The translations under genes and the position numbers were made by a program. Positions 1 through 64,000 of a stretch of 64,000 nucleotides of DNA are shown one piece after another. The stretch comes from an uncultured Oscillospiraceae bacterium (GTDB lineage Bacteria; Bacillota; Clostridia; Oscillospirales; Oscillospiraceae). Every line of letters starts with the position of its first letter. Within the stretch, counting starts at the first letter, position 1. The notes beneath the pieces were generated by a model. The model ran no database searches and was not told where the DNA came from. It worked only from the letters and a program-made list of their open reading frames with translations. The stretch covers positions 143-64,142 of the forward strand of contig CAUWCX010000008.1 of assembly GCA_963557105.1 (NCBI GenBank), given 5' to 3'.

Positions 1-6931: not shown

Positions 6932-7676
6932 GGTTATCTCCTCCAAATCTGATTTTTTCCATTTCCATCCTGGCCCGCGCCAGGGCAATCACCTGGTCAT
7001 CCGCACGCTGCGGGGTGCTCTTGGCCGCCAGCCGCGCCGCCACCAGATCCGCCCAGCGGTCCAGTGCGGCCTCTGACAGCCCAGTGAAGCCCATGCCCTT
7101 AATGACACCGGCATCCCGCTGGGCGGGTACCGCCACGAAGCTCCACTCGTAGGCGTCCTGAGGGTCGCTCAGCACGAAGTGACAGGTCTTGCCGTCATAG
7201 TCCATGCCCGCCCGGTGGCCGCAGCGGCCCCGCTGGCCGCCGCAGATGGAGCACAGGCACTGGCCCATGCTGGCGCCCACGCTGACCTCCCGCTTGATCC
7301 CGGTCTCGATCTCCCGGATCAGGGCCTCGTTGGCCTCCGTCCGGGGCATATAGGCCCAACCCTTCAAATAGCACAGGGTGTCCCCCGCCGCCGTGGCCTG
7401 GCCGGGGACCTCCACCACCTCCGTTTTGTACAGCCGGGCGGTCTGACCCTGGGCGGTCCAGCGGTGGTCGAAGATGCCGGGCTTGCCCACGAACAGCTCC
7501 GCCAGCTTGTCCAAAGCGGGGCGGTCGAACCGCTCACTGTCCCGGTCGACCTCGTTGTCGCACAGCCGCAGGGCGAAGGTGAACACCTCCTCCGCCGTCA
7601 CCGGGGACAGCGTGAGGCCGTTGATCAGCGCCAGGTCGGCCTCGCTCACCTGGCTGCTCTTGATAATGGTCTCCAT
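6924..7676 (-). CDS. Prohead protease / scaffold-type maturation protein
   Basis: 250 aa between portal and capsid genes. The motif region FALRLCDNEVDRDSERFD..GKPGIFDHRW resembles HK97-type prohead proteases. The call is partly positional. Confidence 0.6.
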   Translation of the reverse strand: METIIKSSQVSEADLALINGLTLSPVTAEEVFTFALRLCDNEVDRDSERFDRPALDKLAELFVGKPGIFDHRWTAQGQTARLYKTEVVEVPGQATAAGDTLCYLKGWAYMPRTEANEALIREIETGIKREVSVGASMGQCLCSICGGQRGRCGHRAGMDYDGKTCHFVLSDPQDAYEWSFVAVPAQRDAGVIKGMGFTGLSEAALDRWADLVAARLAAKSTPQRADDQVIALARARMEMEKIRFGGDNHG

Positions 7677-7679
7677 GGT

Positions 7680-8972
7680 CTACTCCTCTCCATTTGGCTC
7701 TCTGCCCAGGGCCCGGATCACGCTCAGCCGTGCCCACTCCTCCAGGGGGCCGTAGTTCCACGATGCGTAGCGGCTGCCGCCGCCGGGGACATTGGGCAAG
7801 TCTTCGTACCCCCGGATGTCGTCCGGGCTGTAGACGCCCACCTCCCGCATGGCCTTATACCAGGCGGCCTGTGCCGTGGTGTCCCCCCGCAGCAGGGCCT
7901 TGAGCTCCCGCTTGATCCGCAGGCCCGCCTGCCGCTCCCGGGGCAGGAGCAGCTTGTAGCTGTCCTCCTGCTCCCGCTGGGTGACGATGGGCTGCAGCGT
8001 GAACTTGGCGAACTCGATAGCGTTCTGCTCGTTGGAGCTGTATGCCTGCTTACCGGCATACACCATGTGCAGGGGCGTGCCGAAAAACCGGCAGATGTCC
8101 GCCACCCGCAGCTCCTCGCTCTCCACGAACTGGGCGTCCGCATTGCTCATGGCGATGGGCTGATATTTAAGGCCGTTGTCCAGCACCGCCACCCGGTAGG
8201 CGTTGCCCGCCCCCACATGGATGCGCTCCCACTCCCGCCGGATGCGCTCCTTCTTGCTGATGGTCTCCTTGCTGCCGTCGGCGTTGACGATCTCCACATT
8301 GCCGCCGATGTCGGAGTCCACCGTCAGCACGCCGGAGGGCCGCCCGCCGTTGCGGTACAAAGCCTTCTGGCAGGACTGGGACGCCAGTCCCGTCTCGATG
8401 GCGGCGGATGCCCGCTGCAGAATGGACACGCCCACGATGCCGTCGGTGGAGTATGCTTTGTAGTGGAGCACGTCCGCCGGGTGCAGTTTGGACATCTCCC
8501 CTGTGCGGGGGTTCGTATACACATACCACAGGACCCCGCCGGGGTCCAGGAAAGGGAGCACCTGGTCCGGGTCCAGGGGGATCAGCTCCCGGGGCCAGCC
8601 CGTGCGGCCGTCCCGGTTGAGCCAGGCGTAGGCATTGCCCCGCAGATCCAGGTTGACCTGAAGCAATCGTTCGTAGTCGAAGCGGGTCATAGCCTCATTA
8701 GGCCTCTCCCACAGGACCTTGCCAAGTCGGTGCTCCCGCAGCCGCTCCTTGGTCCCCTCGTTGAAGAGATACACCGGCAGGGACGCCACCGTGGAGGAGC
8801 GGATCTCCACGCACCGGTTGACAGTGCTCAGCTTCATGGCCCTGTCCCGGCTGAGGCCGGACTGTTCTACATCGTAGAACGCCTCCAGGCCATAGACATC
8901 CCGACCGGTGAGCACGCCGCTCAGACCGCCGGGCCGCCCCGCCGCCTTTCGAATGCCACTGGCCAAACTCAC
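7680..8972 (-). CDS. Phage portal protein, HK97 family
   Basis: 430 aa, downstream of terL. LSTVNRCVEIRSSTVASLPVYLF.. is portal-like. Confidence 0.85.
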   Translation of the reverse strand: MSLASGIRKAAGRPGGLSGVLTGRDVYGLEAFYDVEQSGLSRDRAMKLSTVNRCVEIRSSTVASLPVYLFNEGTKERLREHRLGKVLWERPNEAMTRFDYERLLQVNLDLRGNAYAWLNRDGRTGWPRELIPLDPDQVLPFLDPGGVLWYVYTNPRTGEMSKLHPADVLHYKAYSTDGIVGVSILQRASAAIETGLASQSCQKALYRNGGRPSGVLTVDSDIGGNVEIVNADGSKETISKKERIRREWERIHVGAGNAYRVAVLDNGLKYQPIAMSNADAQFVESEELRVADICRFFGTPLHMVYAGKQAYSSNEQNAIEFAKFTLQPIVTQREQEDSYKLLLPRERQAGLRIKRELKALLRGDTTAQAAWYKAMREVGVYSPDDIRGYEDLPNVPGGGSRYASWNYGPLEEWARLSVIRALGREPNGEE

Positions 8973-9166
8973 GCCCCATCACCTCCAATCACCATCAGCA
9001 CACCGGCCGCCAGGGCCAGCACGCCGCCGGTGATCCACCCCGCCGCCGGGGCCAGCAGGGCAGCTCCCGTGGTGATGGCCACAGCCCCCACCAGCAGCAG
9101 CACCTGGGGCGCGATCCGCCCCCACAGCTGCCCCAGGCTGGGGCGGTCACGCTGTTTCTTGTCCAT
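8969..9166 (-). CDS. 65-aa small membrane protein between terL and portal
   Basis: ATG 9164-9166 after AGGAG. MDKKQRDRPSLGQLWGRIAPQVLLLVGAVAITTGAALLAPAAGWITGGVLALAAGVLMVIGGDGA (two TM helices). Confidence 0.5.
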   Translation of the reverse strand: MDKKQRDRPSLGQLWGRIAPQVLLLVGAVAITTGAALLAPAAGWITGGVLALAAGVLMVIGGDGA

Positions 9167-9281
9167 CCGTACTCCTTTCCCCTCCCGGGGCTGTGCCGGA
9201 CAGGGGGACCTTGCGGTCCCCGCTGCCAGGAGGAAAGATCCGGGCAGGCCCGCCCCCTGCCCGGCACAACCCCGGGGAAAC

Positions 9282-11027
9282 TTAAAGACTGAAATCCGGC
9301 CGCTCCAGGGCCTCCGCCAGTGTGGCGGGCCGCTGCTGGCCGATGGTGGCCGTGGCCATGGCAATGATCCAGGCCACCAGCATGTCGATGCGGCCAATGG
9401 ACCGGTTTTTCATGGGCTTGATGTTCTCGTTGCCATCCGCCGCCATGCGCACATTGCCGAAGCACCACCGCAGGGCGGTGTTGTGGACGTGGAGCATCTG
9501 GTGGCCGCGGATGAGCCGCTCCAGCTCCTTGGTGGGCGGCGACATGTGGAGCATGGTCTGGGGGATCTCCACGATCTCCAGCCCGTCCTCCCCCAGCCGC
9601 TGGGTGAGGCTCCGGCTCATGTAGGGGTCCACCCCCAGCAGCTTGAGGTCGAAGGCCGCCCGGGCCTCCTGGATGGTGGACTCTACCATGGTGTAGTCCA
9701 CCATGTCCCCGGGGCAGAGGGTAATGAACCCCGCCCGCGCCCAGTCCCGGTAGGGGACATGGTCCCGGACCTCCGCCTCCACCGCCGTGTCCGCCGGCCG
9801 CCAGCCGTGGACCAGGGCCACCCAGGTGTCCAGCCCCTCCTGGGGTGGGAACAGCAGGGCCAGGGCCGTCAGGTCCGTGGTGGTGGAGAGGTCCAGGCCG
9901 CCGTAGCAGGTCTTGCCCCGCAGGCGCGCCAGCCACGCTCCCCGCTCCCCCTGGGGGGATGGCCCCCACTGGGTCTTGTCGTAGATGGTCAGGGGAATCC
10001 ACCCCACGGCCTTGGTGGAAATCCACTGATTGAGCCGCAGCCAGCGGAAGTTTCGCTCCGCCGCCTCGCTCTGCTTGGCCGCCCGGGCCTCCGCCCGGAA
10101 CTGGCGGGCCTTGATGGTAACCCCGAAGCTGGGGTTGCAGGCCCGCCACACCGCCTCGTCCCAGATGTCCAGGCCGGCGATGCGGTCCGGGTCGTCTCCG
10201 GTGAGGGCGCTGACCCCGTACATGATGGGGCACCACTGGGGGTCATCGTCGTCCATGGGCCGCTCCGGCTCCCCCCGCCGCCAGGCCAATATGCGTCGGC
10301 ACTTCTCGTGGATCTCCCACCCGATGCTCCCCCGGTCCGGGTCGTCTCCGGCGGTGGTCAGGACGATCACCGCCTGCTGCCGCCGGGCGGCGTCAGATCC
10401 CACGGTGAGGACGTCCCACAGCCGCCGGTTGGGCTGGGCGTGGAGCTCGTCGATGATGACGGCGGAGAACGAGAAGCCGTGCTTGGTGTCGGCATCGGAG
10501 GAATAGACCTTCATCACCCCGCCCCACCGGGTGCGGATCTCCCGGGTGCTGTCACGGCACCACACCAGGGGGTCGTGCTCCGGCTGGCCCAGGGCGGTGT
10601 GCTCCACCATGTACTTGGCGCACTGGTAGATAATGTCCGCGTTGCTCTTGTCCGCGGCGAAGATGCCCACCTGGGGGCGGCTCTCCCCGTCGTAGACCAG
10701 GTGGTACAGGCCCAGGGCCGCCGCCAACTCGCTCTTGCCGTTTTTCTTGGGGATCTCCGTGTAGAGGAATCGGCGATACCGCACCCAGCGGCCGTCCTCG
10801 TCCTCCACCTGCACCCCGTAGAACTGACCAATGGCCTCCAGCTCCCAGGGCAGGAGGCGGAAGGGCTGGCCCGCCCACTCGTTCTGGCCGAAGACCAGCA
10901 GCCCCAGGAACTCCAGCACAGCGTCCACGGCCTCCTGGCTGTAGCGCAGCTTCAGCCCCTCCTCCGGGGCGGGGACCAGGATGCCCTCCCCCAGCTCCAG
11001 CAGCACGGGGGCGGTCACTGCGTCCAC
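9282..11027 (-). CDS. terL: Phage terminase large subunit
   Basis: 581 aa. Contains FLYTEIPKKNGKSELAAALGLY (Walker A-like) and a downstream nuclease region. Position is terS > terL > portal. Confidence 0.9.
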   Translation of the reverse strand: MDAVTAPVLLELGEGILVPAPEEGLKLRYSQEAVDAVLEFLGLLVFGQNEWAGQPFRLLPWELEAIGQFYGVQVEDEDGRWVRYRRFLYTEIPKKNGKSELAAALGLYHLVYDGESRPQVGIFAADKSNADIIYQCAKYMVEHTALGQPEHDPLVWCRDSTREIRTRWGGVMKVYSSDADTKHGFSFSAVIIDELHAQPNRRLWDVLTVGSDAARRQQAVIVLTTAGDDPDRGSIGWEIHEKCRRILAWRRGEPERPMDDDDPQWCPIMYGVSALTGDDPDRIAGLDIWDEAVWRACNPSFGVTIKARQFRAEARAAKQSEAAERNFRWLRLNQWISTKAVGWIPLTIYDKTQWGPSPQGERGAWLARLRGKTCYGGLDLSTTTDLTALALLFPPQEGLDTWVALVHGWRPADTAVEAEVRDHVPYRDWARAGFITLCPGDMVDYTMVESTIQEARAAFDLKLLGVDPYMSRSLTQRLGEDGLEIVEIPQTMLHMSPPTKELERLIRGHQMLHVHNTALRWCFGNVRMAADGNENIKPMKNRSIGRIDMLVAWIIAMATATIGQQRPATLAEALERPDFSL

Positions 11028-11245
11028 GGCGATCCCTCCCCCTTGAGGACGATCCGCCGCAGCCGCCGGGGCGGATCACCACCCATGGCCTGCACCAGCA
11101 GCAGCCCCGGCTGGGGGCCGTCCACCTGGGGCCGTACCCGGGCGGCGCCGGTGACCACCAGACGGCCCAGGCACGCCGGGCATAGGGCATCCGCCGGAGC
11201 CCGGCCCTCGTACACGTCGCCGCAGTCGGCGCAGACGAAGCGCAT
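11015..11245 (-). CDS. Small zinc-ribbon protein
   Basis: ATG 11243-11245. MRFVCADCGDVYEGRAPADALCPACLGRLVV.. (CxxC..CxxC). Overlaps the terL start by 13 nt. Confidence 0.45.
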   Translation of the reverse strand: MRFVCADCGDVYEGRAPADALCPACLGRLVVTGAARVRPQVDGPQPGLLLVQAMGGDPPRRLRRIVLKGEGSPWTQ

Positions 11246-11253
11246 CAGCTCTC

Positions 11254-11742
11254 TCACGCCTGCCGCCTCCTCTCCAGCAGCTGCACCAGGGGGTTGTCCT
11301 CCGCCCCCACGGGTTTCTCCGGCACCACCAGGCGGCACCGGGCGGAGATAGTGAGGCCCAGATCTGTGGCGCAGTCCCGGGCCTGCTTGAAGAGGCGTGC
11401 CTGCACCCGGCCCCAGCCGTCGGCGCTCTCCAGGTCCCCGTCCCCCAGGGCCCGGTTGACCTGGCCGGTGGCGTAGAGCCACTCGGCCCTGGCCATGCAG
11501 TAGGTGGCGATGGTCTCCCCGTCCAGCCGGGTCACCATGGAGGGCATCAGGGCGATGAGACCCTTGGATACCCGGTTGAACTCCTCCCGCTGGGCCTTGG
11601 GCAGCCAGTCCGGCGGCGTCAAGCGCTTCACCGGCTCCGGGTTGCGGACCTCCCCGGCCTCCCGGGCGGCCCGCTCCGCCTTACTCAGATGCTTGGCCCC
11701 CCGGCCTTCAATGACCTCCAGGGGAATACGCTGTCCTGCCAT
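11254..11742 (-). CDS. terS: Phage terminase small subunit (P27 family-like)
   Basis: 162 aa immediately upstream of terL. PDWLPKAQREEFNRVSKGL..TIATYCMARAEW is P27-type. Confidence 0.8.
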   Translation of the reverse strand: MAGQRIPLEVIEGRGAKHLSKAERAAREAGEVRNPEPVKRLTPPDWLPKAQREEFNRVSKGLIALMPSMVTRLDGETIATYCMARAEWLYATGQVNRALGDGDLESADGWGRVQARLFKQARDCATDLGLTISARCRLVVPEKPVGAEDNPLVQLLERRRQA

Positions 11743-11845
11743 ATAGTCACCTCCTCGTATAATTAAAAAGCGCCAGGGCCGAAGGGCTCCATCTCATAGG
11801 GAAACAAACTGAACCCCCAGGGGCACTACCGGTACGGAACAAACG

Positions 11846-11885
11846 GAATAGCCGCAAGCTATCGTGTGATGGCTTGCGGCTATTC
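11846..11885 (-). terminator. Terminator hairpin after the 1755-aa helicase gene
   Basis: GAATAGCCGCAAGC (11846-11859) pairs with GCTTGCGGCTATTC (11872-11885). On the minus strand it is followed by CGTTTGTTCC. Confidence 0.55.
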
Positions 11886-11888
11886 ATA

Positions 11889-14800
11889 TTATAGGCTGTC
11901 TAAAATCGTTTTTAATGCATAGGGTTTAGCATATTTCAAATGCGCATCACTCACAAAAATGGTGTTTTCTTCTATTGGCTTTGTCCACATAGCCGGATAT
12001 ACTACTACTTTCTTTTTGCTATAACACCCCTCTGCCCAAACTGATTCGTGATTAACATCGATATGTATGCCGGAAATCTGGAGAATTTGTTCCAAGGATT
12101 TCAAAAGATACTGCTGTTTTTCGTATGGGATTGCAGATACTCTTGCCCCTGTTTCTCCCCAGTTCAATAAATCAAGTGCGGCCTTACGATCGAGAACGCT
12201 GTGGATGTATTGATTTCGATAGTGCTTTAGACACCTGTGGCAAGCACTGTCACAGGTACAGCTTTCGAGAAGTTCTCGAGTTTTGGTAAGTAGCTGTCGA
12301 ATAGAGGATTCAATGCTAACAGCATAACCTGCACCACTTGAAAGGCTATCATACAAGTAGATATCAACGAAATCTCCATTGCGATTTTGTCGAACACGAA
12401 AACCAGTCACAAGCTCTGTAAATTCAATGTCCAATTCCTGACATGCTGCCAAGCGCAGGCCTTCTGCAAGAGACTGTCCAGCACGGTTAAGCCAAGAATT
12501 CCTGGTGGGATTAATATCGATCTGCTGTCGATCCAAAGCAAATTCCAGAACAAGCATATCTGTAACAAAGTCATATCCAAGATTCACATTGATTGTATCG
12601 CTATGCTTGCAACGTGTTTTGATGAATTTGGATCTATACGGACGCAAAACATCCTTAAGAACCGCGGGGTCATCTCCGGGCATTGCAGCACCGCAGTCGC
12701 AGCAGATTGTGAATCCCTTACCACTAACACCATTGTTAAGCATGATGATTCGCTGATTGGGACGAACAGCCATTCGGATGTTGGCACATCCATTAACCGC
12801 CGTAACATCATCTGCATCGGGTAGTGTGGAATATAGAGGTTGCTGAGTTGCTGAGTATTCTTCATTCAATTGTGCCGTTTCAATGGATGTGGCATTTCGT
12901 GGTGCGAATCCCCATGGGCGTAGCATTGGCAACATATTTGTCAATGCTTTATTGCCGCAGAAAGGACAAGTATCAGGGTTATCCTCTTCTAAGCCAAACC
13001 AACCACACTGACTGCAGGTACGAATGCTTTTTCGGTAGCTTGCATCCTGAATAAATGCTTTGGCTGGAGATGCAGCAGTTCTTTCGCTCCGCTCTCCTCC
13101 GGGATAATACAAACCACCAATCTGGTAGGTCGTCTTATCAACAACAATCGCTCTGCCAGGCGCATATTCACCAATTGCAACATCCAACCCTCGTTCAACC
13201 TGATATTTTACCTTCCCGCTGACATCGGAAATATATGTGCTAACAACATTTTTGGGGAAAGAATAGGTAGGTATAACACCCTCTTCATAAAGCGCATCCA
13301 AAAGCGATTTTTTCCCAGAATCACTGCTATCATCTGTTTCAAACAATTCAGGATGATCATCTCGTTTTTGCTTCAGCGCCGACAGAGATTTTTCAAGTTC
13401 ACCTTTGTAGCTATCTAATGCACCTTTGGAGCTAACGGGCACAAGAATATCATCTTTGCTAATTTCAAAGATTGCCAAAAAGCTGCTGAAAGGCTGTAGG
13501 TGTTCATCCAGAAATTCAATGGCAGGGATAGCATCCAAACTGTTAGACTTCTCTCTCAGATAGGTTTGAAGTGCAACCATACCAAGGTGGCGCTGGGTAA
13601 TTTTCTCACTGCTGATATCAATCCACGGTCTTCTGGGATTGCCTCTGAACATTGGTACTGGGTTGGAAAAGTACAAGGAATCATGGGGGCCATCCTCGCA
13701 AAAAGTAACAATCGTAGACAGACTTGAACCGCGACGGCCAGCACGACCAGCACGTTGCTGATAATTCTCACGCATAGGAGGAATATTGCGCAAACCGACA
13801 GCAACCAACGATCCGATATCGATACCTACTTCCATTGTAGTTGTGCTGCTCAGAATATCTACAGGCGCCTCGCCATTCTGCAAAAAATCCTGGAAGCGAA
13901 GTTCATACTGCTCTGTCCTGGACCAGAGTTCATCCCGCTGATCTTTATGGGAAAGTTGGGCAGTATGTTCTTCAGTATCAATTACACGAATGGTGTCACC
14001 TTGAAGCGCATCCTCAATGGGCTTGCGCCAAAAAGCCAATGCATCAATTTCTTCCGTTGTCATGGGATGAATCTTTTCGCACTGACAACTTGGGCATTTC
14101 CCCTTTAATAAATACGGCGTGAGCTCTGAGCAGCGTTCACAACGGAACCACGTGTGTTCTAAATCAAAACGCGGTTTTATACGAGAAAGATCAATATAAT
14201 ACTTTCCGTTGGAAGACGAACCTTCGTCCATAAATGTTTCCCGCAAAATCTGGCTCCACTTTGCAGCAACAGAATCATTATCGCTCCATCCCATTATTTC
14301 GCGGATATCGGTCGAAAACTTTTTGCTCTTATCAATGCCATATCCCACATAGTTTGGCCGCACTTTTTCACGAATCACATCCGGGATGGTATGTCCAAGA
14401 ATCACGGAAGTATCACAAGTTGAAAGAATCCATGCATTAAAGAATTCCATGAATTCTTCCTCACTTATTTCGATGCCTGCTTCCTCTAACGCATCAAGTG
14501 CATCCCATTTTGCGGCATCCGTAGGCTCTATCCAACTGAGGGCTGAATCAACCAGCGTATTATATCCTCCACAGTAAAAACGAATGAGCTGTTCCTTCAT
14601 TTGGGTAGGCGCATTATCAATAGTAAAACGAGGAGTGTACTGTTGCCCACGTTTCTTTGCACGTGTGTAATTCTTCAGTGCCTGTGTTCCATGCTCAATT
14701 AACCGTTCTCGTTGTTTTTCTGTCTCGCTATCATGGAAAATTTGAACATGATGCTCCACAGCTACCATTGCAAAGTAGTCATAGAAATAGTTCATGGACT

Positions 14801-17156
14801 GCTCTGCAACTTCGTGTTCCATTCGATCAATGGCAAGCACCGCAAGCTGTCGGGCCGCAGTCATATCAGATGCGTCAGACATATCTCTTGCCAGCTTAGC
14901 TGCACGTTGGCGGCTATCTGAGAAAAGCAGAACTTTCCGCCCCTCGTTTGGAAGTCGATCGGGATCGCCTGTTTTCCCTGGAACCGCAGGTTGAGCTTGG
15001 AATTGCGCTTTAATCAGATTGAAGAAGGACTGGTTGCCTCTTGTATTAAAAGAGGTCAGTTGCATCTTAGATAGTTCATGCCGACAATGCGGACAGGTGG
15101 AAAATGTCAGAATGTCCGGTCGGGCCTTTGCTGTGAAGCCGCTATAATACAGCTTTCTGATGCCCTGCTTTCCATCCAAGGAATCATCAGAAAAGTCGAT
15201 GAAGCCGCTTTGAACATCTAAGTAGCAAGGCGAAATTTTATTCTGTCCTTGACGTTCCGGCAATCGATAACCTGCAGACGGAATGAAAAGATGTATTTCT
15301 TTAACCTCATCTTCATTTATCATACCAGGTTGATGCCAGAGGTATGTACGTCTTCTGGCTTCAAAATCTTGCTTCAGCACAAAACCTCTGAAGAAAATAC
15401 TACCGCACCGGCGATCATTGTATAACTCATAAATTGTGCTTCCGCATTCTTTGCAAGTAAGATTACCATCCGAAAAATAGACCTCACCCAATGTTAATCC
15501 GTTTTCCGTGTGCGAATGAGGACATTCTGGATTAGTACAAGCGTAAACGCCCTTGATTCCACGAAAAAGCATATGCATTCTTGCTGGAAACAAAACACTT
15601 CCACTTTCGCTTCGCGCCAAAGGTGCGATCGAAAGCATAACACTGACAGCGTGCAGGGCATCTTCTAAACTATTATCAGGAAAGATAGACTCCGCTAATT
15701 CTTGTAAAGAGACTGCTGTTCCGCGGCAAAGTTTGAACATTTGGCAGAATGGTACATAGTCTACCAGATGGTCGTATAGCCATTGGTATGCATCTTCAGA
15801 AGAAACGAATGGAGCAGGACTATTGGCAATACCTGTCCAAAATCCATTGAGTGCCATAAGGCGTTCCGGATCATCGCCCTCAAACGCATCCGGAAGAAAT
15901 TCTTTAAATTTACTGAAGGGAATATGAACTGCACTTCCGCTGCCTATTTCCTCTCGTTCGCCAGTAAGATAACAGAACGGATGCATGTCGTCGGATGCAG
16001 TCAATTCATTTGCAAATGTCCTGACGGCCTTCCTGTCATTCTCGTCATTGTTGGGCATACTTGCAGTAGTCAATATAAATTGAACTCTACTGCGATTAAT
16101 GCCCAAACGGTGGAATAAGCGCCGAATGAGCAATGATACCTCGCCGCCTGCAGAACCACGATACATATGCGCTTCATCAATGACAAATAGAAGCTTATTA
16201 TTCGGATCTGCATTTAGCCATGCCTGAGTATCTGACCATATTTTATGCTCTCTTGGCCGAAGAAGCATATATTCAAGCATGGAGTAGTTTGTAATCAAAA
16301 TATCGGGGCAGAATTGCTGCATTTCAAAACGAGTTACCAGTTCTGCATCCTCATCGTTCGGAATATGTTTTCCGTTATAGAGTTTTTCAAGAAATTCATC
16401 AAAATTTTCTTTGGCCGGTAGTTTTCCGTCCTTAATGAGTTTCTCTAAAAAAGCTTTTTCTTCGTCGTTTTCAGGATTGACCATACGAGAATATGTTGCC
16501 GCAAGTGAACGGTCCTCACTACGTCGGGGCTCCTTACCAGCATAAGGAGTTCTGCCGGTATACATGCCGAATTGAGGCCGGCGGGAATTATTTCCACATG
16601 CGGTGCGGAATATATTTATAAATCGGTGGTCTGGATCGCCAATCAAACGACGCAAACGACTAATCTGGTCAGAAACCAGGGCGTTCATAGGATACATGAT
16701 AATCGTTCGGACACCACGCATAGCCCAACTATCAGGGTTATTTCTTGCTTCTGAAGCAAGTTTTGCCATCAAGGGCCACATAAAGCATTCTGTCTTACCA
16801 GAGCCTGTACCTGTTGACACGAACAAATCCTGACCTTCAAATGCCGCTTCCAAAGCGGAAATTTGGTGACAGAAAGGTGATGGATATACGCCAAGATTTG
16901 CATCTGATAGCGCCTTAAAATAGTCTTTCAGCCAATCAGGTAGCTTGGGAGATAACTGAATTCCGTTTGGCGAACTCTTGTAGGCGGGTGATGATTCAAC
17001 ATACGGTTTTTGATAAAGAACACCTTCTTGATTCAGCTTATTTTGTGCAGCAGACAGCAAGATAGGTGACTTCCCAAAATATTGAGACTTTATATAGTTT
17101 TCCAGAGCTTCACGCAGTTGCAAGTGAACTCCGTTTGCACCATTGGACATAATCAT
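11889..17156 (-). CDS. Giant SF2 DEAH helicase with inserted zinc ribbons and C-terminal DUF1998/MrfA-type Zn-binding domain (DruE-like)
   Basis: Motif I GTGSGKT (nt 16791-16811), motif II DEAH (16167-16178), TAS, LLFSDSRQ, motif VI QQRAGRAGRRG. Cys pairs: CTNPECPH..CKECG, CPHCRH, CERCS..CPSCQC, CSQCG..CPFCG, CCDCG..CKH. C-terminal CTCDSACHRCLKHYRNQ (12231-12263). The second ATG (17150) has the better SD spacing. Confidence 0.85.
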   Translation of the reverse strand: MIMSNGANGVHLQLREALENYIKSQYFGKSPILLSAAQNKLNQEGVLYQKPYVESSPAYKSSPNGIQLSPKLPDWLKDYFKALSDANLGVYPSPFCHQISALEAAFEGQDLFVSTGTGSGKTECFMWPLMAKLASEARNNPDSWAMRGVRTIIMYPMNALVSDQISRLRRLIGDPDHRFINIFRTACGNNSRRPQFGMYTGRTPYAGKEPRRSEDRSLAATYSRMVNPENDEEKAFLEKLIKDGKLPAKENFDEFLEKLYNGKHIPNDEDAELVTRFEMQQFCPDILITNYSMLEYMLLRPREHKIWSDTQAWLNADPNNKLLFVIDEAHMYRGSAGGEVSLLIRRLFHRLGINRSRVQFILTTASMPNNDENDRKAVRTFANELTASDDMHPFCYLTGEREEIGSGSAVHIPFSKFKEFLPDAFEGDDPERLMALNGFWTGIANSPAPFVSSEDAYQWLYDHLVDYVPFCQMFKLCRGTAVSLQELAESIFPDNSLEDALHAVSVMLSIAPLARSESGSVLFPARMHMLFRGIKGVYACTNPECPHSHTENGLTLGEVYFSDGNLTCKECGSTIYELYNDRRCGSIFFRGFVLKQDFEARRRTYLWHQPGMINEDEVKEIHLFIPSAGYRLPERQGQNKISPCYLDVQSGFIDFSDDSLDGKQGIRKLYYSGFTAKARPDILTFSTCPHCRHELSKMQLTSFNTRGNQSFFNLIKAQFQAQPAVPGKTGDPDRLPNEGRKVLLFSDSRQRAAKLARDMSDASDMTAARQLAVLAIDRMEHEVAEQSMNYFYDYFAMVAVEHHVQIFHDSETEKQRERLIEHGTQALKNYTRAKKRGQQYTPRFTIDNAPTQMKEQLIRFYCGGYNTLVDSALSWIEPTDAAKWDALDALEEAGIEISEEEFMEFFNAWILSTCDTSVILGHTIPDVIREKVRPNYVGYGIDKSKKFSTDIREIMGWSDNDSVAAKWSQILRETFMDEGSSSNGKYYIDLSRIKPRFDLEHTWFRCERCSELTPYLLKGKCPSCQCEKIHPMTTEEIDALAFWRKPIEDALQGDTIRVIDTEEHTAQLSHKDQRDELWSRTEQYELRFQDFLQNGEAPVDILSSTTTMEVGIDIGSLVAVGLRNIPPMRENYQQRAGRAGRRGSSLSTIVTFCEDGPHDSLYFSNPVPMFRGNPRRPWIDISSEKITQRHLGMVALQTYLREKSNSLDAIPAIEFLDEHLQPFSSFLAIFEISKDDILVPVSSKGALDSYKGELEKSLSALKQKRDDHPELFETDDSSDSGKKSLLDALYEEGVIPTYSFPKNVVSTYISDVSGKVKYQVERGLDVAIGEYAPGRAIVVDKTTYQIGGLYYPGGERSERTAASPAKAFIQDASYRKSIRTCSQCGWFGLEEDNPDTCPFCGNKALTNMLPMLRPWGFAPRNATSIETAQLNEEYSATQQPLYSTLPDADDVTAVNGCANIRMAVRPNQRIIMLNNGVSGKGFTICCDCGAAMPGDDPAVLKDVLRPYRSKFIKTRCKHSDTINVNLGYDFVTDMLVLEFALDRQQIDINPTRNSWLNRAGQSLAEGLRLAACQELDIEFTELVTGFRVRQNRNGDFVDIYLYDSLSSGAGYAVSIESSIRQLLTKTRELLESCTCDSACHRCLKHYRNQYIHSVLDRKAALDLLNWGETGARVSAIPYEKQQYLLKSLEQILQISGIHIDVNHESVWAEGCYSKKKVVVYPAMWTKPIEENTIFVSDAHLKYAKPYALKTILDSL

Positions 17157-18181
17157 TCCTCCACAAAGCAGTAACCCATTGATTCCAACTCATGTTTGAA
17201 CATAGGATAGATTTGCCTTGCCATCATTCTTGTAAAGACTTGGGGCGTTTTTGATGTAAAATCATATCGCACAGGCCAGCTATAGAGTTTGAAGAAGTTT
17301 TCTTCCGAAGGTGGCAGACGATAACCAAGTTTAATTTCTACCAGACTTCCCCTTGCCTTCGTTTTGATTTCTGGAAGTGTTCCATGTTTTTTTAGAAGTG
17401 ATATTGCAATCCTTCTATATTCGCCGTGGTTGCCTGGAACATTCGAAAAATAGTCCCGCATTCTCCATTCTGGAATCGGTGTATTCAGAAATACCCCATT
17501 ACTGTATCGATAAAATACAAAAATTTTATTTGGTTCACCATATCTTGCAAGGGATATATGGTCATTTTTTTCGGGAATCTGTTGCCAATACCCCCATTTA
17601 AATGGAGGATCAAGCCGCAGAAACTCTGAGTTATCTGGCCATTCTATTTGTTCCCATTCGCAATGCGCCAACAGTTCTTCGAGATAGCTTTCAAACGACT
17701 GCTTCTGCAAACCAAACATTGATGATATTGTCCTGTCGGAAGTTGAAGTTTGAACGGAATAGAAACCCAATCCGCTCATAAATAACTTCAAGTCAGGTGA
17801 AATACCTCTGTGAAGAACAAGATCCCCATTTCCTCCAGTTGCAAGAGCGGTTGGGGATATTTGATAAGCGGAATGATAAAAGAACCCATTTCGCAGATAG
17901 ATAGAGTACATTTCCTCAATCAAATCCGTCTTGTCATGCGGGAGGAGAAATCCAATCTTCGGATAAATGCCTTCATAAGCATCAAAAATCTGGCCAATTC
18001 TGCTTTTGAAGTGCTGAATAGAAACTGAACCTCCATCCTCGGTGTGATCCCAAAGCGAAGCGAGAGCCATTTGCCCAGCAACACTATAAACGACCCGACA
18101 AACCCATTCGTTGTCATCTGACTGAGGAATATTTAATTGCCTTCCAATTGAAACAATTAGGTCGTTTATCATATCGTTCAC
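17153..18181 (-). CDS. Hypothetical protein, 342 aa (operon partner 3)
   Basis: GTGA overlap with the upstream stop, ATGA overlap with the helicase start. An alternative ATG lies at 18172. No motif I can name. Confidence 0.7.
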   Translation of the reverse strand: MNDMINDLIVSIGRQLNIPQSDDNEWVCRVVYSVAGQMALASLWDHTEDGGSVSIQHFKSRIGQIFDAYEGIYPKIGFLLPHDKTDLIEEMYSIYLRNGFFYHSAYQISPTALATGGNGDLVLHRGISPDLKLFMSGLGFYSVQTSTSDRTISSMFGLQKQSFESYLEELLAHCEWEQIEWPDNSEFLRLDPPFKWGYWQQIPEKNDHISLARYGEPNKIFVFYRYSNGVFLNTPIPEWRMRDYFSNVPGNHGEYRRIAISLLKKHGTLPEIKTKARGSLVEIKLGYRLPPSEENFFKLYSWPVRYDFTSKTPQVFTRMMARQIYPMFKHELESMGYCFVEE

Positions 18182-20226
18182 TCTTCCTCAATATATCTTG
18201 CAACTTCAGCTTTTACCGAGCTGGAGATTCCGCTCTCGCCTTCAATAACATCCTTTAAGACATCCAATCTCCCGGTAAGTACGCAGAGAGGAAGCACACC
18301 AAAGAGCAGTTCCAAGTCCTTATCTTTTGCGGGATTCTCCAAAATGCATTTTGCATCGGACAGGACACGAGTTAACTGGCCCAATAGGAGTTTGCTAAGG
18401 CCTAAACGCTTAAATGCAGATATCCGGAGAGACTGTTTTTCCTCAGAAACATATGGTTGGAACTTCTCAGCGCGTTTACTTGGCCATGTCTCGAGAGCAG
18501 GTAAACTTCCTATAAAACATTCACTCAGGACAGGGAGCATGTAATTATAAAGGCCTTTCGGCTCAATAAGCATATCCTCGACATATGGATGGGTCCAGAT
18601 TATCTGCTTTTTGAGTCTTGTAAACTTCTGCGGTAATGCATCCGTCCACCCTTTTCCGAACATATTTTGAACCGACACAATAGAATCGTCAGCCTCGCTG
18701 ATTCTTTCCACTATAGAAAGGTCACATTCATCTCCTAAAGTCAATTGTCCTGCTCCGTTTGCGTACATCGAAACAGACAGCACCTCAGCAATATCCTGTC
18801 CCCCAGGGCCTGCAATCAAAGTTGGCACATTGTTGATATGGGTTGCATACAGAAAAGCAGTGAGCATTGAGCAGAAGTCTGGTTCAATGCCCAACGCACA
18901 TGACAAATTCTGATAGATTGCATCATATTCATTGCGCCAGCTTTCTGCGAGTTCAATATCCTCATCAGAATATTGGCCACTGGTACTGCTGTATTGCCAT
19001 GAGGCAGGGGGATTCCCATACGGCAAGGTTGCATTTGACTGAGGCAGAAAAACAGAAATATCAGCAATGAATCCTGCCATATCTTTTTGCGCGTCAGCAA
19101 TTTTCTGGCGCACTGCGACCAGCGTTTCTTTTCCAATCGATTCATATTGCGCTATCTCTGCAAGTAACCGATCAAGTTCACCTTGTTTTGTGGCAATTTC
19201 TGCAAGTAGTTCACTATGCTGCTTTTTTGCAATGGATATTGTTTCTTCCATTTCTGAAACTTCTGCCTCAGCTTTGGCAATTTCAGCAGCATGAGAATTA
19301 TGCCATTCCACGGATACGGCTTTTTCGCATAATTCTCTTAATTCATCGTGATTCTTTGCAATTTCAGCCAACACATTAACATCGATATCGCCGACTTTAA
19401 TCAATGCATCTGCTCGATTAACAAAATCATCAACTGTCTGTTTTGCTTGGTCCAGAGTACAATTTAGTTTTTGAACAATCGCGTCGTACAAAGATTCTCC
19501 GCAAATCTTCTCAAGAAGAAGTTTGCAATGTTTCCATTCAGCCTTGGTGGCACCAATACACTCCTTAAACAAAGGCCATGTGGTGCGTTCAAGAATGAGC
19601 GTGCGAATAACCTCGTCTGTATTTCCTATTGAAACATATCCAGAAGGCTCTCCCACCTGAAGTGTTTTTAGAAATCTTAGGTTACGATCATCCCAATTAT
19701 AGATATCCCCGGAGGAAATTGTGTAGCTTGGCAGGGAGTAGACAGTTTCCGAAAGTTTTGCACATCGATCCGAAATGTTGAACTCATTTGCACGACACAG
19801 TACGCCTGCGAACTGCCCCCATTTAGGTTCATAGCAAAAAAGTGTATCGCAAAAGTAAGCTTGTGTACGAGCAGTTCCATTCTGAAGTTGTTCAACCACT
19901 TCGTCTAAAGACTTTGCCATAAGAACTACTACACGTACCGGCGAGTAGTCTTTGACATAGTACGACTGGACATAGTCAATTGCTGGGTTATCCCTATTAG
20001 GAATTGCTGTCCACTCCCAAATACCGACCGTTCCAAGCGCAGTAGGCCCATCGTTGCGGTACAGTCTATCTCTGTTTTCAAAATAGTTATCCGTCCGTTC
20101 CGACTTGAATGGTGTATGTAAAATATCATCTTCCACATCTGCTAAACGGTTCAGCCATATACGCCCTTCGTAATCTACTGTAATGTAGCACAGTGATGTG
20201 AAGGAAACTTCATTGTCAATCATCAT
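18178..20226 (-). CDS. Hypothetical protein, 682 aa, with central coiled coil (operon partner 2)
   Basis: Heptad-like segment AEIAKAEAEVSEMEETISIAKKQHSELLAEIATKQGELDRLLAEIAQYESIGKE. LIAGPGGQDIAE resembles a degenerate P-loop that lacks the Lys. Start overlaps the upstream gene by 8-11 nt. Confidence 0.7.
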   Translation of the reverse strand: MMIDNEVSFTSLCYITVDYEGRIWLNRLADVEDDILHTPFKSERTDNYFENRDRLYRNDGPTALGTVGIWEWTAIPNRDNPAIDYVQSYYVKDYSPVRVVVLMAKSLDEVVEQLQNGTARTQAYFCDTLFCYEPKWGQFAGVLCRANEFNISDRCAKLSETVYSLPSYTISSGDIYNWDDRNLRFLKTLQVGEPSGYVSIGNTDEVIRTLILERTTWPLFKECIGATKAEWKHCKLLLEKICGESLYDAIVQKLNCTLDQAKQTVDDFVNRADALIKVGDIDVNVLAEIAKNHDELRELCEKAVSVEWHNSHAAEIAKAEAEVSEMEETISIAKKQHSELLAEIATKQGELDRLLAEIAQYESIGKETLVAVRQKIADAQKDMAGFIADISVFLPQSNATLPYGNPPASWQYSSTSGQYSDEDIELAESWRNEYDAIYQNLSCALGIEPDFCSMLTAFLYATHINNVPTLIAGPGGQDIAEVLSVSMYANGAGQLTLGDECDLSIVERISEADDSIVSVQNMFGKGWTDALPQKFTRLKKQIIWTHPYVEDMLIEPKGLYNYMLPVLSECFIGSLPALETWPSKRAEKFQPYVSEEKQSLRISAFKRLGLSKLLLGQLTRVLSDAKCILENPAKDKDLELLFGVLPLCVLTGRLDVLKDVIEGESGISSSVKAEVARYIEEE

Positions 20227-21775
20227 TATCCCTCCCAGGATTATTTTGAATGGTTTTCCTGAGCAAATTTAAAGCTGTACGGGAAATTTCGCCTCGCCGC
20301 AAAGCCTTGCAGAGCCATTTTTGCGTTTGGGGATATTTCGAGAATTTACTGACAAAACTTCCAACTGCATGCGTTACAGGAATCATCGGGCCAGAGCAAG
20401 AACTCAATTTTTTGACAAGCACAGCATCCAGCAACATAACATCCATGTTGACGGTTTCCTGCTCAAAACGAATGGAGCGAATGTAGTCGCAGCCTTGATA
20501 AAAATGTATCTCTGTGCCAAATGATAGTTCGTCGATTGTTAAATGCTCCTCGCCAGAAAGCTTGTAGATATATTCGGTCTTACCGTTTCTTTGAACCACA
20601 GCCTTCCCATCATACGGGCAAGAAACTGATATGCACTTTAATTTAGGGAGTTTTGCATAGCTCTCTTCATTTAGCGTGTTGCCAGAATGATCAGATATAA
20701 TTATTGCTGGTAACGGCGCCTTTTTGCGCAGGGGTTGCTTTACCAAATAGGAGAATCCCAATGCTCCAGACTTTCCAAGTGAGATTAACTGTTCTCTTTC
20801 CCTGGTATAGAGCTTGTATAATTTCCCGTCTTGAGTACCCAGCACATTCGCAGTTGCGGGGTATGATTTCAGTTCGGCATCATCACCGCATAAATAGAAG
20901 TAAAATTCCGCTGAGTTGTGGTATATAAAATACGGATCCTGGATGTATGCTGGCCATATAGGATAGAATTTGGTTGGTTTTTCAGTTAAGAAAATAGCAT
21001 ATTTAAGGAAAAACTTTGCGGAGCGTTCTGAAAACTTTTTAATGCGAATTTTATATAAATACCAACTATTGAAAGAGTTTGCGCGCGTTTTGGCTATTTC
21101 TATTGCTTCGATATCTGCAGGAAAAGTATATATTGGATGCCGTTGCAATAAATAATAGAAATTTCCGGCATACGCCTTTCCGCCAGATTGTAGAATCTGG
21201 CCAGTTCGTCCGTCAAAGAAGGAGCCAGCCTGGTTGATTCCCGGTATATTGTTGGACCAAAATCTTCTTAATTCGGGATTAGCATTTATGTATTCAACAC
21301 AGTAAATCTGGCTTGGAATAGAGCCAACACTCAAGTAGGTGGTTCCAATCCGCTCAATTCGCTCAAACGAGTACTCATAAACTTGGTGTGAATCTCCGGC
21401 TATCTTAATTTTGTCGCAGTGTGCCTTGTTGTCTGGAGGGTAGAAGAACCCTAATTGTAGAGAAAATATCGATCCTGTTACAACAAGGCGCAAAGGCATT
21501 ATATGGCTGTTAAGTGCTCGTAGCGATCGACCGTAGTTTGGATCAAAAGAGGCTTGGCGTTCGTCGCATTCTTTATTGGGAGAGGCCGGATCATGACGGA
21601 AGTGTTGAACATTCATACCAGGGACGGTAAGTAAAACATTTTGTGCGCATAATTCACACACAAAATGGCCGCTTCGTGCTGATGCACCATAGGGATACAT
21701 CTTGCAAGCCTCTTCTACTGTGATACGACGATATCCAATTTTAGAATCCCATACGCATACATGAGTTAATGGCAT
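20216..21775 (-). CDS. Hypothetical protein, 519 aa, with N-terminal Cys/His zinc-ribbon-like motif (operon partner 1)
   Basis: N-terminus ..GHFVCELCAQNVLLTVPGMNVQHFRHDPASPNKEC.. (CxxC ... HFxH ... C), reminiscent of CoiA-type N-termini (memory only). The rest is unrecognisable. Confidence 0.7.
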   Translation of the reverse strand: MPLTHVCVWDSKIGYRRITVEEACKMYPYGASARSGHFVCELCAQNVLLTVPGMNVQHFRHDPASPNKECDERQASFDPNYGRSLRALNSHIMPLRLVVTGSIFSLQLGFFYPPDNKAHCDKIKIAGDSHQVYEYSFERIERIGTTYLSVGSIPSQIYCVEYINANPELRRFWSNNIPGINQAGSFFDGRTGQILQSGGKAYAGNFYYLLQRHPIYTFPADIEAIEIAKTRANSFNSWYLYKIRIKKFSERSAKFFLKYAIFLTEKPTKFYPIWPAYIQDPYFIYHNSAEFYFYLCGDDAELKSYPATANVLGTQDGKLYKLYTREREQLISLGKSGALGFSYLVKQPLRKKAPLPAIIISDHSGNTLNEESYAKLPKLKCISVSCPYDGKAVVQRNGKTEYIYKLSGEEHLTIDELSFGTEIHFYQGCDYIRSIRFEQETVNMDVMLLDAVLVKKLSSCSGPMIPVTHAVGSFVSKFSKYPQTQKWLCKALRRGEISRTALNLLRKTIQNNPGRDNDD

Positions 21776-21796
21776 CCCTCGTCACCCTCGTTCTTG

Positions 21797-22030
21797 TTAC
21801 AACGACTCGGAATTGTAAGCCGATGTGTCATCTCTGATAAAATCCATCATTTCTCCTGCATTACAATTCATAACATCTGCAATTTTAAGGAGAACCGATA
21901 GATTTACTTCTTGATTTTTGCGAAGTTTAGTGAAAGTAGCAGAAGAAAGTCCTGCACGCTTGCGAAGCTCAGCTTTGCTCATCTCTCGTTCAGCGCAAAG
22001 GACCCATAATTTTTTGTAAGTTACTTTCAT
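21797..22030 (-). CDS. XRE-family helix-turn-helix transcriptional regulator (77 aa)
   Basis: MSKAELRKRAGLSSATFTKLRKNQEVNLSVLLKIADVMNCNAGEM is a classic Cro/C1 HTH. Its stop is 21 nt upstream of the 519-aa gene. Same AT-rich composition. Confidence 0.85.
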   Translation of the reverse strand: MKVTYKKLWVLCAEREMSKAELRKRAGLSSATFTKLRKNQEVNLSVLLKIADVMNCNAGEMMDFIRDDTSAYNSESL

Positions 22031-22246
22031 GGTTTCACCCCGAATAAGAAGGATTTATAAAATTATACTACTACGAACCACATCTGTTTTCAACATATTT
22101 CGCTTTTTCACGAGTTGTTTCGATTGTATAAATTAAAGTTATCGCGAATCTAAACGCTTTTTGCTTTACGAGTGATTTTTAAAATATTTTGTTGGCTATT
22201 CCCCTCGTCCTGTGATATTGTGTGTTGCTACCAGGAGGTGCAACGC

Positions 22247-22567
22247 ATGAAAACACGACTTAAGACCCTGTATGACTGCTTCTATACCCCGCCTGAGTTT
22301 TCGGAGCAGAAGCAGGAAGTGAAAGAATGCCACCAGGCACTCATTCAAGTGCTGGAGAAGCCGGAACGGCGGCTGGTACTACGAATCATGGATGCCCAGA
22401 GTTTGATGGCAGAGGAACGCTCCATCGACAGCTTTATCTCTGGATTTGAGCTGGCGTGGCAGCTCTCCATGGAACTGAATCAATTTGAAAAAGAGCGCTC
22501 AGTCTCTCGCTGTACGGCGAAGAGATCGGGCGCTCTTTCCATGTCCGAAAAGGAGGAAGCAACATGA
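22247..22567 (+). CDS. Small conserved mobile-element protein (106 aa)
   Basis: ATG 22247 after CCAGGAGGTG. MKTRLKTLYDCFYTPPEFSEQKQEV..FISGFELAWQL. Resembles small proteins common in clostridial ICE/phage accessory modules (memory only). Confidence 0.55.
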   Translation: MKTRLKTLYDCFYTPPEFSEQKQEVKECHQALIQVLEKPERRLVLRIMDAQSLMAEERSIDSFISGFELAWQLSMELNQFEKERSVSRCTAKRSGALSMSEKEEAT

Positions 22568-23025
22568 AGAAACAAATCATCCCTACTGCAGCGTTTGCCG
22601 CCTGTCTGGCACTGTGTGCCGCTGTGTGGCCGCAGAAGCAACCAGCCGAGGCAATCCCCGCGCTGCCCACGCCAGCTGCTGTAATCGCCACACAGCCCGA
22701 AGTTCCAGAGATAGCAGAGATGGAAGAAGTCATACCGCCAGAGAAAGAAAAGGCGGAAGCAACACAGCAGGAACTGGTCGAGGAAACTGACATTGTCCCG
22801 GAGCCATCGCCTGCTCAAGCGCCCCCAGAGAGCGAAGTACAGGCTCCCTCTGAACAGGATGCCACACCACAGCAAGAACCGGAGCCTACCCCGGCACCTG
22901 ACAGCAAGCCGGACAACATGGTCTATGTGCCAGGCTTCGGCTGGATAGAAAGCCAAGGACCCAACCATGCGGAATACGCCGAGGACATGTACGAGAACGG
23001 TAGTAAAATCGGGATCATGGGATAA
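22564..23025 (+). CDS. Secreted Pro/Glu-rich protein with conserved C-terminus (153 aa)
   Basis: Signal peptide MKKQIIPTAAFAACLALCAAV, low-complexity P/E/Q linker, then C-terminal MVYVPGFGWIESQGPNHAEYAEDMYENGSKIGIMG. ATGA overlap with the previous gene. Confidence 0.6.
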   Translation: MKKQIIPTAAFAACLALCAAVWPQKQPAEAIPALPTPAAVIATQPEVPEIAEMEEVIPPEKEKAEATQQELVEETDIVPEPSPAQAPPESEVQAPSEQDATPQQEPEPTPAPDSKPDNMVYVPGFGWIESQGPNHAEYAEDMYENGSKIGIMG

Positions 23026-23070
23026 ATGAAAAGCAGTGCGGTATCAGGTCAAAGTCTGGTGCCGCACTGC

Positions 23071-24036
23071 TTATTCTGTTTCCTGCTTCAATGCGTCGCT
23101 GAATATCTCATGGACGTGGATCAGCGAAAAAACTTCACAGAGAAACCGCTCTGCCAGTTCTTTTTCGTCCAGCCAGGTGGTCTGCGGCGGCACATAGTAA
23201 CCGGAATCAGCCTCTGCATCCGCTCTGGCTTTGTGAATGGCTTTCTGGATGGAGAGCCACTGACCGTAAGCGCCGCCTTTCAACTGTTTTCTCAGTTTCC
23301 GGATGGCAGCCTTATACGCTTTCTCCGCCCCGCTGGGGCCGTTATAGTTGAGCCGGATGGCCAGTTCCTGAAAAGTCGTGCCCTGCTCGTTGGGCTGACC
23401 GATCCCCAGATAACAGCGCACCAGATTTAGTTCTCTGGGGCTCAGCACCTCCTCCATGCGCTGCAGGAGCAGCGTCCGCCGCATGGAACGGTCGTAGGCC
23501 CTGGCCGGGTCGCCGCCATATCCCGGGTCAAAGACGCCCTCGCCCAAACACTCGACCTGAAACACGGTACGGTATTCTTCCAGCAGACGCCTGGCGACTT
23601 TGGCGGAGACAGTCAGCTTCTCTTGGATGGCCGGCAGAAGATCTGTTTCGATGTCCCGCTCATGGGTGGCATAGAGGAAAGCCACCTGGCGCAGCTGGTG
23701 GTAACGGTCCAGCGGGAGCGACAGAGAAAAAGAACCTTGGGCGGCGCAGTCCCGCATGGCCGTCTCAATGGCGGGGGTCGCATAGGTCAGCAGCTTGGTC
23801 CCCATAGATGGGTCAAACCGCCCCGCTGCATCCAGCAGTGCCAGCGCCCCCTCCTGCTTGAGGTCGTCCACCAGAAAATCCTGAGAAAACTGCTCGCAGT
23901 AGCTTGCGGCCAGCATGGTCAGGTATCCCTCGTTCTGGGAGAGCAGGAGCGGGGCGGCCTGCGGATCGCCTTCCTGTATGCGTTGGGCCAGCTGCTCGTT
24001 GCTGGGGCAGGGAGTGTCACAGTGGTACATGCTCAT
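23071..24036 (-). CDS. Sigma-70 family RNA polymerase sigma factor
   Basis: Region 2-like DDLKQEGALALLDAAGRFDPSMGTKLLTYATPAIETAM and region 4-like TFQELAIRLNYNGPSGAEKAYKAAIRKLRK. Confidence 0.8.
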   Translation of the reverse strand: MSMYHCDTPCPSNEQLAQRIQEGDPQAAPLLLSQNEGYLTMLAASYCEQFSQDFLVDDLKQEGALALLDAAGRFDPSMGTKLLTYATPAIETAMRDCAAQGSFSLSLPLDRYHQLRQVAFLYATHERDIETDLLPAIQEKLTVSAKVARRLLEEYRTVFQVECLGEGVFDPGYGGDPARAYDRSMRRTLLLQRMEEVLSPRELNLVRCYLGIGQPNEQGTTFQELAIRLNYNGPSGAEKAYKAAIRKLRKQLKGGAYGQWLSIQKAIHKARADAEADSGYYVPPQTTWLDEKELAERFLCEVFSLIHVHEIFSDALKQETE

Positions 24037-25157
24037 GGCCGGGCCTCCCGGGCAAGGCGCGCTCTCGCCTGGGTATAGATCGCTTCCTGCTCCATATCGT
24101 GTGCATAGCCGCTGGCGGCATAGTCGTTATCCATGAGCGCCTTATCCCGCAGGCTCTCCGCTACATACAGCGCTTCATTGCGCAGCTCGTCGGAGATCTT
24201 TCCTCTCTGGTGGTGCTTGCGGATGGTGTTGGTGCGGGTGGTAAACAGGCGGTAGACCGGGTGCTGTTTGTTCTGCTCCTTCTGCCGCATCATGGCGCCA
24301 TACTGCCGGCAGGTCATGCGGGGATCCTGGGGAGCAATGCCATCGCAGTATTTCGGCATATGGCCGTTGGTGGTGAGAAAGTATGTTCCGCAGCCACAGC
24401 ACCGGCTGGGCGCATGGCCGTGCTGCAGTCCGTTCATCAGGTCAAAGATGTAAAAGCTGATGGCGTGGTCAAAGAAATACCGGTTCACAAATACGGTTTC
24501 CTTTTCCTGTTTCGGGTGTCGGGCAAAGACATAGGAGGATCTCAGGTTCGGTGTGATGGTGAATGGCTCAACGTCCGGTACCGGCAAATCACGCATCATA
24601 TCCCAGAACCATTCGCTGTTGAAGCAGTCGTGGGCGGCCATGGCGAAGAAGGTCTCCGTCCGTTTCTTCAGCCGCCGCAGATAGCCCTCCTCAAAGTATC
24701 GTGCCGCCACGGCAAAGTGCTGGATGCCCAGGGGGATGCTGAAGGCAGCGACCAGATAGCGGAAGAAAAATTCCCGGACAGGCGAAGCTGGCTTCAGCAG
24801 GTCGTTGTGGGATGCCGGGGAAAACATCACCTCCAATGTGTGCTGCTCCTGCCCTTTGTCCATCAGGCTGTACGGTGGACATTGCCACAGGGCATCCAGC
24901 AACTTTTCCAGAGAGGCGCGGGTTCCGTCCAGCATTTTGATAAATTCACCTCGCCCGGCTAAGGCCAGAGCCTCCACCTGATGGCTGATGGCACCGCCGT
25001 GGGTGACCAGTTCCCGTATGGTCTCCTCGGGGACATTCAACAGTTCGGCGGCAAAGTGGCCGGCTGGGTAGACGGTCTCGTTGAAAAAGATCTGATCCTG
25101 CCAGACATCCATCGTCAGGTGCAGAAAATTGTTGTTCTGTTGGATCCCCAGTGGCAT
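24033..25157 (-). CDS. Conserved hypothetical protein co-transcribed with the sigma factor (374 aa)
   Basis: 4-nt overlap with the sigma-factor start. Contains the Cys cluster SRCCGCGTYFLTTNGHMPKYC. I recall similar proteins next to sigma factors in clostridial mobile elements. Confidence 0.6.
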   Translation of the reverse strand: MPLGIQQNNNFLHLTMDVWQDQIFFNETVYPAGHFAAELLNVPEETIRELVTHGGAISHQVEALALAGRGEFIKMLDGTRASLEKLLDALWQCPPYSLMDKGQEQHTLEVMFSPASHNDLLKPASPVREFFFRYLVAAFSIPLGIQHFAVAARYFEEGYLRRLKKRTETFFAMAAHDCFNSEWFWDMMRDLPVPDVEPFTITPNLRSSYVFARHPKQEKETVFVNRYFFDHAISFYIFDLMNGLQHGHAPSRCCGCGTYFLTTNGHMPKYCDGIAPQDPRMTCRQYGAMMRQKEQNKQHPVYRLFTTRTNTIRKHHQRGKISDELRNEALYVAESLRDKALMDNDYAASGYAHDMEQEAIYTQARARLAREARP

Positions 25158-25306
25158 AGGGCCACCCCCCTCTGTCCTATATCTGTTTTCCGCCTGTCTT
25201 ACGATATTCTCATTTTATCAAAATTCCCCCAATAATCAAGTGAAAGGACAAGAGCCACGGTGGCCGCGTGGTCTCTGTCCTTATCTTTTTATAAGGGGAT
25301 GATCCT

Positions 25307-25405
25307 ATGAGCAAAACAAAACGACTACAAACCATTGACGGCGAGAGCCTGATGAGCCTACCGCTGACGCCGCTCAACTTCGTGGTGGACACGCTGCTGT
25401 CACAG
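25307..25405 (+). pseudogene. N-terminal ~33 codons of an AAA_25/RepA-like ATPase gene, truncated
   Basis: MSKTKRLQTIDGESLMSLPLTPLNFVVDTLLSQGLH matches the usual start of ICE/plasmid RepA-like ATPases (..LLPQGLH, then the P-loop). The homology stops there and the sequence runs into a convergent gene. Confidence 0.45.
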
Positions 25406-25696
25406 GGGCTGCACAAGAGTAGGGATGGGGGTGATCTGATGTTGTACGTAGTACCGCTGGAGGGCGGCCTGGTAGGCCTCCTGGTCGATCTCCTCCGCAG
25501 GGCGGAACATCTCCTCGTAGTAGCTGGGCCAGCTTCTGCGGGCCTCCTCTGCCTTTCTGTTGATTTCCCCTATCTGGTATCCAAGAACGGCCACAAAGAC
25601 CACAGCGGCCACCAGAACGCCGCACAGGGCCGCTATGATGGTTATCTCCACTGCCCGGCGAATGTCCCGGCGGCGCTGCATACGCGTTTTGCTCAC
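25400..25696 (-). CDS. Membrane-anchored hypothetical protein (98 aa)
   Basis: Basic N-terminus plus TM helix (ITIIAALCGVLVAAVVFVAVLGY). Its last ~10 codons lie in the junction with the truncated ATPase fragment. Confidence 0.5.
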   Translation of the reverse strand: MSKTRMQRRRDIRRAVEITIIAALCGVLVAAVVFVAVLGYQIGEINRKAEEARRSWPSYYEEMFRPAEEIDQEAYQAALQRYYVQHQITPIPTLVQPL

Positions 25697-25707
25697 ACCG
25701 TCACCCC

Positions 25708-26037
25708 CTAGCAGACGCAGTCAATGGCATCCAGCTGGAGCAGGCGGTCCCGGGTCAGCCGGGCCAGGTACACGGCCCCGTCCCTCAGCCACAGCCGGCA
25801 GTGGTCGCCGATATCTTCCACCATCCAGATCTCTTTGGCGGTGTAGCGGTCCCGGATCATCTGACGGATCATTATGGTTTTGGTGGTCTTTCGCAAACAG
25901 GCGGCATAGCCAATGTCCCACTGGGCCACCGCGTCCAGCTCCTCCAGGGACAGATGGTCCCTCCACTCCTGGGTCTCCGGGGCCTCCGTCTCGCTGCTCC
26001 ACAGCTCGTACAGCTCCGCTCTGCGTTCAATGGTCAT
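25708..26037 (-). CDS. Hypothetical phage early protein (109 aa)
   Basis: ATG 26035-26037 after GGAGAGGAGGAG. Overlaps the upstream gene's stop by 4 nt. Confidence 0.5.
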   Translation of the reverse strand: MTIERRAELYELWSSETEAPETQEWRDHLSLEELDAVAQWDIGYAACLRKTTKTIMIRQMIRDRYTAKEIWMVEDIGDHCRLWLRDGAVYLARLTRDRLLQLDAIDCVC

Positions 26038-26255
26038 GACGCACTCTCCTCCTCTCCCTTGTAGCCCATGTAGGCCAGGAACGGCAGTCTGGGGATACGG
26101 ACCCGGCTCCCCATGATGATGGTGGGGAATCCCAGCAGATCGGGCCGCTGACGGGCACACACCCGGATACTCTGGTCTGTGGTGCGCAGCAGCGGCGCCA
26201 CCTCCGCGGGGGTCAACACTTCCTTGGTGCTGATGGCGATCTCTTCTAGGGTCAT
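26034..26255 (-). CDS. Excisionase-family / MerR-like small DNA-binding protein (73 aa)
   Basis: MTLEEIAISTKEVLTPAEVAPLLRTTDQSIRVCARQRPDLLGFPTIIMGSRVRIPRLPFLAYMG fits the excisionase-type HTH pattern. Confidence 0.55.
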   Translation of the reverse strand: MTLEEIAISTKEVLTPAEVAPLLRTTDQSIRVCARQRPDLLGFPTIIMGSRVRIPRLPFLAYMGYKGEEESAS

Positions 26256-26461
26256 GATGCTTCTCCTTTCTCCGGTGCAAATAATTCGTTGATGGGTACG
26301 CCCAGGGCGTTGGCCAGGGCGGGCAGACGGGACGTCTTGGGGTTGTTCCTCCCCTTTTCCCACAGGCAGATGGTCACCGTGCTGACGCCGATCAGCCGAC
26401 CCAGCTCGGACTGGCTCATCTCTTTGGCCTCCCGCAGCTCCCGAATCCGTAATTTCGACAT
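26252..26461 (-). CDS. Cro-like XRE HTH regulator (69 aa)
   Basis: MSKLRIRELREAKEMSQSELGRLIGVSTVTICLWEKGRNNPKTSRLPALANALGVPINELF. GAGGAGGTGAGG SD upstream. Confidence 0.8.
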   Translation of the reverse strand: MSKLRIRELREAKEMSQSELGRLIGVSTVTICLWEKGRNNPKTSRLPALANALGVPINELFAPEKGEAS

Positions 26462-26525
26462 AGCCTCACCTCCTCGAACGGTTGTTTTTATTCTTGCTTT
26501 TTGATTGGTCGTGTGATAGGATTTA

Positions 26526-26645
26526 TTTAAGGTGTTGTTAACACCCCTAATTGCATTAGCAGCACAACTAGGCTTACTGCAATTGCAATGACGTTGAACG
26601 CCATCGGGATAAGCCATCGCCAACGGCGCCAGCCTCTTTCTTCCA
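26526..26645 (-). CDS. 39-aa small membrane peptide
   Basis: Hand-found: MEERGWRRWRWLIPMAFNVIAIAVSLVVLLMQLGVLTTP, preceded by GAAAAGGGGGGGTGAGAAG. Confidence 0.4.
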
Positions 26646-26681
26646 TCTTCTCACCCCCCCTTTTCTAAAATCAGTTTCGCC

Positions 26682-26996
26682 CTAGAGGAATTTGAGCAGA
26701 AAGAGGAGCAGCTTCGCCAGCAAAAAGCCGATAAACATACAGATCGCAGGTTCCAGATATTTTATATTCTGCTTGGTGCGCTCCTTACGCTGCTGATTGA
26801 GCATGGGGCGAGGATCTTTGCCTATCTGAAGGCCGTTCTGGGATAGCTTAGATTCAAACAAGGACCAGAAGCGCTCAAATCGAGCAAAGGCTTGATCGTC
26901 ATTCGGATCAGGGAGCAGCCCGGCCTGTATTGCGGCCATTATGGCCATGCCCTTGGGTGTTAGGATAACGTATCCTTCGGTTGGCGTTGTGTCCAT
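26682..26996 (-). CDS. Hypothetical protein with C-terminal TM helix (104 aa)
   Basis: Track ORF. SD GAAAGGGGGTGAGAAG, promoter TTGACA (27060-27055), 17 nt, TATCAT (27037-27032). Confidence 0.55.
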   Translation of the reverse strand: MDTTPTEGYVILTPKGMAIMAAIQAGLLPDPNDDQAFARFERFWSLFESKLSQNGLQIGKDPRPMLNQQRKERTKQNIKYLEPAICMFIGFLLAKLLLFLLKFL

Positions 26997-27122
26997 TTCT
27001 TCTCACCCCCTTTCGCCCTTTGCTTAAGCACATGATAAAGCCTAGATTTAGGATTGTCAATAAGATAATCTTAAATTTAGCGTTTTCGCCGTTATCACCA
27101 ATTTTTAACTCTGGATGTGCAT

Positions 27123-27452
27123 ATGGATACTGTTTTTTTTGTAAAAAACGTAAAAGAGATTTGCAAGAACAAGGGCATCAAGCCTACTGTCGCCTGTAAA
27201 GAGAGCGGCGCCGGTGCAAATTTCATCAATAATATCGAGGCACAGGGGAGCATCCCCTCCGTGGCCAAGGTCCAGATGCTGGCTACCTACCTGGGCGTCA
27301 CCACCAGTGAGCTGCTGGGGGAGGATCTGCCCGGGGCGGCGGAGCGCCCGGAGCTGCTGGTGAAGTTCGACCGGCTCTCCCCCGAGGGCCAGAAGGAGCT
27401 TCTGGCCTTCCTGGACTTCAAGCTGGGCTTGGAGTCGGGCGGGGAGGGGTAG
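27123..27452 (+). CDS. XRE HTH regulator, paralogue of the repressor N-terminal domain (109 aa)
   Basis: MDTVFFVKNVKEICKNKGIKPTVACKESGAGANFINNIEAQGSIPSVAKVQMLATYLGVTTSELLGE aligns residue-for-residue with the N-terminus of 28419..29042. No peptidase domain. Confidence 0.75.
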   Translation: MDTVFFVKNVKEICKNKGIKPTVACKESGAGANFINNIEAQGSIPSVAKVQMLATYLGVTTSELLGEDLPGAAERPELLVKFDRLSPEGQKELLAFLDFKLGLESGGEG

Positions 27453-27459
27453 GCGCACC

Positions 27460-27828
27460 ATGTTGAGCAAGAATTGCCGGAAGATTTTGAGGAAACTCAA
27501 CCAAATCACCGAGCCTGCCAGCGGGTTAGCGCCCAATAGCATCGCTAAATTGGCGCAACTCACAGAGGTAGATTGCCGGCGTGCTATCGATCACTTGACC
27601 CAAGAGAATTACTTAAAAATCGTGGATTATTCTTCCATCCCCGGCCGTAGCCGGACATACAGCGACTCGTTATACATTCTGACAGAGAACGGAGCATGTT
27701 ATAGGGCAATCATGCGAAGAGCATTCTGGTCGTACATCGCAGATAAGTGGATCGACATCTTCGCCTCCTTGATTTCTCTGGCTGCACTCATCATCTCGAT
27801 AGTAACAGCAACCCGATCAGCCGGATGA
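27460..27828 (+). CDS. Winged-helix-like protein with C-terminal TM helix (122 aa)
   Basis: Track ORF. C-terminal WIDIFASLISLAALIISIVTA is hydrophobic. The function call is weak. Confidence 0.45.
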   Translation: MLSKNCRKILRKLNQITEPASGLAPNSIAKLAQLTEVDCRRAIDHLTQENYLKIVDYSSIPGRSRTYSDSLYILTENGACYRAIMRRAFWSYIADKWIDIFASLISLAALIISIVTATRSAG

Positions 27829-27940
27829 GCGAAAGCGACAGTACAATAAAGACCACCAGAGGTATGACAGAGGTCAGAAACATAGCCAGCGATAACAGAA
27901 AATCACCAATGTCAGTAAGATCAATTTTAGGTTTCTTCAT
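27791..27940 (-). CDS. 49-aa small membrane peptide
   Basis: Hand-found: MKKPKIDLTDIGDFLLSLAMFLTSVIPLVVFIVLSLSLIRLIGLLLLSR after GAAAGGGGGTGAGAAGG. Converges on and overlaps the 3' end of 27460..27828. Confidence 0.4.
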   Translation of the reverse strand: MKKPKIDLTDIGDFLLSLAMFLTSVIPLVVFIVLSLSLIRLIGLLLLSR

Positions 27941-27972
27941 CCTTCTCACCCCCTTTCGCCATTCTTTTGGGG

Positions 27973-28098
27973 CTAAACCAAATCTTTCAGATATGCCGCA
28001 ATCAGCGCCAAAAGAGATACGATCAGTGAGATTCGGTCAATTAATGGATAGCTGCTCCATTTACGAAATCCATTTTTGTAGCGTGGGTAGTCAGTCAT
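27973..28098 (-). CDS. 41-aa small membrane peptide
   Basis: Hand-found: MTDYPRYKNGFRKWSSYPLIDRISLIVSLLALIAAYLKDLV after GAAAGGGGTGAGAGG. Confidence 0.4.
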   Translation of the reverse strand: MTDYPRYKNGFRKWSSYPLIDRISLIVSLLALIAAYLKDLV

Positions 28099-28102
28099 CC
28101 TC

Positions 28103-28291
28103 TCACCCCTTTCGGTCTAACCTAAGCCAGCGGCGGAGCACCGCCTCTGTGCAGCGGTGAAGCTCCTTTGCTGACGGCTCTACATAGTCGTTGGTCGCCA
28201 TGTAGTACAGGATCGCATAGGCGGAGAGCTTCCACTTGAGCCAGCCGATTGCAAACAGGATTGCCGCACATAACAGAAGTATCGTTTTCAT
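28103..28291 (-). CDS. 62-aa small membrane protein
   Basis: Track ORF trimmed to ATG 28289-28291 (MKTILLLCAAILFAIGWLKWKL..) after GAAAGGGGGTGAGAGGG. Promoter TTGACA (28354-28349), 18 nt, TATCAT (28331-28326). Confidence 0.5.
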   Translation of the reverse strand: MKTILLLCAAILFAIGWLKWKLSAYAILYYMATNDYVEPSAKELHRCTEAVLRRWLRLDRKG

Positions 28292-28418
28292 CCCTCTCAC
28301 CCCCTTTCGGGCTTTGCTTAAGTACATGATAAGTCCTTAATAGTGAATTTGTCAATCATTAAATCCACTATCAAGGAAGTTTGTGCAATCTTACAACTTT
28401 CTTTAATTGGTGATACCT

Positions 28419-29042
28419 ATGGACAAAGAATTATTTGTACAAAATGTCAAGAGGTTTTGTGAATTGAAAGGCGTCAAACCCACTGTAGCGTGCAGAGAGA
28501 GTGGCGTTGGTTCAAGCTTCATCAATAACATTGAAGCTCGCAATCAGACCCCCTCTGTGGAAAAAGTGCAGATGCTGGCCACCTACCTGGGCGTCACCAC
28601 CAGTGAACTGCTGGGGGAGGCGACGCCTGAAATGAAAAAAGGCATCTGTATCCCTGTCCTGGGGGAGATCCCCGCCGGGATACCGATCGAGGCCGTGGAG
28701 GAGATCCTGGACTGGGAGGAGATCCCGCCGGAGTGGGTCACTGGGGGCCGCCAATACTTCGGGCTCAAGGTTAAGGGGGACAGCATGTGGCCCAAGTACC
28801 TGGACGAGGACACGGTGATCCTGCTGAAGGAAAACTCCTGCGACAGCGGCGACGACTGCGCAGTGCTGGTCAATGGGGATGCGGCGACCCTCAAGCAGGT
28901 GTATATACGCGATGATGGCAGTATGGAGATCCGCCCGCTGAACCCGTCTTACCCGCCCAGGACCTTCACCCCCAGCGAGATCCAGAGTCTGCCCGTGGCC
29001 ATCGCTGGCGTGGTGGTTGAGCTGCGGCGGAAAATAAAATAG
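28419..29042 (+). CDS. Phage CI/LexA-like repressor (XRE HTH plus S24 peptidase domain)
   Basis: N-terminal HTH, then IPVLGEIPAGIPIEA ... GDSMWPKYLDEDTVILL ... VNGDAATLKQV (S24 Ser/Lys-type signature). Confidence 0.85.
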   Translation: MDKELFVQNVKRFCELKGVKPTVACRESGVGSSFINNIEARNQTPSVEKVQMLATYLGVTTSELLGEATPEMKKGICIPVLGEIPAGIPIEAVEEILDWEEIPPEWVTGGRQYFGLKVKGDSMWPKYLDEDTVILLKENSCDSGDDCAVLVNGDAATLKQVYIRDDGSMEIRPLNPSYPPRTFTPSEIQSLPVAIAGVVVELRRKIK

Positions 29043-29087
29043 CGTGTCCAAATTGGACACGCAAAATAAGAAAGGGGTAGTTTCAAA

Positions 29088-30170
29088 ATGGATTTTGTAG
29101 ATCAGTTAAAGCAATTTGCAAAGCGCGTTGAGTCTATCCGAGGGACGATTCAAACCGAAGAAGCGACAAAAACAGCAATTATCATGCCCTTTTTCGCCAT
29201 GCTTGGGTACGATGTGTTTAATCCAACCGAGTTCGTTCCTGAATTCACAGCTGATGTCGGCATCAAAAAAGGCGAAAAAGTAGACTATGCGATCATCAAA
29301 GACAACGAACCTGTAATCTTAATCGAGTGCAAGGCAATTTCCGAAACGTTAGAGAAGCATAATTCTCAACTATTCCGGTATTTTGGCACTACCCCTGCCA
29401 AATTCGCCATTCTTACAAACGGTTTGACTTATCGTTTTTATACCGATTTAGACAATCCAAATAAGATGGACAGTAATCCCTTCCTCACGATAAATATTCT
29501 TGAGATCCGTGATAATCAAGTGCCAGAACTGAAAAAATTCTGTAAATCTGTGTTTGACATCAACTCCATCTTCAGCACTGCATCCGAACTGAAATATGCA
29601 AACGATTTTAAAAAAACGCTTACCGAGCAATTGGAGAACCCCTCTGATGAATTTACTCGTTTCTTCCTTCAGGGGTGTTATTCAGGCCAAAAGAACCAAG
29701 CTGTTATTGAGAAGTTCCGTCCAATCCTAAAATCTGCATTGAATAGCTTGATCAGCGAAATGATGAACGACAAGATCAAAAGTGCTTTGGGCGGATCTGG
29801 AGGGAGCGTGTCCGTCCCTGAACAGAAGGCCACTGTAGATGATGTGGCAGCATCCGAAACAGAGGTAAAAAAGGGACCTACTATCGTTACGACGGAGGAG
29901 GAACTGGAGGCATATTTTATTGTAAAGAATCTTTTGTCGGAGGAAGTCCCTATCAGCGATATTACATACAAAGACACGGAATCATATATTAACATTCTTT
30001 ACAAGGGGAACACCAGAAAATGGATCTGCCGCCTGGCATTTTCTTCCAGTCGACAGACTCTAATCGTCCCGGACGAGAACAAAAGAGAGACAAAGTACCA
30101 GCTCAACGATATTTACGATCTTGCCAAATACAAGGAAAACCTTCTTGCGGTATTGCGTCGGTATTTATGA
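29088..30170 (+). CDS. Stand-alone HsdR_N-type (PD-(D/E)xK) restriction-endonuclease-like protein (360 aa)
   Basis: EEATKTAIIMPFFAMLGYDVFNPTEFVPEFTADVGIKKGEKVDYAIIKDNEPVILIECK is the type I R-subunit N-terminal nuclease signature (D..E-x-K). No helicase, methylase or specificity genes nearby. Visibly lower GC than its neighbours. Confidence 0.7.
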   Translation: MDFVDQLKQFAKRVESIRGTIQTEEATKTAIIMPFFAMLGYDVFNPTEFVPEFTADVGIKKGEKVDYAIIKDNEPVILIECKAISETLEKHNSQLFRYFGTTPAKFAILTNGLTYRFYTDLDNPNKMDSNPFLTINILEIRDNQVPELKKFCKSVFDINSIFSTASELKYANDFKKTLTEQLENPSDEFTRFFLQGCYSGQKNQAVIEKFRPILKSALNSLISEMMNDKIKSALGGSGGSVSVPEQKATVDDVAASETEVKKGPTIVTTEEELEAYFIVKNLLSEEVPISDITYKDTESYINILYKGNTRKWICRLAFSSSRQTLIVPDENKRETKYQLNDIYDLAKYKENLLAVLRRYL

Positions 30171-30176
30171 TCTAAC

Positions 30177-30213
30177 AAAAAGTAGCCGCCTCGATGAGGC
30201 GGCATACTTTTAC
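30177..30213. repeat. 37-bp perfect direct repeat copy 1 (contains a terminator hairpin)
   Basis: AAAAAGTAGCCGCCTCGATGAGGCGGCATACTTTTAC, identical to 30985-31021. Weaker similarity continues about 20 bp further. Confidence 0.85.
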
Positions 30214-30321
30214 CCAAATATCCGTACATTCGTACCATGTAAGCAAATATAAAAATATTTGCTATTTTAGTTGACAAATAGTTTTGTATGTGCTATTATA
30301 GTATTGTCAGGAGGGAAGGCG

Positions 30322-30519
30322 ATGAAAAGCTACTCATCCAGGGAGGTTATCCGGGCGCTGGAAGAAGACGGCTGGTATCTCGTAAATACTGTTGGCAGTC
30401 ATCACCAGTACAAACACCCCACCAAGCCGGGCCGCACCACAGTAAAACATCCCGACAAAGACATCCCACGAAAAACCCTCGACAGCATCGAGCGGCAGTC
30501 CGGGCTACGGTTTCGGTAG
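30322..30519 (+). CDS. hicA: HicA-family mRNA interferase toxin
   Basis: MKSYSSREVIRALEEDGWYLVNTVGSHHQYKHPTKPGRTTVKHPDKDIPRKTLDSIERQSGL is the canonical HicA pattern. Confidence 0.85.
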   Translation: MKSYSSREVIRALEEDGWYLVNTVGSHHQYKHPTKPGRTTVKHPDKDIPRKTLDSIERQSGLRFR

Positions 30520-30540
30520 CCCGGGCCACCGCCGCACAGA

Positions 30541-30960
30541 ATGGAGGTTATGATTTTGAAGAAAGCTGACACCTACCTCTACCCCGCCGTTTTCGGGTAC
30601 GCTCCCGGCCAGGAGATCTCCGTGGTCTTCCCCGATCTGGATGTGGCCACCAGCGGCGTGGATGAGGCCGACGCTATGGCCTCGGCCCGGGAGCTGCTGG
30701 GCATTACGCTCTTTGGGCTGGAGGAGGACGGAGAGGCCATCCCCGCCCCCACGCCGCTGCCCAATGTGCAGACAGATCCCAGTGAACGCGCCGTCTTGAT
30801 TGACGTCTTCATGCCCGCCATCCGCATGGCCCAGGTGAACCGATCCGTCAACCGTACGGTCACGCTCCCCGCCTGGCTCAACGCCGCTGCCCTGGAGAAA
30901 AAGCTGAACTTCTCCCAGGTGCTCCAGGACGCCCTGAAGCAGCAGCTGCATCTGGACTGA
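30541..30960 (+). CDS. hicB: HicB-family antitoxin
   Basis: 139 aa directly after hicA. N-terminal HicB fold pattern (YPAVFGYAPGQEISVVFPDL) and a C-terminal RHH-like tail. Confidence 0.8.
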   Translation: MEVMILKKADTYLYPAVFGYAPGQEISVVFPDLDVATSGVDEADAMASARELLGITLFGLEEDGEAIPAPTPLPNVQTDPSERAVLIDVFMPAIRMAQVNRSVNRTVTLPAWLNAAALEKKLNFSQVLQDALKQQLHLD

Positions 30961-30984
30961 TTGACCAGATGTAGGAAACCTTAA

Positions 30985-31021
30985 AAAAAGTAGCCGCCTC
31001 GATGAGGCGGCATACTTTTAC
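30985..31021. repeat. 37-bp perfect direct repeat copy 2
   Basis: Identical to 30177-30213. The two copies bracket the hicAB cassette. Confidence 0.85.
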
Positions 31022-31061
31022 TCGCATATCCGAACACATGTATCACAAAGGAGGCTAAGAC

Positions 31062-32195
31062 ATGACTTGCAGCCGCTGCCGCGCCGACCTGCCCGAAGGC
31101 GCCCGCTTCTGCCATATATGCGGGGCGAAGCTGAACCTCACGCAAAGAAGTAAAAATCGCGGGAATGGCCAGGGATCTGTATACCAGTTGAAAAACAAGA
31201 CCTGGTGCGCCGTGAAAACGGTTGGGTACTGGACGGATGATTCAGGAAAGGCCCACCGCAGCACACGGTCCAAATATGGATTTCGAACCAAGAAAGAGGC
31301 CCTGGATGCCCTATCCACTATTGAGGACCGGCGGGCCAAAAAGATCCCCACGCTGAAGGAACTCTATGATCTGTGGGAGCCAACGCACCGTGCCGGCCGG
31401 GATACAATGAACTGTTACAAGGCCGCCTTCGCCTACTTCCGCGTGTTATGGAACATCAAGATCAACAATATCGACATTGACGACCTGCAGGAGTGCATGG
31501 ACGACTGCCCCAAGGGGAAGCGCACCCGTCAGAACATGAAGGCGGTGTGTGGGCTGGTCTACAAATACGCTGTCCCCCGCGGGCTGGCCCAACTGAACCT
31601 TGGCCAATACCTCATCGTCGGGGATGGCGAGGACAGCAGCAAGGAGGGGCTGCCACCGGAGGAGCTGGATAAGCTGTGGAGCATCGCCAGCAGCCACACC
31701 GGGGCCGCCTACGCCGTTTGCCAGTGCTACCTGGGGTTCCGCCCCTCCGAGCTGCTGGCGCTGGATGTGGAGCGCTACAGCGCCCAGGAGAGGGCCTTTG
31801 TGGGTGGGGCCAAGACCGAGGCTGGACGGAACCGCACAGTGACCGTCTCCCCCAAGATCCAGCCCCTGGTCGATCGGATCATCAACGGCCGGACCTCTGG
31901 GCCGGTGTTCTGTGCCAATGACGGGAGCCGCCTTTCTCTAGAGATCTATCGGACAATGTTCTACGCCGCCCTGGAGGCGGCGGGGATCGACAATCCCATC
32001 AGCGAGCGCAACGGGATAAAATATCACCGGTACACGCCCCACAGCTGCCGTCACACCTTTGCCACGCTGATGAAGGGGGTCCCCGCCCCGACGGCCGACA
32101 AACTGAAATTGATCGGGCATACCACCGATGCCCAGCTGCGATACTATCAGGATGTGGACATCGAAAATCTACGGGCAATCACGGACCAAATCTGA
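31062..32195 (+). CDS. int: Tyrosine recombinase / phage integrase with N-terminal zinc ribbon
   Basis: MTCSRCRADLPEGARFCHICGAKL zinc ribbon. C-terminal catalytic signature HSCRHTFATLM ... LIGHTTDAQLRYYQD. Confidence 0.85.
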   Translation: MTCSRCRADLPEGARFCHICGAKLNLTQRSKNRGNGQGSVYQLKNKTWCAVKTVGYWTDDSGKAHRSTRSKYGFRTKKEALDALSTIEDRRAKKIPTLKELYDLWEPTHRAGRDTMNCYKAAFAYFRVLWNIKINNIDIDDLQECMDDCPKGKRTRQNMKAVCGLVYKYAVPRGLAQLNLGQYLIVGDGEDSSKEGLPPEELDKLWSIASSHTGAAYAVCQCYLGFRPSELLALDVERYSAQERAFVGGAKTEAGRNRTVTVSPKIQPLVDRIINGRTSGPVFCANDGSRLSLEIYRTMFYAALEAAGIDNPISERNGIKYHRYTPHSCRHTFATLMKGVPAPTADKLKLIGHTTDAQLRYYQDVDIENLRAITDQI

Positions 32196-32264
32196 CCAAA
32201 GCCACCCTGCAATAGCCCTGCAATAGGCCGATTTTTTTAACGACCCCAGAAATTCCCACAACGC

Positions 32265-32311
32265 AAAAAAGTACCGCAAACCAGCCTTTTCGACTGATTT
32301 GCGGTACTTTT
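32265..32311. terminator. Bidirectional terminator between integrase and tRNA-Pro
   Basis: AAAAAA GTACCGCAAA (32271-32280) ... TTTGCGGTAC (32298-32307) TTTT. Confidence 0.55.
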
Positions 32312-32387
32312 GGTCCGAGTGTCGAGATTCGAACTCGAGGCCTCTTGAACCCCATTCAAGCGCGATACCAAACTTCGCCACACCCGG
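32311..32387 (-). tRNA. tRNA-Pro (anticodon GGG)
   Basis: Hand-folded 77 nt: CCGGGTG/TG/GCGA-AGTTTGGTA-TCGC/G/CTTGA-ATGGGGT-TCAAG/AGGCC/TCGAG-TTCGAAT-CTCGA/CACTCGG/A/CCA. C1-G72 and A73 fit tRNA-Pro. Confidence 0.85.
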
Positions 32388-32586
32388 ATGGACCGTTTTG
32401 CTGAGCTCTCGCTGTCAGCTTAGTTAGAATACCATACCCCAAACTAAATTGCAAGTCTTTTTTGAAAAAAACTCAGAAAAAAATAGACAAAAGACATCCA
32501 TAATTTTCCATTCTGTTTGTGCGATTTTTTGTGTTGACAAAACCGCCCCCTCGTGGTAACATTTTAGACGCGCCTGAAACCGATTG

Positions 32587-32674
32587 GGAGAGATGTCCGA
32601 GCGGTTTAAGGAACCGGTCTTGAAAACCGGCGATGTGAAAACATCCGTGGGTTCGAATCCCACTCTCTCCGCCA
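32587..32674 (+). tRNA. tRNA-Ser (anticodon TGA)
   Basis: GGAGAGATGTCCGAGCGG.. with anticodon arm CCGGT-CTTGAAA-ACCGG, long variable arm, GGTTCGAATCC T-loop, CCA end. Confidence 0.9.
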
Positions 32675-32708
32675 TTTTTCATCACCGCCGCGCAAGTTCA
32701 TATCGTTT

Positions 32709-32800
32709 GCAGAAGTACCCAAGTGGCCGAAGGGGCTCCCCTGCTAAGGGAGTAGGCGTGTAAAAAGCGCGCGAGGGTTCAAATCCCTCCTTCTGCGCCA
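32709..32800 (+). tRNA. tRNA-Ser (anticodon GCT)
   Basis: GCAGAAGTACCCAAGTGG.. with anticodon arm CTCCC-CTGCTAA-GGGAG, long variable arm, GGTTCAAATCC T-loop, CCA end. Confidence 0.9.
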
Positions 32801-32964
32801 AAAGAAACCGTTGTATTCGTTATCGAATCAGCGGTTTCTTTGCATTTTAAGGCTGATTCTGATATTAAAAGTTGAATGCACAATCCCGTCAAAATCTGTT
32901 TACCCCTAAATTTACCCCAAACAGATAAAATACCCCGCCGAACAACTCCTTCGGCGGGATATTT

Positions 32965-34146
32965 TTACGCCTGCTTGGCGGCCAGATTATTATAGTATGT
33001 TTGCATCCGGGCAGCAGTGTCCTTTTTCATTTGGTCGCTGGTATGGGCATAGACATTCAAGGTAAAGCTGGCAGTAGCGTGTCCCAGCATATCCTGTACG
33101 CTCTTGATATCTGCACCGGCGGCAATCGCAACCGTGGCCGCTGTGTGCCGAAGATCGTGGGGCCGTGCATCTGGCCTGCCGATGCTTCCCGCAAGACGTT
33201 TAAAGGCTTTGTAAAAGGTGGACACCGCCAAATGCTTCCCCAGTTCATCCGTGAAAACGAGGTTGTCCGGGTTACTCCACAGCGGGCCAGCGGCCAGTTG
33301 ATTTTCAGCTTGCCGCCGCTTCTCTGCCCGCAGATATTGAAAAGCGATTTCGGGCGGCTCTATCTGCCGGGGCTTGCCACTCTTTGTACTGGCGGCAATA
33401 TAGTATTTTCCGCCCTTCTTCTTTTCACGCTGCAACTGCTGACTGATGACAATACGCCGTGCATCAAAATCGATTTGTCCCCAGGACAGCCCCATGCACT
33501 CCCCTTCTCGCAGTCCAGCGAACAGGCAGAGTGCAAAAGCATTCCCCATTGGATTTCCTTCAATGGCTTTCAGAAAGAGGGGAATCTCTGCATCCGTGAG
33601 CGGTTGGATTTCTTTATGTATGGCCTTCGGCAGTTCGGCGGCGTCACAGGGATTCGCTTGTATCATACCCTGCTTCAACGCCACAGAAAACGCTTTGTGC
33701 ATGATTGCAGAGACGTTTTTAACCGTCTTGGGTGAAAGCCCGTCAGCAGCCATTGCGTTATAGAGTTTTTGAATGTGGATACCGCGGACTGCCTGTAACC
33801 GAAGCGCACCTATCTGCGGTTTGATGTGGTTTTTGATTGCCGCCTCATAGCTGCTGTATGTCAGCGGTTTCAGCTTTGCAACACAAAATGTTCCCATCCA
33901 GGTATCCAGCCAGCTGGAAACCGTGGTTTTATCCGTTGGCCGATACGTCCCGTTATCAATTGCCCGCTGGGTATCCGTCATTTTTCGGCGGACTTCCGCC
34001 TGTGTCTTTCCATAGATGGATTTCCGAACCGGCTTTCCTGTTCCCGGATCAGCGCCAACGGTCAACCGCCCTTCCCAAGTGCCGTCCGGCCTCTGCCGGA
34101 TTGTCCCGGCCCCTGCCGCTGCACGAGTATTCGATTTTCTAGGCAT
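32965..34146 (-). CDS. int: Tyrosine-type site-specific integrase
   Basis: 393 aa. ARPHDLRHTAATVAIAAGADIKSVQDMLGHATASFTLNVYAH catalytic signature. N-terminal arm/SAM-like region. Confidence 0.9.
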   Translation of the reverse strand: MPRKSNTRAAAGAGTIRQRPDGTWEGRLTVGADPGTGKPVRKSIYGKTQAEVRRKMTDTQRAIDNGTYRPTDKTTVSSWLDTWMGTFCVAKLKPLTYSSYEAAIKNHIKPQIGALRLQAVRGIHIQKLYNAMAADGLSPKTVKNVSAIMHKAFSVALKQGMIQANPCDAAELPKAIHKEIQPLTDAEIPLFLKAIEGNPMGNAFALCLFAGLREGECMGLSWGQIDFDARRIVISQQLQREKKKGGKYYIAASTKSGKPRQIEPPEIAFQYLRAEKRRQAENQLAAGPLWSNPDNLVFTDELGKHLAVSTFYKAFKRLAGSIGRPDARPHDLRHTAATVAIAAGADIKSVQDMLGHATASFTLNVYAHTSDQMKKDTAARMQTYYNNLAAKQA

Positions 34147-34413
34147 TGCAAATCCTCCTTCAGTTGTGGTAAGATGGAGGAGCAGTAGGCGTGGGAGTTT
34201 ACTGCCCCCCTACCATAAGCGCAGAGGAAACGGAATTGGACGCAGGCGCTAGAAAAAACAGAACAAAAATCAAGAATGTGTTCCAGCACCCCCACTGAAT
34301 CATCCCTATTTTCAATAGTCTGGATATTTTTCATGATTATTTGTTCATCAGCAAAGAACAGTATCAAAAGCCGCTGACAGGCGGTAAACATATTTGTGTG
34401 TGAGGTAAAGAGA

Positions 34414-35307
34414 ATGGGGAAAGTATTCGGGGTTATTGTATTCCTTCTTTCATCGTTTATTTATCATGCAATAGGCAGTATGTTTTTTCCTGTGGATGAA
34501 GTAACAAATACACTTCTTGCGCCAGATTGGTATGTATTTGTTATTCTTGGGCTAGGTGCAGCTACTACATTTGGATTAAATTTTTTGATAAAGAAAAGAT
34601 CAAAATCCGATGTTTTAGGAGCGAGAAATCATATTGCTGAAGAAAATCTTCCTACTTTGTACGGAGATGCTATTGATTTGATTTTTAAGTACGACCAAGC
34701 TTCTGCAAGCCTGCTTCAAAGATATTTAAAGATCAGTTTTAGCAACGCGGAAAGCATATTGAAGTGTTTTGAATCAGCCAAAATAGTATCTGAGTTTTCT
34801 GGAACCTATCCGAGGATAATACTCGCAAGCGACCCAGCTTTTGCCAAAAGAATGTTAAACAGGTGGTTAGTTGAAAACGGTTCCTTGAGCAAAGGATCAA
34901 CTGAAAATTTGGGGGATAACGATTCAGTGAAACCAAATTTTAGCAAAATCGATTTTATGGCTGGTCATGATTTTGAATACTGGTGCGCTGACTTGTTGCG
35001 AAAAAATGAGTTTAAAAATGTAGAAGTTACAAAGGGGAGCGGAGATCAAGGCGTTGATGTTTTGGCCGAAAAAGGTGGCATCAAGTATGCTATTCAGTGC
35101 AAGTGCTATTCTAGCGACTTGGGAAATACGCCAATTCAAGAAGTTGAGGCAGGGCGTATTTTTTACGGTTGCCATGTGGGCGTTGTCATGACAAACCGTT
35201 ATTTTACAAAAGGCGCAAAAGAGCTTGCCGAAAAGACAAATACATTACTCTGGGATAGGGACTTTCTTTTCTCTCTTTCAAAAAATGTTGCTTTAGGAAA
35301 GGAGTAA
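34414..35307 (+). CDS. Membrane-anchored protein with FtsK-gamma-like wHTH and C-terminal Mrr-cat (PD-(D/E)xK) nuclease domain
   Basis: Two N-terminal TM helices. YGDAIDLIFKYDQASASLLQRYLKISFSNAESILKCFESAKIV (FtsK gamma-like). FEYWCADLLRKNEFKNVEVTKGSGDQGVDVLAEKGGIKYAIQCKCY..VVMTNRYFTKGAKELAEK (Mrr catalytic pattern). Confidence 0.7.
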   Translation: MGKVFGVIVFLLSSFIYHAIGSMFFPVDEVTNTLLAPDWYVFVILGLGAATTFGLNFLIKKRSKSDVLGARNHIAEENLPTLYGDAIDLIFKYDQASASLLQRYLKISFSNAESILKCFESAKIVSEFSGTYPRIILASDPAFAKRMLNRWLVENGSLSKGSTENLGDNDSVKPNFSKIDFMAGHDFEYWCADLLRKNEFKNVEVTKGSGDQGVDVLAEKGGIKYAIQCKCYSSDLGNTPIQEVEAGRIFYGCHVGVVMTNRYFTKGAKELAEKTNTLLWDRDFLFSLSKNVALGKE

Positions 35308-35530
35308 CACGAGAAAAGCACTAATGATAATCCATGTGTGCATCATTGCTCTATGGTTATGGCGACAGTTGGGTTTTCCCATCTATTTCCAGCCTGTTAG
35401 CGTTGGCATTTGTTTTAATCAGCTTGCCCATTAACAGACTTTTCTCCTTGTGGAACATGCAAACCTTAAAATTAAAATCCCCGCCGGGTTATGAGTGTTT
35501 TGTGATCGGATTCCCCCCTCCTTCTGCGCC

Positions 35531-35572
35531 AATCCGCAATCCATGATTTATCAATGGATTGCGGATTTTTCT
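35531..35572 (+). terminator. Terminator just outside the right repeat (probable original tRNA-operon terminator)
   Basis: AATCCGCAATCCAT (35531-35544) pairs with ATGGATTGCGGATT (35554-35567), followed by TTTTTC. Confidence 0.6.
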
Positions 35573-35674
35573 TTATCCCCTGTTCAGCAAGAGGCCCCGC
35601 CCATCACCGGGCGGAGCCTCTTTTCTTTTTGTTTCGTTTCTAAACGATCCCCAGTGTATTTGGCGGGCAGCGCA

Positions 35675-36394
35675 TCAGGCGAACTCATCCTCCTGTCGCT
35701 GCTGGATCATGCGGTAGCCCACGCCGATGTGGGTCTGGATGTACTGGGGATGGCTGGGATCGGCCTCCAGCTTCTTGCGCAGCGTGGCCATGAACACCCG
35801 CAGGGACGGGGTGTCGGCGGCCGTGGGGCTGCCCCAGACCTCCCCCAGGATATAGTTGTGGGTCAGCACCTTCCCGGTGTTTTTCGCCAGCAGGCACAGC
35901 AGCTTATACTCAATTGGGGTCAGGTGGACCTCCACGCCGTCCCGGTAAACGCACCCGGCGGCGTAGTCGATCCACAGTCCGCCGTTCTCGTAGACGCTGG
36001 ACTCCTCCCGGGCCCGCTGGCTGTCATAGCGCACCCGGCGCAGAGCCACCCACAGCCGGGCCAGCAGCTCGTCCACAGAGAAGGGCTTGGTGAGGTAGTC
36101 GTCCGCCCCGGCGTCCAGGGCGGCCACCTTGTCGCTGTCCTCGCTGCGGGCAGAGATCACAATAATGGGCAGATTGCTCCAGGCCCGCACCTTTTTGATG
36201 ACCTTCACCCCGTCCATATCGGGCAGGCCCAGGTCCAGCAGCATCACATCCGGCCGGTAGCTGAGGGCGTCCATAATGGCCCCCGCCCCGGATTTGGCCC
36301 GGTGGTACTGATAATTTTGCGTCTCCAGCGTTGTGGCGATGAGATTGCCCACAGCGGCGTCGTCCTCTACAATCAAGATCTGCGGCTTATTCAC
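35675..36394 (-). CDS. kdpE: OmpR-family response regulator, KdpE-like
   Basis: Receiver domain (ILIVEDD..DLGLPDMDG..) plus winged-helix output (HLTPIEYKLLCLLAKNTGKVLTHNYILGEVWG). Confidence 0.8.
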   Translation of the reverse strand: MNKPQILIVEDDAAVGNLIATTLETQNYQYHRAKSGAGAIMDALSYRPDVMLLDLGLPDMDGVKVIKKVRAWSNLPIIVISARSEDSDKVAALDAGADDYLTKPFSVDELLARLWVALRRVRYDSQRAREESSVYENGGLWIDYAAGCVYRDGVEVHLTPIEYKLLCLLAKNTGKVLTHNYILGEVWGSPTAADTPSLRVFMATLRKKLEADPSHPQYIQTHIGVGYRMIQQRQEDEFA

Positions 36395-37769
36395 AGCCTG
36401 TCACCTCCGAAGTTTGTAAGGTAAAGCGGAATACCGTCCCGTGGGGCGGATTGTCCAGGGCCTCAAGGGTCCCGCCGTGGGCCAGGATGATGGACCGGCA
36501 CAGGGCCAGTCCCAATCCCATCCCCCGCCGGCCATCCCCACGGGCGTTGTTTCCGGTATAAAACATCTCAAACAGCTTCCCCCGGGCCTCCGCCGGGATG
36601 CCGGGGCCGTCGTCGGCGATCTGCACCTGGACCTGCTCCCCCAGCCGCCGGGCGGAGAGGACGATGTGGGACCCCTCCGGCGTATATTTAATGGCATTGT
36701 TCACCATGTTGATCACCACCTGCACCATGAGCCGGGCGTCCATATCCGCCATAAGCAGGTCATCCTCCAGGTCCACGGCGATCTGGTGGCGGCTGGCATT
36801 GCGGTCCAGGTGGCCCAGGGCCTCACTGAACACATCCTCGATCAGCTCCGGCTGAAGGTTCAGCTTCATGGCGCCGCCCTCCATCCGGGTGATGGACAGC
36901 AGGTTCTCCACCAGGCTGATGAGCCACATGGCGTCGTCGTAGATGGAGACATAGAGGCCCTGCCGCTTCTCCTCGTCCAGCACCGCGCCGTTGCGCATGA
37001 GGATGCCGGCGTTGCCGGATATGCTGGTGAGCGGGGTCCGCAGGTCGTGGGAGATGGCCCACAGAAGATTGGCCCGCAGGGCCTCCTGCCGTGCCTCCTC
37101 CTCCACCCGCTGCTTGGCGGCCACCATGCGCTCCTTCTCCAGGGCCAGGCCGCACTCGCCCAGAATGGCGGTCATGAGGTTCTTCTCAAAGGCGTCCGGC
37201 CTGCGCCGCGCCGTCACCGCAACGCCCACCACCGCCAGGACACGGCCGGAGCCCCGCACCGCCATGTAGAAGCACGCCGCATCCGGCAGCGTGCCGGTGG
37301 TCGCCCCGGCGTGCTTGTTGTTTTTGCACACCCACTCCGCAGCGGCCCGCTCCTCCCCCGTCAGCAGGGCGTCCATATCCGCCTGCGCCAACACGGGGAA
37401 GCGCATGGCCTCCTGCAGCTCTCCCGCCTCGTCCACCGGGTAGATCACCAGATCCCGCTCCAGGAGCTTTTTCAGCTGGGTGGCGGTGACGGACAGTATG
37501 GCCGCGTCCCCCTCCGCCTTCTGCAGCTTCCGGCTGGTCTCCAGCAGCACCTCCGTGCGGTAGGCCTTGTTGGCGCTCTGGACCGCCTGGCGCTTGATGC
37601 GGGTGGTCAGGGAGCTGCCCAGCAGAGCCACAATGAACATCACCCCAAAGGTGGCCAGGTAACTGGGGTCGCTCATGAGGGTGAAGTAGGGGGAGGTGAA
37701 GAAAAAGTTGAAGATCAGCACGGAGAGGACCGACGCCGCCATGCTGTAGCTCCGGCCAGTGGTGACCAT
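36387..37769 (-). CDS. Sensor histidine kinase, KdpD C-terminal type (DUF4118-like TM, GAF-like, HisKA, HATPase); possibly 5'-truncated
   Basis: ISHDLRTPLTSI H-box and a DDGPGIP..GLGLALCRSI ATPase. SVLSVLIFNFFFTSPYFTL matches the KdpD membrane region. Start assigned to ATG 37767-37769. The longer track ORF is antisense to trkH. Confidence 0.65.
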   Translation of the reverse strand: MVTTGRSYSMAASVLSVLIFNFFFTSPYFTLMSDPSYLATFGVMFIVALLGSSLTTRIKRQAVQSANKAYRTEVLLETSRKLQKAEGDAAILSVTATQLKKLLERDLVIYPVDEAGELQEAMRFPVLAQADMDALLTGEERAAAEWVCKNNKHAGATTGTLPDAACFYMAVRGSGRVLAVVGVAVTARRRPDAFEKNLMTAILGECGLALEKERMVAAKQRVEEEARQEALRANLLWAISHDLRTPLTSISGNAGILMRNGAVLDEEKRQGLYVSIYDDAMWLISLVENLLSITRMEGGAMKLNLQPELIEDVFSEALGHLDRNASRHQIAVDLEDDLLMADMDARLMVQVVINMVNNAIKYTPEGSHIVLSARRLGEQVQVQIADDGPGIPAEARGKLFEMFYTGNNARGDGRRGMGLGLALCRSIILAHGGTLEALDNPPHGTVFRFTLQTSEVTGCE

Positions 37770-37791
37770 GGACACCCCCAGCACTCCCAGG

Positions 37792-39132
37792 ATGAAGAGC
37801 GAGCGTGTCTCGCCGGCCCAGATCATTATTCTGGGCTTTCTGTTTTTGATCCTGGGCGGCGCGCTGCTGCTCACCCTGCCCATTGCCACCAACGGCCCCG
37901 GCGGGGCCTCCTTCTTCGACGCCCTCTTTACCGCCACCTCCGCCACCTGCGTCACCGGCCTGGTGGTCCACGACACCTCCCTGTACTGGTCGCCCTTCGG
38001 GCAGCTGGTCATCCTGCTGCTGATCCAGATCGGCGGCATGGGCGTGGTCACCACGGCGGTGGCCATCTTTATGTTCTCCGGCAGGCGCATCGGCCTGAAG
38101 CAGCGCTGGGTCATGCAGGAGTCCATCTCCGCCCCCCAGGTGGGCGGCATCGTCCGCATGACCAGCTTCATTTTAAAGGCCGCTTTCTCCATCGAAGCCG
38201 CCGGGGCCATTCTGCTGGCTCTGCGCTTCTGCCCCCAGTTTGGCTTTTGGAAAGGGCTGTGGTACGCCGTTTTCCACGCCATTTCCGCCTTCTGCAACGC
38301 AGGCTTCGACCTCATGGGCACGGAAAGCGCCGCCTACTCCTCCCTCACCGCCTACACCGGCGACCCCCTGATCAGCGGGACCATCGCCGGGCTGATCATC
38401 CTGGGTGGCCTGGGCTTTCTCACCTGGCACGATGTCCGGGACCACGGCGTCCACTTCCGCCGCTACCGCCTGCAGAGCAAGCTGATCCTCTGTACCACGG
38501 CGGCGCTGCTGCTGGGCGGCTTTCTCTTCTTTGCCCTCTACGAGTTCCGTCTGCCCCAGTGGCAGGGCCTCACCGGGCAGGAGCGGGTGGTGGCCGCGGC
38601 CTTCCAGTCGGTGACCCCCCGCACCGCCGGGTTCAACACCGTGGATCTCACCCAGCTCAGCTCCCCCAGCCTGCTGCTGATGATCCTGCTGATGCTCACC
38701 GGCGGCGCCCCCGGCTCCACCGCCGGCGGCTTCAAGGTCACCACCCTGGTGATCCTGCTGCTGAGCGTCCGGGCGGTGTTCCGCCGAAAGGACAGCGCCC
38801 AGTGCTTTGGTCGCCGCCTGCCGGAGGATGTGCTCCCCAGCGCCAGCGCCATCTTTATCCTGTATCTGCTGCTGTTTTTGGCCAGCGGCGTAGCCATCTG
38901 CTGTCTGGACGGCATCCCCCTCATGAGCGCCCTCTTTGAGACCGCCTCCGCCATTGGCACCGTGGGGCTGTCCCTGGCCGGCACCGCCGCCCTCTCCGTC
39001 CCCTCCCGGATGATCCTCATCTTCCTGATGTACTTCGGCCGGGTGGGCGGCCTGACCATGATCTACGCCGTCATCGCCGGCGGGCGCAGCTCCGGCGCCC
39101 AGTACCCCCAGGAGCGTGTTACTGTTGGATAA
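37792..39132 (+). CDS. trkH: TrkH/KtrB-family potassium uptake membrane subunit
   Basis: MKSERVSPAQIIILGFLFLILGGALLLTLP..FDALFTATSATCVTGL, plus repeated pore-loop motifs (GFNT, GGAPGSTAGGFK). Confidence 0.85.
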   Translation: MKSERVSPAQIIILGFLFLILGGALLLTLPIATNGPGGASFFDALFTATSATCVTGLVVHDTSLYWSPFGQLVILLLIQIGGMGVVTTAVAIFMFSGRRIGLKQRWVMQESISAPQVGGIVRMTSFILKAAFSIEAAGAILLALRFCPQFGFWKGLWYAVFHAISAFCNAGFDLMGTESAAYSSLTAYTGDPLISGTIAGLIILGGLGFLTWHDVRDHGVHFRRYRLQSKLILCTTAALLLGGFLFFALYEFRLPQWQGLTGQERVVAAAFQSVTPRTAGFNTVDLTQLSSPSLLLMILLMLTGGAPGSTAGGFKVTTLVILLLSVRAVFRRKDSAQCFGRRLPEDVLPSASAIFILYLLLFLASGVAICCLDGIPLMSALFETASAIGTVGLSLAGTAALSVPSRMILIFLMYFGRVGGLTMIYAVIAGGRSSGAQYPQERVTVG

Positions 39133-39150
39133 ACAGAGAAAGGAAAACTG

Positions 39151-39798
39151 ATGAAATCTGTATTACTGATCGGCCTGGGCCGCTTTGGCCGCCACATGGC
39201 CCAAAAGCTGCGGGAGCTGCACCACGAGGTGCTGGCGGTGGACAGGAACGAGGATCGGGTCAACGACGCCCTGCCCTACGTCACCAACGCCCAGATCGGC
39301 GACAGCACCAACGAGCAGTTCATCGCCTCCCTGGGGGTGCGGAACTTCGACCTGTGCGTGGTCACCATCGGCGACGACTTCCAGAGCTCCCTGGAGACCA
39401 CCGCCCTGCTGAAGGAGCAGGGCGCCCCCTTCGTGGTTGCCCGGGCCAACCGGGACGTCCACGCCAAATTTCTGCTCCACAACGGGGCTGACGATGTGAT
39501 CTACCCGGAAAAGCAGATGGCCGCCTGGGCGGCGGTGCGCTACAGCAGCGAGCACATCTTCGACTATGGGGAGCTGACGGAGGACCACGCCATTGTGGAG
39601 ACCGCCGTCCCCGCCAACTGGGTGGGCAAGACGGTGCTGGAGATCGATGTGCGGAAAAAGTACCGCATCAACATCCTGGCCACCCGGCGGGGCGGGAAGC
39701 TGGAGCCTCTGCCCGGCGCCGCCCACTGCTTCCAGGGGGATGAGACCATGTTCATCCTGGGGGACAACAGAGACGTGCAGAAATTCCTGCACCTGTAA
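39151..39798 (+). CDS. trkA: TrkA/KtrA-family potassium uptake NAD-binding subunit
   Basis: LLIGLGRFGRHMA Rossmann motif (TrkA-N) and a TrkA-C-like C-terminus. Confidence 0.85.
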   Translation: MKSVLLIGLGRFGRHMAQKLRELHHEVLAVDRNEDRVNDALPYVTNAQIGDSTNEQFIASLGVRNFDLCVVTIGDDFQSSLETTALLKEQGAPFVVARANRDVHAKFLLHNGADDVIYPEKQMAAWAAVRYSSEHIFDYGELTEDHAIVETAVPANWVGKTVLEIDVRKKYRINILATRRGGKLEPLPGAAHCFQGDETMFILGDNRDVQKFLHL

Positions 39799-39820
39799 CC
39801 GTCTGCAGCCAACAAACCGA

Positions 39821-39865
39821 ACTGCCCCGGACTTGTACCGCTCATGCAGGTCCGGGGCAGTTTCT
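39821..39865 (+). terminator. Intrinsic terminator after trkA
   Basis: ACTGCCCCGGAC (39821-39832) pairs with GTCCGGGGCAGT (39850-39861), then TTCT. Confidence 0.6.
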
Positions 39866-40043
39866 CATCAGCGGCAGCACGGCGGAATCCCCGGGCAGAT
39901 CCGGCAAGGTTTCCCTCCCACAAGCTGCAGCTGCTCTTCACCGCACTTTTTTACTCTGCTCCGAAAAAGAATCTTTTGCATTCTTCCTCCTGTTGGTGTA
40001 GAATAGAAGCCGTGTAATTCCGAAAAAAGGAGATATCCTACCG

Positions 40044-41054
40044 ATGAACAACTGCGTCATCCCCGCGGGCTACCGCACCCCGCTGTATGGCTACGATATG
40101 CAGCGGGCCATCGAATTCGTCAAAAGCAGCTTTCAAGAAAACTTGAAATTCGCCCTGAATCTCCGCCGGGTCTCCGCCCCCCTGTTCGTGGACCGGGACT
40201 CCGGCCTCAACGACAACCTCAGCGGTGTGGAGCGGCCGGTGAGCTTTGATATCCCCGCCGTGGGCGGCGCCACCGGCGAGGTGGTCCACTCCCTGGCCAA
40301 GTGGAAGCGCCTGGCCCTGAAGCGGTACAACTTCTACCCCGGCAACGGCCTGTACACCGACATGAACGCCATTCGCCGGGACGAGCGCCTGGACAACATC
40401 CACTCCGTCTATGTGGACCAGTGGGACTGGGAGAAGGTCATCACCCGTGAGGAGCGCAACGAGGCCTATCTCAAATACACCGTCCGCTCCATCGTGGGCG
40501 CTGTGTGCGACACCTGCGACGCCCTGCGCCGGGCCTTCCCCCAGCTGAACATCAAGCTCAGCCGGGATGTGACCTTTATCACCACCCAGGAGCTGGAGGA
40601 TATGTTCCCCGAGCTGACCCCCAGCCAGCGGGAGATGGAGATCTGCAAGCTCCACAAAACCGTTTTCCTCATGCAGATCGGTGGCAAGCTCCGCTCCGGC
40701 AAGCCCCACGACAGCCGTGCCCCGGACTACGACGACTGGAGCCTCAACGGCGACATCCTCATGTGGAACGAGGTGCTGGGCCGGGCCTTTGAGATCTCCT
40801 CCATGGGTATCCGGGTGGACGAGGAGAGTCTGGACCGCCAGCTGAAGCTCTCCGGCTGTGAGGACCGCCGGGGTCTGCCCTACCACCAGATGCTGCTGAA
40901 CGGCCAGCTGCCCCTGACCATCGGCGGCGGTATCGGTCAGAGCCGCCTGTGTATGCTGATGCTGGGCTGCTGCCACATCGGCGAGGTGCAGGTGAGCCTG
41001 TGGGACGAGGAGACTATGGCCGTCTGTCAGGCGGCTGGGGTGCATCTGCTGTAG
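40044..41054 (+). CDS. asnA: Aspartate--ammonia ligase (asparagine synthetase A)
   Basis: 336 aa. FALNLRRVSAPLFV..GLNDNLSG..DQWDWEKVI..GGGIGQSRLCMLML are AsnA hallmarks. Confidence 0.9.
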   Translation: MNNCVIPAGYRTPLYGYDMQRAIEFVKSSFQENLKFALNLRRVSAPLFVDRDSGLNDNLSGVERPVSFDIPAVGGATGEVVHSLAKWKRLALKRYNFYPGNGLYTDMNAIRRDERLDNIHSVYVDQWDWEKVITREERNEAYLKYTVRSIVGAVCDTCDALRRAFPQLNIKLSRDVTFITTQELEDMFPELTPSQREMEICKLHKTVFLMQIGGKLRSGKPHDSRAPDYDDWSLNGDILMWNEVLGRAFEISSMGIRVDEESLDRQLKLSGCEDRRGLPYHQMLLNGQLPLTIGGGIGQSRLCMLMLGCCHIGEVQVSLWDEETMAVCQAAGVHLL

Positions 41055-41139
41055 GTTTTTCTGGTTTTTTGGGGGAGATTCGCCCTTTGCCGGGGGAGAC
41101 GAAGAATTGTTCTTCTCCAACCTTGTGGGGCTGCCCACC

Positions 41140-41780
41140 CCACGCCCCGGGGCGCTCGGGGTCTGCCCGGCCCCGGGCCCCGGGTTTCCCCGGGGATTCC
41201 ATCCCCGAACCCCGAGTTACTTTTTGCTCGTGCAAAAAGTAACCAAAAACACGCTCAGGAGGGGGACACTTTCGATTGTGTCCCCCTCCTGAGAACCACC
41301 CCCCGCAACGACCAAAAGGGGGCGCCTGCCCCCTATTTGGATTCTCCCCGCCAGCCCTGATAGTTGTTCTACCTCAACAACATGGCACCGCGCCGCCGCG
41401 GCGCGGGGTTTTGCGGGGGCTACCGCCCCCCATCCCCCCGAGATTTTCGTGGGGGCGTATCCCTACCTCTACAAAAGCCACTCGCCCCTGGGGCGAGAAT
41501 CAAATTGACCAAGACGAGAGCAGACTACCGTGTGGTCCCGGAAATGTCGGTGCCGCACCATTACCCAGCTTCTTGTGGTGCAACCTGCCCCCAGGGCAGC
41601 TCGGGGGGTAGCCCCTCTGGCGAGGGGGCGAAGCCCCCTTGAAGATGTCGTTGCGGGGGGTGGTTCTTAGGAGGGGGACACAATCGAAAGTGTCCCCTTC
41701 CTAAGTGCCCCTTTGGTTACTTTCCCGGCATGGGGAAAGTAACCCGGGGTCCGGGGGCGGAACCCCCGGGCCTGCCGACA
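41140..41780. repeat. Nested inverted-repeat (MITE-like) element in the asnA-pepD spacer
   Basis: 59-bp arms at 41254-41312 and 41647-41705 (56/59 complementary by hand). Each arm contains its own palindrome AGGAGGGGGACAC..GTGTCCCCCTCCT. Outer hairpins at 41214-41243 and 41715-41744. G/C-rich outer arms are also mutually complementary. Confidence 0.7.
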
Positions 41781-41860
41781 AGCAGAATCTCCCTCCCCCC
41801 CAAAACAAAAACAAAATCTCTATTTTCCGCCGCCACCGGCGGCGGAGGAAAGGACGATCA

Positions 41861-43303
41861 ATGTCAACCATTCTCTCTACCCTTGAACCCAAGGCGGTTT
41901 TCCACTACTTTGCGGAGCTGGCCGCCATCCCCCACGGCTCCGGCAACACTGCCGCCGCCAGCGCCTGGGCCATGGACTTCGCCAAGGCCCACGATCTGCC
42001 CTGCCGCCAGGACGAGGCCGGCAATGTGGTGATCTGGAAAAAAGCCAGCCCCGGCTATGAGGACCACCCCGCTGTGATCCTCCAGGGCCACCTGGACATG
42101 GTCTGCGTCAGCGACAGCGGCGTGGACCACGACTTCACCCGGGACCCCCTGGAGCTGGTGGTGGAGGACGGCTTCGTCAAGGCCCGGGGCACCACCCTGG
42201 GCGGCGACAACGGCATCGCCGTGGCCATGGCCATGGCGGTCCTGGCCGACAACACCTTGGTCCACCCCCCCATCGTGGCGGTGTTCACCACCGACGAGGA
42301 GACCGGCCTGCTGGGGGCCAACGCCCTGGACTGCAGCGATCTGAACGCCAAGCTGCTGCTGAACCTGGACAGCGAGGACGAGGGCGTCCTCACGGTCAGC
42401 TGCGCCGGCGGCGCACGCTGCGACATTCAGGGCCAGCTGCCCCAGGAGAAGGCCCAGGGCCTGCGCTTTACCACCATGGTCCACGGCCTCCAGGGCGGCC
42501 ACTCCGGCATGGAGATCAACAAGGGGCTGGCCAACGGCAACAAACTGCTGGGGGATCTGCTCCACCACCTGAACAACGCCGCCCCCATCCGTCTGATCTC
42601 CCTCCTGGGCGGACACCAGGACAACGCCATTCCCAAGGAGTCCACCGCCGTCTTCCTGGCAGACAGCAGCAGTGAGGAAGCTATCCGCGCCGCCGCCGCC
42701 AGCTGGCTGGAGTCCGCCCGGAACGCCTTCCCCGCCGATCCCGGCCTGGAGCTGACCCTCTCCGCCGAGGCCGGGGAGGATTCAGCCCTCTCCGAGGCCG
42801 ACACCTGGAAGCTCATTGCCCTGCTGGACGCCTACCCCAACGGCGTGCTGGCCATGAGCCAGGACATCGACGGTCTGGTGGAGACCTCCCTGAACCTGGG
42901 CATCCTGCGGCTGGAGGACGGCGCCTATATGCTCTCCAGCTCCATCCGCTCCAGCGTGGCCCAGGCCAAGGCCGATCTCGCCCAGTCTCTCCGGGATCTG
43001 GCGGAGCGCTTCGGCGCACAGTACGGCCAGCGGGGGGACTACCCCGCCTGGGAGTTTAAGAAGGACTCCCCCCTGCGGGAGACCATGATCCGGGTGTTCC
43101 GGGAGCAGTACGGCCGTGAGCCGGTGGTGGAGGCCATCCACGCCGGTCTGGAGTGCGGCCTCTTCGCCGGGAAGGTCCCCGGCCTGGACGCCGTCAGCTT
43201 CGGCCCCGACCTGCGGGATGTCCACTCCCCCCGGGAGCGGATGGACATCGCCTCCGTGGCCCGGACCTGGACCTACCTGCTGGGAATCCTGGCCGCCCTG
43301 TAA
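41861..43303 (+). CDS. pepD: Aminoacyl-histidine dipeptidase (PepD, M20 family)
   Basis: Track ORF trimmed to ATG 41861 (MSTILSTLEPKAVFHYFAELAAIPHGSGN..) after GGAGGAAAGG. QGHLDMV and TTDEETGL motifs. Confidence 0.85.
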   Translation: MSTILSTLEPKAVFHYFAELAAIPHGSGNTAAASAWAMDFAKAHDLPCRQDEAGNVVIWKKASPGYEDHPAVILQGHLDMVCVSDSGVDHDFTRDPLELVVEDGFVKARGTTLGGDNGIAVAMAMAVLADNTLVHPPIVAVFTTDEETGLLGANALDCSDLNAKLLLNLDSEDEGVLTVSCAGGARCDIQGQLPQEKAQGLRFTTMVHGLQGGHSGMEINKGLANGNKLLGDLLHHLNNAAPIRLISLLGGHQDNAIPKESTAVFLADSSSEEAIRAAAASWLESARNAFPADPGLELTLSAEAGEDSALSEADTWKLIALLDAYPNGVLAMSQDIDGLVETSLNLGILRLEDGAYMLSSSIRSSVAQAKADLAQSLRDLAERFGAQYGQRGDYPAWEFKKDSPLRETMIRVFREQYGREPVVEAIHAGLECGLFAGKVPGLDAVSFGPDLRDVHSPRERMDIASVARTWTYLLGILAAL

Positions 43304-43351
43304 GGCGGATCAGTATAACCTCTATACTATATTATATATAAGGAGAACGCG

Positions 43352-45040
43352 ATGAACTTCAAGGATATGCCCTACACCCGTCCGGACCTGGATCAGCTGA
43401 AGGCCCTCACTGCCGACACTCTGGCGAAGCTCTCCGCCGCCACCTCCGCCCAGCAGCAGGCGGAGGCCTATCTGGCCTTTGACAAGGCCACGGATGACGT
43501 CATGACCAACCTGGCCCTGGCCAGCGTCCGCCACACCATCGACACCCAGGACCAGTTCTACGACCAGGAGAACGACTACGCCGACGAGATCCAGCCCGCC
43601 ATCCAGGAGCTGGGGCAGCAGGTCAACCAGGCCCTGCTGTCCTCCCCCTTCCGCCCCCAGCTGGAGGAGCAGCTGGGCAAGCTGCTGTTCACCAACCTGG
43701 AAATCGCCGTGCGGTCCTTTGACCCCAAGAACCTGGAGCTCATGGCCGAGGAGAACAAGCTCCAGAGCCAGTACCAGAAGCTCTACGCCTCCGCCATGGT
43801 GGAGTGGAACGGGGAGAGCGTCCCCCTGCCCAAGCTGGGGCCCTTCAAGCAGAGTCCGGACCGGGCCGTCCGCAAGGCGGCCTACGAGGCGGAGGGCCGC
43901 TGGTTCGACGCCCACCAGGAGGAGCTGGATGCGCTGTACGACAAGCTGGTGAAAAACCGCACCCAGCAGGCCCGGAACATGGGCTATGACAACTACCTGC
44001 AGCTGGGCTACGACCGCCTGGGCCGCAACTGCTACGGCCCGGAGCAGGTTGCCGCCTTCCGGGAGCAGATCGCCCAGGACATGGTCCCCATTGTGGCTCA
44101 GGTGAAGGCGGACCAGGCCCAGCGCATCGGCGTGGAGAAGCTGAAATTCTACGACGATCTGCTGCTGTTCCCCGACGGCAACGCCGATCCCCAGGGCACC
44201 GCCGACCAGCTGCTGGCCGCCGGCCACCAGATGTACCGGGAGCTGAGCCCCGAGACGGCGGAGTTTGCCGACTTCCTGTGGGGCAACGGCCTGCTGGATG
44301 TGCTGAGTAAGCCCGGCAAGGCCCCCGGCGGGTACTGCACCACCTTCCGCTCCTACCAGGCCCCCTTCATCTTCTCCAACTTCAACGGCACCAGCGGCGA
44401 TGTGGATGTGCTGACCCACGAGGCGGGCCACGCCTTCGCCTTCTTCCGGGCCATGCGGAAGAACTACCCCTCCGCCCTGATGGAGGCCACCATTGAGGCC
44501 TGCGAGGTCCACTCCATGTCCATGGAGTTCCTCACCGCCCCCTGGCATGAGAAATTCTTCGGCCCCCTGACCCGGAAGTACGAGATCGGCCACTGCGAGG
44601 ACGCCCTGATCTTCATGCCCTACGGCTGCATGGTGGACGAGTTCCAGCACCGGATGTACGAAAACCCCGATCTGACCCCCGCCCAGCGCAACGCCCTGTG
44701 GCTGGAGCTGGAGAAGAAGTACCGCCCCTGGAACGACTTCGAGGATCTGCCCTTCTACAGCCGGGGCGCGGGCTGGCAGCGGCAGCTGCACATCTACCTC
44801 TACCCCCTGTACTATATCGACTACTGCATGGCCCAGACCGTGGCCTTCCAGTTCTGGATCGCCGCCATGGCGGACCAGAAGGACGCCTGGACCCGGTACC
44901 TCCGCTTCGCCGACGCCGGCGGCACCATGACCTTCGAGGAGCTGGTGAACGCCGCCGGGCTGAAGGTGCCCTACGCCCCCGGCTGCATCCGGGAGATCGG
45001 CCAGGCCATCAGCCAGTGGATCGAAAACAACCCGCTGTAG
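43352..45040 (+). CDS. pepF: M3-family oligoendopeptidase (PepF-like)
   Basis: 562 aa with the HEAGHAF zinc-binding motif. Confidence 0.85.
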   Translation: MNFKDMPYTRPDLDQLKALTADTLAKLSAATSAQQQAEAYLAFDKATDDVMTNLALASVRHTIDTQDQFYDQENDYADEIQPAIQELGQQVNQALLSSPFRPQLEEQLGKLLFTNLEIAVRSFDPKNLELMAEENKLQSQYQKLYASAMVEWNGESVPLPKLGPFKQSPDRAVRKAAYEAEGRWFDAHQEELDALYDKLVKNRTQQARNMGYDNYLQLGYDRLGRNCYGPEQVAAFREQIAQDMVPIVAQVKADQAQRIGVEKLKFYDDLLLFPDGNADPQGTADQLLAAGHQMYRELSPETAEFADFLWGNGLLDVLSKPGKAPGGYCTTFRSYQAPFIFSNFNGTSGDVDVLTHEAGHAFAFFRAMRKNYPSALMEATIEACEVHSMSMEFLTAPWHEKFFGPLTRKYEIGHCEDALIFMPYGCMVDEFQHRMYENPDLTPAQRNALWLELEKKYRPWNDFEDLPFYSRGAGWQRQLHIYLYPLYYIDYCMAQTVAFQFWIAAMADQKDAWTRYLRFADAGGTMTFEELVNAAGLKVPYAPGCIREIGQAISQWIENNPL

Positions 45041-45045
45041 AGCCA

Positions 45046-45090
45046 TTTGTCCCCCTGCCGAAAGCAAGACGGCAGGGGGACAAATTCTCC
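45046..45090 (+). terminator. Intrinsic terminator after pepF
   Basis: TTTGTCCCCCTGCCG pairs with CGGCAGGGGGACAAA, followed by TTCT. Confidence 0.65.
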
Positions 45091-45515
45091 GCTCTATAAA
45101 AACAAAATAATTTTGGTAGAATATGCAGCATGTCTGCCGCCACTCAACTCCCTCTCACGTTGTCCGCCCAGGCCGGACTTTTTCTTCCTTTCTGTTGTCC
45201 AAACGGGGCTCCTTCCACGCATTCTGCGACATCACCGACAAATTCTCCGGCGGCACTTTTTCACCGTTCTGACGAAAGTTTGGCATTTATATACAGAAAA
45301 TACAATTTTGTACCGGCATATTTCCCCACACTTTTACATATTAGCGAAATTTCAAAATTTCTATCAACTGGCAGTTGGTTACACTTGAAAAATCAGCGGT
45401 TATAGATTATAATATGTAAAGGTTTGTCGCCGAATACTTGTATACCGCCGGCCGGCGCCGGGGATCAGAAAAATTATTTTGATTTTTGCCCCCCACCCGC
45501 GGCGAGGAAGGAACC

Positions 45516-46073
45516 ATGGCCGAAGAGAAAAAAAACAATCGCCGGGGCAGAAAAGCCTACCTCAACGACTTCAAATCCACGGTAAACGGTGAATATATTT
45601 ACGCCGGCGCCCACTACCTCCTTGCCGGGGGAGAGGCAGCGGGAAAGGCGCTGCTGCGGCGGCTGTGGCTGCTGACCCTGCCCCTGGCGGTGGGCGCTGT
45701 TGCCGGGGGATGCATCCGGGCCCCGGGGGCCATGGACTGCTTCTACGTGCTGGGTCCCTACATCGCCGCCCTGATCTCCGCCGTGTCCCTGGTGTGGGCC
45801 CTGTGCCGCATGGGCGGCGGGGGCGCCCGTCTGCGGGAGTATGTCTACCGGCACTCCGTGGATGCCATCCCCTCCCGGGCGGTGATCACCGCCGTATTCG
45901 CCGGGCTGGCCCTGGCGGGGGAGGTCCTGTACGTACTGCTCAACGGGACGGAGGGCATGGCCCTGGGCATGGTCCTGTTCCTGCTGTCCATGGGGGCCAC
46001 CCTGGCCGCCGCCCTGGGACAGCGGCTGCTCATCGTCCGCAGCCAGTGGACCGTCCAGGACGGTCAGAACTGA
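45516..46073 (+). CDS. Hypothetical multi-pass membrane protein (185 aa)
   Basis: ATG 45516 after GAGGAAGG. Four predicted hydrophobic helices. No motif recognised. Confidence 0.5.
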   Translation: MAEEKKNNRRGRKAYLNDFKSTVNGEYIYAGAHYLLAGGEAAGKALLRRLWLLTLPLAVGAVAGGCIRAPGAMDCFYVLGPYIAALISAVSLVWALCRMGGGGARLREYVYRHSVDAIPSRAVITAVFAGLALAGEVLYVLLNGTEGMALGMVLFLLSMGATLAAALGQRLLIVRSQWTVQDGQN

Positions 46074-46196
46074 CCAGACCCATTGGGGAAAAGGGGTCCC
46101 TTTTCCCCGGCCAGAGTGTCTCCGGCCCATCCAAGCGTGAGTTATGGGCATTTCGCCCTTTCAAATAGCTCAAATATTTTATGGAGGATCAAAACC

Positions 46197-48524
46197 ATGA
46201 AAAGAAGCACCAAACTCCTGTCCCTGCTTCTGGCTGTGGTGATGTGCGTCGGCCTGTTCGCCGGCTGCGGCAAGAAGAACAACGCCGCTCCCGACAACAA
46301 GCAGCCCACCGACACCAACAACACCCAGACCGACCCCAGCAAGGACCAGGAACCCAGCACCGATCCCGCTGAGGACAAGACCCTGGTGGCTGCCAGCAAC
46401 CACTTCGAGGGTAAGTTCTCCCCCTTCTTCGCCGCCTCTCACGAGGACCAGAATATCGTCTCCATGACCCAGATCGGCATGGTCACCACTGACCGTGTTG
46501 GCGCCGTGGTCATGAACGGTATCGAGGGCGAGACCCGTCCCTACAACGGCACCGACTACACCTACTACGGCGTCAGCGACATGACCATCACCGAGAACGA
46601 GGATGGCACCGTCACCTACGACCTGACCATGCGCGACGACCTGGTGTTCTCCGACGGCCACCCCATGGACATCGACGACGTGATCTTCTCCATGTACGTG
46701 CTGTGCGACCCCACCTATGACGGTTCCAGCACCCTGTACGGCCGCCCCATCAAGGGCATGCAGGAGTACCGCTCCGGCATGACCACCATGGCTGCTGCTA
46801 TCGCCGCTGCCGGTGAGGACAATGCCGACTTCACCAATTGGACTCAGGAGCAGCAGACCGCTTTCTGGAACGCTGTTAACGAGGGCGGCGTGAAGTTCGC
46901 CGAGGACATCCTGGCCTTCTGTGTAACTGCCGGTGCCAATGTCGAGACCGACTCCGTGGCTGCCAAGGCCGCCAACTGGGGCTATGCTGATCTGGCCGCT
47001 GACGCCACTGCCAAGGACTTCTTCCTGGCTATCGGCAACAAGTACGGCTGGAGCTTCTCCGCCATGGAGGCCGAGGTTGCTGAGGGTGCTGCCGCGCTGA
47101 GCGAGCTGATCCCCGAGGATGTGTACGCCATGTCCACCGTTGGCGTCTCCACTGGTGAGTCCGCCCCCAACATCTCCGGCATTGAGCGTACCGGCGACTA
47201 CAGCCTGCGCGTGACCACCACCGAGGTGGCCGTGGACATGGTGTACCAGCTGGGCGTCACCATCGCCCCCCTGCACTACTACGGCGATGAGTCCCTGTAT
47301 GACTACGAGAACAACAAGTTCGGCTTTGAGAAGGGCGATCTGAGCAAGGTCCGCTCCGTCACCACCAAGCCCCTGGGCGCTGGCCCCTATGTCTTCAAGG
47401 ACTACAAGGACGGCGTGGTCTATCTGGAGGCCAACCCCCACTACTTCCAGGGCGAGCCCAAGATCAAGTACCTGAACTTCAAGGAGTCCCTGGAGGACGA
47501 TAAGACCGTCGGTATCCAGTCCGGCGACCTGGACATCTCCGATCCCAGCTACTCCACCGAGGTCATGAACCAGGTGGCTGAGTACAACGGCGGCGACACC
47601 TCCTTCGACGGCAATGTGGTCACCGTGAAGCTGTACGACTTCCTGGGCTACGGCTACATCGGCATCAGCGCCAACAACGTGAAGGTTGGCGATGATCCCG
47701 CCTCCGAGGCTTCCAAGAACCTGCGTAAGGCCATCGGCACCGTTCTGGCCGTCTACCGTGACGAGGGCATCGACTCCTACTACGGCGAGATCGCTACCGT
47801 CATCAACTACCCCATCTCCTCCACCTCCTGGGCCGCTCCTCAGGTCACTGACGACGGCTATCAGGTGGCCTACTCCGTGGATGTCAACGGCCAGCCCATC
47901 TACACCGAGGGCATGAGCGCTCAGGACAAGTACGCCGCCGCTCTGCAGGCCGCTCTGGGCTACTTCGAGGCCGCTGGCTACACCGTGGAGAACGGCAAGC
48001 TCACCGCCGCCCCCGAGGGCGCCAAGCTGGAGTACGTGCTGAACATCGGCGCCAACGGCAACGGTGACCACCCCTCCTTCCTGCTGGTGAAGAACGCTTC
48101 CGACGCCCTGAAGACCATCGGCTTCACCCTGACCGTTCAGGACTGGTCCAACGCCGCTGATCTGTACAACACCTATCAGTCCGGCGTGGCCGAGCTGTGG
48201 GCCGCCGCCTGGGGCTCCACTCCCGACCCCGATATGTACCAGCTGTACCACAGCAAGGGCAGCACCAACTACTACCAGATCAACGATCCCGAGCTGGATG
48301 AGCTGATCATCGAGGGCCGCCGCTCTCCCGACCAGACCATCCGCAAGGGCATCTACAAGGGCGCCATGGAGATCATCATGGACTGGGGCGTTGAGGTGCC
48401 TATCTATCAGCGTTCCGAGTGCTTCCTCATCTCCACCGAGCGGGTCAACGTCAGTACCCTGACCCCCGACATGACCCCCTACTGGGGCTGGATGAGCGAG
48501 ATCCACACCCTGGAGATGAACTGA
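46197..48524 (+). CDS. ABC transporter substrate-binding lipoprotein, family 5 (peptide/Opp-like), unusually long (775 aa)
   Basis: Lipobox LFAGC after the signal peptide ([19 protein letters not shown]). SBP5-like body. First gene of the permease/ATPase operon. Confidence 0.8.
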
Positions 48525-48770
48525 TCCCTTACCCCGGATCACCGCGTATAACCTATGCCTTGCGGCCCCCTCGGGGGCCGCAAGGTCCTCTGTATATTGT
48601 TTTATCGCTTTACTGTACTGAACCAACCTACTGCATATCAAGGAGCCGTTCGGTCGGCCGGCCGGCCGCTTGATATGCAGCAAAAAAACCACCGCTGGAC
48701 AACGGACAAGCACCCGGCGGCGCATATCAACAAATTACTACGAAAAGAAAAGAATGGGAGGAGTGTTTCC

Positions 48771-49757
48771 GTGCGGAAATATATCTTTAAGCGAATTTTG
48801 ATCTCGATCCTGATCCTTTTCTGCGTGTCCTTCATCGTCTATGGCGTGCTGCGGTGTCTGCCCAGCTCCTTCGTCGAGACACAGGCCATGCAGCTGGCGC
48901 AGGCCCCCGGCGCGAAGCCCTACGAGGAGTGGCTGGAGCAGCTCAACGCCTCCTACGGTCTGGACCAGAACATCGTCCCCGGCTTCTTCACCTGGCTGGG
49001 CCAGGCGCTGCAGGGCAAGTTTGGTGACAGCTGGAAGTGGACTGTCCCCGTACTGGATAAATTCCGCGAAGTCATTGGACTGAGCTTTGTCATGGGCGGC
49101 ATCGCCTTTGTTTTGGAGATCCTCATTGCCATCCCCCTGGGCGTTATCGCCGCCACCAAGCAGTATTCCCGCGCCGACTATCTCATCACCGCCGGCGCAC
49201 TGGTGGGTATCTCTCTGCCCACCTTCTTCTTCGCCACCATTTTGAAGCTGGTCTTCTCCGTAAAGCTGGGGTGGTTCGACCTATTCGGCCTGGTTGGGCG
49301 AGATTATGCCCAATTGGACGCCTGGGGACAATTCCTGGATAAGGCCCACCACCTGGTGCTGCCCATTGCCACCCTGGTCATTGTGTCCATCGGCGGCCTC
49401 ATGCGCTACACCCGCACCAATATGCTGGAGGTGCTGAACTCCGACTACATTCGCACCGCCCGGGCCAAGGGCCTCAGCGAGAAGAAGGTCATCTATCACC
49501 ACGCCTTCCGCAACACCCTGATCCCCCTGGTGACCATCATCGGCGGCTCCCTGCCCAGCCTGTTCGCCGGCGCTCTCATTACGGAGACCCTGTACTCCAT
49601 CCCCGGCATCGGCTACACCTCTTACCAGTCCCTGGTCATCGGCGATATCCCCTTCTCTATGTTCTACCTGACCTTTATGGCCGTGCTGACCCTGGCGGGC
49701 AACCTGATCTCGGATATCCTGTACGGCCTGGTGGACCCCCGTGTCCGGATCGCTTAA
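48771..49757 (+). CDS. ABC peptide transporter permease (OppB/DppB-like)
   Basis: GTG start 8 nt after GGGAGGAG. (V)RKYIFKRILISILILF.. is the typical family N-terminus. EAA-like loop TARAKGLSEKKVIYHHAFRN. Confidence 0.8.
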   Translation: MRKYIFKRILISILILFCVSFIVYGVLRCLPSSFVETQAMQLAQAPGAKPYEEWLEQLNASYGLDQNIVPGFFTWLGQALQGKFGDSWKWTVPVLDKFREVIGLSFVMGGIAFVLEILIAIPLGVIAATKQYSRADYLITAGALVGISLPTFFFATILKLVFSVKLGWFDLFGLVGRDYAQLDAWGQFLDKAHHLVLPIATLVIVSIGGLMRYTRTNMLEVLNSDYIRTARAKGLSEKKVIYHHAFRNTLIPLVTIIGGSLPSLFAGALITETLYSIPGIGYTSYQSLVIGDIPFSMFYLTFMAVLTLAGNLISDILYGLVDPRVRIA

Positions 49758-49775
49758 GAAAGGAGAGAGTGCATC

Positions 49776-51335
49776 ATGCGTGAAAATAAGGATAAACTGA
49801 ATGTGGCAGGCCAGGCCCCCGAGAAGGAGCAGCTGAGCCTGAACGACGACCGCCGCGTGGAAGTCCTCTCCCCCGGCGCCCTGGTCCTCAAGCGTTTCTT
49901 CCGCAACCGTCTGGCGGTCATTGGTCTGACCATGCTGATCGCCATGTTCATCTTCTCTTTCATCGGCGGCCTCATCAGCCCCTACCGCCAGGACGAGCAG
50001 TTCTACACCATCGAGATGCAGAGCAAGCAGTACCTGGGCGTGGTGAAGAACGACACCCTGCGCTACACCGTGGCCCCCGGCGGGGAGTTCGGCTCCGTGG
50101 TGCAGTCCAAGCTGCTCATGGCTATGGGCAAGGGTGAGACCTCCTTCACCTACAAGGACATCACCTATGACATCCAGGAGGAGGGCGACGACCTGCTGGC
50201 CATCTACACCGGCGGCGAGCTGCTGGCCTTCGGCGCCAAGGACATCATCAACCTGGACGACAGCTTCACCGGCGAGCTGAGCTTTGAGACCCGCCACGAG
50301 GCCCTGAAGGCCTATGTGGCCGGCGAGAGCTCCTTCTCCACCGAGGGCAAGAGCTACAAGCTGGACGGCGATGGCAACATCCTGGACGGCGACACCGTGG
50401 TGGCCTATATCAGCCGCTTCGTGGTCTCCCCCGTGGAGAACGGCGTGGTGCTGACCCGGGCCTTCAAAGAGGAGCTGGAGGACACCATCGACAGCGGCGC
50501 TGAGGAGTTCATCTTCACCGGCGAGGACGGTGTGGAGTACACCTACACCCTGCACTACGACCCCGCCACCCTGAACTGGGCGGTGAACCAGGATAAGGAG
50601 ACCTACGTCTACGACCGCTACGCCTCCCCCAGCAAGGAGCACTGGCTGGGTACCGACACCAACGGCATGGATATGCTGACCCGTCTGATGTACGGCGGCC
50701 GCATCTCCCTGGTCATCGGCTTCATCGTGGTGGCCATCTCCGCCGCCATCGGTATCGTCCTGGGCGGTATCGCCGGCTACTTCGGCAAGTGGGTCGATAA
50801 CCTCATCATGCGCGTGGTGGATGTGTTCTACTGCATCCCCTCCACCCCCCTGCTGATCATTCTGGGCTCCGCCATGGACGCCGTCCGCGTTGACCCCCAG
50901 ATCCGTATGCTGTACCTGATGCTGATCCTGGGCTTCCTGGGCTGGCCCTCCATCGCCCGCATGGTCCGCGGCCAGATCCTCTCCCTGCGTGAGCAGGAGT
51001 TCATGACCGCCACTGAGGCCTGCGGCATCAGCGTCTCCCGCCGGATCTTCAAGCACCTGATCCCCAACGTCATTCCCCAGCTCATCGTCATCTGCACCAT
51101 GAGCCTGGGCTCCACCATCATCACCGAGGCCACCCTCAGCTTCCTGGGACTGGGCGTTAAGTTCCCCTTCGCCTCCTGGGGCAACATCATCAACGACGTC
51201 AACAACGCCTACGTCATGACCAACCACCTGTTCGTCTGGATCCCCGCCGGTATCTGCCTGCTGATCACCGTTCTTGGCTTCAACTTCGTGGGTGACGGCC
51301 TGCGGGATGCGTTCGACCCGAAAATGAAGCGGTAA
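49776..51335 (+). CDS. ABC peptide transporter permease (OppC/DppC-like) with ~230-aa extracytoplasmic insertion
   Basis: One TM helix, then a long soluble segment, then the canonical permease core (WLGTDTNGMDMLTRLMYGGRISL..). Confidence 0.8.
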   Translation: MRENKDKLNVAGQAPEKEQLSLNDDRRVEVLSPGALVLKRFFRNRLAVIGLTMLIAMFIFSFIGGLISPYRQDEQFYTIEMQSKQYLGVVKNDTLRYTVAPGGEFGSVVQSKLLMAMGKGETSFTYKDITYDIQEEGDDLLAIYTGGELLAFGAKDIINLDDSFTGELSFETRHEALKAYVAGESSFSTEGKSYKLDGDGNILDGDTVVAYISRFVVSPVENGVVLTRAFKEELEDTIDSGAEEFIFTGEDGVEYTYTLHYDPATLNWAVNQDKETYVYDRYASPSKEHWLGTDTNGMDMLTRLMYGGRISLVIGFIVVAISAAIGIVLGGIAGYFGKWVDNLIMRVVDVFYCIPSTPLLIILGSAMDAVRVDPQIRMLYLMLILGFLGWPSIARMVRGQILSLREQEFMTATEACGISVSRRIFKHLIPNVIPQLIVICTMSLGSTIITEATLSFLGLGVKFPFASWGNIINDVNNAYVMTNHLFVWIPAGICLLITVLGFNFVGDGLRDAFDPKMKR

Positions 51336-51350
51336 AGGAGGAAATGAAGA

Positions 51351-52514
51351 ATGTCTAAGAAAAAAGCCGAGGGCTATCTTTCCGCCAAGGAATCCCGGCG
51401 CATCTCCCGGGAGAACCGCCGCATCACCTCCGCCTTTGAAAAGCAGCACAAGCGCAAGAATGTGCCCGAGAGCGAGTATATCACCCAGATGAAGGACCCC
51501 CGCAACGCCGTGGAGTTCGATAACCTCCACACCTACTTCTTCACCGACGTGGGTACCGTCAAGGCCGTGGACGGCGTCTCCTTTGAGGTGCCCATCGGCA
51601 AGACCGTGGGCGTGGTGGGCGAGTCCGGCTGTGGCAAGTCCGTCACCAGCCTGTCCCTGATGCAGCTGCTCCAGCGGCCCCAGGGCCAGATCGTGGACGG
51701 CGAGATCCGGCTGAACCTGGGGGACAAGGCCATCAACATCGCCAAGACCCCCACGGTGAAGATGCAGGAGCTGCGCGGCAACTACGTCTCCATGATCTTC
51801 CAGGAGCCCATGACCAGCCTGAACCCGGTGTTCCGCATCGGCGACCAGGTGGACGAGGTCATCGCCCTCCACGACGGCGAGGGCAAGACCGCCGAGGAGA
51901 TCAAGGCCCGCACCATCGAGCTGCTGAAGATGGTGGGTATCGCCAACAGCGAGGGCGTCTACAAGAACTACCCCCACGAGCTGTCCGGCGGTATGCGCCA
52001 GCGTGTCATGATCGCCATGGCCCTGGCCTGCAGCCCCCGGATCATCATCGCCGACGAGCCCACCACCGCCCTGGACGTGACCATCCAGGCCCAGGTGCTG
52101 GATCTGCTGCGGCAGCTGAAGGATAAGATCAACTCCTCCATCATGTTCATCACCCACGACCTGGGCGTTATCGCCGAGATGGCGGACTACGTGGTGGTCA
52201 TGTACGCCGGCCGCGTGGTGGAGAAGGGTACCGCCGAGGAGATCTTCGAGCACCCCGCCCATCCCTACACCATCGGCCTCATGGCCTCCAAGCCCGTGGT
52301 GGGCAAGCGTGTGGACAAGCTCTACTCCATCCCCGGCAAGGTCCCCAACCCCGTGAATATGCCCAACTACTGCTACTTCAAGGACCGGTGCGAGATGTGT
52401 GTGGCCGGCTGCTCCGGCGAGTATCCCCACGAGATCAGCCTCAGCCCCACCCACAAGGTCTCCTGCTACCGGTATTACGACAACGCCAACGTCACTGAAA
52501 AGGAGGGAAAGTAA
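51351..52514 (+). CDS. ABC transporter ATP-binding protein (OppD-like)
   Basis: GESGCGKS Walker A, LSGGMRQR signature, C-terminal oligopeptide-type extension. Confidence 0.9.
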
Positions 52515-53672
52515 ATGGCTCTGAATAAAGGCGTGGCTGGCGCCGCCGGCCGCTACCATCCCGGCGATCCCAGCCAAAAATCTCCTCAGGAGATCGAGGA
52601 GGAGATGAAGAAGCGCGAGGAGCGCGTGAAGAAGGGCCTCCAGGGCGAAACAAAGAATAACCTCCTGGTCACCAACGACTTCACCCCCGTGGAGTACGAT
52701 CCCCAGTATATCCTGATGGTGAACAAGCTGAAGAAGTACTTCCCCATCAAGGGCGGCATGGTGTCCAAGACCGTGGGCTATGTCCGGGCCGTGGACGGCA
52801 TCACCTTCAACCTGAAGCGGGGCACCACCATGGGCCTCGTGGGCGAGTCCGGCTGCGGCAAGACCACCACCGGACGGACCATCCTGCGCCTGTCCGGGGA
52901 GAAGACCGGCGGCCAGGTGCTCTTCAACGGCAAGGAGGTCTATGACTTCTCCGCCAAGGAGATGCGGACCATGCGGACCAAGATGCAGATCATCTTCCAG
53001 GACCCCTTCTCCTCCCTGTCCCCCCGTCTGCCCGTGGGCGAGATCATCGGCGAGGCCGTCCGTGAGCACGGTCTGGTGAGCAAGGCGGAGTTCAACGACT
53101 ATATCGACCAGGTCATGGACAACTGCGGCCTGCAGCCCTTCCACAAGGACCGCTACCCCCACGAGTTCTCCGGCGGCCAGCGCCAGCGTATCTGCATCGC
53201 CCGCGCCCTGGCCCTGAACCCGGAGTTCGTGGTCTGCGACGAGCCTGTGTCCGCCCTGGACGTGTCCATCCAGGCCCAGATCATCAACCTGCTGAAGGAT
53301 CTGCAGGAGAAGTACAAGCTGACCTACCTCTTCATCTCCCACGACCTGAGCGTGGTGGAGCACATCTCCGACACCGTGGGCGTCATGTACCTGGGCAACC
53401 TGGTGGAGTACGGCGCCACCGACGACATCTTCCGCAACCCCCTGCACCCCTACACTAAGGCCCTGTTCTCCGCCATCCCCATTCCCGATCCCAAGGCCAA
53501 GATGGACCGCATCGTGCTGGAGGGCTCTATCCCCTCCCCCGCCAATCCCCCCAGCGGCTGCAAGTTCCACACCCGCTGCGCCAACTGCATGGAGCGGTGC
53601 AAGCACGAGGCCCCCGAGCAGCGTGAGGTGGAGCCCGGCCACTTCGTGGTCTGCCACCTGTACGACAAGTAA
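52515..53672 (+). CDS. ABC transporter ATP-binding protein (OppF-like)
   Basis: GESGCGKTT Walker A, FSGGQRQR signature. About 70-aa N-terminal extension. Confidence 0.9.
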
Positions 53673-53980
53673 TGGCCAAAAATCGTAGGCCCCTGCCGGA
53701 GGACGACGACGGCCGCACTGTGGCGGACATGAGCGGCATCGAGCTGCCCTCCATGTGGCTGCCCCGGCGGCCCAAGTCGGACACCGCCCCCGCCGTACCC
53801 CAGCGGGAGGAGACGTCACCGGCGGAGGACCGCCCCTGGGAACCCAAGCCCGGGGAGCTGTCCCCCCAGGACCGCAAGCTCTACGTCCTGGCGGCGCTGA
53901 AGGCGTCCCTGCTCATCGGCCTGGCCTTTGTGGCCGGCCTGGGCCTGGTGATCCTGCTGCTGCTGGCACTGTGGTCATAA
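53672..53980 (+). CDS. Small membrane protein (102 aa), translationally coupled to the ABC operon
   Basis: TAATG overlap with the oppF-like stop. C-terminal TM helices LYVLAALKASLLIGLAFVAGLGLVILLLLALW. Confidence 0.5.
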   Translation: MAKNRRPLPEDDDGRTVADMSGIELPSMWLPRRPKSDTAPAVPQREETSPAEDRPWEPKPGELSPQDRKLYVLAALKASLLIGLAFVAGLGLVILLLLALWS

Positions 53981-53986
53981 GAAAAC

Positions 53987-54014
53987 GGACCGCACACCGA
54001 TTGGTGTGCGGTCC
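53987..54014. terminator. Bidirectional terminator hairpin between convergent genes
   Basis: GGACCGCACACC - GATT - GGTGTGCGGTCC. Confidence 0.6.
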
Positions 54015-54030
54015 GCTCGTCTTTCCGCGA

Positions 54031-55257
54031 TCAGAACGCCCAGTTGCCGTCCTTGAAGATCTGCACCTCCCGGCCATCTCGGGTGCGCCCGGTAATGGAC
54101 AGGTCGTCGCAGCCGATCATGAAGTCGGTGTGGACCATGGAGTCGTTGACCCCCTTCGCCCGGCACTCCTCCAGGGTGTACTGGCCGTAGTCCCGCAGGC
54201 AGTTGGCAAAGCCCATGCCCAGGGCCAGGTGGCAGGCGGCGTTCTCGTCAAAGAGGGTATTATAGAACAGCATGCCAGAGCGGCAGATGGGGCTGTCCTG
54301 GGGCACCAGGGCGCACTCCCCCAGCATGGCCGCCCCCTCGTCCATGGCGATCATGGTCCGCAGCAGCTCCTCGTTGCGCTCCGCCTTCACCTCCACCGCC
54401 CGGCCGTTGGCAAAACGGATGGAGAAATTCTCGATCAGCTCCCCCTGGTAGCTCAGGGGCTTGGTGGAATAGACGACCCCCTCCGCCGCCCCCCGCATGG
54501 GGGTGGTGAAGACCTCCTCCGAGGGGATATTGGGGTTAAAGGGGATGTCGCTGCCCAGGGTCCGCTCCTGTCCACCCAGGAAAAGGGCGTCGGGGATAAG
54601 GCCAACGGTGAGGTCCGTGCCGTTGCCCGCCGTATAGTGGAGGCTCTCCAGCCCCAGCCCGTTGAGGTAGTCGCACCGGGCGGCCAGATCCGCGTTGTGG
54701 GCGTCCCAGGCGGCCATCGGGTCATCGTCCACCCGGGAGGTGGTCAAAATGGCCTCCCACAGCTTCTCTATGGCCTGGGCCTTGGTCATGCCGGGGAAGA
54801 GCTTTTTGGCCCAGGCCACCCCAGGAACGGCAGCAATACACCACTGGTAGCGGTTCTCCATCTTGTCCTGATAGGGCTTAATAATGCCGTACTTGGCCTG
54901 CTGGCTCTTGGCCAGCTTGGTCTGATTGATGCCGTTGAGGCCGTCGGGGTCCTCGCTGTCCAGATAGATCACGGCGGGCAGTGCGTCCACCCGATGCTGG
55001 AGCTTGGCCTCCTCCCACGTCTCCACCCTGGACAGGGTCTTTAAGCTGCGGTAGCGGACATGGACCTTGGTGAGGGGCTGGTAGTTCCACTCCACCGTCA
55101 CCTTTCCGGCCCCGGCCTTGTAGCAGGCCTCCACCACCAGCTTCACAAAGTCGGGCTGATCCAGATCCGCCTGGACGATGACCTCCTGGCCCTTCTGGAT
55201 ATTGACGCCCTTCTCCGCAATGAGCTGGGCATATTTCTTCAAGACTGCTTTTTTCAT
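54031..55257 (-). CDS. M29-family aminopeptidase (AmpS/PepS-like)
   Basis: 408 aa. MKKAVLKKYAQLIAEKGVNIQKGQEV.. and the overall pattern are typical of the thermophilic metalloprotease family M29. Confidence 0.8.
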   Translation of the reverse strand: MKKAVLKKYAQLIAEKGVNIQKGQEVIVQADLDQPDFVKLVVEACYKAGAGKVTVEWNYQPLTKVHVRYRSLKTLSRVETWEEAKLQHRVDALPAVIYLDSEDPDGLNGINQTKLAKSQQAKYGIIKPYQDKMENRYQWCIAAVPGVAWAKKLFPGMTKAQAIEKLWEAILTTSRVDDDPMAAWDAHNADLAARCDYLNGLGLESLHYTAGNGTDLTVGLIPDALFLGGQERTLGSDIPFNPNIPSEEVFTTPMRGAAEGVVYSTKPLSYQGELIENFSIRFANGRAVEVKAERNEELLRTMIAMDEGAAMLGECALVPQDSPICRSGMLFYNTLFDENAACHLALGMGFANCLRDYGQYTLEECRAKGVNDSMVHTDFMIGCDDLSITGRTRDGREVQIFKDGNWAF

Positions 55258-55315
55258 ACTGCATCCTCCCTCGTATTATCCTTTGCTCCAACTGCTCCCG
55301 GTTCTCCGCCCCGGG

Positions 55316-56104
55316 CTACTGCTCAAGCTGCGCTAAGTACTCCTCCAGGCAGATCCCCTGCTCGTAGATCTCCTTGGCCGCCGCCCGGCCCACATAGCGG
55401 TAATGCCAGGGCTCGTAAATGATCCCCGTAATGTCGCTCTTGTCGCTGGGGTAGCGGAGAATAAAGCCGTACTCCCAGCTGTGGGCCATGAGCCACTGCT
55501 GCACCGCCGTCTCCTCCTGGGCCTCGTCCAGCACCTGGTAGCTGGTGTCCACGATGTCCAGGGCGAGGCCCAACTGGTGCTCGCTGGTGCCGGGCACGGC
55601 AACCACCTTGCCCGCCTCCTCCGGGGCCAGCTCCGGGTCCACACCGGCGTCAATAAGCCGCCGGATCTTGTTCTGATACAGCTTTTCCTGCTTCTCCCAG
55701 GTGCGGTAGGAAGAGCAGATCAGCGGCTCCAGCCCATCCGCCCGGCAGGCGTCCATCATCTCCTGGAGGTCGGGGTAGCAGCGCTCGTCCACAGCCTGTC
55801 CATTTTTCAGCTGGGTCAGGGTGAGCTGGTAGTCCTCCGCCAGGGGCGTCCAGGGGTTCACCAGCAGCAGCGCCCACGCCTCTCCGGTCTCCTGGCCAGC
55901 GGCCGCCTGGTGCTGGCCGTCCGCGACGGGCGCTTGCTCCCCCCGGCTGTCCGCGGGCTGAGCGGACTCCAGCTTTGTCCAGTTCTGGGTGTCCGTCTGG
56001 CCCTTGGCCCCGGCTGAGCACCCCGACGCACCCCCAAGCATTGCCAGCAGCAGTAGGGTGGCTGTCAGCCGCCGCCCCATGTAAACGCAAACCTTTTTTT
56101 CCAT
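55316..56104 (-). CDS. M15-family D-alanyl-D-alanine carboxypeptidase (VanY-like) lipoprotein
   Basis: Lipobox GGASGC. VAVPGTSEHQLGLALDIVD and EPWHYRYVG metal-binding motifs. Start chosen at ATG 56102-56104. Confidence 0.8.
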   Translation of the reverse strand: MEKKVCVYMGRRLTATLLLLAMLGGASGCSAGAKGQTDTQNWTKLESAQPADSRGEQAPVADGQHQAAAGQETGEAWALLLVNPWTPLAEDYQLTLTQLKNGQAVDERCYPDLQEMMDACRADGLEPLICSSYRTWEKQEKLYQNKIRRLIDAGVDPELAPEEAGKVVAVPGTSEHQLGLALDIVDTSYQVLDEAQEETAVQQWLMAHSWEYGFILRYPSDKSDITGIIYEPWHYRYVGRAAAKEIYEQGICLEEYLAQLEQ

Positions 56105-56360
56105 GCTTGTCCTTTCTTTTCTCTGTTCCCCCACCGGAATTTCGGCAATTGGGGACTTTTTTCTACTCGTGGCCTATCTTACCGGAACATTTTTTCCAAA
56201 ATATGACCGCATTGCATCAAAGTTCCATCATTTGCCGTCGCCCTCCCCGGCCCACAATTTTCTTCAACTGTTTATATTGCAAAAGAGCTAAAGTCGTGTT
56301 ATGATAGGGGGGCATCGCAAAGCCGGAGGCTTTGCATCAGGAAATGCGGAGGGAAAATCT

Positions 56361-57698
56361 ATGGATACGAAAAAGAAACACAGCGCCCACGGCTTTGGCA
56401 GCCGGTGGGGCTTCATCCTGGCCTCGGTGGGCTCCGCCGTGGGCATGGCCAATGTCTGGGGCTTCCCCAACAAGATGGGCAGCAATGGCGGCGGCGCCTT
56501 TTTGCTCATCTATCTGCTCTTTGTCTTTATCTTCAGCTATGTGGGCCTCCCTGCGGAGTTCGCCATCGGCCGCAGAGCCCGCACCGGCACCCTGGGCGCC
56601 TACGAGAACGCCTGGAAGACCCGGGGCGAGAAGGCGGGGAAGGCCGGCGGCCTTCTGGCCTGGCTGCCCCTGGCGGGCTCCATGTGCATTGCCATCGGCT
56701 ACGCCGTCATCGTCTCCTATGTGCTCAAGGCCCTGGTGAACTCCCTCACCGGCTCACTGATGACCGCCGACGCCGCCCAGTGGTTCCAGTCCTTCTCCAC
56801 CACGCCCTACTCCGTGGTCCCCTACCACATCATCGTGGTGGCTATCACGCTGCTGACCCTCTTCTTCGGCGCCAAGAGCATCGAGAAGACCAATAAGATC
56901 ATGATGCCTCTGTTCTTCGTCCTCTTCCTGGTCCTGGCGGTGCGGGTGGCCATGCTCTCCGGCAGCGCGGAGGGATATCTCTTCATGTTCATCCCCCGGT
57001 GGGAGAGCCTGAAGGACCCCATGGTCTGGATCTGGGCTATGGGCCAGGCGTTCTTCTCCCTGTCCGTTACCGGCAGCGGCATGATCGTCTACGGCGCATA
57101 CCTGGGGGAGAAGGAGGACGTGGTGGCCGTCTCCCAGAAGACGGCTCTCTTCGACACTATCGCCGCCGTGGTGGCCGCTCTGGTCATCATCCCCGCCTGC
57201 TTCTCCTATGGGATGGACGTGGGCGCCGGCCCCGGCCTGCTGTTCGAGACACTGCCCACCATCCTGCAGGACATCCCCTTCGGCCAGTTCTTCGCCATCA
57301 TCCTCTATGTGGCCATGATCTTCGCCGGCATCAGCTCCCTACAGAATATGTTCGAGGCCGTGGCGGAGTCCCTGCTCCACAAGTTCCCCAAGCTCAGCCG
57401 CGCCGCTGTTCTCTGCCTGCTGGGCGTGATCTGCCTGGCCTTCGGCCTGGGCATGGAGCCCATCTTCAAGTGGGGCCCCTGGATGGACACCGTCTCCATC
57501 TACATCATCCCCATCGGCGCCACCCTGGGCGCAGTCTCCTGGTTCTGGGTCATGAAGCGGGAGGACCTGCTGCTGGAGATCAACCGGGGCACCACCGGAA
57601 AGCGTGGCCGCCTGTGGTACTTCGTGGGCCGCTATGTCTACGTCCCCTTTGCCGCCATTCTCTGCTGCGTGGCCCTGTTTAAGCAGGTGGCGTTCTAA
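56361..57698 (+). CDS. Sodium-dependent (NSS/SNF family) transporter
   Basis: SRWGFILASVGSAVGMANVWGFP is the NSS TM1 signature. Start ATG 56361 after GGAGGGAAAA. Confidence 0.85.
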   Translation: MDTKKKHSAHGFGSRWGFILASVGSAVGMANVWGFPNKMGSNGGGAFLLIYLLFVFIFSYVGLPAEFAIGRRARTGTLGAYENAWKTRGEKAGKAGGLLAWLPLAGSMCIAIGYAVIVSYVLKALVNSLTGSLMTADAAQWFQSFSTTPYSVVPYHIIVVAITLLTLFFGAKSIEKTNKIMMPLFFVLFLVLAVRVAMLSGSAEGYLFMFIPRWESLKDPMVWIWAMGQAFFSLSVTGSGMIVYGAYLGEKEDVVAVSQKTALFDTIAAVVAALVIIPACFSYGMDVGAGPGLLFETLPTILQDIPFGQFFAIILYVAMIFAGISSLQNMFEAVAESLLHKFPKLSRAAVLCLLGVICLAFGLGMEPIFKWGPWMDTVSIYIIPIGATLGAVSWFWVMKREDLLLEINRGTTGKRGRLWYFVGRYVYVPFAAILCCVALFKQVAF

Positions 57699-57738
57699 GA
57701 ACATCCAAAACGTACAACGATTGGTTTCGATCACCGAA

Positions 57739-57779
57739 GGAGCCGCCGGCAAAATGCCGGCGGCTCCCTTGTCACTTTT
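57739..57779. terminator. Terminator hairpin
   Basis: GGAGCCGCCGGC (57739-57750) pairs with GCCGGCGGCTCC (57756-57767), then CTTGTCACTTTT. Confidence 0.6.
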
Positions 57780-57785
57780 CTTCTA

Positions 57786-59206
57786 TTACATGAGGAATCT
57801 GGCCCAGTCGGCCACCAGGCCCAGGACATTGGACACGAACCGCTTCATGGTCCCCATCTGCTGGGGGGTGTGCCCCTCCGGGGCAATGCTGGTATCCTCG
57901 TCCACCACCGTAAGGGCGGCGTCCGCATACCGGGACATCTCCCGGCGGAGAGCTTCCGTGACCTCAGGGCTGTCCATGACCACCATCAGCTCCGTGTCGA
58001 TGTAGGCGCTGCGCATATCCCAATTAAAGGACCCCACCACAGCCAGATGGTCGTCACAGTGAAGCACTTCCCGTGGTAGGAGATCCCGCCGTCGTACTCC
58101 AGCACCTTTGTCCCCGTCTCCAGAATCTCCCCCTTGTGGAGGCGGTAGTCCATGGCCCCGCAGGGGTTGCCGTTGTTGGCCACGGAGTTGGTCATCATGG
58201 TCACCTCCGGCACCTGCTGGCAGACCTTCTCCAGCCGCTCCATCATCCAGCCGTTGCAGATCATGTAGGGGGTGTGGAATACCACAGACTCCTCTCCCCG
58301 GGCCATGAGCTCGGTGATGGTGTAGAAGGCTGTGGGCTCCTTGGCCCCGGTATGGATGGGGTTGCTCACCAGCCGGACCTGGCGGGTGGGCAGGGTCAGG
58401 TGGCGGTAGTTCATGGGGGCAAACCAGTCGGGATGGGCCTCCTGCTTCTCCAGGAGACGGGAGGCCAGCTCAGCCTGGGCCTCCACCACCCGCTTTTTCT
58501 CCAACTCTTGGACATCATCATGGTAGAGATGGCAGGCCGGAGAATCCCAGACCTTCGCAAAGTAGTCCAGAAGCTGGTGCAGAGAGCTGTCCGACCGGTC
58601 CTCCTCCTGCCACACCAGCACATCCCAGTCGTAATTCTGCTTGCCGTCGTGGTCCCCCAGGAAGTAGTCGTGGGTATTCCGCCCGCCCAGGAGGTAAGCG
58701 GTGTTGTCCACAATGAGGTATTTGTCGTGGAGCCGGGCCATCAGCGTCCAGGGCTTCAGGGGGTTGACCGGGTTGTAGATCTTGATCTCTGCATTCTTCC
58801 GGGCAGAGAGGGTAACAAAGTAGGGGTCCCCGGTCATGCGGGTAAACCCACAGAAGCCGTCCACCACCAACTTGACCTCCACGCCCCGGTCCGCCGCGGC
58901 GATCAGCGCCGCCAGCACATCCTTGCCGCTCTCGTCGCTGCGGATATCAAAGGTGGACAGGATGATTCGCTCCTTCGCCTGGGAGATCATCTGCAGCCGC
59001 CGGGTCAGGGCCTCCCCGTTGTCCGCAATGATGCGCGCCCGCTCCGTCCCCTGCTCGCTGCCGGTATACGCTGTCTCCGCCACAGCCCGGCGGGTCTCCT
59101 CGCTGACCTCCGGGTGGGCGGTAAAGGGCAGGATCGCCCCCAGCAGCAGGTACAGCAGCGCCCCCAACAGCATAAGCAGCAGAACTTTCTTTACCGTGAA
59201 CTTCAT
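57786..59206 (-). pseudogene. Phospholipase D / cardiolipin synthase-like gene split by a 1-nt frameshift inside the second HKD motif
   Basis: ORF 57986..59206 ends ..GGISYHGK then goes out of frame. ORF 57786..58067 continues (V)LHCDDHLAVVGSFNWDMRSAYIDTEL, the rest of the HxK..D..GS.N motif. The K codon (58067-58069) and V codon (58065-58067) share one nucleotide. Confidence 0.7.
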
Positions 59207-59431
59207 ATACCGTCCCTCCAAATCAGCACACATTGGCTTTCTCTTTCTGTCCCTATCATACTGCCGTCCGGGAAAAAAGCACCGGACACTCCTCTGTCCC
59301 TGTGGAAATTTAGGACAGGCGAAAAATATGTTACCTTTTGGGACAGACCGGGCAAATTGTCCCTGTCTGCCCGCCGTTGTTTCGGGTATGCTAAAGGTAA
59401 ATCAACTGTGAAAAACAGGAGCGACCGACAT

Positions 59432-60457
59432 ATGAAACTGGATATGAACCGTATGCTCATTGAGACCGCCATCCGGCGGGCGCTTCAGGGGATGGAGACC
59501 TCCCCCGAGCGGAGCATCCGCAACCTCATCGACCTGGGACTCAACTTTTCCCAGGGAGAACTTCAGCAGAAGCTTCTCCACACCGCCAAGGATATGCTGC
59601 GGGACCAGAACAGCGCCTATTACGCCCTGCTCAAGGACACCCTGGTCCATGTGGATATGGAGAAACTCATCACCCTGGGCATGGACCTGGGCTACAACAG
59701 CTGCACCAAGGGGGCCGCAGCCATCCGCCAGCTGGAGGCGCAGCAGGGCTTCAACATCCCCTGGCTGCTGTCCATGGCGGTGAATTGCGCGTCTCTGCCG
59801 GATCGTGCCGACGACTACGCCCAGATTCTGGCCCAGGGGACGGATCTGGGGATCTACACCTACGCCTTCTTCCCCGACGGAGACCCCACCCCCCTGCTGC
59901 CCCATCTGCGGGCGCAGCGCAGCTGCGCTTTCTTCCTCCTTCTCCCCAGCGGCCAGCTGACGGAAGAGCTGACGGCGGAGCTGAAGCAGCTGGACAACGT
60001 CCTCACTGCGGTACAGGCCGATCAGGACGCCCCGGCAGCCTGCGCCCGTCTGCGGGCGGAGAAGCTGCCCTTCGCCGTCTGGCGGCGGTACGGACAGGCG
60101 GATCAGGCGGACATCCTCTCCGGCCATTGGCTGGAGGATCTGCTGCCCGGACACCCCCTCTTCGCCCTGCTGCTGCCCGAGGTGGGCTGCCCGGCGGAGA
60201 CCCGCTCTGCGGTCTGCGCCTATCTCCACACCCTGCGGGTGGCGCAGAAGACCCCCGTCATCCCCATGGAGCTGCTGCAGGACGGGCTGATGATCGACGA
60301 GATCATCTCCAACAACGGCTGTCTGGTGGGCTTTGACCAGGCGGGCGAGCTGTACACCCACGACGGCCCCTGTCCCCACAGCGGGGTCAACCTCTTCCGC
60401 ACCCCCCTGGAGGATATCCTCCGGCGGGTACAGACCATGCGGGAGGCCAAACCATAA
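59432..60457 (+). CDS. Hypothetical protein (341 aa)
   Basis: ATG 59432 after AGGAG. The upstream part of track ORF 58073..60457 is antisense to the PLD gene. No motif recognised. Confidence 0.5.
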   Translation: MKLDMNRMLIETAIRRALQGMETSPERSIRNLIDLGLNFSQGELQQKLLHTAKDMLRDQNSAYYALLKDTLVHVDMEKLITLGMDLGYNSCTKGAAAIRQLEAQQGFNIPWLLSMAVNCASLPDRADDYAQILAQGTDLGIYTYAFFPDGDPTPLLPHLRAQRSCAFFLLLPSGQLTEELTAELKQLDNVLTAVQADQDAPAACARLRAEKLPFAVWRRYGQADQADILSGHWLEDLLPGHPLFALLLPEVGCPAETRSAVCAYLHTLRVAQKTPVIPMELLQDGLMIDEIISNNGCLVGFDQAGELYTHDGPCPHSGVNLFRTPLEDILRRVQTMREAKP

Positions 60458-60506
60458 AAATATCCCCGGCGGACCGTCCGCAGACGCTCCGCCGGGGGCA
60501 ACAAAC

Positions 60507-61055
60507 CTATTTCTCCCCCAGATCCTGGACGATCTTCAGGGATGTGCCCACCAGGCACTTCTTCAGCAGCTGCGAAAACTCCTCCGCCGTCACGCTGTCC
60601 CGGCCCAGGAGCCACCGCTTGATGGCGCAGACAAAGGCGTCGGCGTAGAAGTCCACCATGAACCGCCCAGTCTCCTCATCCAGGGGGCCCTCCTCCGCAT
60701 TCTCCGCCAGAATAGCGGCAATAATACTGCGGAAGTACTCCGAAAAGGAGTTCTGCCCATCCACGCTGAGGGTCTTGCGGTAAAACGAGCGGTTGTCATA
60801 AAAATACTGGCACAGGGCCTCCACCAGGGACCACCCGGTCTGTCCATCCGACTGGCGCACGACGGTGATGAACTCCGTGTCGTAGATCCAGTTGACCAGG
60901 TCATACTTATCCCGGAAGTGGTAGTAGAAGCTCTTGCGGTTCATCTCGCACCGCTCACAGATGTCGCCTACGCTGATCTTGGAGAAGGGCTGGGTCTCCA
61001 TCAGCTCCTTCAGCGCTGCCGACAGCGCGCGCTTCGTAATGTTTGAATCCGCCAA
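60507..61055 (-). CDS. TetR-family transcriptional regulator
   Basis: N-terminal ITKRALSAALKELMETQPFSKISVGDICERCEMNRKSFYYHFRDKYDL is a TetR HTH. Confidence 0.85.
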   Translation of the reverse strand: MADSNITKRALSAALKELMETQPFSKISVGDICERCEMNRKSFYYHFRDKYDLVNWIYDTEFITVVRQSDGQTGWSLVEALCQYFYDNRSFYRKTLSVDGQNSFSEYFRSIIAAILAENAEEGPLDEETGRFMVDFYADAFVCAIKRWLLGRDSVTAEEFSQLLKKCLVGTSLKIVQDLGEK

Positions 61056-61267
61056 AGGCCCGCCTCCTTCCTGTCTTTAGGAAATCATCGTATCACATCT
61101 TCCGCCCGATTTCAACAAAAATCGTTTTTGGACACTTGGATAAATTTGTCCAAAAACGTAACACTTCACCCACCGCGGGGAAAATCACGACAGTTCCCCG
61201 TTCTGTCCCCTGTCCGTGGTGCGTAAACCTGCTATAATAGAGTCACCAAACAAAGGAGGAATCCGCG

Positions 61268-63883
61268 TTGCAATTTCATGACAAGACCAGAGAGGATGTG
61301 CTCAGCCACCTCTCCACTGACCCCCAGCAGGGCCTGCGGGGCGATCAGCTGCCCAAGCTGCGGGAGCAGTACGGCCCCAACAAGCTTCGTGAAAAGAAAA
61401 AGAAAACCAATCTCCAGCGATTCTTTGACCAGTTCAAAGATGTAATGATCCTGATCCTCATTGCGGCGGCGGCAGTTTCCTTTGCCATCGCCTGCACCCA
61501 GCACGACCCCATGGAGTTCTTTGAGCCGGTGCTGATCCTGCTGATCGTGGTGCTCAACGCCATTATGGGTATGCTGCAGGAGAGCAAGGCGGAGAAGGCC
61601 CTGGACGCCCTGAAGAGTATGTCCGCCCCCCACGCCCGGGTCATCCGGGACGGCCAGGAGGCGGTTATTGACGCCAGCGAGCTGGTCCCCGGCGACATCA
61701 TCCGCCTGGAGGCCGGCGACTTCATCCCCGCCGACGCCCGCCTGCTGGAGAGCGTCAGCCTGAAGAGCGAGGAGTCCGCCCTCACCGGCGAGTCCGTCCC
61801 CTCGGAGAAGGACGCTGACGCCGTGGTGGCGGAGAAGGCCCCCCTGGGCGACCGGAGCAACATGGTGTTCTCCGGCTGCTCCGTGACCTACGGTACCGCC
61901 CTGGCGGTGGTCACGGCCACCGGTATGGACACGGAGATGGGCAAGATCGCCGGCCTGCTGGACGGCGAGGGCGACACCCAGACCCCCCTGCAGAAGAAGC
62001 TGGCCCAGCTGGGCAAGTACCTGGGCATCCTGGCCCTGGCCGCCTGCGCCGTCATCCTGGTGGTGGGCCTCTTCAACGGCATCCCCGTCATGGAGATCTT
62101 CATGACCGCCGTGTCCCTGGCTGTTTCCGCTATCCCCGAGGGCCTGCCCGCCATCGTCACCATCGTGCTGTCCATCGGTGTTCAGCGGATGGTGAAGAAG
62201 AACGCCCTGATCCGCCGCCTGCCCGCCGTGGAGACCCTGGGCAGCGCCTCCATTATCTGCTCCGATAAGACCGGTACCCTGACCCAGAACCGCATGACCC
62301 TGGTGAAGGGCTATCTGGACGGTCAGGAGAAGCCCCAGGATATCACCGACCACTGCGGCGAGGATCTGCGCCAGCTGCTGTGCCTGGGTACCCTGTGCTG
62401 CGACGGCTCCGTGGTGGTGAAGGACGGCCAGGAGCAGCATATCGGCGACCCCACCGAGACCTCCATCGTCCTGGCTGCCCACAAAAACGGTATGCCCAAG
62501 GACGAGCTGCTGCAGAAGTATCCCCGGGTGGGCGAGCTGCCTTTTGACTCCGACCGCAAGCTCATGAGCACCATCAACCGCATGGACGGCAAGCTGGTGG
62601 TCATCGTCAAGGGCGCCTTCGATATGATGGCCCCCCGCTGTATCCACGGCGATCTGGACACCGCCCGCCGCCTCACCGAGGAGATGAGCGCCGACGCCCT
62701 CCGCGTCCTGGCCGTGGCCTACAAGGAGATCGACGCCATTCCCCAGGAGCTCACCAGTGAGGATCTGGAAAACGGCCTGACCTTCCTGGGCCTTGTGGGC
62801 ATGATCGATCCCCCCAGACCCGAGGCCCGGGAGGCTGTGGCCACCTGCCGCCGCGCCGGCATCAAGCCCATTATGATCACCGGCGACCACGTGGTCACCG
62901 CCTCCGCCATCGCCCGGGATCTGGGTATCCTGGAGGAGGGCGACCGCGCCATCACCGGCGCCGAGCTGGACGCCATGAGCGAGAGCGAACTGGACCAGCA
63001 GGTGCAGCACATCTCCGTCTACGCCCGCGTTTCCCCTGAGAACAAGATCCGCATCGTCAAGGCCTGGCAGCGCCGTGGCGAGGTGGTCTCCATGACCGGC
63101 GACGGCGTTAACGACGCCCCCGCCCTGAAGGCCGCCGACATCGGCTGCGCCATGGGCATCACCGGCACCGACGTGGCCAAGGGCGCCGCGGATATGACGC
63201 TGACCGACGACAACTTCGCCACCATCGTGGACGCTGTCCGCGAGGGCCGCGGCATCTACGCCAACATCCGCAAGGTGGTGGGCTTCCTGCTGGGCACCAA
63301 TATCGGCGAGGTCATCACCGTGTTCGTGGCTATGCTCCTGTGGCACAAGACCCCCCTGCTGAGTATGCAGCTGCTGTGGATCAACCTGGTCACCGACAGC
63401 CTGCCCGCCATCGCCCTGGGTATGGAGGCTGTGGAGCCCGGCGTCATGGACCAGAAGCCCAAGCCCAAGAACGAGGGCATCTTCGCCCACGGTCTGGGTC
63501 TGCGGGTGGTCCTGCAGGGTTGTATGTTCGCCATTCTCTCCCTGGTGGCCTTCTGCGTCGGCGAAAGCTCCACCGGTCTCCTGGCCGGCGGTCAGACCAT
63601 GGCCTTCATGGTCCTGGCCCTGTCCCAGGTCATCCAGGCCTACAACATGCGCTCCGAGCGCTCCCTGTTCAAGATCGGCGTATTCACCAACCGCCGTCTG
63701 AACCAGGCTTGCCTGGTGTCCATCCTGCTGATGGCTCTGGTCCTGTTCACCCCCGTGGGCATCGCCTTCGGTATGGTGAAGCTCTCCGGCAGCCTGTACC
63801 TGCTGGGTCTGGGCCTGTCCCTTGTCCCCGTGGTGATCATGGAGCTGTCCAAGGCCTGCGGCCTCATCAAGCATCAGCACTAA
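61268..63883 (+). CDS. P-type cation-transporting ATPase (Ca2+/PMCA-SERCA-like, type IIA)
   Basis: ICSDKTGTLTQN phosphorylation site, MITGDH, TGDGVNDAPALK. TTG start 9 nt after AGGAGG. Confidence 0.9.
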   Translation: MQFHDKTREDVLSHLSTDPQQGLRGDQLPKLREQYGPNKLREKKKKTNLQRFFDQFKDVMILILIAAAAVSFAIACTQHDPMEFFEPVLILLIVVLNAIMGMLQESKAEKALDALKSMSAPHARVIRDGQEAVIDASELVPGDIIRLEAGDFIPADARLLESVSLKSEESALTGESVPSEKDADAVVAEKAPLGDRSNMVFSGCSVTYGTALAVVTATGMDTEMGKIAGLLDGEGDTQTPLQKKLAQLGKYLGILALAACAVILVVGLFNGIPVMEIFMTAVSLAVSAIPEGLPAIVTIVLSIGVQRMVKKNALIRRLPAVETLGSASIICSDKTGTLTQNRMTLVKGYLDGQEKPQDITDHCGEDLRQLLCLGTLCCDGSVVVKDGQEQHIGDPTETSIVLAAHKNGMPKDELLQKYPRVGELPFDSDRKLMSTINRMDGKLVVIVKGAFDMMAPRCIHGDLDTARRLTEEMSADALRVLAVAYKEIDAIPQELTSEDLENGLTFLGLVGMIDPPRPEAREAVATCRRAGIKPIMITGDHVVTASAIARDLGILEEGDRAITGAELDAMSESELDQQVQHISVYARVSPENKIRIVKAWQRRGEVVSMTGDGVNDAPALKAADIGCAMGITGTDVAKGAADMTLTDDNFATIVDAVREGRGIYANIRKVVGFLLGTNIGEVITVFVAMLLWHKTPLLSMQLLWINLVTDSLPAIALGMEAVEPGVMDQKPKPKNEGIFAHGLGLRVVLQGCMFAILSLVAFCVGESSTGLLAGGQTMAFMVLALSQVIQAYNMRSERSLFKIGVFTNRRLNQACLVSILLMALVLFTPVGIAFGMVKLSGSLYLLGLGLSLVPVVIMELSKACGLIKHQH

Positions 63884-63920
63884 CCCCCTGTAACGCACCT
63901 CCCCCTTCAGCGAGTCCTAC

Positions 63921-63981
63921 AGCGCCCTCCGGCCACAGCCGGAGGGCGCTGAGACTGTCAAAAAAGTGCAAGCACTTTTTT
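63921..63981 (+). terminator. Two consecutive hairpins after the ATPase gene
   Basis: AGCGCCCTCCGGC/GCCGGAGGGCGCT (63921-63950) and AAAAAAGTGC-AA-GCACTTTTTT (63960-63981). Confidence 0.55.

Positions 63982-64000: not shown

Follow-up and report, generated by a model that had tools for sequence, protein, structure and literature searches.

Does the AT-rich island carried by a prophage of an uncultured Oscillospiraceae bacterium encode a new anti-phage system, or a distant form of one already catalogued? An earlier description, made from the sequence alone, placed a Druantia-like helicase at the centre of the operon, called its partners unrecognisable and proposed a candidate novel system. The link to Druantia stands, with a match of 1729 bits to DruE1 and a match at E 2.6e-10 to DruD1, but the claim of unrecognisable partners does not, because profiles tie all three middle proteins to type I DruB, DruC and DruD. 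We propose, with a probability of roughly 0.78, that the island represents a type I Druantia operon in highly diverged form (druB'-druC'-druD-druE), which lacks druA, has a small XRE repressor-type gene in front and is cargo of the Oscillospiraceae prophage. Here the window means the whole 64-kb stretch of DNA that was analysed.

A coupled operon inside a prophage

The island comprises five genes, defined by ORF calls, and a hairpin identified by RNA folding:

21797-22030, minus strand: XRE gene, 77 aa
20216-21775, minus strand: druB', 519 aa
18178-20226, minus strand: druC', 682 aa
17153-18181, minus strand: druD, 342 aa
11889-17156, minus strand: druE, 1755 aa
11846-11885, minus strand: stem-loop just past the druE stop codon

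All five minus-strand reading frames of the sequence-only reading (77, 519, 682, 342 and 1755 aa) were recovered at these coordinates, from which its tight operon junctions also follow: a 21-nt gap, then overlaps of 11, 4 and 4 nt. They are real genes, with intact homologues in hundreds of genomes and metagenomes. Counted in 1-kb windows, G+C is 0.40-0.45 at 12-22 kb, 0.62-0.70 at 1-12 kb and 0.50-0.58 at 22-27 kb, which confirms the contrast drawn between an AT-rich island (40-45%) and a G+C-rich prophage (62-70%). The strong hairpin placed at the operon end is likewise confirmed, folding on the minus strand at -29.2 kcal/mol (z -6.4), a stability that none of 200 shuffles reaches. Its U-tract is weak (CGUUUGUU) and a consensus terminator scan, with counts no higher than in shuffles, did not list it; it is probably a transcription terminator or an RNA-stabilising hairpin. 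It also lies at the edge of the DNA common to other hosts, in which the shared cassettes end at 11821-11874. An Rfam scan of the island gave no match.

The prophage context is given by the following features:

11254-11742: small terminase gene
28407-29042: CI-like repressor
29088-30170: HSDR_N protein
31062-32195: integrase, adjoining a tRNA cluster
34396-35307: Mrr islet

Capsid and tail sheath genes are also present in the surrounding prophage, and the cassette separates the small terminase gene from the early region. Terminase, capsid and integrase genes, together with the HsdR_N nuclease and the Mrr islet, bear out the setting of prophage cargo that had been proposed.

A full-length type I DruE

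The 1755-aa protein matches the PADLOC profile DruE1 (PDLC00013) nearly end to end (E 0, 1728.7 bits; residues 3-1751 against profile positions 3-1770 of 1776). Other DruE profiles reach at most 639 bits, and DruE2 and DruE4 score far below DruE1. On the same profile, the canonical Pseudomonas putida DruE scores 2332 bits and a haloarchaeal DruE 1569. Pfam detects DEAD, Helicase_C and MZB/DUF1998 (residues 1565-1643), and the expected giant SF2 helicase with DUF1998 and a cysteine cluster is borne out by the motifs GSGKT at 118-122 (Walker A, K121), DEAH at 327-330 and eight CxxC. Over 1816 columns the protein shares 32% identity with canonical DruE, and its relatives in the PDB are 9tu7, 9wae and YprA (6znp). 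As judged by these matches, it is a type I DruE, a YprA/MrfA-family SF2 helicase with an MZB zinc-binding domain.

Three diverged partners

Immediately upstream of druE, with a 4-nt overlap, lies druD. Its 342-aa product matches PADLOC DruD1 (PDLC00008) at E 2.6e-10 over residues 5-319 against positions 1-315 of 338, and the DruD proteins of two related loci (L024 and L022) match the same profile over their full length at 6e-12 and 4e-8. No sequence match to DruD was found in the PDB. A role as an McrC-like nuclease was considered and dropped, because the invariant residues carry no nuclease-type motif (PD-(D/E)xK or other).

The 519-aa protein is a remote DruB homologue. Aligned as families with hhalign, DruB' (A7) and canonical DruB (A6) match with a probability of 90.5% and E 1.3e-6 over 310 columns (32-367 against 18-371), an alignment that stops short of the C-terminal third and leaves about 150 residues unaligned. 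The invariant W-P (IWP) motif is common to both, and Pfam CoiA_N and DUF7830 match the DruB' family at the N-terminal position at which they also match canonical DruB. Among the 723 ORFs of the canonical loci, the five best matches of the DruB' family HMM are the five DruB ORFs. In the profile-profile comparisons, deep alignments were needed on both sides: with only two to three canonical sequences, hhalign gave E 0.086 and 0.14. Pairwise BLASTP to canonical DruB reached E 0.002 at the N-terminus alone, and PADLOC DruB1 matched DruB' at E 0.025 (the window protein) and 0.014. DruB' consists of an N-terminal CoiA_N/DUF7830-type zinc ribbon, mostly beta-sandwich domains and a C-terminal helical domain; its AlphaFold2 model has a pLDDT of 72. 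Since Foldseek matches of this model in the PDB are generic tandem Ig-like or beta-sandwich folds (TM 0.13-0.2), structure assigns no function to DruB'; a sequence-profile search of the PDB gave no match.

The 682-aa protein is a remote DruC homologue, as its family shows. PADLOC DruC1 (PDLC00006) is matched by 20 of 59 members (best 6e-10) and PDLC00007 by five of 59, the window protein by itself having no DruC1 match. Comparison of the DruC' family with canonical DruC by hhalign gave E 2.3e-4 and 5.3e-5 over 159-164 columns, and the five best matches of the family HMM among the same 723 ORFs are the DruC ORFs; reciprocal HMM searches agree on these positional orthologues. The similarity spans just ~160-210 residues (~25-30% of the length), part of them coiled coil, so the homology concerns the central part together with a shared architecture. 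In the predicted structure (pLDDT 79), an N-terminal beta domain (~1-200) is followed by a helical/coiled-coil region (203-390, with a long helix at 313-390) and a C-terminal alpha/beta domain (~410-680). A degenerate Walker A, AGPGG at 471-475, lacks the Lys-Ser/Thr, and G473-P474 are invariant. The C-terminal domain might be AAA+-like, as suggested by weak Foldseek matches (E ~3e-3, TM ~0.19): the best are the AAA+ proteins BrxL, Hsp104 and Lon, at E 2.6e-3 to 1e-2 and probabilities of 0.93-0.96. These are generic AAA+ fold matches, and none specific to McrB/CnuB was obtained with Foldseek. A coiled coil with a dead, putatively AAA+-like domain after it would fit the inactivated, coiled-coil-bearing McrB-like CnuB homologue described for Druantia types I and II (PMC12458937). 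PADLOC, Pfam and NCBIfam scans of the 682-aa protein returned coiled-coil noise alone (LmuB, JetC), and a sequence-profile search of the PDB returned coiled coils alone, such as keratin and Vipp1. As a separate observation, many relatives have gained an N-terminal Macro (ADP-ribose-binding) domain on DruC'.

Could the island nevertheless be a truly new multi-gene system that recruited a DruE-type helicase, with middle proteins unrelated to DruB, DruC and DruD? The three middle proteins have no Pfam domain, the 519- and 682-aa proteins taken singly match nothing significantly in Pfam, NCBIfam or the PADLOC Dru set, and pairwise BLASTP of the 682-aa protein to canonical DruC is empty. Such an origin is nonetheless extremely unlikely given that DruD matches DruD1 end to end, that DruB' aligns with canonical DruB with shared motifs, that a third of the DruC' family matches DruC1, and that the family HMMs pick exactly the positional orthologues. 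Gene order and sizes also agree with the canonical loci. In the two canonical type I examples fetched, P. putida pKF715A (L001) and Ralstonia solanacearum pUW163a (L002), DruB has 558 aa (L001) or 477 aa as annotated (L002), DruC 623-625, DruD 371 (L002) and DruE 1841-1851, with DruA in front; the size analogy drawn earlier for the 519/682/342/1755-aa series therefore holds, in the same order. The sequence-only reading had looked for DruB, DruC and DruD profile matches of good coverage as the sign of a known Druantia subtype: coverage is complete for DruD, largely so for DruB (~60% of the length) and partial for DruC (~25-30%).

We conclude from these profile and alignment data that the four large proteins are homologous to DruB, DruC, DruD and DruE. 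Gene order and inter-gene coupling are those of type I Druantia. Since the middle proteins are homologues of DruB, DruC and DruD, the island does not hold a new defence system but a variant of one already known. Homology and context together suggest an anti-phage role. No active nuclease or methyltransferase was identified among the five proteins with Pfam and NCBIfam, and the absence of a methyltransferase and a PLD gene from the island, claimed earlier, is borne out by Pfam and PADLOC, which find no such domain in the five proteins.

A mobile four-gene cassette in gut bacteria

The druB'C'DE cassette is kept in 22 loci, and four further loci are cut by contig ends or rearranged. Its hosts are gut Clostridia and Negativicutes (among them Oscillospiraceae, Eubacterium, Phascolarctobacterium, Lachnospiraceae and metagenomes). 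Two loci (L010 and L013) have in common with the window positions 11874-21775 alone, at 97% identity. The four-gene cassette is a discrete unit that moves between hosts, with or without the XRE gene. Its neighbourhoods include mobile elements (the prophage here, relaxase/resolvase genes, Mu/IS21 transposases) and defence genes (PLD-helicase/HNH/MazG, HsdR, GmrSD with EcoRI-type methylases). The DruC' family comprises 909 clusters at 50% identity (E<=1e-3) in a representative library, where the best 150 matches of its profile, those listed, all fall within the family; a metagenome scan for canonical DruC gave three loci. By tblastn, DruB' was found in two uncultured faecal phage contigs only among phage genomes, and plasmids gave no match. 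Within the clade, DruE is 60-72% identical, and B, C and D fall to 26-50%. Such a contrast between a slow DruE and three fast partners is what one would expect if B, C and D were sensors in an arms race.

Mobile elements carry or adjoin the cassette in all cases, and YprA/MrfA helicases include DNA-repair enzymes (PMC12458937), to which the PDB match 6znp corresponds. It is therefore conceivable that the cassette serves the prophage or mobile element itself, in replication, recombination, repair or inter-element competition, instead of defending the host against phages. We consider this improbable: DruE belongs to the DruE1 defence clade and not to the repair clade, type I Druantia gives strong and broad phage protection in E. 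coli (10.1101/2024.04.14.589459), and the cassette also occurs outside prophages, beside restriction-modification, GmrSD and PLD-helicase genes. A prophage that excludes competing phages would, moreover, itself count as defence.

DruA is consistently missing

DruA (PF14236, formerly DUF4338) is missing from the window and from 26 related loci. Built from five sequences, our DruA HMM recovers DruA in three loci outside its training set at E<=1e-163. In the six-frame translation of the 64-kb window, neither this HMM nor phmmer found DruA at E<=10, confirming the earlier remark that the island has no DruA and a small XRE gene in its place. Related loci L003-L026 gave nothing at E<=1, L030-L035 gave chance-level scores alone (E at least 1.8), and no PF14236 gene is listed among the annotated neighbours of related cassettes. 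A 614-aa gene upstream in L031 was considered as DruA and rejected; it is the C-terminal part of a helicase-type protein, which we read as the type I restriction protein HsdR. All canonical loci fetched have DruA no further than ~1 kb from the next system gene; it is directly upstream and co-directional in six (L001, L002, L006 and L027-L029) and divergent or separated in L005 and L007.

One explanation for this pattern would be a complete type I system that receives DruA, or a protein with the same function, in trans from another part of the host genome. Our search took in 64 kb of host DNA and, for each related locus, 10 kb of flanking sequence on both sides, a scope that leaves room for a distant gene. 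We nevertheless judge such an arrangement highly improbable, given the constant proximity of canonical DruA to its system and the lack of a PF14236 gene in any neighbourhood. The cassette, furthermore, hops between genera on phages and other mobile elements and so could not depend on a chromosomal partner.

Alternatively, the island might be a decaying, non-functional remnant of a canonical type I system after loss of druA. Clearly broken relatives do exist, with a 5.4-kb internal deletion in the cassette (L012), a ~7-kb insertion in druC' (L020), and split druD (L011) and druB' (L023) genes. Yet all four ORFs are intact in the window, as in 18 of the 22 complete cassettes, and neither the frames nor their overlaps are lost even where B, C and D have drifted down to 26-32% identity, which requires long-term purifying selection without DruA. 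The very large size of the family and its recent spread between genera at 97% identity likewise speak against decay, and we regard a remnant as very unlikely.

What, then, might a Druantia operon without DruA mean? We tentatively propose, at somewhat less than even odds, that DruB-C-D-E is the self-sufficient core of multi-gene Druantia, that DruA is a dispensable regulatory or self-protection accessory replaceable by an XRE repressor or by nothing, and that phage DNA is told apart purely via the fast-evolving B/C/D module. If this is true, Gram-positive bacteria harbour a large, unannotated branch of Druantia that does without every function linked to DruA, and the Macro domain on DruC' hints at sensing of, or resistance to, ADP-ribosylation.

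An optional XRE gene and its upstream region

The 77-aa protein is of the XRE/Cro-C1 HTH type (Pfam HTH_26, E 5.2e-19) and resembles VanU below the NCBIfam cut-off. Of 21 related loci, 9 have its gene immediately before druB'. L010 and L013 lack the gene, and their similarity to the window breaks off precisely at the druB' start codon. The protein is predicted to be an optional regulator of the cassette. Upstream of its gene lies one further feature:

22031-22171, minus strand: AT-rich intergenic region, presumed promoter/operator

This region contains a sigma-70-like site on the minus strand (22093-22065, TTGAAA-17-TAGTAT) and short inverted repeats at 22053-22063/22123-22133 and 22060-22068/22126-22134. 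In a consensus scan, promoter-like sites over 22031-22171 are no commoner than in shuffles. The DNA that one related locus (L015) has in common with the window reaches 22154. We infer a promoter/operator function from these sequence features.

A putative mechanism

We envisage that the XRE protein would repress the operon from the AT-rich upstream region. As in type III, DruE would be an ATP-driven 3'-to-5' DNA helicase that loads onto phage replication intermediates, either single-stranded or forked. DruB' (zinc ribbon and beta-sandwich), DruC' (coiled coil and putative, catalytically dead AAA+/McrB-like domain) and DruD might form a fast-evolving accessory module that detects the invader and either brings in or licenses DruE. 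Phage DNA replication would be blocked without killing of the cell. With no nuclease identified, DruE could unwind or strip DNA alone, or host nucleases could complete the destruction.

Type III is the sole Druantia type with a worked-out mechanism. This model draws on type III studies (10.64898/2026.05.12.722862, 10.64898/2026.05.13.724758, 10.64898/2026.05.13.724313), whose mechanism may not transfer. The dimerisation domain of type III is reportedly missing from type I DruE (10.64898/2026.05.12.722862), which is also reported to have no nuclease other than an inactivated Vsr-like one (PMC12458937).

Comparison with known systems

Type I Druantia reportedly consists of DruA-DruB-DruC-DruD-DruE (Doron et al. 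2018). Our variant has in common with it the B-C-D-E order, similar sizes, overlapping genes and carriage on mobile elements; a full-length DruE1-type helicase and a full-length DruD match; a DruB with a CoiA_N-type zinc ribbon and ~310 alignable columns; and a DruC in which a coiled coil precedes a degenerate P-loop domain. It differs by the missing DruA (PF14236), by a 77-aa XRE gene upstream in about half of the loci, and by window-clade DruB and DruC proteins that lie beyond the standard PADLOC, Pfam and NCBIfam profiles, next to a DruE of 32% identity. The features that set it apart are thus the consistent lack of DruA, the optional XRE gene and the extreme divergence of B and C. Hosts differ as well: Clostridia and Negativicutes for the window clade, Proteobacteria for the canonical type I examples fetched.

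Since DruD and DruE alone are recognised, standard tools will under-call Druantia in Firmicutes. The DruC' family of this clade, with more than 900 clusters at 50% identity, is common in human and animal gut Clostridia. The contrast between slow DruE and fast B/C/D points to the likely seat of phage recognition, as do the variable N-terminal domains on DruC', Macro included. A large natural clade with DruB-C-D-E only amounts to a ready-made "deletion experiment" that tells core parts apart, and compact cassettes of four genes become available for reconstitution. In assays in E. coli, type I Druantia ranks with the strongest and broadest defences. A system-dependent change in the host m6A pattern has been reported for it (10.1101/2024.04.14.589459). 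Our literature search turned up no account of type I clades that lack DruA.

Druantia types I and II have also been named "Type IV CoCoNuT" (Bell et al. 2025; PMC12458937). The variant shares with that grouping the YprA-family helicase, and the long DruC' coiled coil, with a putatively AAA+-like domain of dead Walker A behind it, would match the CnuB description; the fold matches of DruC', however, are weak and of a generic AAA+ kind, with none specific to McrB/CnuB. In the text consulted, PMC12458937 describes no clade without DruA. PADLOC gave no match to the DruM methylase, to DruF and DruG (type II) or to DruL (type IV).

DISARM combines DrmA, the DUF1998 protein DrmB, a methyltransferase (DrmMI/MII) and a PLD or helicase partner. 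An SF2 helicase with an MZB/DUF1998 module is common to DISARM and the window, where helicase and MZB are fused in one polypeptide and methyltransferase, DrmC/PLD and DrmD/E are missing. The DrmA matches found with PADLOC are weak and local, confined to 67 residues of the Helicase_C region (E 3e-10).

Type III Druantia (DruH-DruE) is linked to the window by a homologous helicase, with PADLOC DruE3 matches of 1e-98 to 1e-162 and a match to PDB 9tu7 at 1.6e-75. It differs in its partners: next to DruE the window has three accessory proteins where type III has one, with no Pfam PLD domain and no DruH (~1100 aa), there being no PADLOC match to it in the five proteins and no gene of that size in the island. 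The type III dimerisation domain, furthermore, is reported absent from other Druantia types (10.64898/2026.05.12.722862). By analogy, a DNA-helicase-centred, non-abortive mode of action is probably common to type III and the variant described here, which extends a known family and overturns nothing.

The operon and its prophage setting

The island consists of five minus-strand genes, which the ORF listing reproduced at exactly the coordinates proposed by the sequence-only reading.

Genes of the island, from the ORF listing
21797-22030, minus strand: XRE gene, 77 aa; Pfam HTH_26
20216-21775, minus strand: druB', 519 aa; no Pfam match
18178-20226, minus strand: druC', 682 aa; no Pfam match
17153-18181, minus strand: druD, 342 aa; no Pfam match
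11889-17156, minus strand: druE, 1755 aa; Pfam DEAD, Helicase_C, MrfA zinc-binding (MZB, DUF1998)

In gene order, the coordinates give a 21-nt gap followed by overlaps of 11, 4 and 4 nt. In 1-kb windows, G+C content is 0.40-0.45 over 12-22 kb, against 0.62-0.70 in the left phage structural region and 0.50-0.58 in the right region, in keeping with the description of an AT-rich island in a G+C-rich prophage. The strong hairpin said to end the operon was recovered at 11846-11885 (-29.2 kcal/mol on the transcribed strand, z = -6.4), with a weak U-tract.

The island sits within a prophage, as had been proposed, with terminase, capsid and tail sheath genes to its left and a repressor and integrase to its right. 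The HsdR_N nuclease and Mrr islet reported nearby are also present.

Surroundings of the island
2033-3229, minus strand: tail sheath gene, left of the island
5717-6988, minus strand: capsid gene, left of the island
11254-11742, minus strand: small terminase, left of the island
22172-25157: DUF6809, DUF6550, sigma-70-like and DUF6076 genes, right of the island
28407-29042: CI/LexA-like S24 repressor, prophage lysogeny end
29088-30170: HSDR_N-domain protein, within a 42% G+C patch
31062-32195: integrase with zinc ribbon, abutting tRNA-Pro, tRNA-Ser, tRNA-Ser
32311-32800: tRNA-Pro and two tRNA-Ser
32965-34146: second integrase, past the tRNAs
34396-35307: FtsK-gamma-Mrr_cat restriction-type gene, AT-rich, past the tRNAs with the second integrase

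Positions 28407-36424 cover the lysogeny end of the prophage plus the region past the tRNAs, where the second integrase and the FtsK-gamma-Mrr_cat gene look like a separate small islet, the tRNA hotspot being common to both. A 1390-aa plus-strand ORF (7179-11351) has no Pfam match. It faces the minus-strand structural genes of the phage, where G+C is 65-70%, and is most likely a shadow ORF of this G+C-rich sequence rather than a gene.

Identity of the four Druantia proteins

The giant SF2 helicase with DUF1998 was confirmed by its Pfam domains, and its motifs include GSGKT at 118-122 (K121), DEAH at 327-330 and eight CxxC. Its description as a Druantia-like core proved accurate: residues 3-1751 match the type I DruE profile PADLOC PDLC00013 at full length with 1728.7 bits, on a scale where a canonical P. 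putida DruE scores 2332 and a haloarchaeal DruE 1569. The 342-aa protein is DruD1, aligned end to end by PADLOC (E 2.6e-10); no catalytic motif was recognised in it.

The only direct library match of DruB' is to DruB1 at its N-terminus (PADLOC, E 0.025), and pairwise BLASTP against canonical DruB gave 22% identity over 287 collinear residues (E 0.002). Deep alignments were then built from 27 members of the DruB' family, the most distant at 24% identity, and from 30 canonical DruB proteins, the most distant at 34%; hhalign matched the two with 90.5% probability and E 1.3e-6 over 310 columns (32-367 versus 18-371); an invariant Trp-Pro in both families lies inside this region. The Pfam zinc ribbons CoiA_N and DUF7830 match N-terminal residues 30-70 of canonical DruB above the gathering score (1.7e-6), and the same position in six DruB' family members (3e-5 to 0.03). 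The likeness stops short of the C-terminal third. The DruB' model (pLDDT 72) consists for the most part of beta-sandwich domains and had no informative structural match.

The 682-aa DruC' has no direct PADLOC Dru-profile match. Its family comprises 909 clusters at 50% identity (E<=1e-3), 552 of them at 1e-30 or better. When 59 diverse members were scanned singly, 20 matched PADLOC DruC1 PDLC00006 (best 6e-10) and five matched PDLC00007. Family-level hhalign against canonical DruC gave E 2.3e-4 with three sequences and 5.3e-5 with five, over 159-164 columns; the similarity is restricted to the latter half of the coiled coil plus the beginning of the next globular domain. The DruC' model (pLDDT 79) starts with a beta domain, continues with a helical region that includes a 78-residue helix (313-390) and ends in an alpha/beta domain. 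Its top Foldseek matches are the AAA+ proteins BrxL, Hsp104 and Lon, with weak statistics, and a family-invariant G473-P474 lies within "AGPGG", a Walker-A-like loop lacking the Lys-Ser/Thr. The predicted coiled coil and degenerate loop would agree with Bell et al. (PMC12458937), according to whom types I and II of Druantia encode a CnuB homologue that is McrB-like, inactivated and equipped with a coiled coil.

An additional N-terminal domain of 200-260 aa occurs in about half of the DruC' family, including comparison loci L003 (11589-14324) and L004 (1787-4462) and the homologues P0245, P0236, P0219, P0222 and P0232. In several this extension is a Macro domain (P0245 residues 19-129, E 7e-31; PF01661 precomputed for others), while the extensions of P0196, P0277, P0296, P0311 and P0230 have no Pfam match. 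Macro domains bind or hydrolyse ADP-ribose. A swappable N-terminal module on a coiled-coil protein suggests a possible sensor or effector add-on.

As a reference, we fetched canonical type I loci from P. putida pKF715A (L001), R. solanacearum pUW163a (L002) and three metagenomes (L027-L029). Their proteins match DruA1, DruB1, DruC1 and DruD1 strongly, in the order A-B-C-D-E; in L001 and L002, A has 409-413, B 477-558, C 623-625, D 371 (L002) and E 1841-1851 aa, with the L001 DruD annotated as 260 aa. Against 723 ORFs (>=80 aa) of eight DruA-containing loci, the top five hits of the DruC' HMM were exactly the five DruC ORFs, those of the DruB' HMM exactly the five DruB ORFs, and the register was constant.

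The sequence-only reading had called the middle partners unrecognisable, which these profile matches contradict; its remark that sizes of 519/682/342/1755 aa resemble DruB/C/D/E held, all four being placed in the same B-C-D-E order. As for their novelty, homology to known components extends end to end for DruD, over 310 columns short of the C-terminal third for DruB, and only over 159-164 columns for DruC.

A probable DruA-less variant of type I Druantia

The suspected lack of a DruA-sized gene was borne out. Our DruA HMM recovered DruA at E<=1e-163 in three loci outside its building set and found nothing in the window at E<=10. It found nothing at E<=1 in L003-L026, and just chance-level scores (E 1.8 or higher) in L030-L035. 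PF14236, the DruA family, is recorded for no neighbour gene of related loci, and loci without the XRE gene have no other conserved gene in front of druB'. Since four of five defining components are present and DruA was tested and absent, the locus is not canonical type I. By sequence homology, we classify it as a putative DruA-less variant of type I Druantia, druB'C'DE with or without XRE. The sequence-only proposal of a candidate novel system is not upheld, B/C/D/E being homologous to type I Druantia and not a new kind of system.

DruA-containing relatives were themselves varied, and "type I" Druantia is not a single fixed architecture. A haloarchaeal plasmid (L005) encodes a divergently transcribed 705-aa DruA with 413- and 608-aa proteins, the latter matching DruD1 locally only. 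Nitrosococcus (L006) has a 955-aa gene where separate druB and druC would be, probably a druB-druC fusion. In Leisingera (L007), DruA has 659 aa, and the 2094-aa DruE is surrounded by a NERD protein and two ATP-binding proteins.

Mobility and evolution of the cassette

The cassette was found in 22 loci, with B' of ~505-520, C' of ~670-700 or, with the N-terminal extension, ~890-950, D of 334-342 and E of ~1750-1860 aa. Carriers include Oscillospiraceae, Eubacterium pyruvativorans, Phascolarctobacterium (Negativicutes), a Lachnospiraceae MAG and several metagenome contigs; the island's nearest relatives are in Lawsonibacter, Pseudoflavonifractor, Flavonifractor and other Oscillospiraceae. Two loci (L010 and L013) have only 11874-21775 in common with the window, at 97% identity, from the hairpin to the druB' start codon, while a third (L015) has 11841-22154, which also includes the XRE gene and its upstream region. 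These boundaries indicate that the cassette has four-gene and five-gene forms, each of them mobile; 9 of 21 loci have the XRE gene. The genes flanking the cassette across loci belong to mobile elements or to defence: a relaxase and a resolvase, Mu and IS21 transposases, a PLD-SNF2 DUF3427 helicase accompanied by HNH and MazG, GmrSD and EcoRI-type methylases, and a gene that we read as type I HsdR. A DUF6809 gene adjoins the cassette in the window (22172-22567) and another lies ~5.5 kb upstream of it in L003 (4285-4545), in an otherwise unlike, relaxase-containing mobile-element context; this may mark a common family of cassette-carrying Clostridia mobile elements.

Within the clade (window versus L004, L022 and L024), identity is 60-72% for DruE, 30-48% for DruB', 26-42% for DruC' and 32-50% for DruD. 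Because B', C' and D diverge faster than DruE, B and C become invisible to standard profiles at the distance of Proteobacteria, where DruE identity is 32%. The unequal rates fit diversifying pressure on the accessory proteins.

Lesions occur in 4 of the 22 cassette loci, and four additional loci are rearranged or truncated at the end of a contig. In Flavonifractor sp. An306 (L012), 11403-13913 corresponds to window 12779-18245 with a 5.4-kb internal deletion, which joins the N-terminal portion of druC' directly to the C-terminal MZB region of druE and removes druD and most of the helicase. Similar druC'-druE fusions in metagenomes (P0130, P0131, P0136, P0176, P0210, P0223, P0235) carry PF09369; their recurrence suggests that the cassette has been inactivated more than once. 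Flintibacter faecis (L020, 11942-19102) has a ~7-kb insertion in druC', and druD is split in L011 (5251-6296) and druB' in L023 (4845-6406).

Possible function and comparison with known systems

In E. coli, type I Druantia gives strong protection (10.1101/2024.04.14.589459). According to three preprints, the DruE of type III works as a 3'-to-5' DNA helicase; it acts on DNA that is single-stranded or forked, and it clears phage while the cell survives (10.64898/2026.05.12.722862, 10.64898/2026.05.13.724758, 10.64898/2026.05.13.724313). In our locus, DruE could be a motor on phage replication intermediates, the fast-evolving DruB', DruC' and DruD might form a sensing or licensing module, and the XRE protein would repress the operon. 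Pfam and NCBIfam detected no active nuclease or methyltransferase domain in the five proteins.

We found no description of a DruA-less type I clade in the literature; Bell et al. (PMC12458937) mention "unappreciated diversity" of Druantia types I and II. This clade, abundant in gut Firmicutes, offers a useful natural minimal version of an important, mechanistically opaque system. DISARM was ruled out: neither a methyltransferase nor a PLD domain was detected in the island, as the sequence-only reading had said, and, unlike in DISARM, helicase and MZB are fused in one protein. Types II, III and IV were likewise rejected, the island differing from them in having no DruM, DruF, DruG, DruH or DruL.

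Follow-up and report, generated by a model that had tools for sequence, protein, structure and literature searches.

The window analyzed here is a stretch of 64,000 nucleotides from a contig of an uncultured Oscillospiraceae bacterium (GenBank assembly GCA_963557105.1, contig CAUWCX010000008.1). Four overlapping genes and a hairpin lie on one strand, in the following arrangement (listed in the order of transcription).

20216..21775, minus strand: druB, 519 aa, with a predicted N-terminal CxxC...H...C zinc finger and family-level matches to PADLOC DruB1.
18178..20226, minus strand: druC, 682 aa, a short form, with family-level matches to PADLOC DruC1.
17153..18181, minus strand: druD, 342 aa, overlapping druE by 4 nt (ATGA) and matching PADLOC DruD1.
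11889..17156, minus strand: druE, a YprA-family SF2 helicase; the ORF has 1755 aa, or 1753 aa from the likely start ATG at 17150.
11847..11884, minus strand: strong hairpin, candidate operon terminator, 4 nt after the druE stop.

The 1755-residue translation listed earlier for the last ORF agrees with the sequence. Its first ATG overlaps the druD stop codon as ATGA, and the second ATG (17150), which the original prediction had favored as the start, is indeed the better candidate: it is preceded by a Shine-Dalgarno-like sequence (GGAGGA-ATGATT-ATG), Met3 is conserved in homologues and residue 1 is not. A 99%-identical homologue (P0001) was called at 1753 aa by gene callers. The hairpin has a predicted folding energy of -27.8 kcal/mol (RNAfold) and was found by eye, its loop exceeding what the consensus terminator scan accepts; a scan of the operon for promoters and terminators gave counts at chance level.

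The domain layout of DruE was assembled from profile matches, alignments with solved structures and two AF2 models of parts of the protein; these models are of moderate confidence (pLDDT about 74-75), with RecA2 and the MZB cluster poorly modelled. The following regions were distinguished, all on the minus strand.

15957..16874, minus strand: RecA1 lobe, aa ~95-400, with motifs I, II and III; Pfam DEAD.
15618..15917, minus strand: helical domain after RecA1, aa ~414-513, predicted by AF2 to be all-helical (pLDDT about 80-90).
15051..15584, minus strand: beta-rich putative zinc-binding domain, aa ~525-702, before motif IV, with Cys clusters 1 and 2.
14907..14930, minus strand: LLFSDSRQ, motif IV region and first strand of RecA2, which lines up with 'llTFtDSRQ' in 9tu7.
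14157..14912, minus strand: large helical insert within RecA2, aa ~749-1000, predicted helices (AF2).
14079..14147, minus strand: candidate zinc cluster 3 (C1006/C1009/C1021/C1024), C-terminal end of the helical insert, with short AF2 strands.
13557..13979, minus strand: rest of RecA2, aa ~1060-1200, including motif VI; Pfam Helicase_C at 1088-1143.
12477..13259, minus strand: OB/connector region, aa ~1300-1560, with Cys clusters 4 and 5 and Foldseek matches.
12210..12464, minus strand: MZB/DUF1998 domain, aa 1565-1649; Pfam PF09369 and Cys cluster 6.
11892..12209, minus strand: C-terminal alpha/beta domain (the tail), aa 1650-1755, aligned with other type I DruE tails.

All helicase motifs and Cys pairs named in the original prediction were located where it had placed them. 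The Walker A sequence (motif I), GTGSGKT, occupies aa 116-122, the DEAH of motif II aa 327-330, TTAS aa 363-366 (motif III being 364-366), LLFSDSRQ aa 743-750 and the QQRAGRAGRRG of motif VI aa 1133-1143; motifs III and IV are separated by 377 residues, in good agreement with the earlier figure of about 400. GTGSGKT, DEAH and QQRAGRAGRRG are intact, and are invariant across homologues. Within RecA1 the predicted secondary structure includes a helical insert (aa ~212-260), and an HTH insert has been reported in this lobe of type I DruE (PMC12458937). As modelled, the helical domain at aa ~414-513 occupies the position of the domain called 'BrxA-like' or 'five-helix' in DruE, and the helical insert at aa ~749-1000 that of the 'MarR-like' or 'Cap' domain (names from PMC12458937 and 10.64898/2026.05.12.722862). 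The region at aa ~525-702 is predicted to consist of strands (AF2 pLDDT about 78-92) and aligns with a CxxC-rich region of the type III DruE structure 9tu7. Conservation relative to PDB entries 9tu7, 9wae and 6znp is highest in the rest of RecA2 (aa ~1060-1200), while the top Foldseek matches of the OB/connector region were MrfA (6znp, E 3.5e-6) followed by DrmB (7s9v). The Pfam MZB profile (PF09369) matched residues 1565-1643 with E 1.5e-10 and 42.1 bits (cut-off 24.2), covering profile positions 3-80 of 80, and the motif KHYRNQ lies at aa 1644-1649.

Assignment to a family was based on several profile collections. The PADLOC DruE1 profile (PDLC00013) matched the ORF with E=0 and 1728.7 bits over residues 3-1751, corresponding to profile positions 3-1770 of 1776. 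Because this profile is matched end to end, the ORF is identified as the DruE of Druantia type I. Pfam recognized the domains DEAD, Helicase_C and MZB, the last at 1565-1643, which bears out the earlier placement of the protein among the DUF1998/MZB-terminated helicases of the DruE/MrfA/DrmAB (YprA) family. NCBIfam gave only generic helicase matches to DruE, far below cut-offs, and no model for DruB, DruC or DruD. Solved type III DruE structures were matched by sequence (9tu7, E 1.6e-75; 9wae, E 2.7e-66) and were absent from the Foldseek results, probably because the library searched ends in April 2026. More than 7600 database proteins match DruE at E<=1e-10, and the cluster of 99%-identical proteins contains 1134 members, of which 22 contigs were read; a megablast search of E. 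coli genomes with druE returned no match, so that an enterobacterial host is excluded. One homologue has been named 'ATP-dependent helicase YprA (DUF1998 family)' by JGI.

Could the protein be a housekeeping repair helicase of the MrfA/YprA (or Lhr) kind, enlarged by extra inserts? MrfA was the best Foldseek match of both AF2 models (DrmB was also found with the C-terminal part), MrfA 6znp is matched by sequence with E 4e-15, and the JGI name points in the same direction. The sequence match, however, is local, covering only residues 1098-1218 (about 120 residues of RecA2), and MrfA, at about 750 aa, is without the roughly 1000 aa of inserts found here. The NCBIfam helicase models stay far under their cut-offs, whereas DruE1 is collinear with the protein end to end; moreover, the gene belongs to a conserved operon with DruB, DruC and DruD on a low-GC mobile cassette with varying neighbors. 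We give the repair-helicase reading next to no probability and regard it as effectively refuted already: instead of full-length collinearity with a housekeeping family there is only the local MrfA match, and the protein belongs to defence rather than housekeeping.

A helicase of some other YprA-centred defence system (Druantia II, III or IV, ARMADA, DISARM or Dpd) was also considered, given that the best type II, III and IV DruE profiles of PADLOC scored 539-639 bits, that DpdJ (E 1.6e-21) and DrmA (E 3.3e-10) were matched as well, and that the relatives with known structures are DruE proteins of type III. These DruE matches cover the protein only in part, with scores about 3-fold below that of DruE1, and those to DpdJ and DrmA are weak and local. 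No DruH, DruM/F/G, PglX-like methyltransferase, BrxHII-like helicase or PLD nuclease is encoded adjacent to the gene, and no dpd gene set was found in the operon or its flanks; the C-terminus is without PLD domains and ends in a type I tail, and the neighbors are DruB, DruC and DruD. Membership in another such system is thus very improbable. The length of the protein is normal for type I. The original prediction took the protein to be shorter than usual for DruE, which it is not: the DruE1 profile has 1776 positions, and the type I proteins of Pseudomonas putida and of a haloarchaeon have 1841 and 1807 aa, respectively. A length of ~2000 aa fits type III DruE, not type I.

The original prediction drew attention to Cys-pair ribbons inserted between and after the RecA lobes. 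CxxC occurs 8 times in DruE against 0.8 expected, about 10-fold over chance, and 0/20000 shuffles reached 8. Between the lobes lie CTNPECPH (540-547), CKECG (568-572) and CPHCRH (688-693); near the end of the helical insert CERCS (1006-1010) and CPSCQC (1021-1026); in the OB region CSQCGW (1381-1386), CPFCG (1397-1401), CCDCG (1485-1489) and CKH (1516-1518); and CTCDSACHRC at aa 1633-1642. In addition to candidate cluster 3, listed above, the conserved Cys were grouped as follows.

Cluster 1: C540/C545/C568/C571, in the domain at aa ~525-702.
Cluster 2: C584/C644/C688/C691, in the domain at aa ~525-702.
Cluster 4: C1381/C1384/C1397/C1400, in the OB/connector region.
Cluster 5: C1485/C1488/C1516, fourth ligand uncertain, in the OB/connector region.
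Cluster 6: C1633/C1635/C1639/C1642, CxCx3CxxC, in the MZB/DUF1998 domain.

The Cys pairs are therefore real, while the count of at least five ribbons needs revision to six clusters, because the insert between the RecA lobes holds two. Conservation, on which the original prediction had staked its claim, is complete for all cluster Cys in 23 DruE homologues (56-99% identity), and all except C644 persist in the P. putida and haloarchaeal type I proteins (31-33% identity).

The novelty implied for these ribbons does not survive comparison with the literature: Bell et al. 2025 (PMC12458937) already report that the family carries several zinc-binding modules at these sites. Type I DruE is described there as comprising an HTH insert, a BrxA-like domain, a beta-barrel zinc module and a MarR-like domain with a zinc module, followed by two OB zinc modules, DUF1998 and an inactive Vsr domain; the pair of zinc modules inserted into the OB region is reported for every Druantia type (PMC12458937). 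The five extra clusters of the present protein fall at the published module sites, i.e. before RecA2, after the helical insert and twice in the OB region. Judged from the sequence, all six putative zinc clusters stand where zinc-binding modules are described for DruE. Since these positions match both the modules of Bell et al. and the type III cryo-EM structures, the multi-ribbon architecture is real but already described.

A similar conclusion applies to the tail of roughly 110 aa, for which the original prediction saw no obvious counterpart, but which can be aligned with the C-terminal ends of type I DruE from proteobacteria (P. putida) and archaea (Natrialbaceae). It is modelled with good confidence (pLDDT about 87-94 for aa ~1660-1755). 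According to PMC12458937 (text and Table S2), the C-terminal domain of type I DruE is a Vsr-like nuclease fold in inactivated form. In an alignment of 30 sequences the only invariant tail residues are Q, P, M, S, K and P, and no conserved acidic or His catalytic set was found. Seven diverse tails gave no Pfam match at E<=10, and Foldseek with a 566-residue model including the tail returned only MrfA, DrmB and noise, with no Vsr-like match.

The three overlapping genes upstream of druE are, on the strength of profile and alignment evidence, divergent versions of druB, druC and druD. DruD matches PADLOC DruD1 with E 2.6e-10 (residues 5-319, profile positions 1-315 of 338), and its gene immediately precedes druE in all related loci that keep the flanking sequence. 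For DruC and DruB the PADLOC matches are at the family level: the window's own proteins fall below significance, which only more divergent family members reach (for DruC1, 5/15 members, best E 8.5e-10; for DruB1, best E 6.9e-8). Profile alignment (hhalign) with the P. putida proteins gave E 5e-5 over 229 columns for DruB and a weak match for DruC (E 0.0028, over the GP region). DruB has the invariant residues C40/C43/H61/C70 and weak CoiA_N/DUF7830 zinc-finger matches. DruC contains a coiled coil (aa ~250-390), which yields matches to LmuB and JetC, and a degenerate P-loop-like 'LLxAGP' region; its N-terminal module is variable: the protein of the window has none, one close relative has a Macro domain there, and others have an uncharacterised extension of ~220-350 aa. 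Pfam found no significant domain in DruB, DruC or DruD, apart from coiled-coil noise in DruC. The gene order B-C-D-E is kept in related loci that extend far enough upstream.

The original definition of type I Druantia comprises five genes, among them druA. That strict definition does not describe the operon of the window, from which druA is missing. No same-strand gene lies upstream of druB, where the neighbors are DUF6809 and DUF6550 genes on the opposite strand, and no conserved gene was found upstream of druB among 16 loci. Searches by tblastn with two DruA queries against the window and 40 related loci, mostly from gut Clostridia, gave nothing better than E about 1, and PF14236 (DruA, DUF4338) was absent from the Pfam tables of 6 metagenome places. 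The four-gene arrangement with intact, overlapping ORFs occurs in Oscillospiraceae, Lachnospiraceae, Phascolarctobacterium and Anaerobiospirillum (56-99% DruE identity). In one locus (L020) it is present twice in tandem.

The missing gene might be taken as a sign that the operon has decayed from a five-gene type I system and no longer functions, given that druA belongs to the system as originally defined and is present in the P. putida plasmid system. Against this, the same four genes are found intact and overlapping across 56-99% DruE identity, including the tandem copies in L020; the helicase motifs and Cys clusters are all invariant; and the proteins matching at E<=1e-10 exceed 7600, with 1134 sequences in the 99%-identical cluster alone. 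An intact, widespread and invariant pattern of this kind argues for selection for function rather than decay, and therefore we consider the remnant reading highly unlikely. Rather, druBCDE is a conserved four-gene variant, which suggests that DruA is not universally required in type I Druantia.

The setting of the cassette is that of mobile DNA. Its GC content is 42-45%, compared with 60-67% for the host, and rises from about 0.45 to about 0.67 at the hairpin (11847..11884). The cassette sits at the edge of a mobile element, adjoining a prophage packaging module, and the genes that flank it vary between genomes. Contigs with identical DruE keep the same upstream module; in one of them (L037) relaxase, NikA-like and AAA_25 genes follow further upstream. 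A moron of the adjacent prophage was considered as an explanation of the cassette and rejected, since contigs with identical DruE have PolA or PRK downstream, not terminase. A comparison of 11300-12000 with the tRNA/integrase region at 32150-32900, made in search of att sites, found no direct or inverted repeat of at least 11 nt in common.

Taken together, we are highly confident that the ORF encodes the signature helicase of a type I Druantia anti-phage system, druE standing at the end of a translationally coupled druB-druC-druD-druE operon without druA, and that this operon is a low-GC cassette on a mobile element in a high-GC gut Clostridia genome (Oscillospiraceae-like). A broader proposal, which we put forward tentatively and hold somewhat less probable than an even chance, is that druBCDE represents a distinct DruA-independent type I lineage, spread in gut Clostridia and Anaerobiospirillum as cargo of mobilisable elements and prophage islands, with the role of DruA either dispensable or taken by the N-terminal module of DruC. 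If this is true, the mechanism of type I Druantia could be studied in this lineage with fewer genes.

For type III DruE, 3'-5' translocation, loading at junctions and structural zinc motifs have been reported (10.64898/2026.05.13.724313; 10.64898/2026.05.12.722862). By analogy, the present DruE may load at junctions of ssDNA and duplex in phage replication or recombination intermediates and act on them as an ATP-driven 3'-5' translocase, the OB-connector-MZB 'canopy' closing over the DNA strand. The zinc modules would probably be scaffolds, chiefly stabilising the small inserted domains around the DNA path, and may also give contact surfaces for DNA or for DruB, DruC or DruD. The nuclease-like domain at the C-terminus appears to be inactive, so that a type I partner protein, probably DruB, DruC or DruD, would have to supply the effector step, be it cleavage of DNA or a block to replication. 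These steps are inferred from work on type III DruE and MrfA, which have other accessory proteins and other C-terminal nuclease domains.

There is little new in the helicase itself, which is a recognisable DruE with zinc modules, DUF1998 cluster and short C-terminal domain as published; the sole unusual point of the system is that the usual first gene, druA, is missing. We feel that the modest value of the finding is one of context: a four-gene version without DruA is abundant on mobile elements of Clostridia from human and animal guts, and is a simpler system to take apart. The operon further identifies its part of the window as defence cargo on a mobile element beside a prophage, which aids annotation of the rest.

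Among known systems, the closest is type I Druantia, with WP_061581103.1 as the type I DruE representative of Bell et al. 2025 (PMC12458937). A type I DruE such as WP_096427124.1, from P. putida plasmid pKF715A, has the same domain order and short C-terminal domain, and the Cys clusters align residue for residue except for C644, absent from distant proteins. Proteobacterial and archaeal type I DruE nevertheless share only 31-33% identity with the protein of the window; the partners DruB, DruC and DruD are common to both but very divergent here. The P. putida plasmid system has druA, whereas the window's operon does not, and the gut clostridial hosts and the position of the cassette on a mobilisable element are likewise unlike the known type I examples.

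Type III DruE, known from cryo-EM (9tu7, 9wae), likewise has a YprA-like core with a large zinc-binding module between the lobes, and shares the Cap/Gate-type helical insert, the OB-connector-zinc module and the helicase motifs. It differs in being about 2000-2100 aa long, in bearing two C-terminal PLD-like domains and in working with DruH; the DruE of the window has no PLD domains, ends in a 106-aa type I tail, is matched by the DruE3 profiles over part of its length with at most 539 bits, and has no large DruH-like gene adjacent. MrfA/YprA (6znp, 6znq, 6zns) has the RecA1/RecA2 core, the OB-connector-MZB canopy and the four-Cys cluster in common with it. However, MrfA serves mitomycin repair in Bacillus subtilis, has a single zinc site and no inserted domains in its about 750 aa, and acts with the MrfB exonuclease away from mobile elements, while the window has no exonuclease partner.

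ArmC of ARMADA belongs to the same YprA family and has the same BrxA-like, beta-barrel zinc-module and MarR-like inserts as DruE (PMC12458937), but it has a Vsr nuclease predicted to be active, a feature absent here. DrmB of DISARM is the second-best structural match of the C-terminal module, yet in DISARM the helicase is split into two genes (DrmA/DrmB), whereas that of the window is one gene. Both ARMADA and DISARM operons carry a methyltransferase and a BrxHII-like helicase, in contrast to the operon described here and its flanks, which encode neither.

The helicase encoded by the large Cys-rich ORF of the window is the DruE protein of a Druantia type I anti-phage system. The PADLOC DruE1 (Druantia type I) profile aligned residues 3-1751 with profile positions 3-1770 of 1776 (1728.7 bits); the DruE type II, III and IV profiles scored just 539-639 bits with partial coverage, and the DpdJ, DrmA, BrxH and Cas3 profiles gave local matches to the helicase core. 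Pfam domains comprised DEAD, Helicase_C and, at residues 1565-1643, MZB, the MrfA zinc-binding domain formerly named DUF1998; no NCBIfam model reached its cut-off. The best PDB sequence matches, 9tu7 (2108 aa, E 1.6e-75) and 9wae (1970 aa, E 2.7e-66), are both entered as a large "DEAD/DEAH box helicase", and from their size and the 2026 preprints on type III DruE we take them to be recently solved type III structures. MrfA followed (6znp, E 4e-15, ∼120 residues). AlphaFold2 models of residues 3-1200 and 1190-1755 (mean pLDDT ∼75 and ∼74, respectively) both had MrfA as best Foldseek match, the C-terminal model also matching DrmB. Because of these profile, Pfam, PDB and Foldseek matches, the original prediction was right in placing the protein among DruE, MrfA and DrmB.

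The gene is the last of four on the minus strand, each overlapping its neighbours:

20216-21775, minus strand: druB, 519 aa
18178-20226, minus strand: druC, 682 aa
17153-18181, minus strand: druD, 342 aa
11889-17156, minus strand: druE, 1755 aa (ORF translation)

All helicase and Cys motifs that had been quoted for DruE were present in the translation, the former at the residues given: GTGSGKT (116-122), DEAH (327-330), TAS (364-366), LLFSDSRQ (743-750) and QQRAGRAGRRG (1133-1143). The proposed start at the second ATG (17150) was also borne out, as this codon lies 6 nt past GGAGGA and Met3 is conserved among homologues, residue 1 not. The first ATG, by contrast, follows GGAGGA with no spacing and shares the sequence ATGA with the stop of the upstream gene; a 99%-identical database protein is 1753 aa long according to gene callers, which supports the second start.

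DruE contains 38 Cys and eight CxxC motifs, compared with 0.8 expected from composition (0 of 20000 shuffles reached eight). An alignment of 23 full-length DruE homologues from genome loci (56-99% identity) confirmed that the Cys clusters are conserved, although they number six rather than five. The following residues are invariant in all 23:

Cluster 1: 540/545/568/571
Cluster 2: 584/644/688/691
Cluster 3: 1006/1009/1021/1024
Cluster 4: 1381/1384/1397/1400
Cluster 5: 1485/1488/1516
Cluster 6: 1633/1635/1639/1642

With the exception of C644, the cluster Cys are kept even in type I DruE proteins encoded on plasmids of P. putida and a haloarchaeon, which are just 31-33% identical. AlphaFold2 placed clusters 1 and 2 in a beta-rich domain (aa ∼525-702) and gave clusters 3 and 4 the form of short hairpins. 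Bell et al. 2025 (PMC12458937) described for DruE a beta-barrel zinc-binding module at the start of RecA2, beside a BrxA-like helical domain, a MarR-like insert carrying another zinc module, two further zinc modules inserted into the OB region in every Druantia type, and the four-Cys cluster of DUF1998. The layout in the window protein agrees with this description; the Cys clusters, predicted to form zinc modules, are genuine and conserved, yet a known family trait, and the novelty implied for them is not supported.

Neither is the protein short for a DruE, as had been suggested: the DruE1 profile has 1776 positions, and the P. putida and haloarchaeal proteins have 1841 and 1807 aa, whereas lengths of ∼2000-2100 aa belong to type III DruE, which has two PLD-like domains. 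The ∼110-aa tail, said to lack a counterpart, aligned (aa 1650-1755) with the C-terminal domains of the same two type I proteins and is predicted to form an alpha/beta domain (pLDDT ∼87-94 over aa ∼1660-1755). No conserved acidic/histidine set was found in the tail alignment, in which the sole invariant residues are Q, P, M, S, K and P. Five database homologues (P0084, P0087, P0099, P0103 and P0104; 1862-1865 aa, ∼64% identity) are ∼110 aa longer than the others; in P0084 and P0103, the pair inspected, the surplus consists of a ∼114-aa domain beyond the normal tail, with no Pfam match for that of P0084. A newer Pfam family, PF27116 (YjiV_N), matched DruE homologues weakly in precomputed annotations.

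Among the partner proteins, DruD gave a full-length match to PADLOC DruD1 (E 2.6e-10). The 519-aa and 682-aa proteins gave nothing significant when searched singly; of 15 homologues of each scanned against PADLOC, 6-8 of the former matched DruB1 (best E 6.9e-8) and five of the latter matched DruC1 (best E 8.5e-10). An hhalign comparison of the 519-aa family with P. putida DruB (E 5e-5, 229 columns) included an invariant N-terminal CxxC...H...C zinc finger (residues ∼35-75), common to both and weakly similar to CoiA_N and DUF7830 fingers. DruC contains a coiled coil and a region, "LLLAGP", that resembles a degenerate P-loop. This agrees with the literature, in which the Druantia I and II systems are said to include an inactivated McrB-like homologue of CnuB, a putative assignment here. 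DruC falls into two length classes among related loci: the window protein belongs to the short one (∼680 aa), and members of the long one (∼880-1030 aa) are extended at the N-terminus (L004:6328-8979, plus strand; also L005, L013, L015, L016, L019, L020 and L028). At L004, where DruE is 90% identical to that of the window, a Macro domain (E 4.4e-31) makes up the extension; the other extensions had no Pfam match.

The operon has a GC content of 42-45% against 60-67% elsewhere in the window. Exactly at the GC boundary, 4 nt past the druE stop, lies a strong hairpin, a candidate terminator or recombination site, and immediately downstream is a high-GC prophage packaging/head module (5717-11742, minus strand). 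Mobile-element genes upstream of the operon span 22172-32400 and include DUF6809 and DUF6550. The features on both sides of the operon are as follows:

5717-6988, minus strand: major head protein
6924-7676, minus strand: phrog_16951 protein
7680-8972, minus strand: portal
9282-11027, minus strand: large terminase
11254-11742, minus strand: small terminase
11847-11884: hairpin, 14-bp stem, -27.8 kcal/mol
23071-24036: sigma-70-like protein
24033-25157: DUF6076
28407-29042: S24/HTH repressor
29088-30170: HSDR_N endonuclease
31062-32195: tyrosine integrase with N-terminal zinc ribbon, adjoining tRNA-Pro
32311-32387: tRNA-Pro
32587-32674 and 32709-32800: two tRNA-Ser, near the integrase

A plus-strand ORF overlapping the prophage genes (7179-11351, 1390 aa) had no Pfam or PADLOC match and is probably spurious. 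A comparison of the tRNA region with the druE end revealed no att repeats. Six metagenome contigs with identical DruE (L037-L042) retain the DUF6076-sigma-DUF6550-DUF6809 module upstream of druB; downstream of druBCDE, four carry PolA and two a PRK gene, where the window has the terminase. In one contig, L037, genes for relaxase, NikA-like and AAA_25 proteins lie farther out than the upstream module. The retained upstream module, the differing downstream genes and the relaxase therefore place the cassette at one border of a mobilisable element with several different insertion sites.

No mechanism has been published for Druantia type I; one preprint links it to m6A methylation without giving one. 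What this analysis establishes for DruE is its family, along with intact ATPase motifs, conserved Cys (putative zinc) clusters and an MrfA-like canopy. From MrfA and type III DruE we infer that it would load where duplex meets ssDNA in intermediates of phage replication or recombination and translocate 3'-5' along single-stranded DNA, driven by ATP, with the OB-connector-MZB module shutting over the strand. The zinc modules would hold together the small inserted domains arranged around the DNA path, possibly touching DNA or partners. Since the type I C-terminal domain is without conserved catalytic residues, the phage-stopping step would have to be supplied by DruB, DruC or DruD.

The canonical system of P. 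putida pKF715A begins with DruA (409 aa) and ends with DruE, with proteins of 558, 625 and 260 aa encoded in between; unlike it, the window operon (17153-21775, minus strand, plus druE) has four genes, druB-C-D-E, without druA. There is no same-strand gene upstream of druB in the window, where the next genes, small ORFs for DUF6809 and DUF6550, lie on the opposite strand, and the gene at this position varies among 16 related loci. Searches with two DruA proteins (tblastn) against the window and 40 loci returned nothing better than E about 1, and DUF4338, the druA domain, was absent from the Pfam tables of the six contigs with identical DruE. Such an operon might be a decayed remnant of a Druantia system, but the B-C-D-E order is intact in related genome loci reaching far enough upstream, and >7600 database proteins match DruE at E<=1e-10, which favours a maintained variant. 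Hosts (with DruE identity) are Oscillospiraceae (74-99%), Lachnospiraceae (∼60-65%), Phascolarctobacterium (71%) and Anaerobiospirillum (56%). The Anaerobiospirillum succiniciproducens locus (L020, 4074-22048) carries two druBCDE-type systems in tandem, the first encoding proteins of 526, 999, 451 and 1761 aa and the second 533, 1029 and 365 aa, its druE interrupted by the contig end. The druBCDE operon thus looks like a maintained four-gene variant, and a limited literature search found no paper describing one without DruA. The window DruE is a divergent new example of an already known kind of protein; the only mildly novel part is the conserved DruA-less operon with its mobile, gut-Clostridia distribution.

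Follow-up and report, generated by a model that had tools for sequence, protein, structure and literature searches.

A two-gene islet at the 3' end of tRNA-Ser(GCT) in an Oscillospiraceae genome, a probable derivative of a PICI-like satellite with a predicted membrane-anchored nuclease

The window analysed here, a stretch of 64,000 nucleotides from an uncultured Oscillospiraceae bacterium, contains a 2.7-kb islet with two genes, an integrase and one cargo gene, which is a genuine site-specific mobile-element insertion at the 3' end of tRNA-Ser(GCT). Taken as a whole, the account that we consider reasonably probable is that the islet descends from a phage satellite, had its interior replaced, and is now stranded with a membrane-anchored defence or exclusion nuclease as its cargo. 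The features on which this account draws are as follows.

32709..32800, plus strand: tRNA-Ser(GCT), the integration target, intact and with an encoded CCA (ARAGORN)
32785..32801, plus strand: attL core, copy 1 of the 17-bp direct repeat (repeat search)
32801..32845, plus strand: element-borne hairpin terminator, which now ends the tRNA transcript (-23.2 kcal/mol, z = -8.2)
32898..32936, plus strand: three same-strand (T/A)TACCCC repeats at 32901, 32913 and 32931, putative arm-type (P') integrase sites (conservation)
32927..32965, minus strand: terminator hairpin of the integrase gene (-25.0 kcal/mol, z = -6.3)
32965..34146, minus strand: tyrosine integrase, 393 aa (Pfam Phage_integrase and Phage_int_SAM_3; PHROG phrog_1)
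34147..34208, minus strand: integrase leader, the last approximately 60 bp held in common with satellite-like relatives, with homology ending at 34208 (blastn against L030-L033)
34209..35515, plus strand: AT-rich (39% GC) replacement segment of apparently foreign origin with the cargo gene (GC, blastn, tblastn)
34414..35307, plus strand: cargo gene for a predicted membrane-anchored nuclease, 297 aa (Pfam FtsK_gamma and Mrr_cat)
35516..35532, plus strand: attR core, copy 2 of the 17-bp direct repeat, the displaced native 3' end of the tRNA (repeat search)
35531..35576, plus strand: likely original terminator of the tRNA cluster, a hairpin at 35531-35567 followed by a U-run (-21.8 kcal/mol, z = -6.0)

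The 17-mer CCCTCCTTCTGCGCCAA occurs in exact copies at 32785-32801 and 35516-35532, and ARAGORN places tRNA-Ser(GCT) at 32709-32800, so that copy 1 forms its 3' end. No third copy was found in the 64-kb window, even at two mismatches, and two matches were reached in none of 100 shuffles (0/100). In the 2,573,504-bp assembly, just these two copies exist at one mismatch or fewer. The initial annotation had proposed exact 17-bp repeats at these two positions as the limits of an islet from 32785 to 35532; the repeats are confirmed as unique in the 2.57-Mb genome, and the boundaries stand. Base composition changes at the islet edge as well, from 39-53% GC inside to 64% outside (cargo gene, 38%; integrase, 53%; right flank, 64%). 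Direct repeats at the tRNA end and a tyrosine recombinase beside the tRNA-proximal att core are the hallmarks of a tRNA-targeting integrative element, and the islet shows both. Between the repeats, no other convincing gene was found; the ORFs at 34062-34391 (minus strand) and 35334-35546 (plus strand) have no Pfam or PHROG match. The earlier description of the content, a lone AT-rich nuclease gene beside the integrase, is borne out.

Elements with orthologous integrases lie at this tRNA in three other species of the genus (G003, G012 and G050). Two are complete, at 7.4 kb in G003 and 3.1 kb in G012, and are flanked by each host's own variant of the core (CCCTCCTTCCGCGCCAA); these host-matched versions of the 17-mer mark it as a real att site. 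The acceptor stem of tRNA-Ser(GCT) reads GCAGAAG/CTTCTGC here and GCGGAAG/CTTCCGC in other species, a difference of a compensatory pair. The tRNA of G050 is likewise occupied, and its contig ends short of attR. Between species, the site is thus occupied in G000, G003, G012 and G050 and unoccupied in G001, G010 and G021. The survey of this att site for alternative cargo that had been proposed earlier was fruitful: the 7.4-kb element carries a ParE/RHH pair, and the 3.1-kb element carries a Uma2 nuclease together with an HTH_17 Xis-like gene adjoining int. The same tRNA-Ser(GCT) end is also used by IMG/VR prophages of about 40 kb and by other integrase lineages, and more distant members of the integrase family abut tRNA-Ser(GGA), Leu, Cys and Gln, where repeats of 23-27 bp bound elements of 6.7-9.1 kb.

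The terminators fit the same history. At the unoccupied sites of G001, G010 and G021, a hairpin terminator lies directly 3' of the tRNA with no element, a layout that matches the terminator beyond attR and agrees with its earlier reading as resembling the original terminator of the tRNA. Immediately 3' of copy 1 lies the element-borne terminator, which the initial annotation did not list; an equivalent hairpin occupies the matching place in the G003, G012 and L031 elements, and the satellite-like relatives rebuild the tRNA end and carry a terminator of their own.

The integrase matches PF00589 at 4.6e-25. An arm-binding-type region at its N-terminus is joined by a SAM-like core-binding domain and by a catalytic domain, in which the catalytic set was located (R213, H330-x-x-R333, H356 and Y366). 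Its nearest solved structure by sequence is that of Tn1549 Int (6EMY/6EN0, 2e-19). In pairwise comparisons with relatives, synonymous sites were saturated and dN/dS is therefore informative through dN alone, which is not elevated and reveals no excess amino-acid divergence. Since the protein is full length, retains all catalytic residues and shows no such excess, the integrase may still be active. Downstream of its gene, the three (T/A)TACCCC repeats keep their position, orientation and 12-bp spacing in L031, G012, G003 and G050 despite diverged surrounding DNA, a conservation that points to a role as arm-binding sites of the integrase. The L031, G012 and G003 elements carry TACCC[CT] repeats at both ends, 100-150 bp inward; in the islet, such repeats are present at the integrase end only, and none was found at the attR end. 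A degenerate pair, TTTTCCCAT and TATTTCC, lies at 35374-35395, at a distance from the core that is expected for arm sites.

PICI-like satellites combine an integrase, a repressor and a primase/helicase, usually with packaging-interference genes, in 7-20 kb. The closest relatives of the integrase, at 70-83% identity, lie in elements of this kind, with int, a CI-like repressor and a primase-helicase in 7-9 kb. L030, L031 and G003 each combine int with an HTH_3 repressor and with a primase/AAA_25 or DnaB-like helicase and are PICI-like satellites by that definition; L031 also has a sigma-70-like and a terS-like gene. Nucleotide homology between the islet and L030-L033 (blastn) starts at 32715 (L030) or at approximately 32901 (L031 and L033) and ends at 34208. 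Beyond this breakpoint, a tblastn search of 34100-35600 with all ORFs of six related elements found no remnants of satellite genes and gave noise only, so that no pseudogene remnants appear to be left there. The initial annotation had called the islet minimal and compact; the compactness stands, the content being just two genes, and the islet is better described as a derivative stripped from the PICI-like satellite family than as an element designed to be minimal.

The cargo protein is predicted to begin with two transmembrane helices (approximately residues 2-24 and 39-65), followed by an FtsK-gamma winged helix (approximately 80-138) and a PD-(D/E)XK nuclease domain of the Mrr_cat type (181-288; PF04471, 1.3e-26) with the conserved D...(Q/E)xK motif. 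The nuclease residues are E188, D211 and Q228-x-K230; 30 homologues (family alignment A1) share E188, D211, D215, Q228 and K230 without exception, and the active site is the most conserved part of the family in the alignment. An AF2 model of the protein (pLDDT 88.8) folds the two hydrophobic helices into a hairpin (pLDDT >90), and Foldseek relates the nuclease of this model to MspJI, AF1548 and AspBHI and its winged helix to FtsK gamma, on which it superposes at 1.0-1.8 Å. The outer loop of the transmembrane pair is conserved across the family. A positively charged stretch beside a transmembrane helix tends to lie in the cytoplasm (the positive-inside rule), and because KKRSK follows the second helix, the predicted topology places the rest of the protein there. 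In PADLOC-DB v2, only the nuclease domain is matched (by the ZorD C-terminus, PDC-S02 and LmuA), and with no full-length match the cargo was rejected as one of the known anti-phage systems of that database.

More than 2,800 homologues of the cargo protein were found, and nearly all of the best 120 carry both domains. The family is common in prophages of gut Clostridia, where its usual place is just after the CI repressor in the lysogeny module, and a homologue is present in five of the 49 species of the genus. Three independent homologues directly follow a CI/S24 repressor in prophages; of these, one lies beside Abi_2 and one beside an integrase. As to recombinases, one homologue adjoins a serine recombinase, and for one there is none within 3 kb. 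From this gene context and the architecture of the protein, it is plausible, as the initial annotation had it, that this is a defence islet and the cargo a nuclease that probably guards against phages. Comparison of the cargo flanks with the prophage homologue loci (tblastn/blastn) showed no trace of a CI-type repressor ahead of the cargo gene and, among the loci compared, did not reveal the donor of the segment, and a literature search returned nothing specific on the FtsK-gamma/Mrr fusion.

We infer the following history from these comparisons. A tyrosine integrase with an arm-binding N-terminus would have inserted an element at the 3' end of tRNA-Ser(GCT), the ancestor being a PICI-like element of 7-9 kb in which int was accompanied by a CI-like HTH_3 repressor, a primase/AAA_25 helicase and small genes. 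The interior, beginning 60 bp upstream of int and ending just short of attR, would then have been swapped for 1.3 kb of AT-rich DNA that bears a single gene, drawn from a family that is normal to prophage lysogeny modules. This would leave the integrase intact together with its P' arm, the two att cores and a single cargo gene. The islet would most likely be inherited vertically and could at best be mobilised with help in trans. The cargo is most likely a constitutive exclusion or defence nuclease, analogous to SNIPE; its transmembrane hairpin would hold it at the inner face of the membrane, its winged helix would bind DNA and its Mrr-type domain would cut it.

The assemblies that carry the identical integrase are consistent with such inheritance. 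In all 24 contigs examined, the neighbours are the same; no presence/absence polymorphism was seen across the 24 assemblies, and in an alignment of three assemblies over 31000-38000 the islet has 0 differences. Exact-match searches with kdpE and with the integrase returned islet-bearing contigs only, with no empty site within the species. In the sister species Yanshouia hominis (NCBI), kdpE is 91% identical and synteny ends at its stop codon with no tRNA there, so that no attB with the same flanks exists in that species; as no such empty site was found among the available relatives, the state before insertion was not seen directly. The 17-mer occurs at least 179 times in metagenome and viral contig collections, and at least 84 of these occurrences are tRNA-Ser ends in other contexts. 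No HTH_17/Xis-type ORF was found in the islet (Pfam, PHROG), which answers the earlier call to look for a missing excisionase. An Xis/RDF combined with arm sites on both arms, the equipment for excision, is thus lacking, which bears on the activity of the islet and not on its origin. The earlier suggestion that the islet may still be excisable is accordingly doubtful: an excisionase is absent, arm sites cannot be recognised at attR although relatives have them at both ends, and the islet is most likely stranded. The missing attR arm sites are not proof of immobility, since arm sites are recognised here from conservation alone. The continued identity of the att cores, too, speaks for either recent integration or retained function.

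The islet could instead move, and it could do so in several ways. The view implied by the initial annotation, that this is a self-sufficient minimal element whose integrase alone excises and re-integrates it and so ferries one defence gene, gains from the intact integrase, whose unremarkable dN fits purifying selection, from the exact 17-bp cores, from the terminators at both ends, which leave the tRNA operon undisturbed, and from the description of integrase-only defence islands of unclear mobility in E. coli (PMC10121019). However, the islet has no excisionase or other recombination directionality factor and no arm-type repeats on the attR side despite an integrase with an arm-binding-type N-terminus, the pairing of int and cargo is confined to one chromosomal context in the 24 contigs examined, and no attB or attP junction of the islet is among the 17-mer matches listed from the two public collections; we regard this view as unlikely. 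Excisionase, replication and capsids could also be supplied in trans by a satellite or helper prophage, which would make the islet a satellite of a satellite, an idea raised for integrase-only islands in the same work (PMC10121019). Related genomes do contain full-length relatives whose integrases are 70-83% identical and which share the arm motif, tRNA-Pro, 400 bp away, is occupied by a prophage, and the resident genome has 11 further, weaker integrase matches, yet the next best of these is only 33% identical, which leaves no cognate integrase partner in the genome itself, the P-arm sites are missing, and no recognisable replication origin module or pac/cos-like feature is present. Mobilisation of this kind is distinctly unlikely.

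The FtsK-gamma domain of the cargo might alternatively serve the recombinase, switching the integrase on at the membrane or septum in place of an excisionase. FtsK-gamma is a known activator of the tyrosine recombinase XerD, an XerD/FtsK-gamma fusion structure (5DCF) is among the PDB matches of the integrase, the winged helix of the cargo fits FtsK-gamma closely, and the two proteins are the sole products of the islet. We nevertheless consider this highly improbable, as the recurrent neighbour of the homologues is a CI-like repressor and not a tyrosine recombinase, conservation within the family peaks at the nuclease active site, and the cargo would have met this integrase only through the replacement event. 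For the broader proposition of a functional two-gene mobile unit, excised either in trans by way of a related satellite or helper phage or through its own FtsK-gamma protein, there is a slim chance; were it true, the islet would be the smallest known hitch-hiking defence carrier and a parasite of phage satellites. Lastly, the repeat could be an artefact of chance or duplication around ordinary chromosomal genes, a reading to which the lack of an empty site with a matching right flank lends some room, but which is effectively refuted by the uniqueness of the 17-mer to the two ends genome-wide and by the recurrence of the layout of tRNA end, terminator, arm repeats and integrase in three other species, with host-matched repeats in the two complete elements; the GC step at the edge stands against it too.

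The stripped satellite derivative that we favour is an ordinary kind of genomic islet and not a new mechanism. In E. coli, islands that carry defence genes and an integrase as their only mobility gene occupy integration hotspots, and their mode of movement is unclear (Hochhauser et al., 2023, PLoS Genet, PMC10121019). Common to both are an integrase with a defence-type gene, the lack of other mobility genes and a hotspot used by other elements; the islet differs in its host, an Oscillospiraceae-type member of the Clostridia, in its size of 2.7 kb, and in a descent that can be traced to a satellite-like family. Compared with PICI and PICMI satellites (PMC10803314; SatelliteFinder survey, PMC10085698), the elements that carry the closest relatives of the integrase measure 7.4-9.1 kb in the cases with both att ends located and are alike in int, CI-like repressor, primase/helicase, insertion at a tRNA 3' end and att repeats. 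In the islet, the repressor, the replication module and whatever packaging genes there were are gone, and it is therefore not itself a satellite by definition. The integrases of Tn916/Tn1549 and of phages resemble that of the islet in the SAM-like core-binding domain, the catalytic residues and the arm-binding-type N-terminus. Tn916/Tn1549 choose AT-rich targets, whereas the islet integrase targets tRNA 3' ends site-specifically and has no partner Xis.

Among nucleases, the cargo shares its Mrr_cat catalytic domain with the Mrr/MspJI-type (type IV, modification-dependent) endonucleases, MspJI, AF1548 and AspBHI being the structurally nearest, and with Mrr the general plan of a winged-helix DNA reader ahead of the nuclease; its reader, however, is of the FtsK-gamma type rather than Mrr_N or SRA-like, and the protein is predicted to be membrane-anchored. 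In SNIPE (PD-lambda-1), the membrane tether prevents the nuclease from reaching the chromosome, and phage DNA is cut during injection (Saxton et al., Nature 2026, PMC13190303). SNIPE unites a membrane anchor, a DNA-binding domain and a nuclease facing the cytoplasm in a single protein, and the same arrangement is predicted for the cargo, without homology: SNIPE has one transmembrane helix, DUF4041 and a GIY-YIG nuclease (PMC13190303), whereas the cargo has two transmembrane helices, the FtsK-gamma winged helix and the Mrr_cat PD-(D/E)XK domain. Pfam gave FtsK_gamma and Mrr_cat with no DUF4041 or GIY-YIG, and membership of SNIPE was rejected. The islet itself alters no current concept. It would illustrate a route by which a defence-type gene is fixed beside a tRNA, a satellite keeping its integrase and one att arm as the interior is swapped for a gene out of a prophage lysogeny module. 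It also provides a further, independent genomic context for the FtsK-gamma/Mrr family of predicted membrane-anchored nucleases, which is a good candidate for a defence that cuts DNA at the injection stage with parts unlike those of SNIPE.

The 17-mer CCCTCCTTCTGCGCCAA is found at 32785-32801 and again at 35516-35532, with no third copy in the window at up to 2 mismatches, and these are the only two copies in the whole assembly (2.57 Mb, 130 contigs) at up to 1 mismatch. Since tRNA-Ser(GCT) spans 32709-32800 (ARAGORN), the first copy is its acceptor 3' strand plus CCA. The initial annotation had drawn the islet boundaries at these repeats, and these boundaries, with the first copy at the tRNA 3' end, were borne out. 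Its reading of the hairpin directly after the second (attR) core as a strong terminator also holds (-21.8 kcal/mol, z = -6.0), and the same tRNA-then-terminator layout is seen at the unoccupied tRNA-Ser(GCT) genes of three other species of the genus (G001, G010 and G021), where a hairpin terminator lies directly 3' and no element is present. A terminator of equal strength (-23.2 kcal/mol, z = -8.2) follows the attL core within the element. Elements in two other genomes of the genus, G003 (7.4 kb) and G012 (3.1 kb), are each flanked by two exact copies of their own host's core variant, CCCTCCTTCCGCGCCAA, which differs from the window core by one T/C change. The changed base lies on the 3' strand of the acceptor stem, in a pair altered in compensatory fashion, A:T in the window species (GCAGAAG/CTTCTGC) for G:C in its congeners (GCGGAAG/CTTCCGC), and the host's own tRNA variant is present in both att copies of each element checked. 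The repeats thus vary with the tRNA of their host, which is what attP x attB recombination should produce. The islet repeats are a real att site.

The content first described between the repeats, an integrase and one AT-rich nuclease gene, was recovered:

32965-34146, minus strand: tyrosine integrase, 393 aa (Phage_integrase 4.6e-25, Phage_int_SAM_3 4.4e-12)
34414-35307, plus strand: cargo protein, 297 aa (FtsK_gamma 6e-12, Mrr_cat 1.3e-26)

The two remaining ORFs between the repeats had no Pfam or PHROG family match. GC content is 53% in the integrase gene, 38% in the cargo gene and 64% in the right-hand chromosome.

A survey of the genus (one genome per species, 49 species) identified orthologous integrases, 62-70% identical, in G003, G012, G050 and G053. 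The element occupies the corresponding tRNA-Ser(GCT) in the first three and tRNA-Ser(GGA) in G053. Remoter relatives (42-47% identical) adjoin tRNA-Leu, tRNA-Cys, tRNA-Gln and tRNA-Ser(GGA), and at three fetched loci at tRNA ends (L031, L035 and L040) 23-27 bp repeats bound elements of 6.7-9.1 kb. The closest integrase relatives are those of G003 and of loci L030-L033 (81-83% amino-acid identity), the latter labelled Oscillibacter valericigenes and uncultured Oscillospiraceae/Clostridia. Their elements carry the integrase, a CI-like HTH_3 repressor (220-250 aa), small genes and either a ~615-aa zinc-ribbon/Toprim plus AAA_25 primase-helicase or a DnaB-like helicase. In L031, sigma-70-like and small-terminase-like genes are present as well. 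The layout is that of PICI-type phage satellites. Two of the genus elements lie as follows:

L023 (G003:C8), 436-7864: 7.4-kb satellite-like element at the same site, with integrase, HTH_3 repressor and Toprim/AAA_25 primase-helicase
L024 (G012:C23), 12689-15832: 3.1-kb element at tRNA-Ser(GCT), with 25-bp att repeats and putative arm-type repeats at both ends

The possibility of alternative cargo at this att site, raised at the outset, was confirmed by both. L023 has a ParE/RHH toxin-antitoxin pair adjoining attR, as well as a PDDEXK_15-like gene, and L024 encodes an HTH_17 Xis-like protein, two small ORFs and a Uma2-family nuclease, its integrase being broken by one TGA and one TAG. L024 is a second, independently reduced islet likewise bearing a nuclease.

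At the nucleotide level the window resembles L030-L033 from the tRNA-proximal end, across the integrase gene, as far as 34208, 60 bp upstream of the integrase start codon, where the similarity ends. Translated searches with all ORFs of six related elements against 34100-35600 gave no match. What is left of the islet (34209-35515, 39% GC) is therefore most likely a foreign replacement and not decayed satellite DNA. The islet belongs with the integrase-only islands already known to carry defence genes at integration hotspots (PMC10121019). It is small and clearly bounded, lies in an Oscillospiraceae-type genome, and can be traced back to a satellite-like family.

The relatives' elements have in common a short same-strand motif, (T/A)TACCC(C/T), which occurs two to three times on the attL side, 100-150 bp inside and between the element-borne terminator and the integrase stop codon, and one to three times more on the attR side, 120-160 bp inside:

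L031: 9932/9944/9963 (attL side) and 18790/18802 (attR side)
G012: 194/206/213 (attL side) and 3047/3072/3084 (attR side)
G003: 523/540 (attL side) and 7689 (attR side)

These repeats are probably arm-type sites, because the N-terminal region of the islet integrase is of the arm-binding type and, among solved structures, Tn1549 Int matches this integrase best by sequence. The window keeps three copies on its attL side (32901, 32913 and 32931) in a context near-identical to that of L031. Its attR side is without any copy and has at best a degenerate pair at 35374-35395, and the T-loop match before the attR core, AATTCAAAT in relatives, is altered to GATTCCCC.

The initial annotation had held that the islet may still be excisable, and had raised the question of a missing excisionase. 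The islet indeed carries no excisionase-type gene, unlike G012, where an HTH_17 gene lies directly upstream of the broken integrase. Its context is also invariant: contigs encoding the identical integrase had the same neighbours in 24 of the 24 read, two further assemblies are identical to the window across 31000-38000, and the 10 differing sites of a third all fall outside 32248-36466. Among at least 179 core occurrences listed from metagenome and viral collections, no attB or attP junction was found. Excisability is favoured by the integrase itself, which has a complete catalytic set (R213, H330-x-x-R333, H356, Y366) and an amino-acid divergence from its relatives not above that among the relatives themselves. 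Taken together, these sequence comparisons weaken the case for an excisable islet and make a stranded one the likelier state, by a modest margin.

The AF2 model of the cargo (30-sequence alignment, mean pLDDT 88.8) predicts three parts: residues 2-24 and 39-65 form a transmembrane helical hairpin, a winged helix fits FtsK-gamma structures to 1.0-1.8 A on superposition, and a PD-(D/E)XK domain has MspJI, AF1548 and AspBHI as its nearest structural matches. The nuclease core (E188, D211, D215, Q228-x-K230) is near-invariant among 30 homologues. KKRSK follows the second transmembrane helix, and by the positive-inside rule both soluble domains are predicted to be cytoplasmic. Conservation across the family of the motif FPVDExTNTLxAPDWY in the inter-helix loop (cargo residues 1-65 correspond to window 34414-34610) suggests that the outer face could bind a particular partner, for instance a protein of the host used for entry or a part of the phage.

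Cargo homologues number more than 2,800, with both domains in nearly all of the best 120, and the nearest among the matches listed is 60% identical; within the genus the gene is sporadic (5 of 49 species). Three independent homologues (42-60% identical) belong to prophage lysogeny modules, each immediately following a CI-like HTH_3/Peptidase_S24 repressor, a position that is the classical slot of lysogen-expressed genes excluding other phages. After one prophage homologue come Abi_2 and a serine recombinase; another, in locus L245, follows an S24 repressor and precedes a 377-aa integrase 55% identical to that of the window's neighbouring prophage. PADLOC matched the cargo over its nuclease domain only. 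The defence role proposed in the initial annotation is plausible from gene context and domain architecture, at slightly better than even chances. SNIPE, in which a membrane anchor, a DNA-binding domain and a nuclease act together to cut phage DNA during injection while the chromosome is spared (PMC13190303), follows the same logic, and the cargo may work like it. However, the cargo is built of unrelated domains and was rejected as a member of SNIPE.

Across the three-tRNA cluster from the islet, 115 bp separate tRNA-Pro(GGG) from the end of a second integrase gene (window 31062-32387), whose 377-aa product has an N-terminal zinc ribbon; mobile elements thus lie on both sides of the cluster. 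The slot held in L245 by the FtsK-gamma/Mrr gene is filled in the window's prophage by an HsdR_N nuclease and hicAB. Many ~40-kb IMG/VR contigs from a single dataset, 3300045988 (viral loci L178-L228, e.g., L185, L197 and L207), start immediately beyond a tRNA-Ser(GCT) whose body matches that of the window exactly, and they share the flank AAGTACCAAGAATCAATCA...; their fetched stretches showed no integrase relative close to the core, so the 17-bp end serves unrelated prophages as a hotspot. To the right, synteny with a sister species (kdpE 91% identical; L283/L287) breaks off precisely at the stop codon of kdpE (35684). That species has a full-length 896-aa KdpD with a PF02702 sensor domain; the window kinase (36387-37798) matches the C-terminal half of this KdpD alone, and homology resumes directly in trkH; the N-terminal half of KdpD has thus been deleted in the window.
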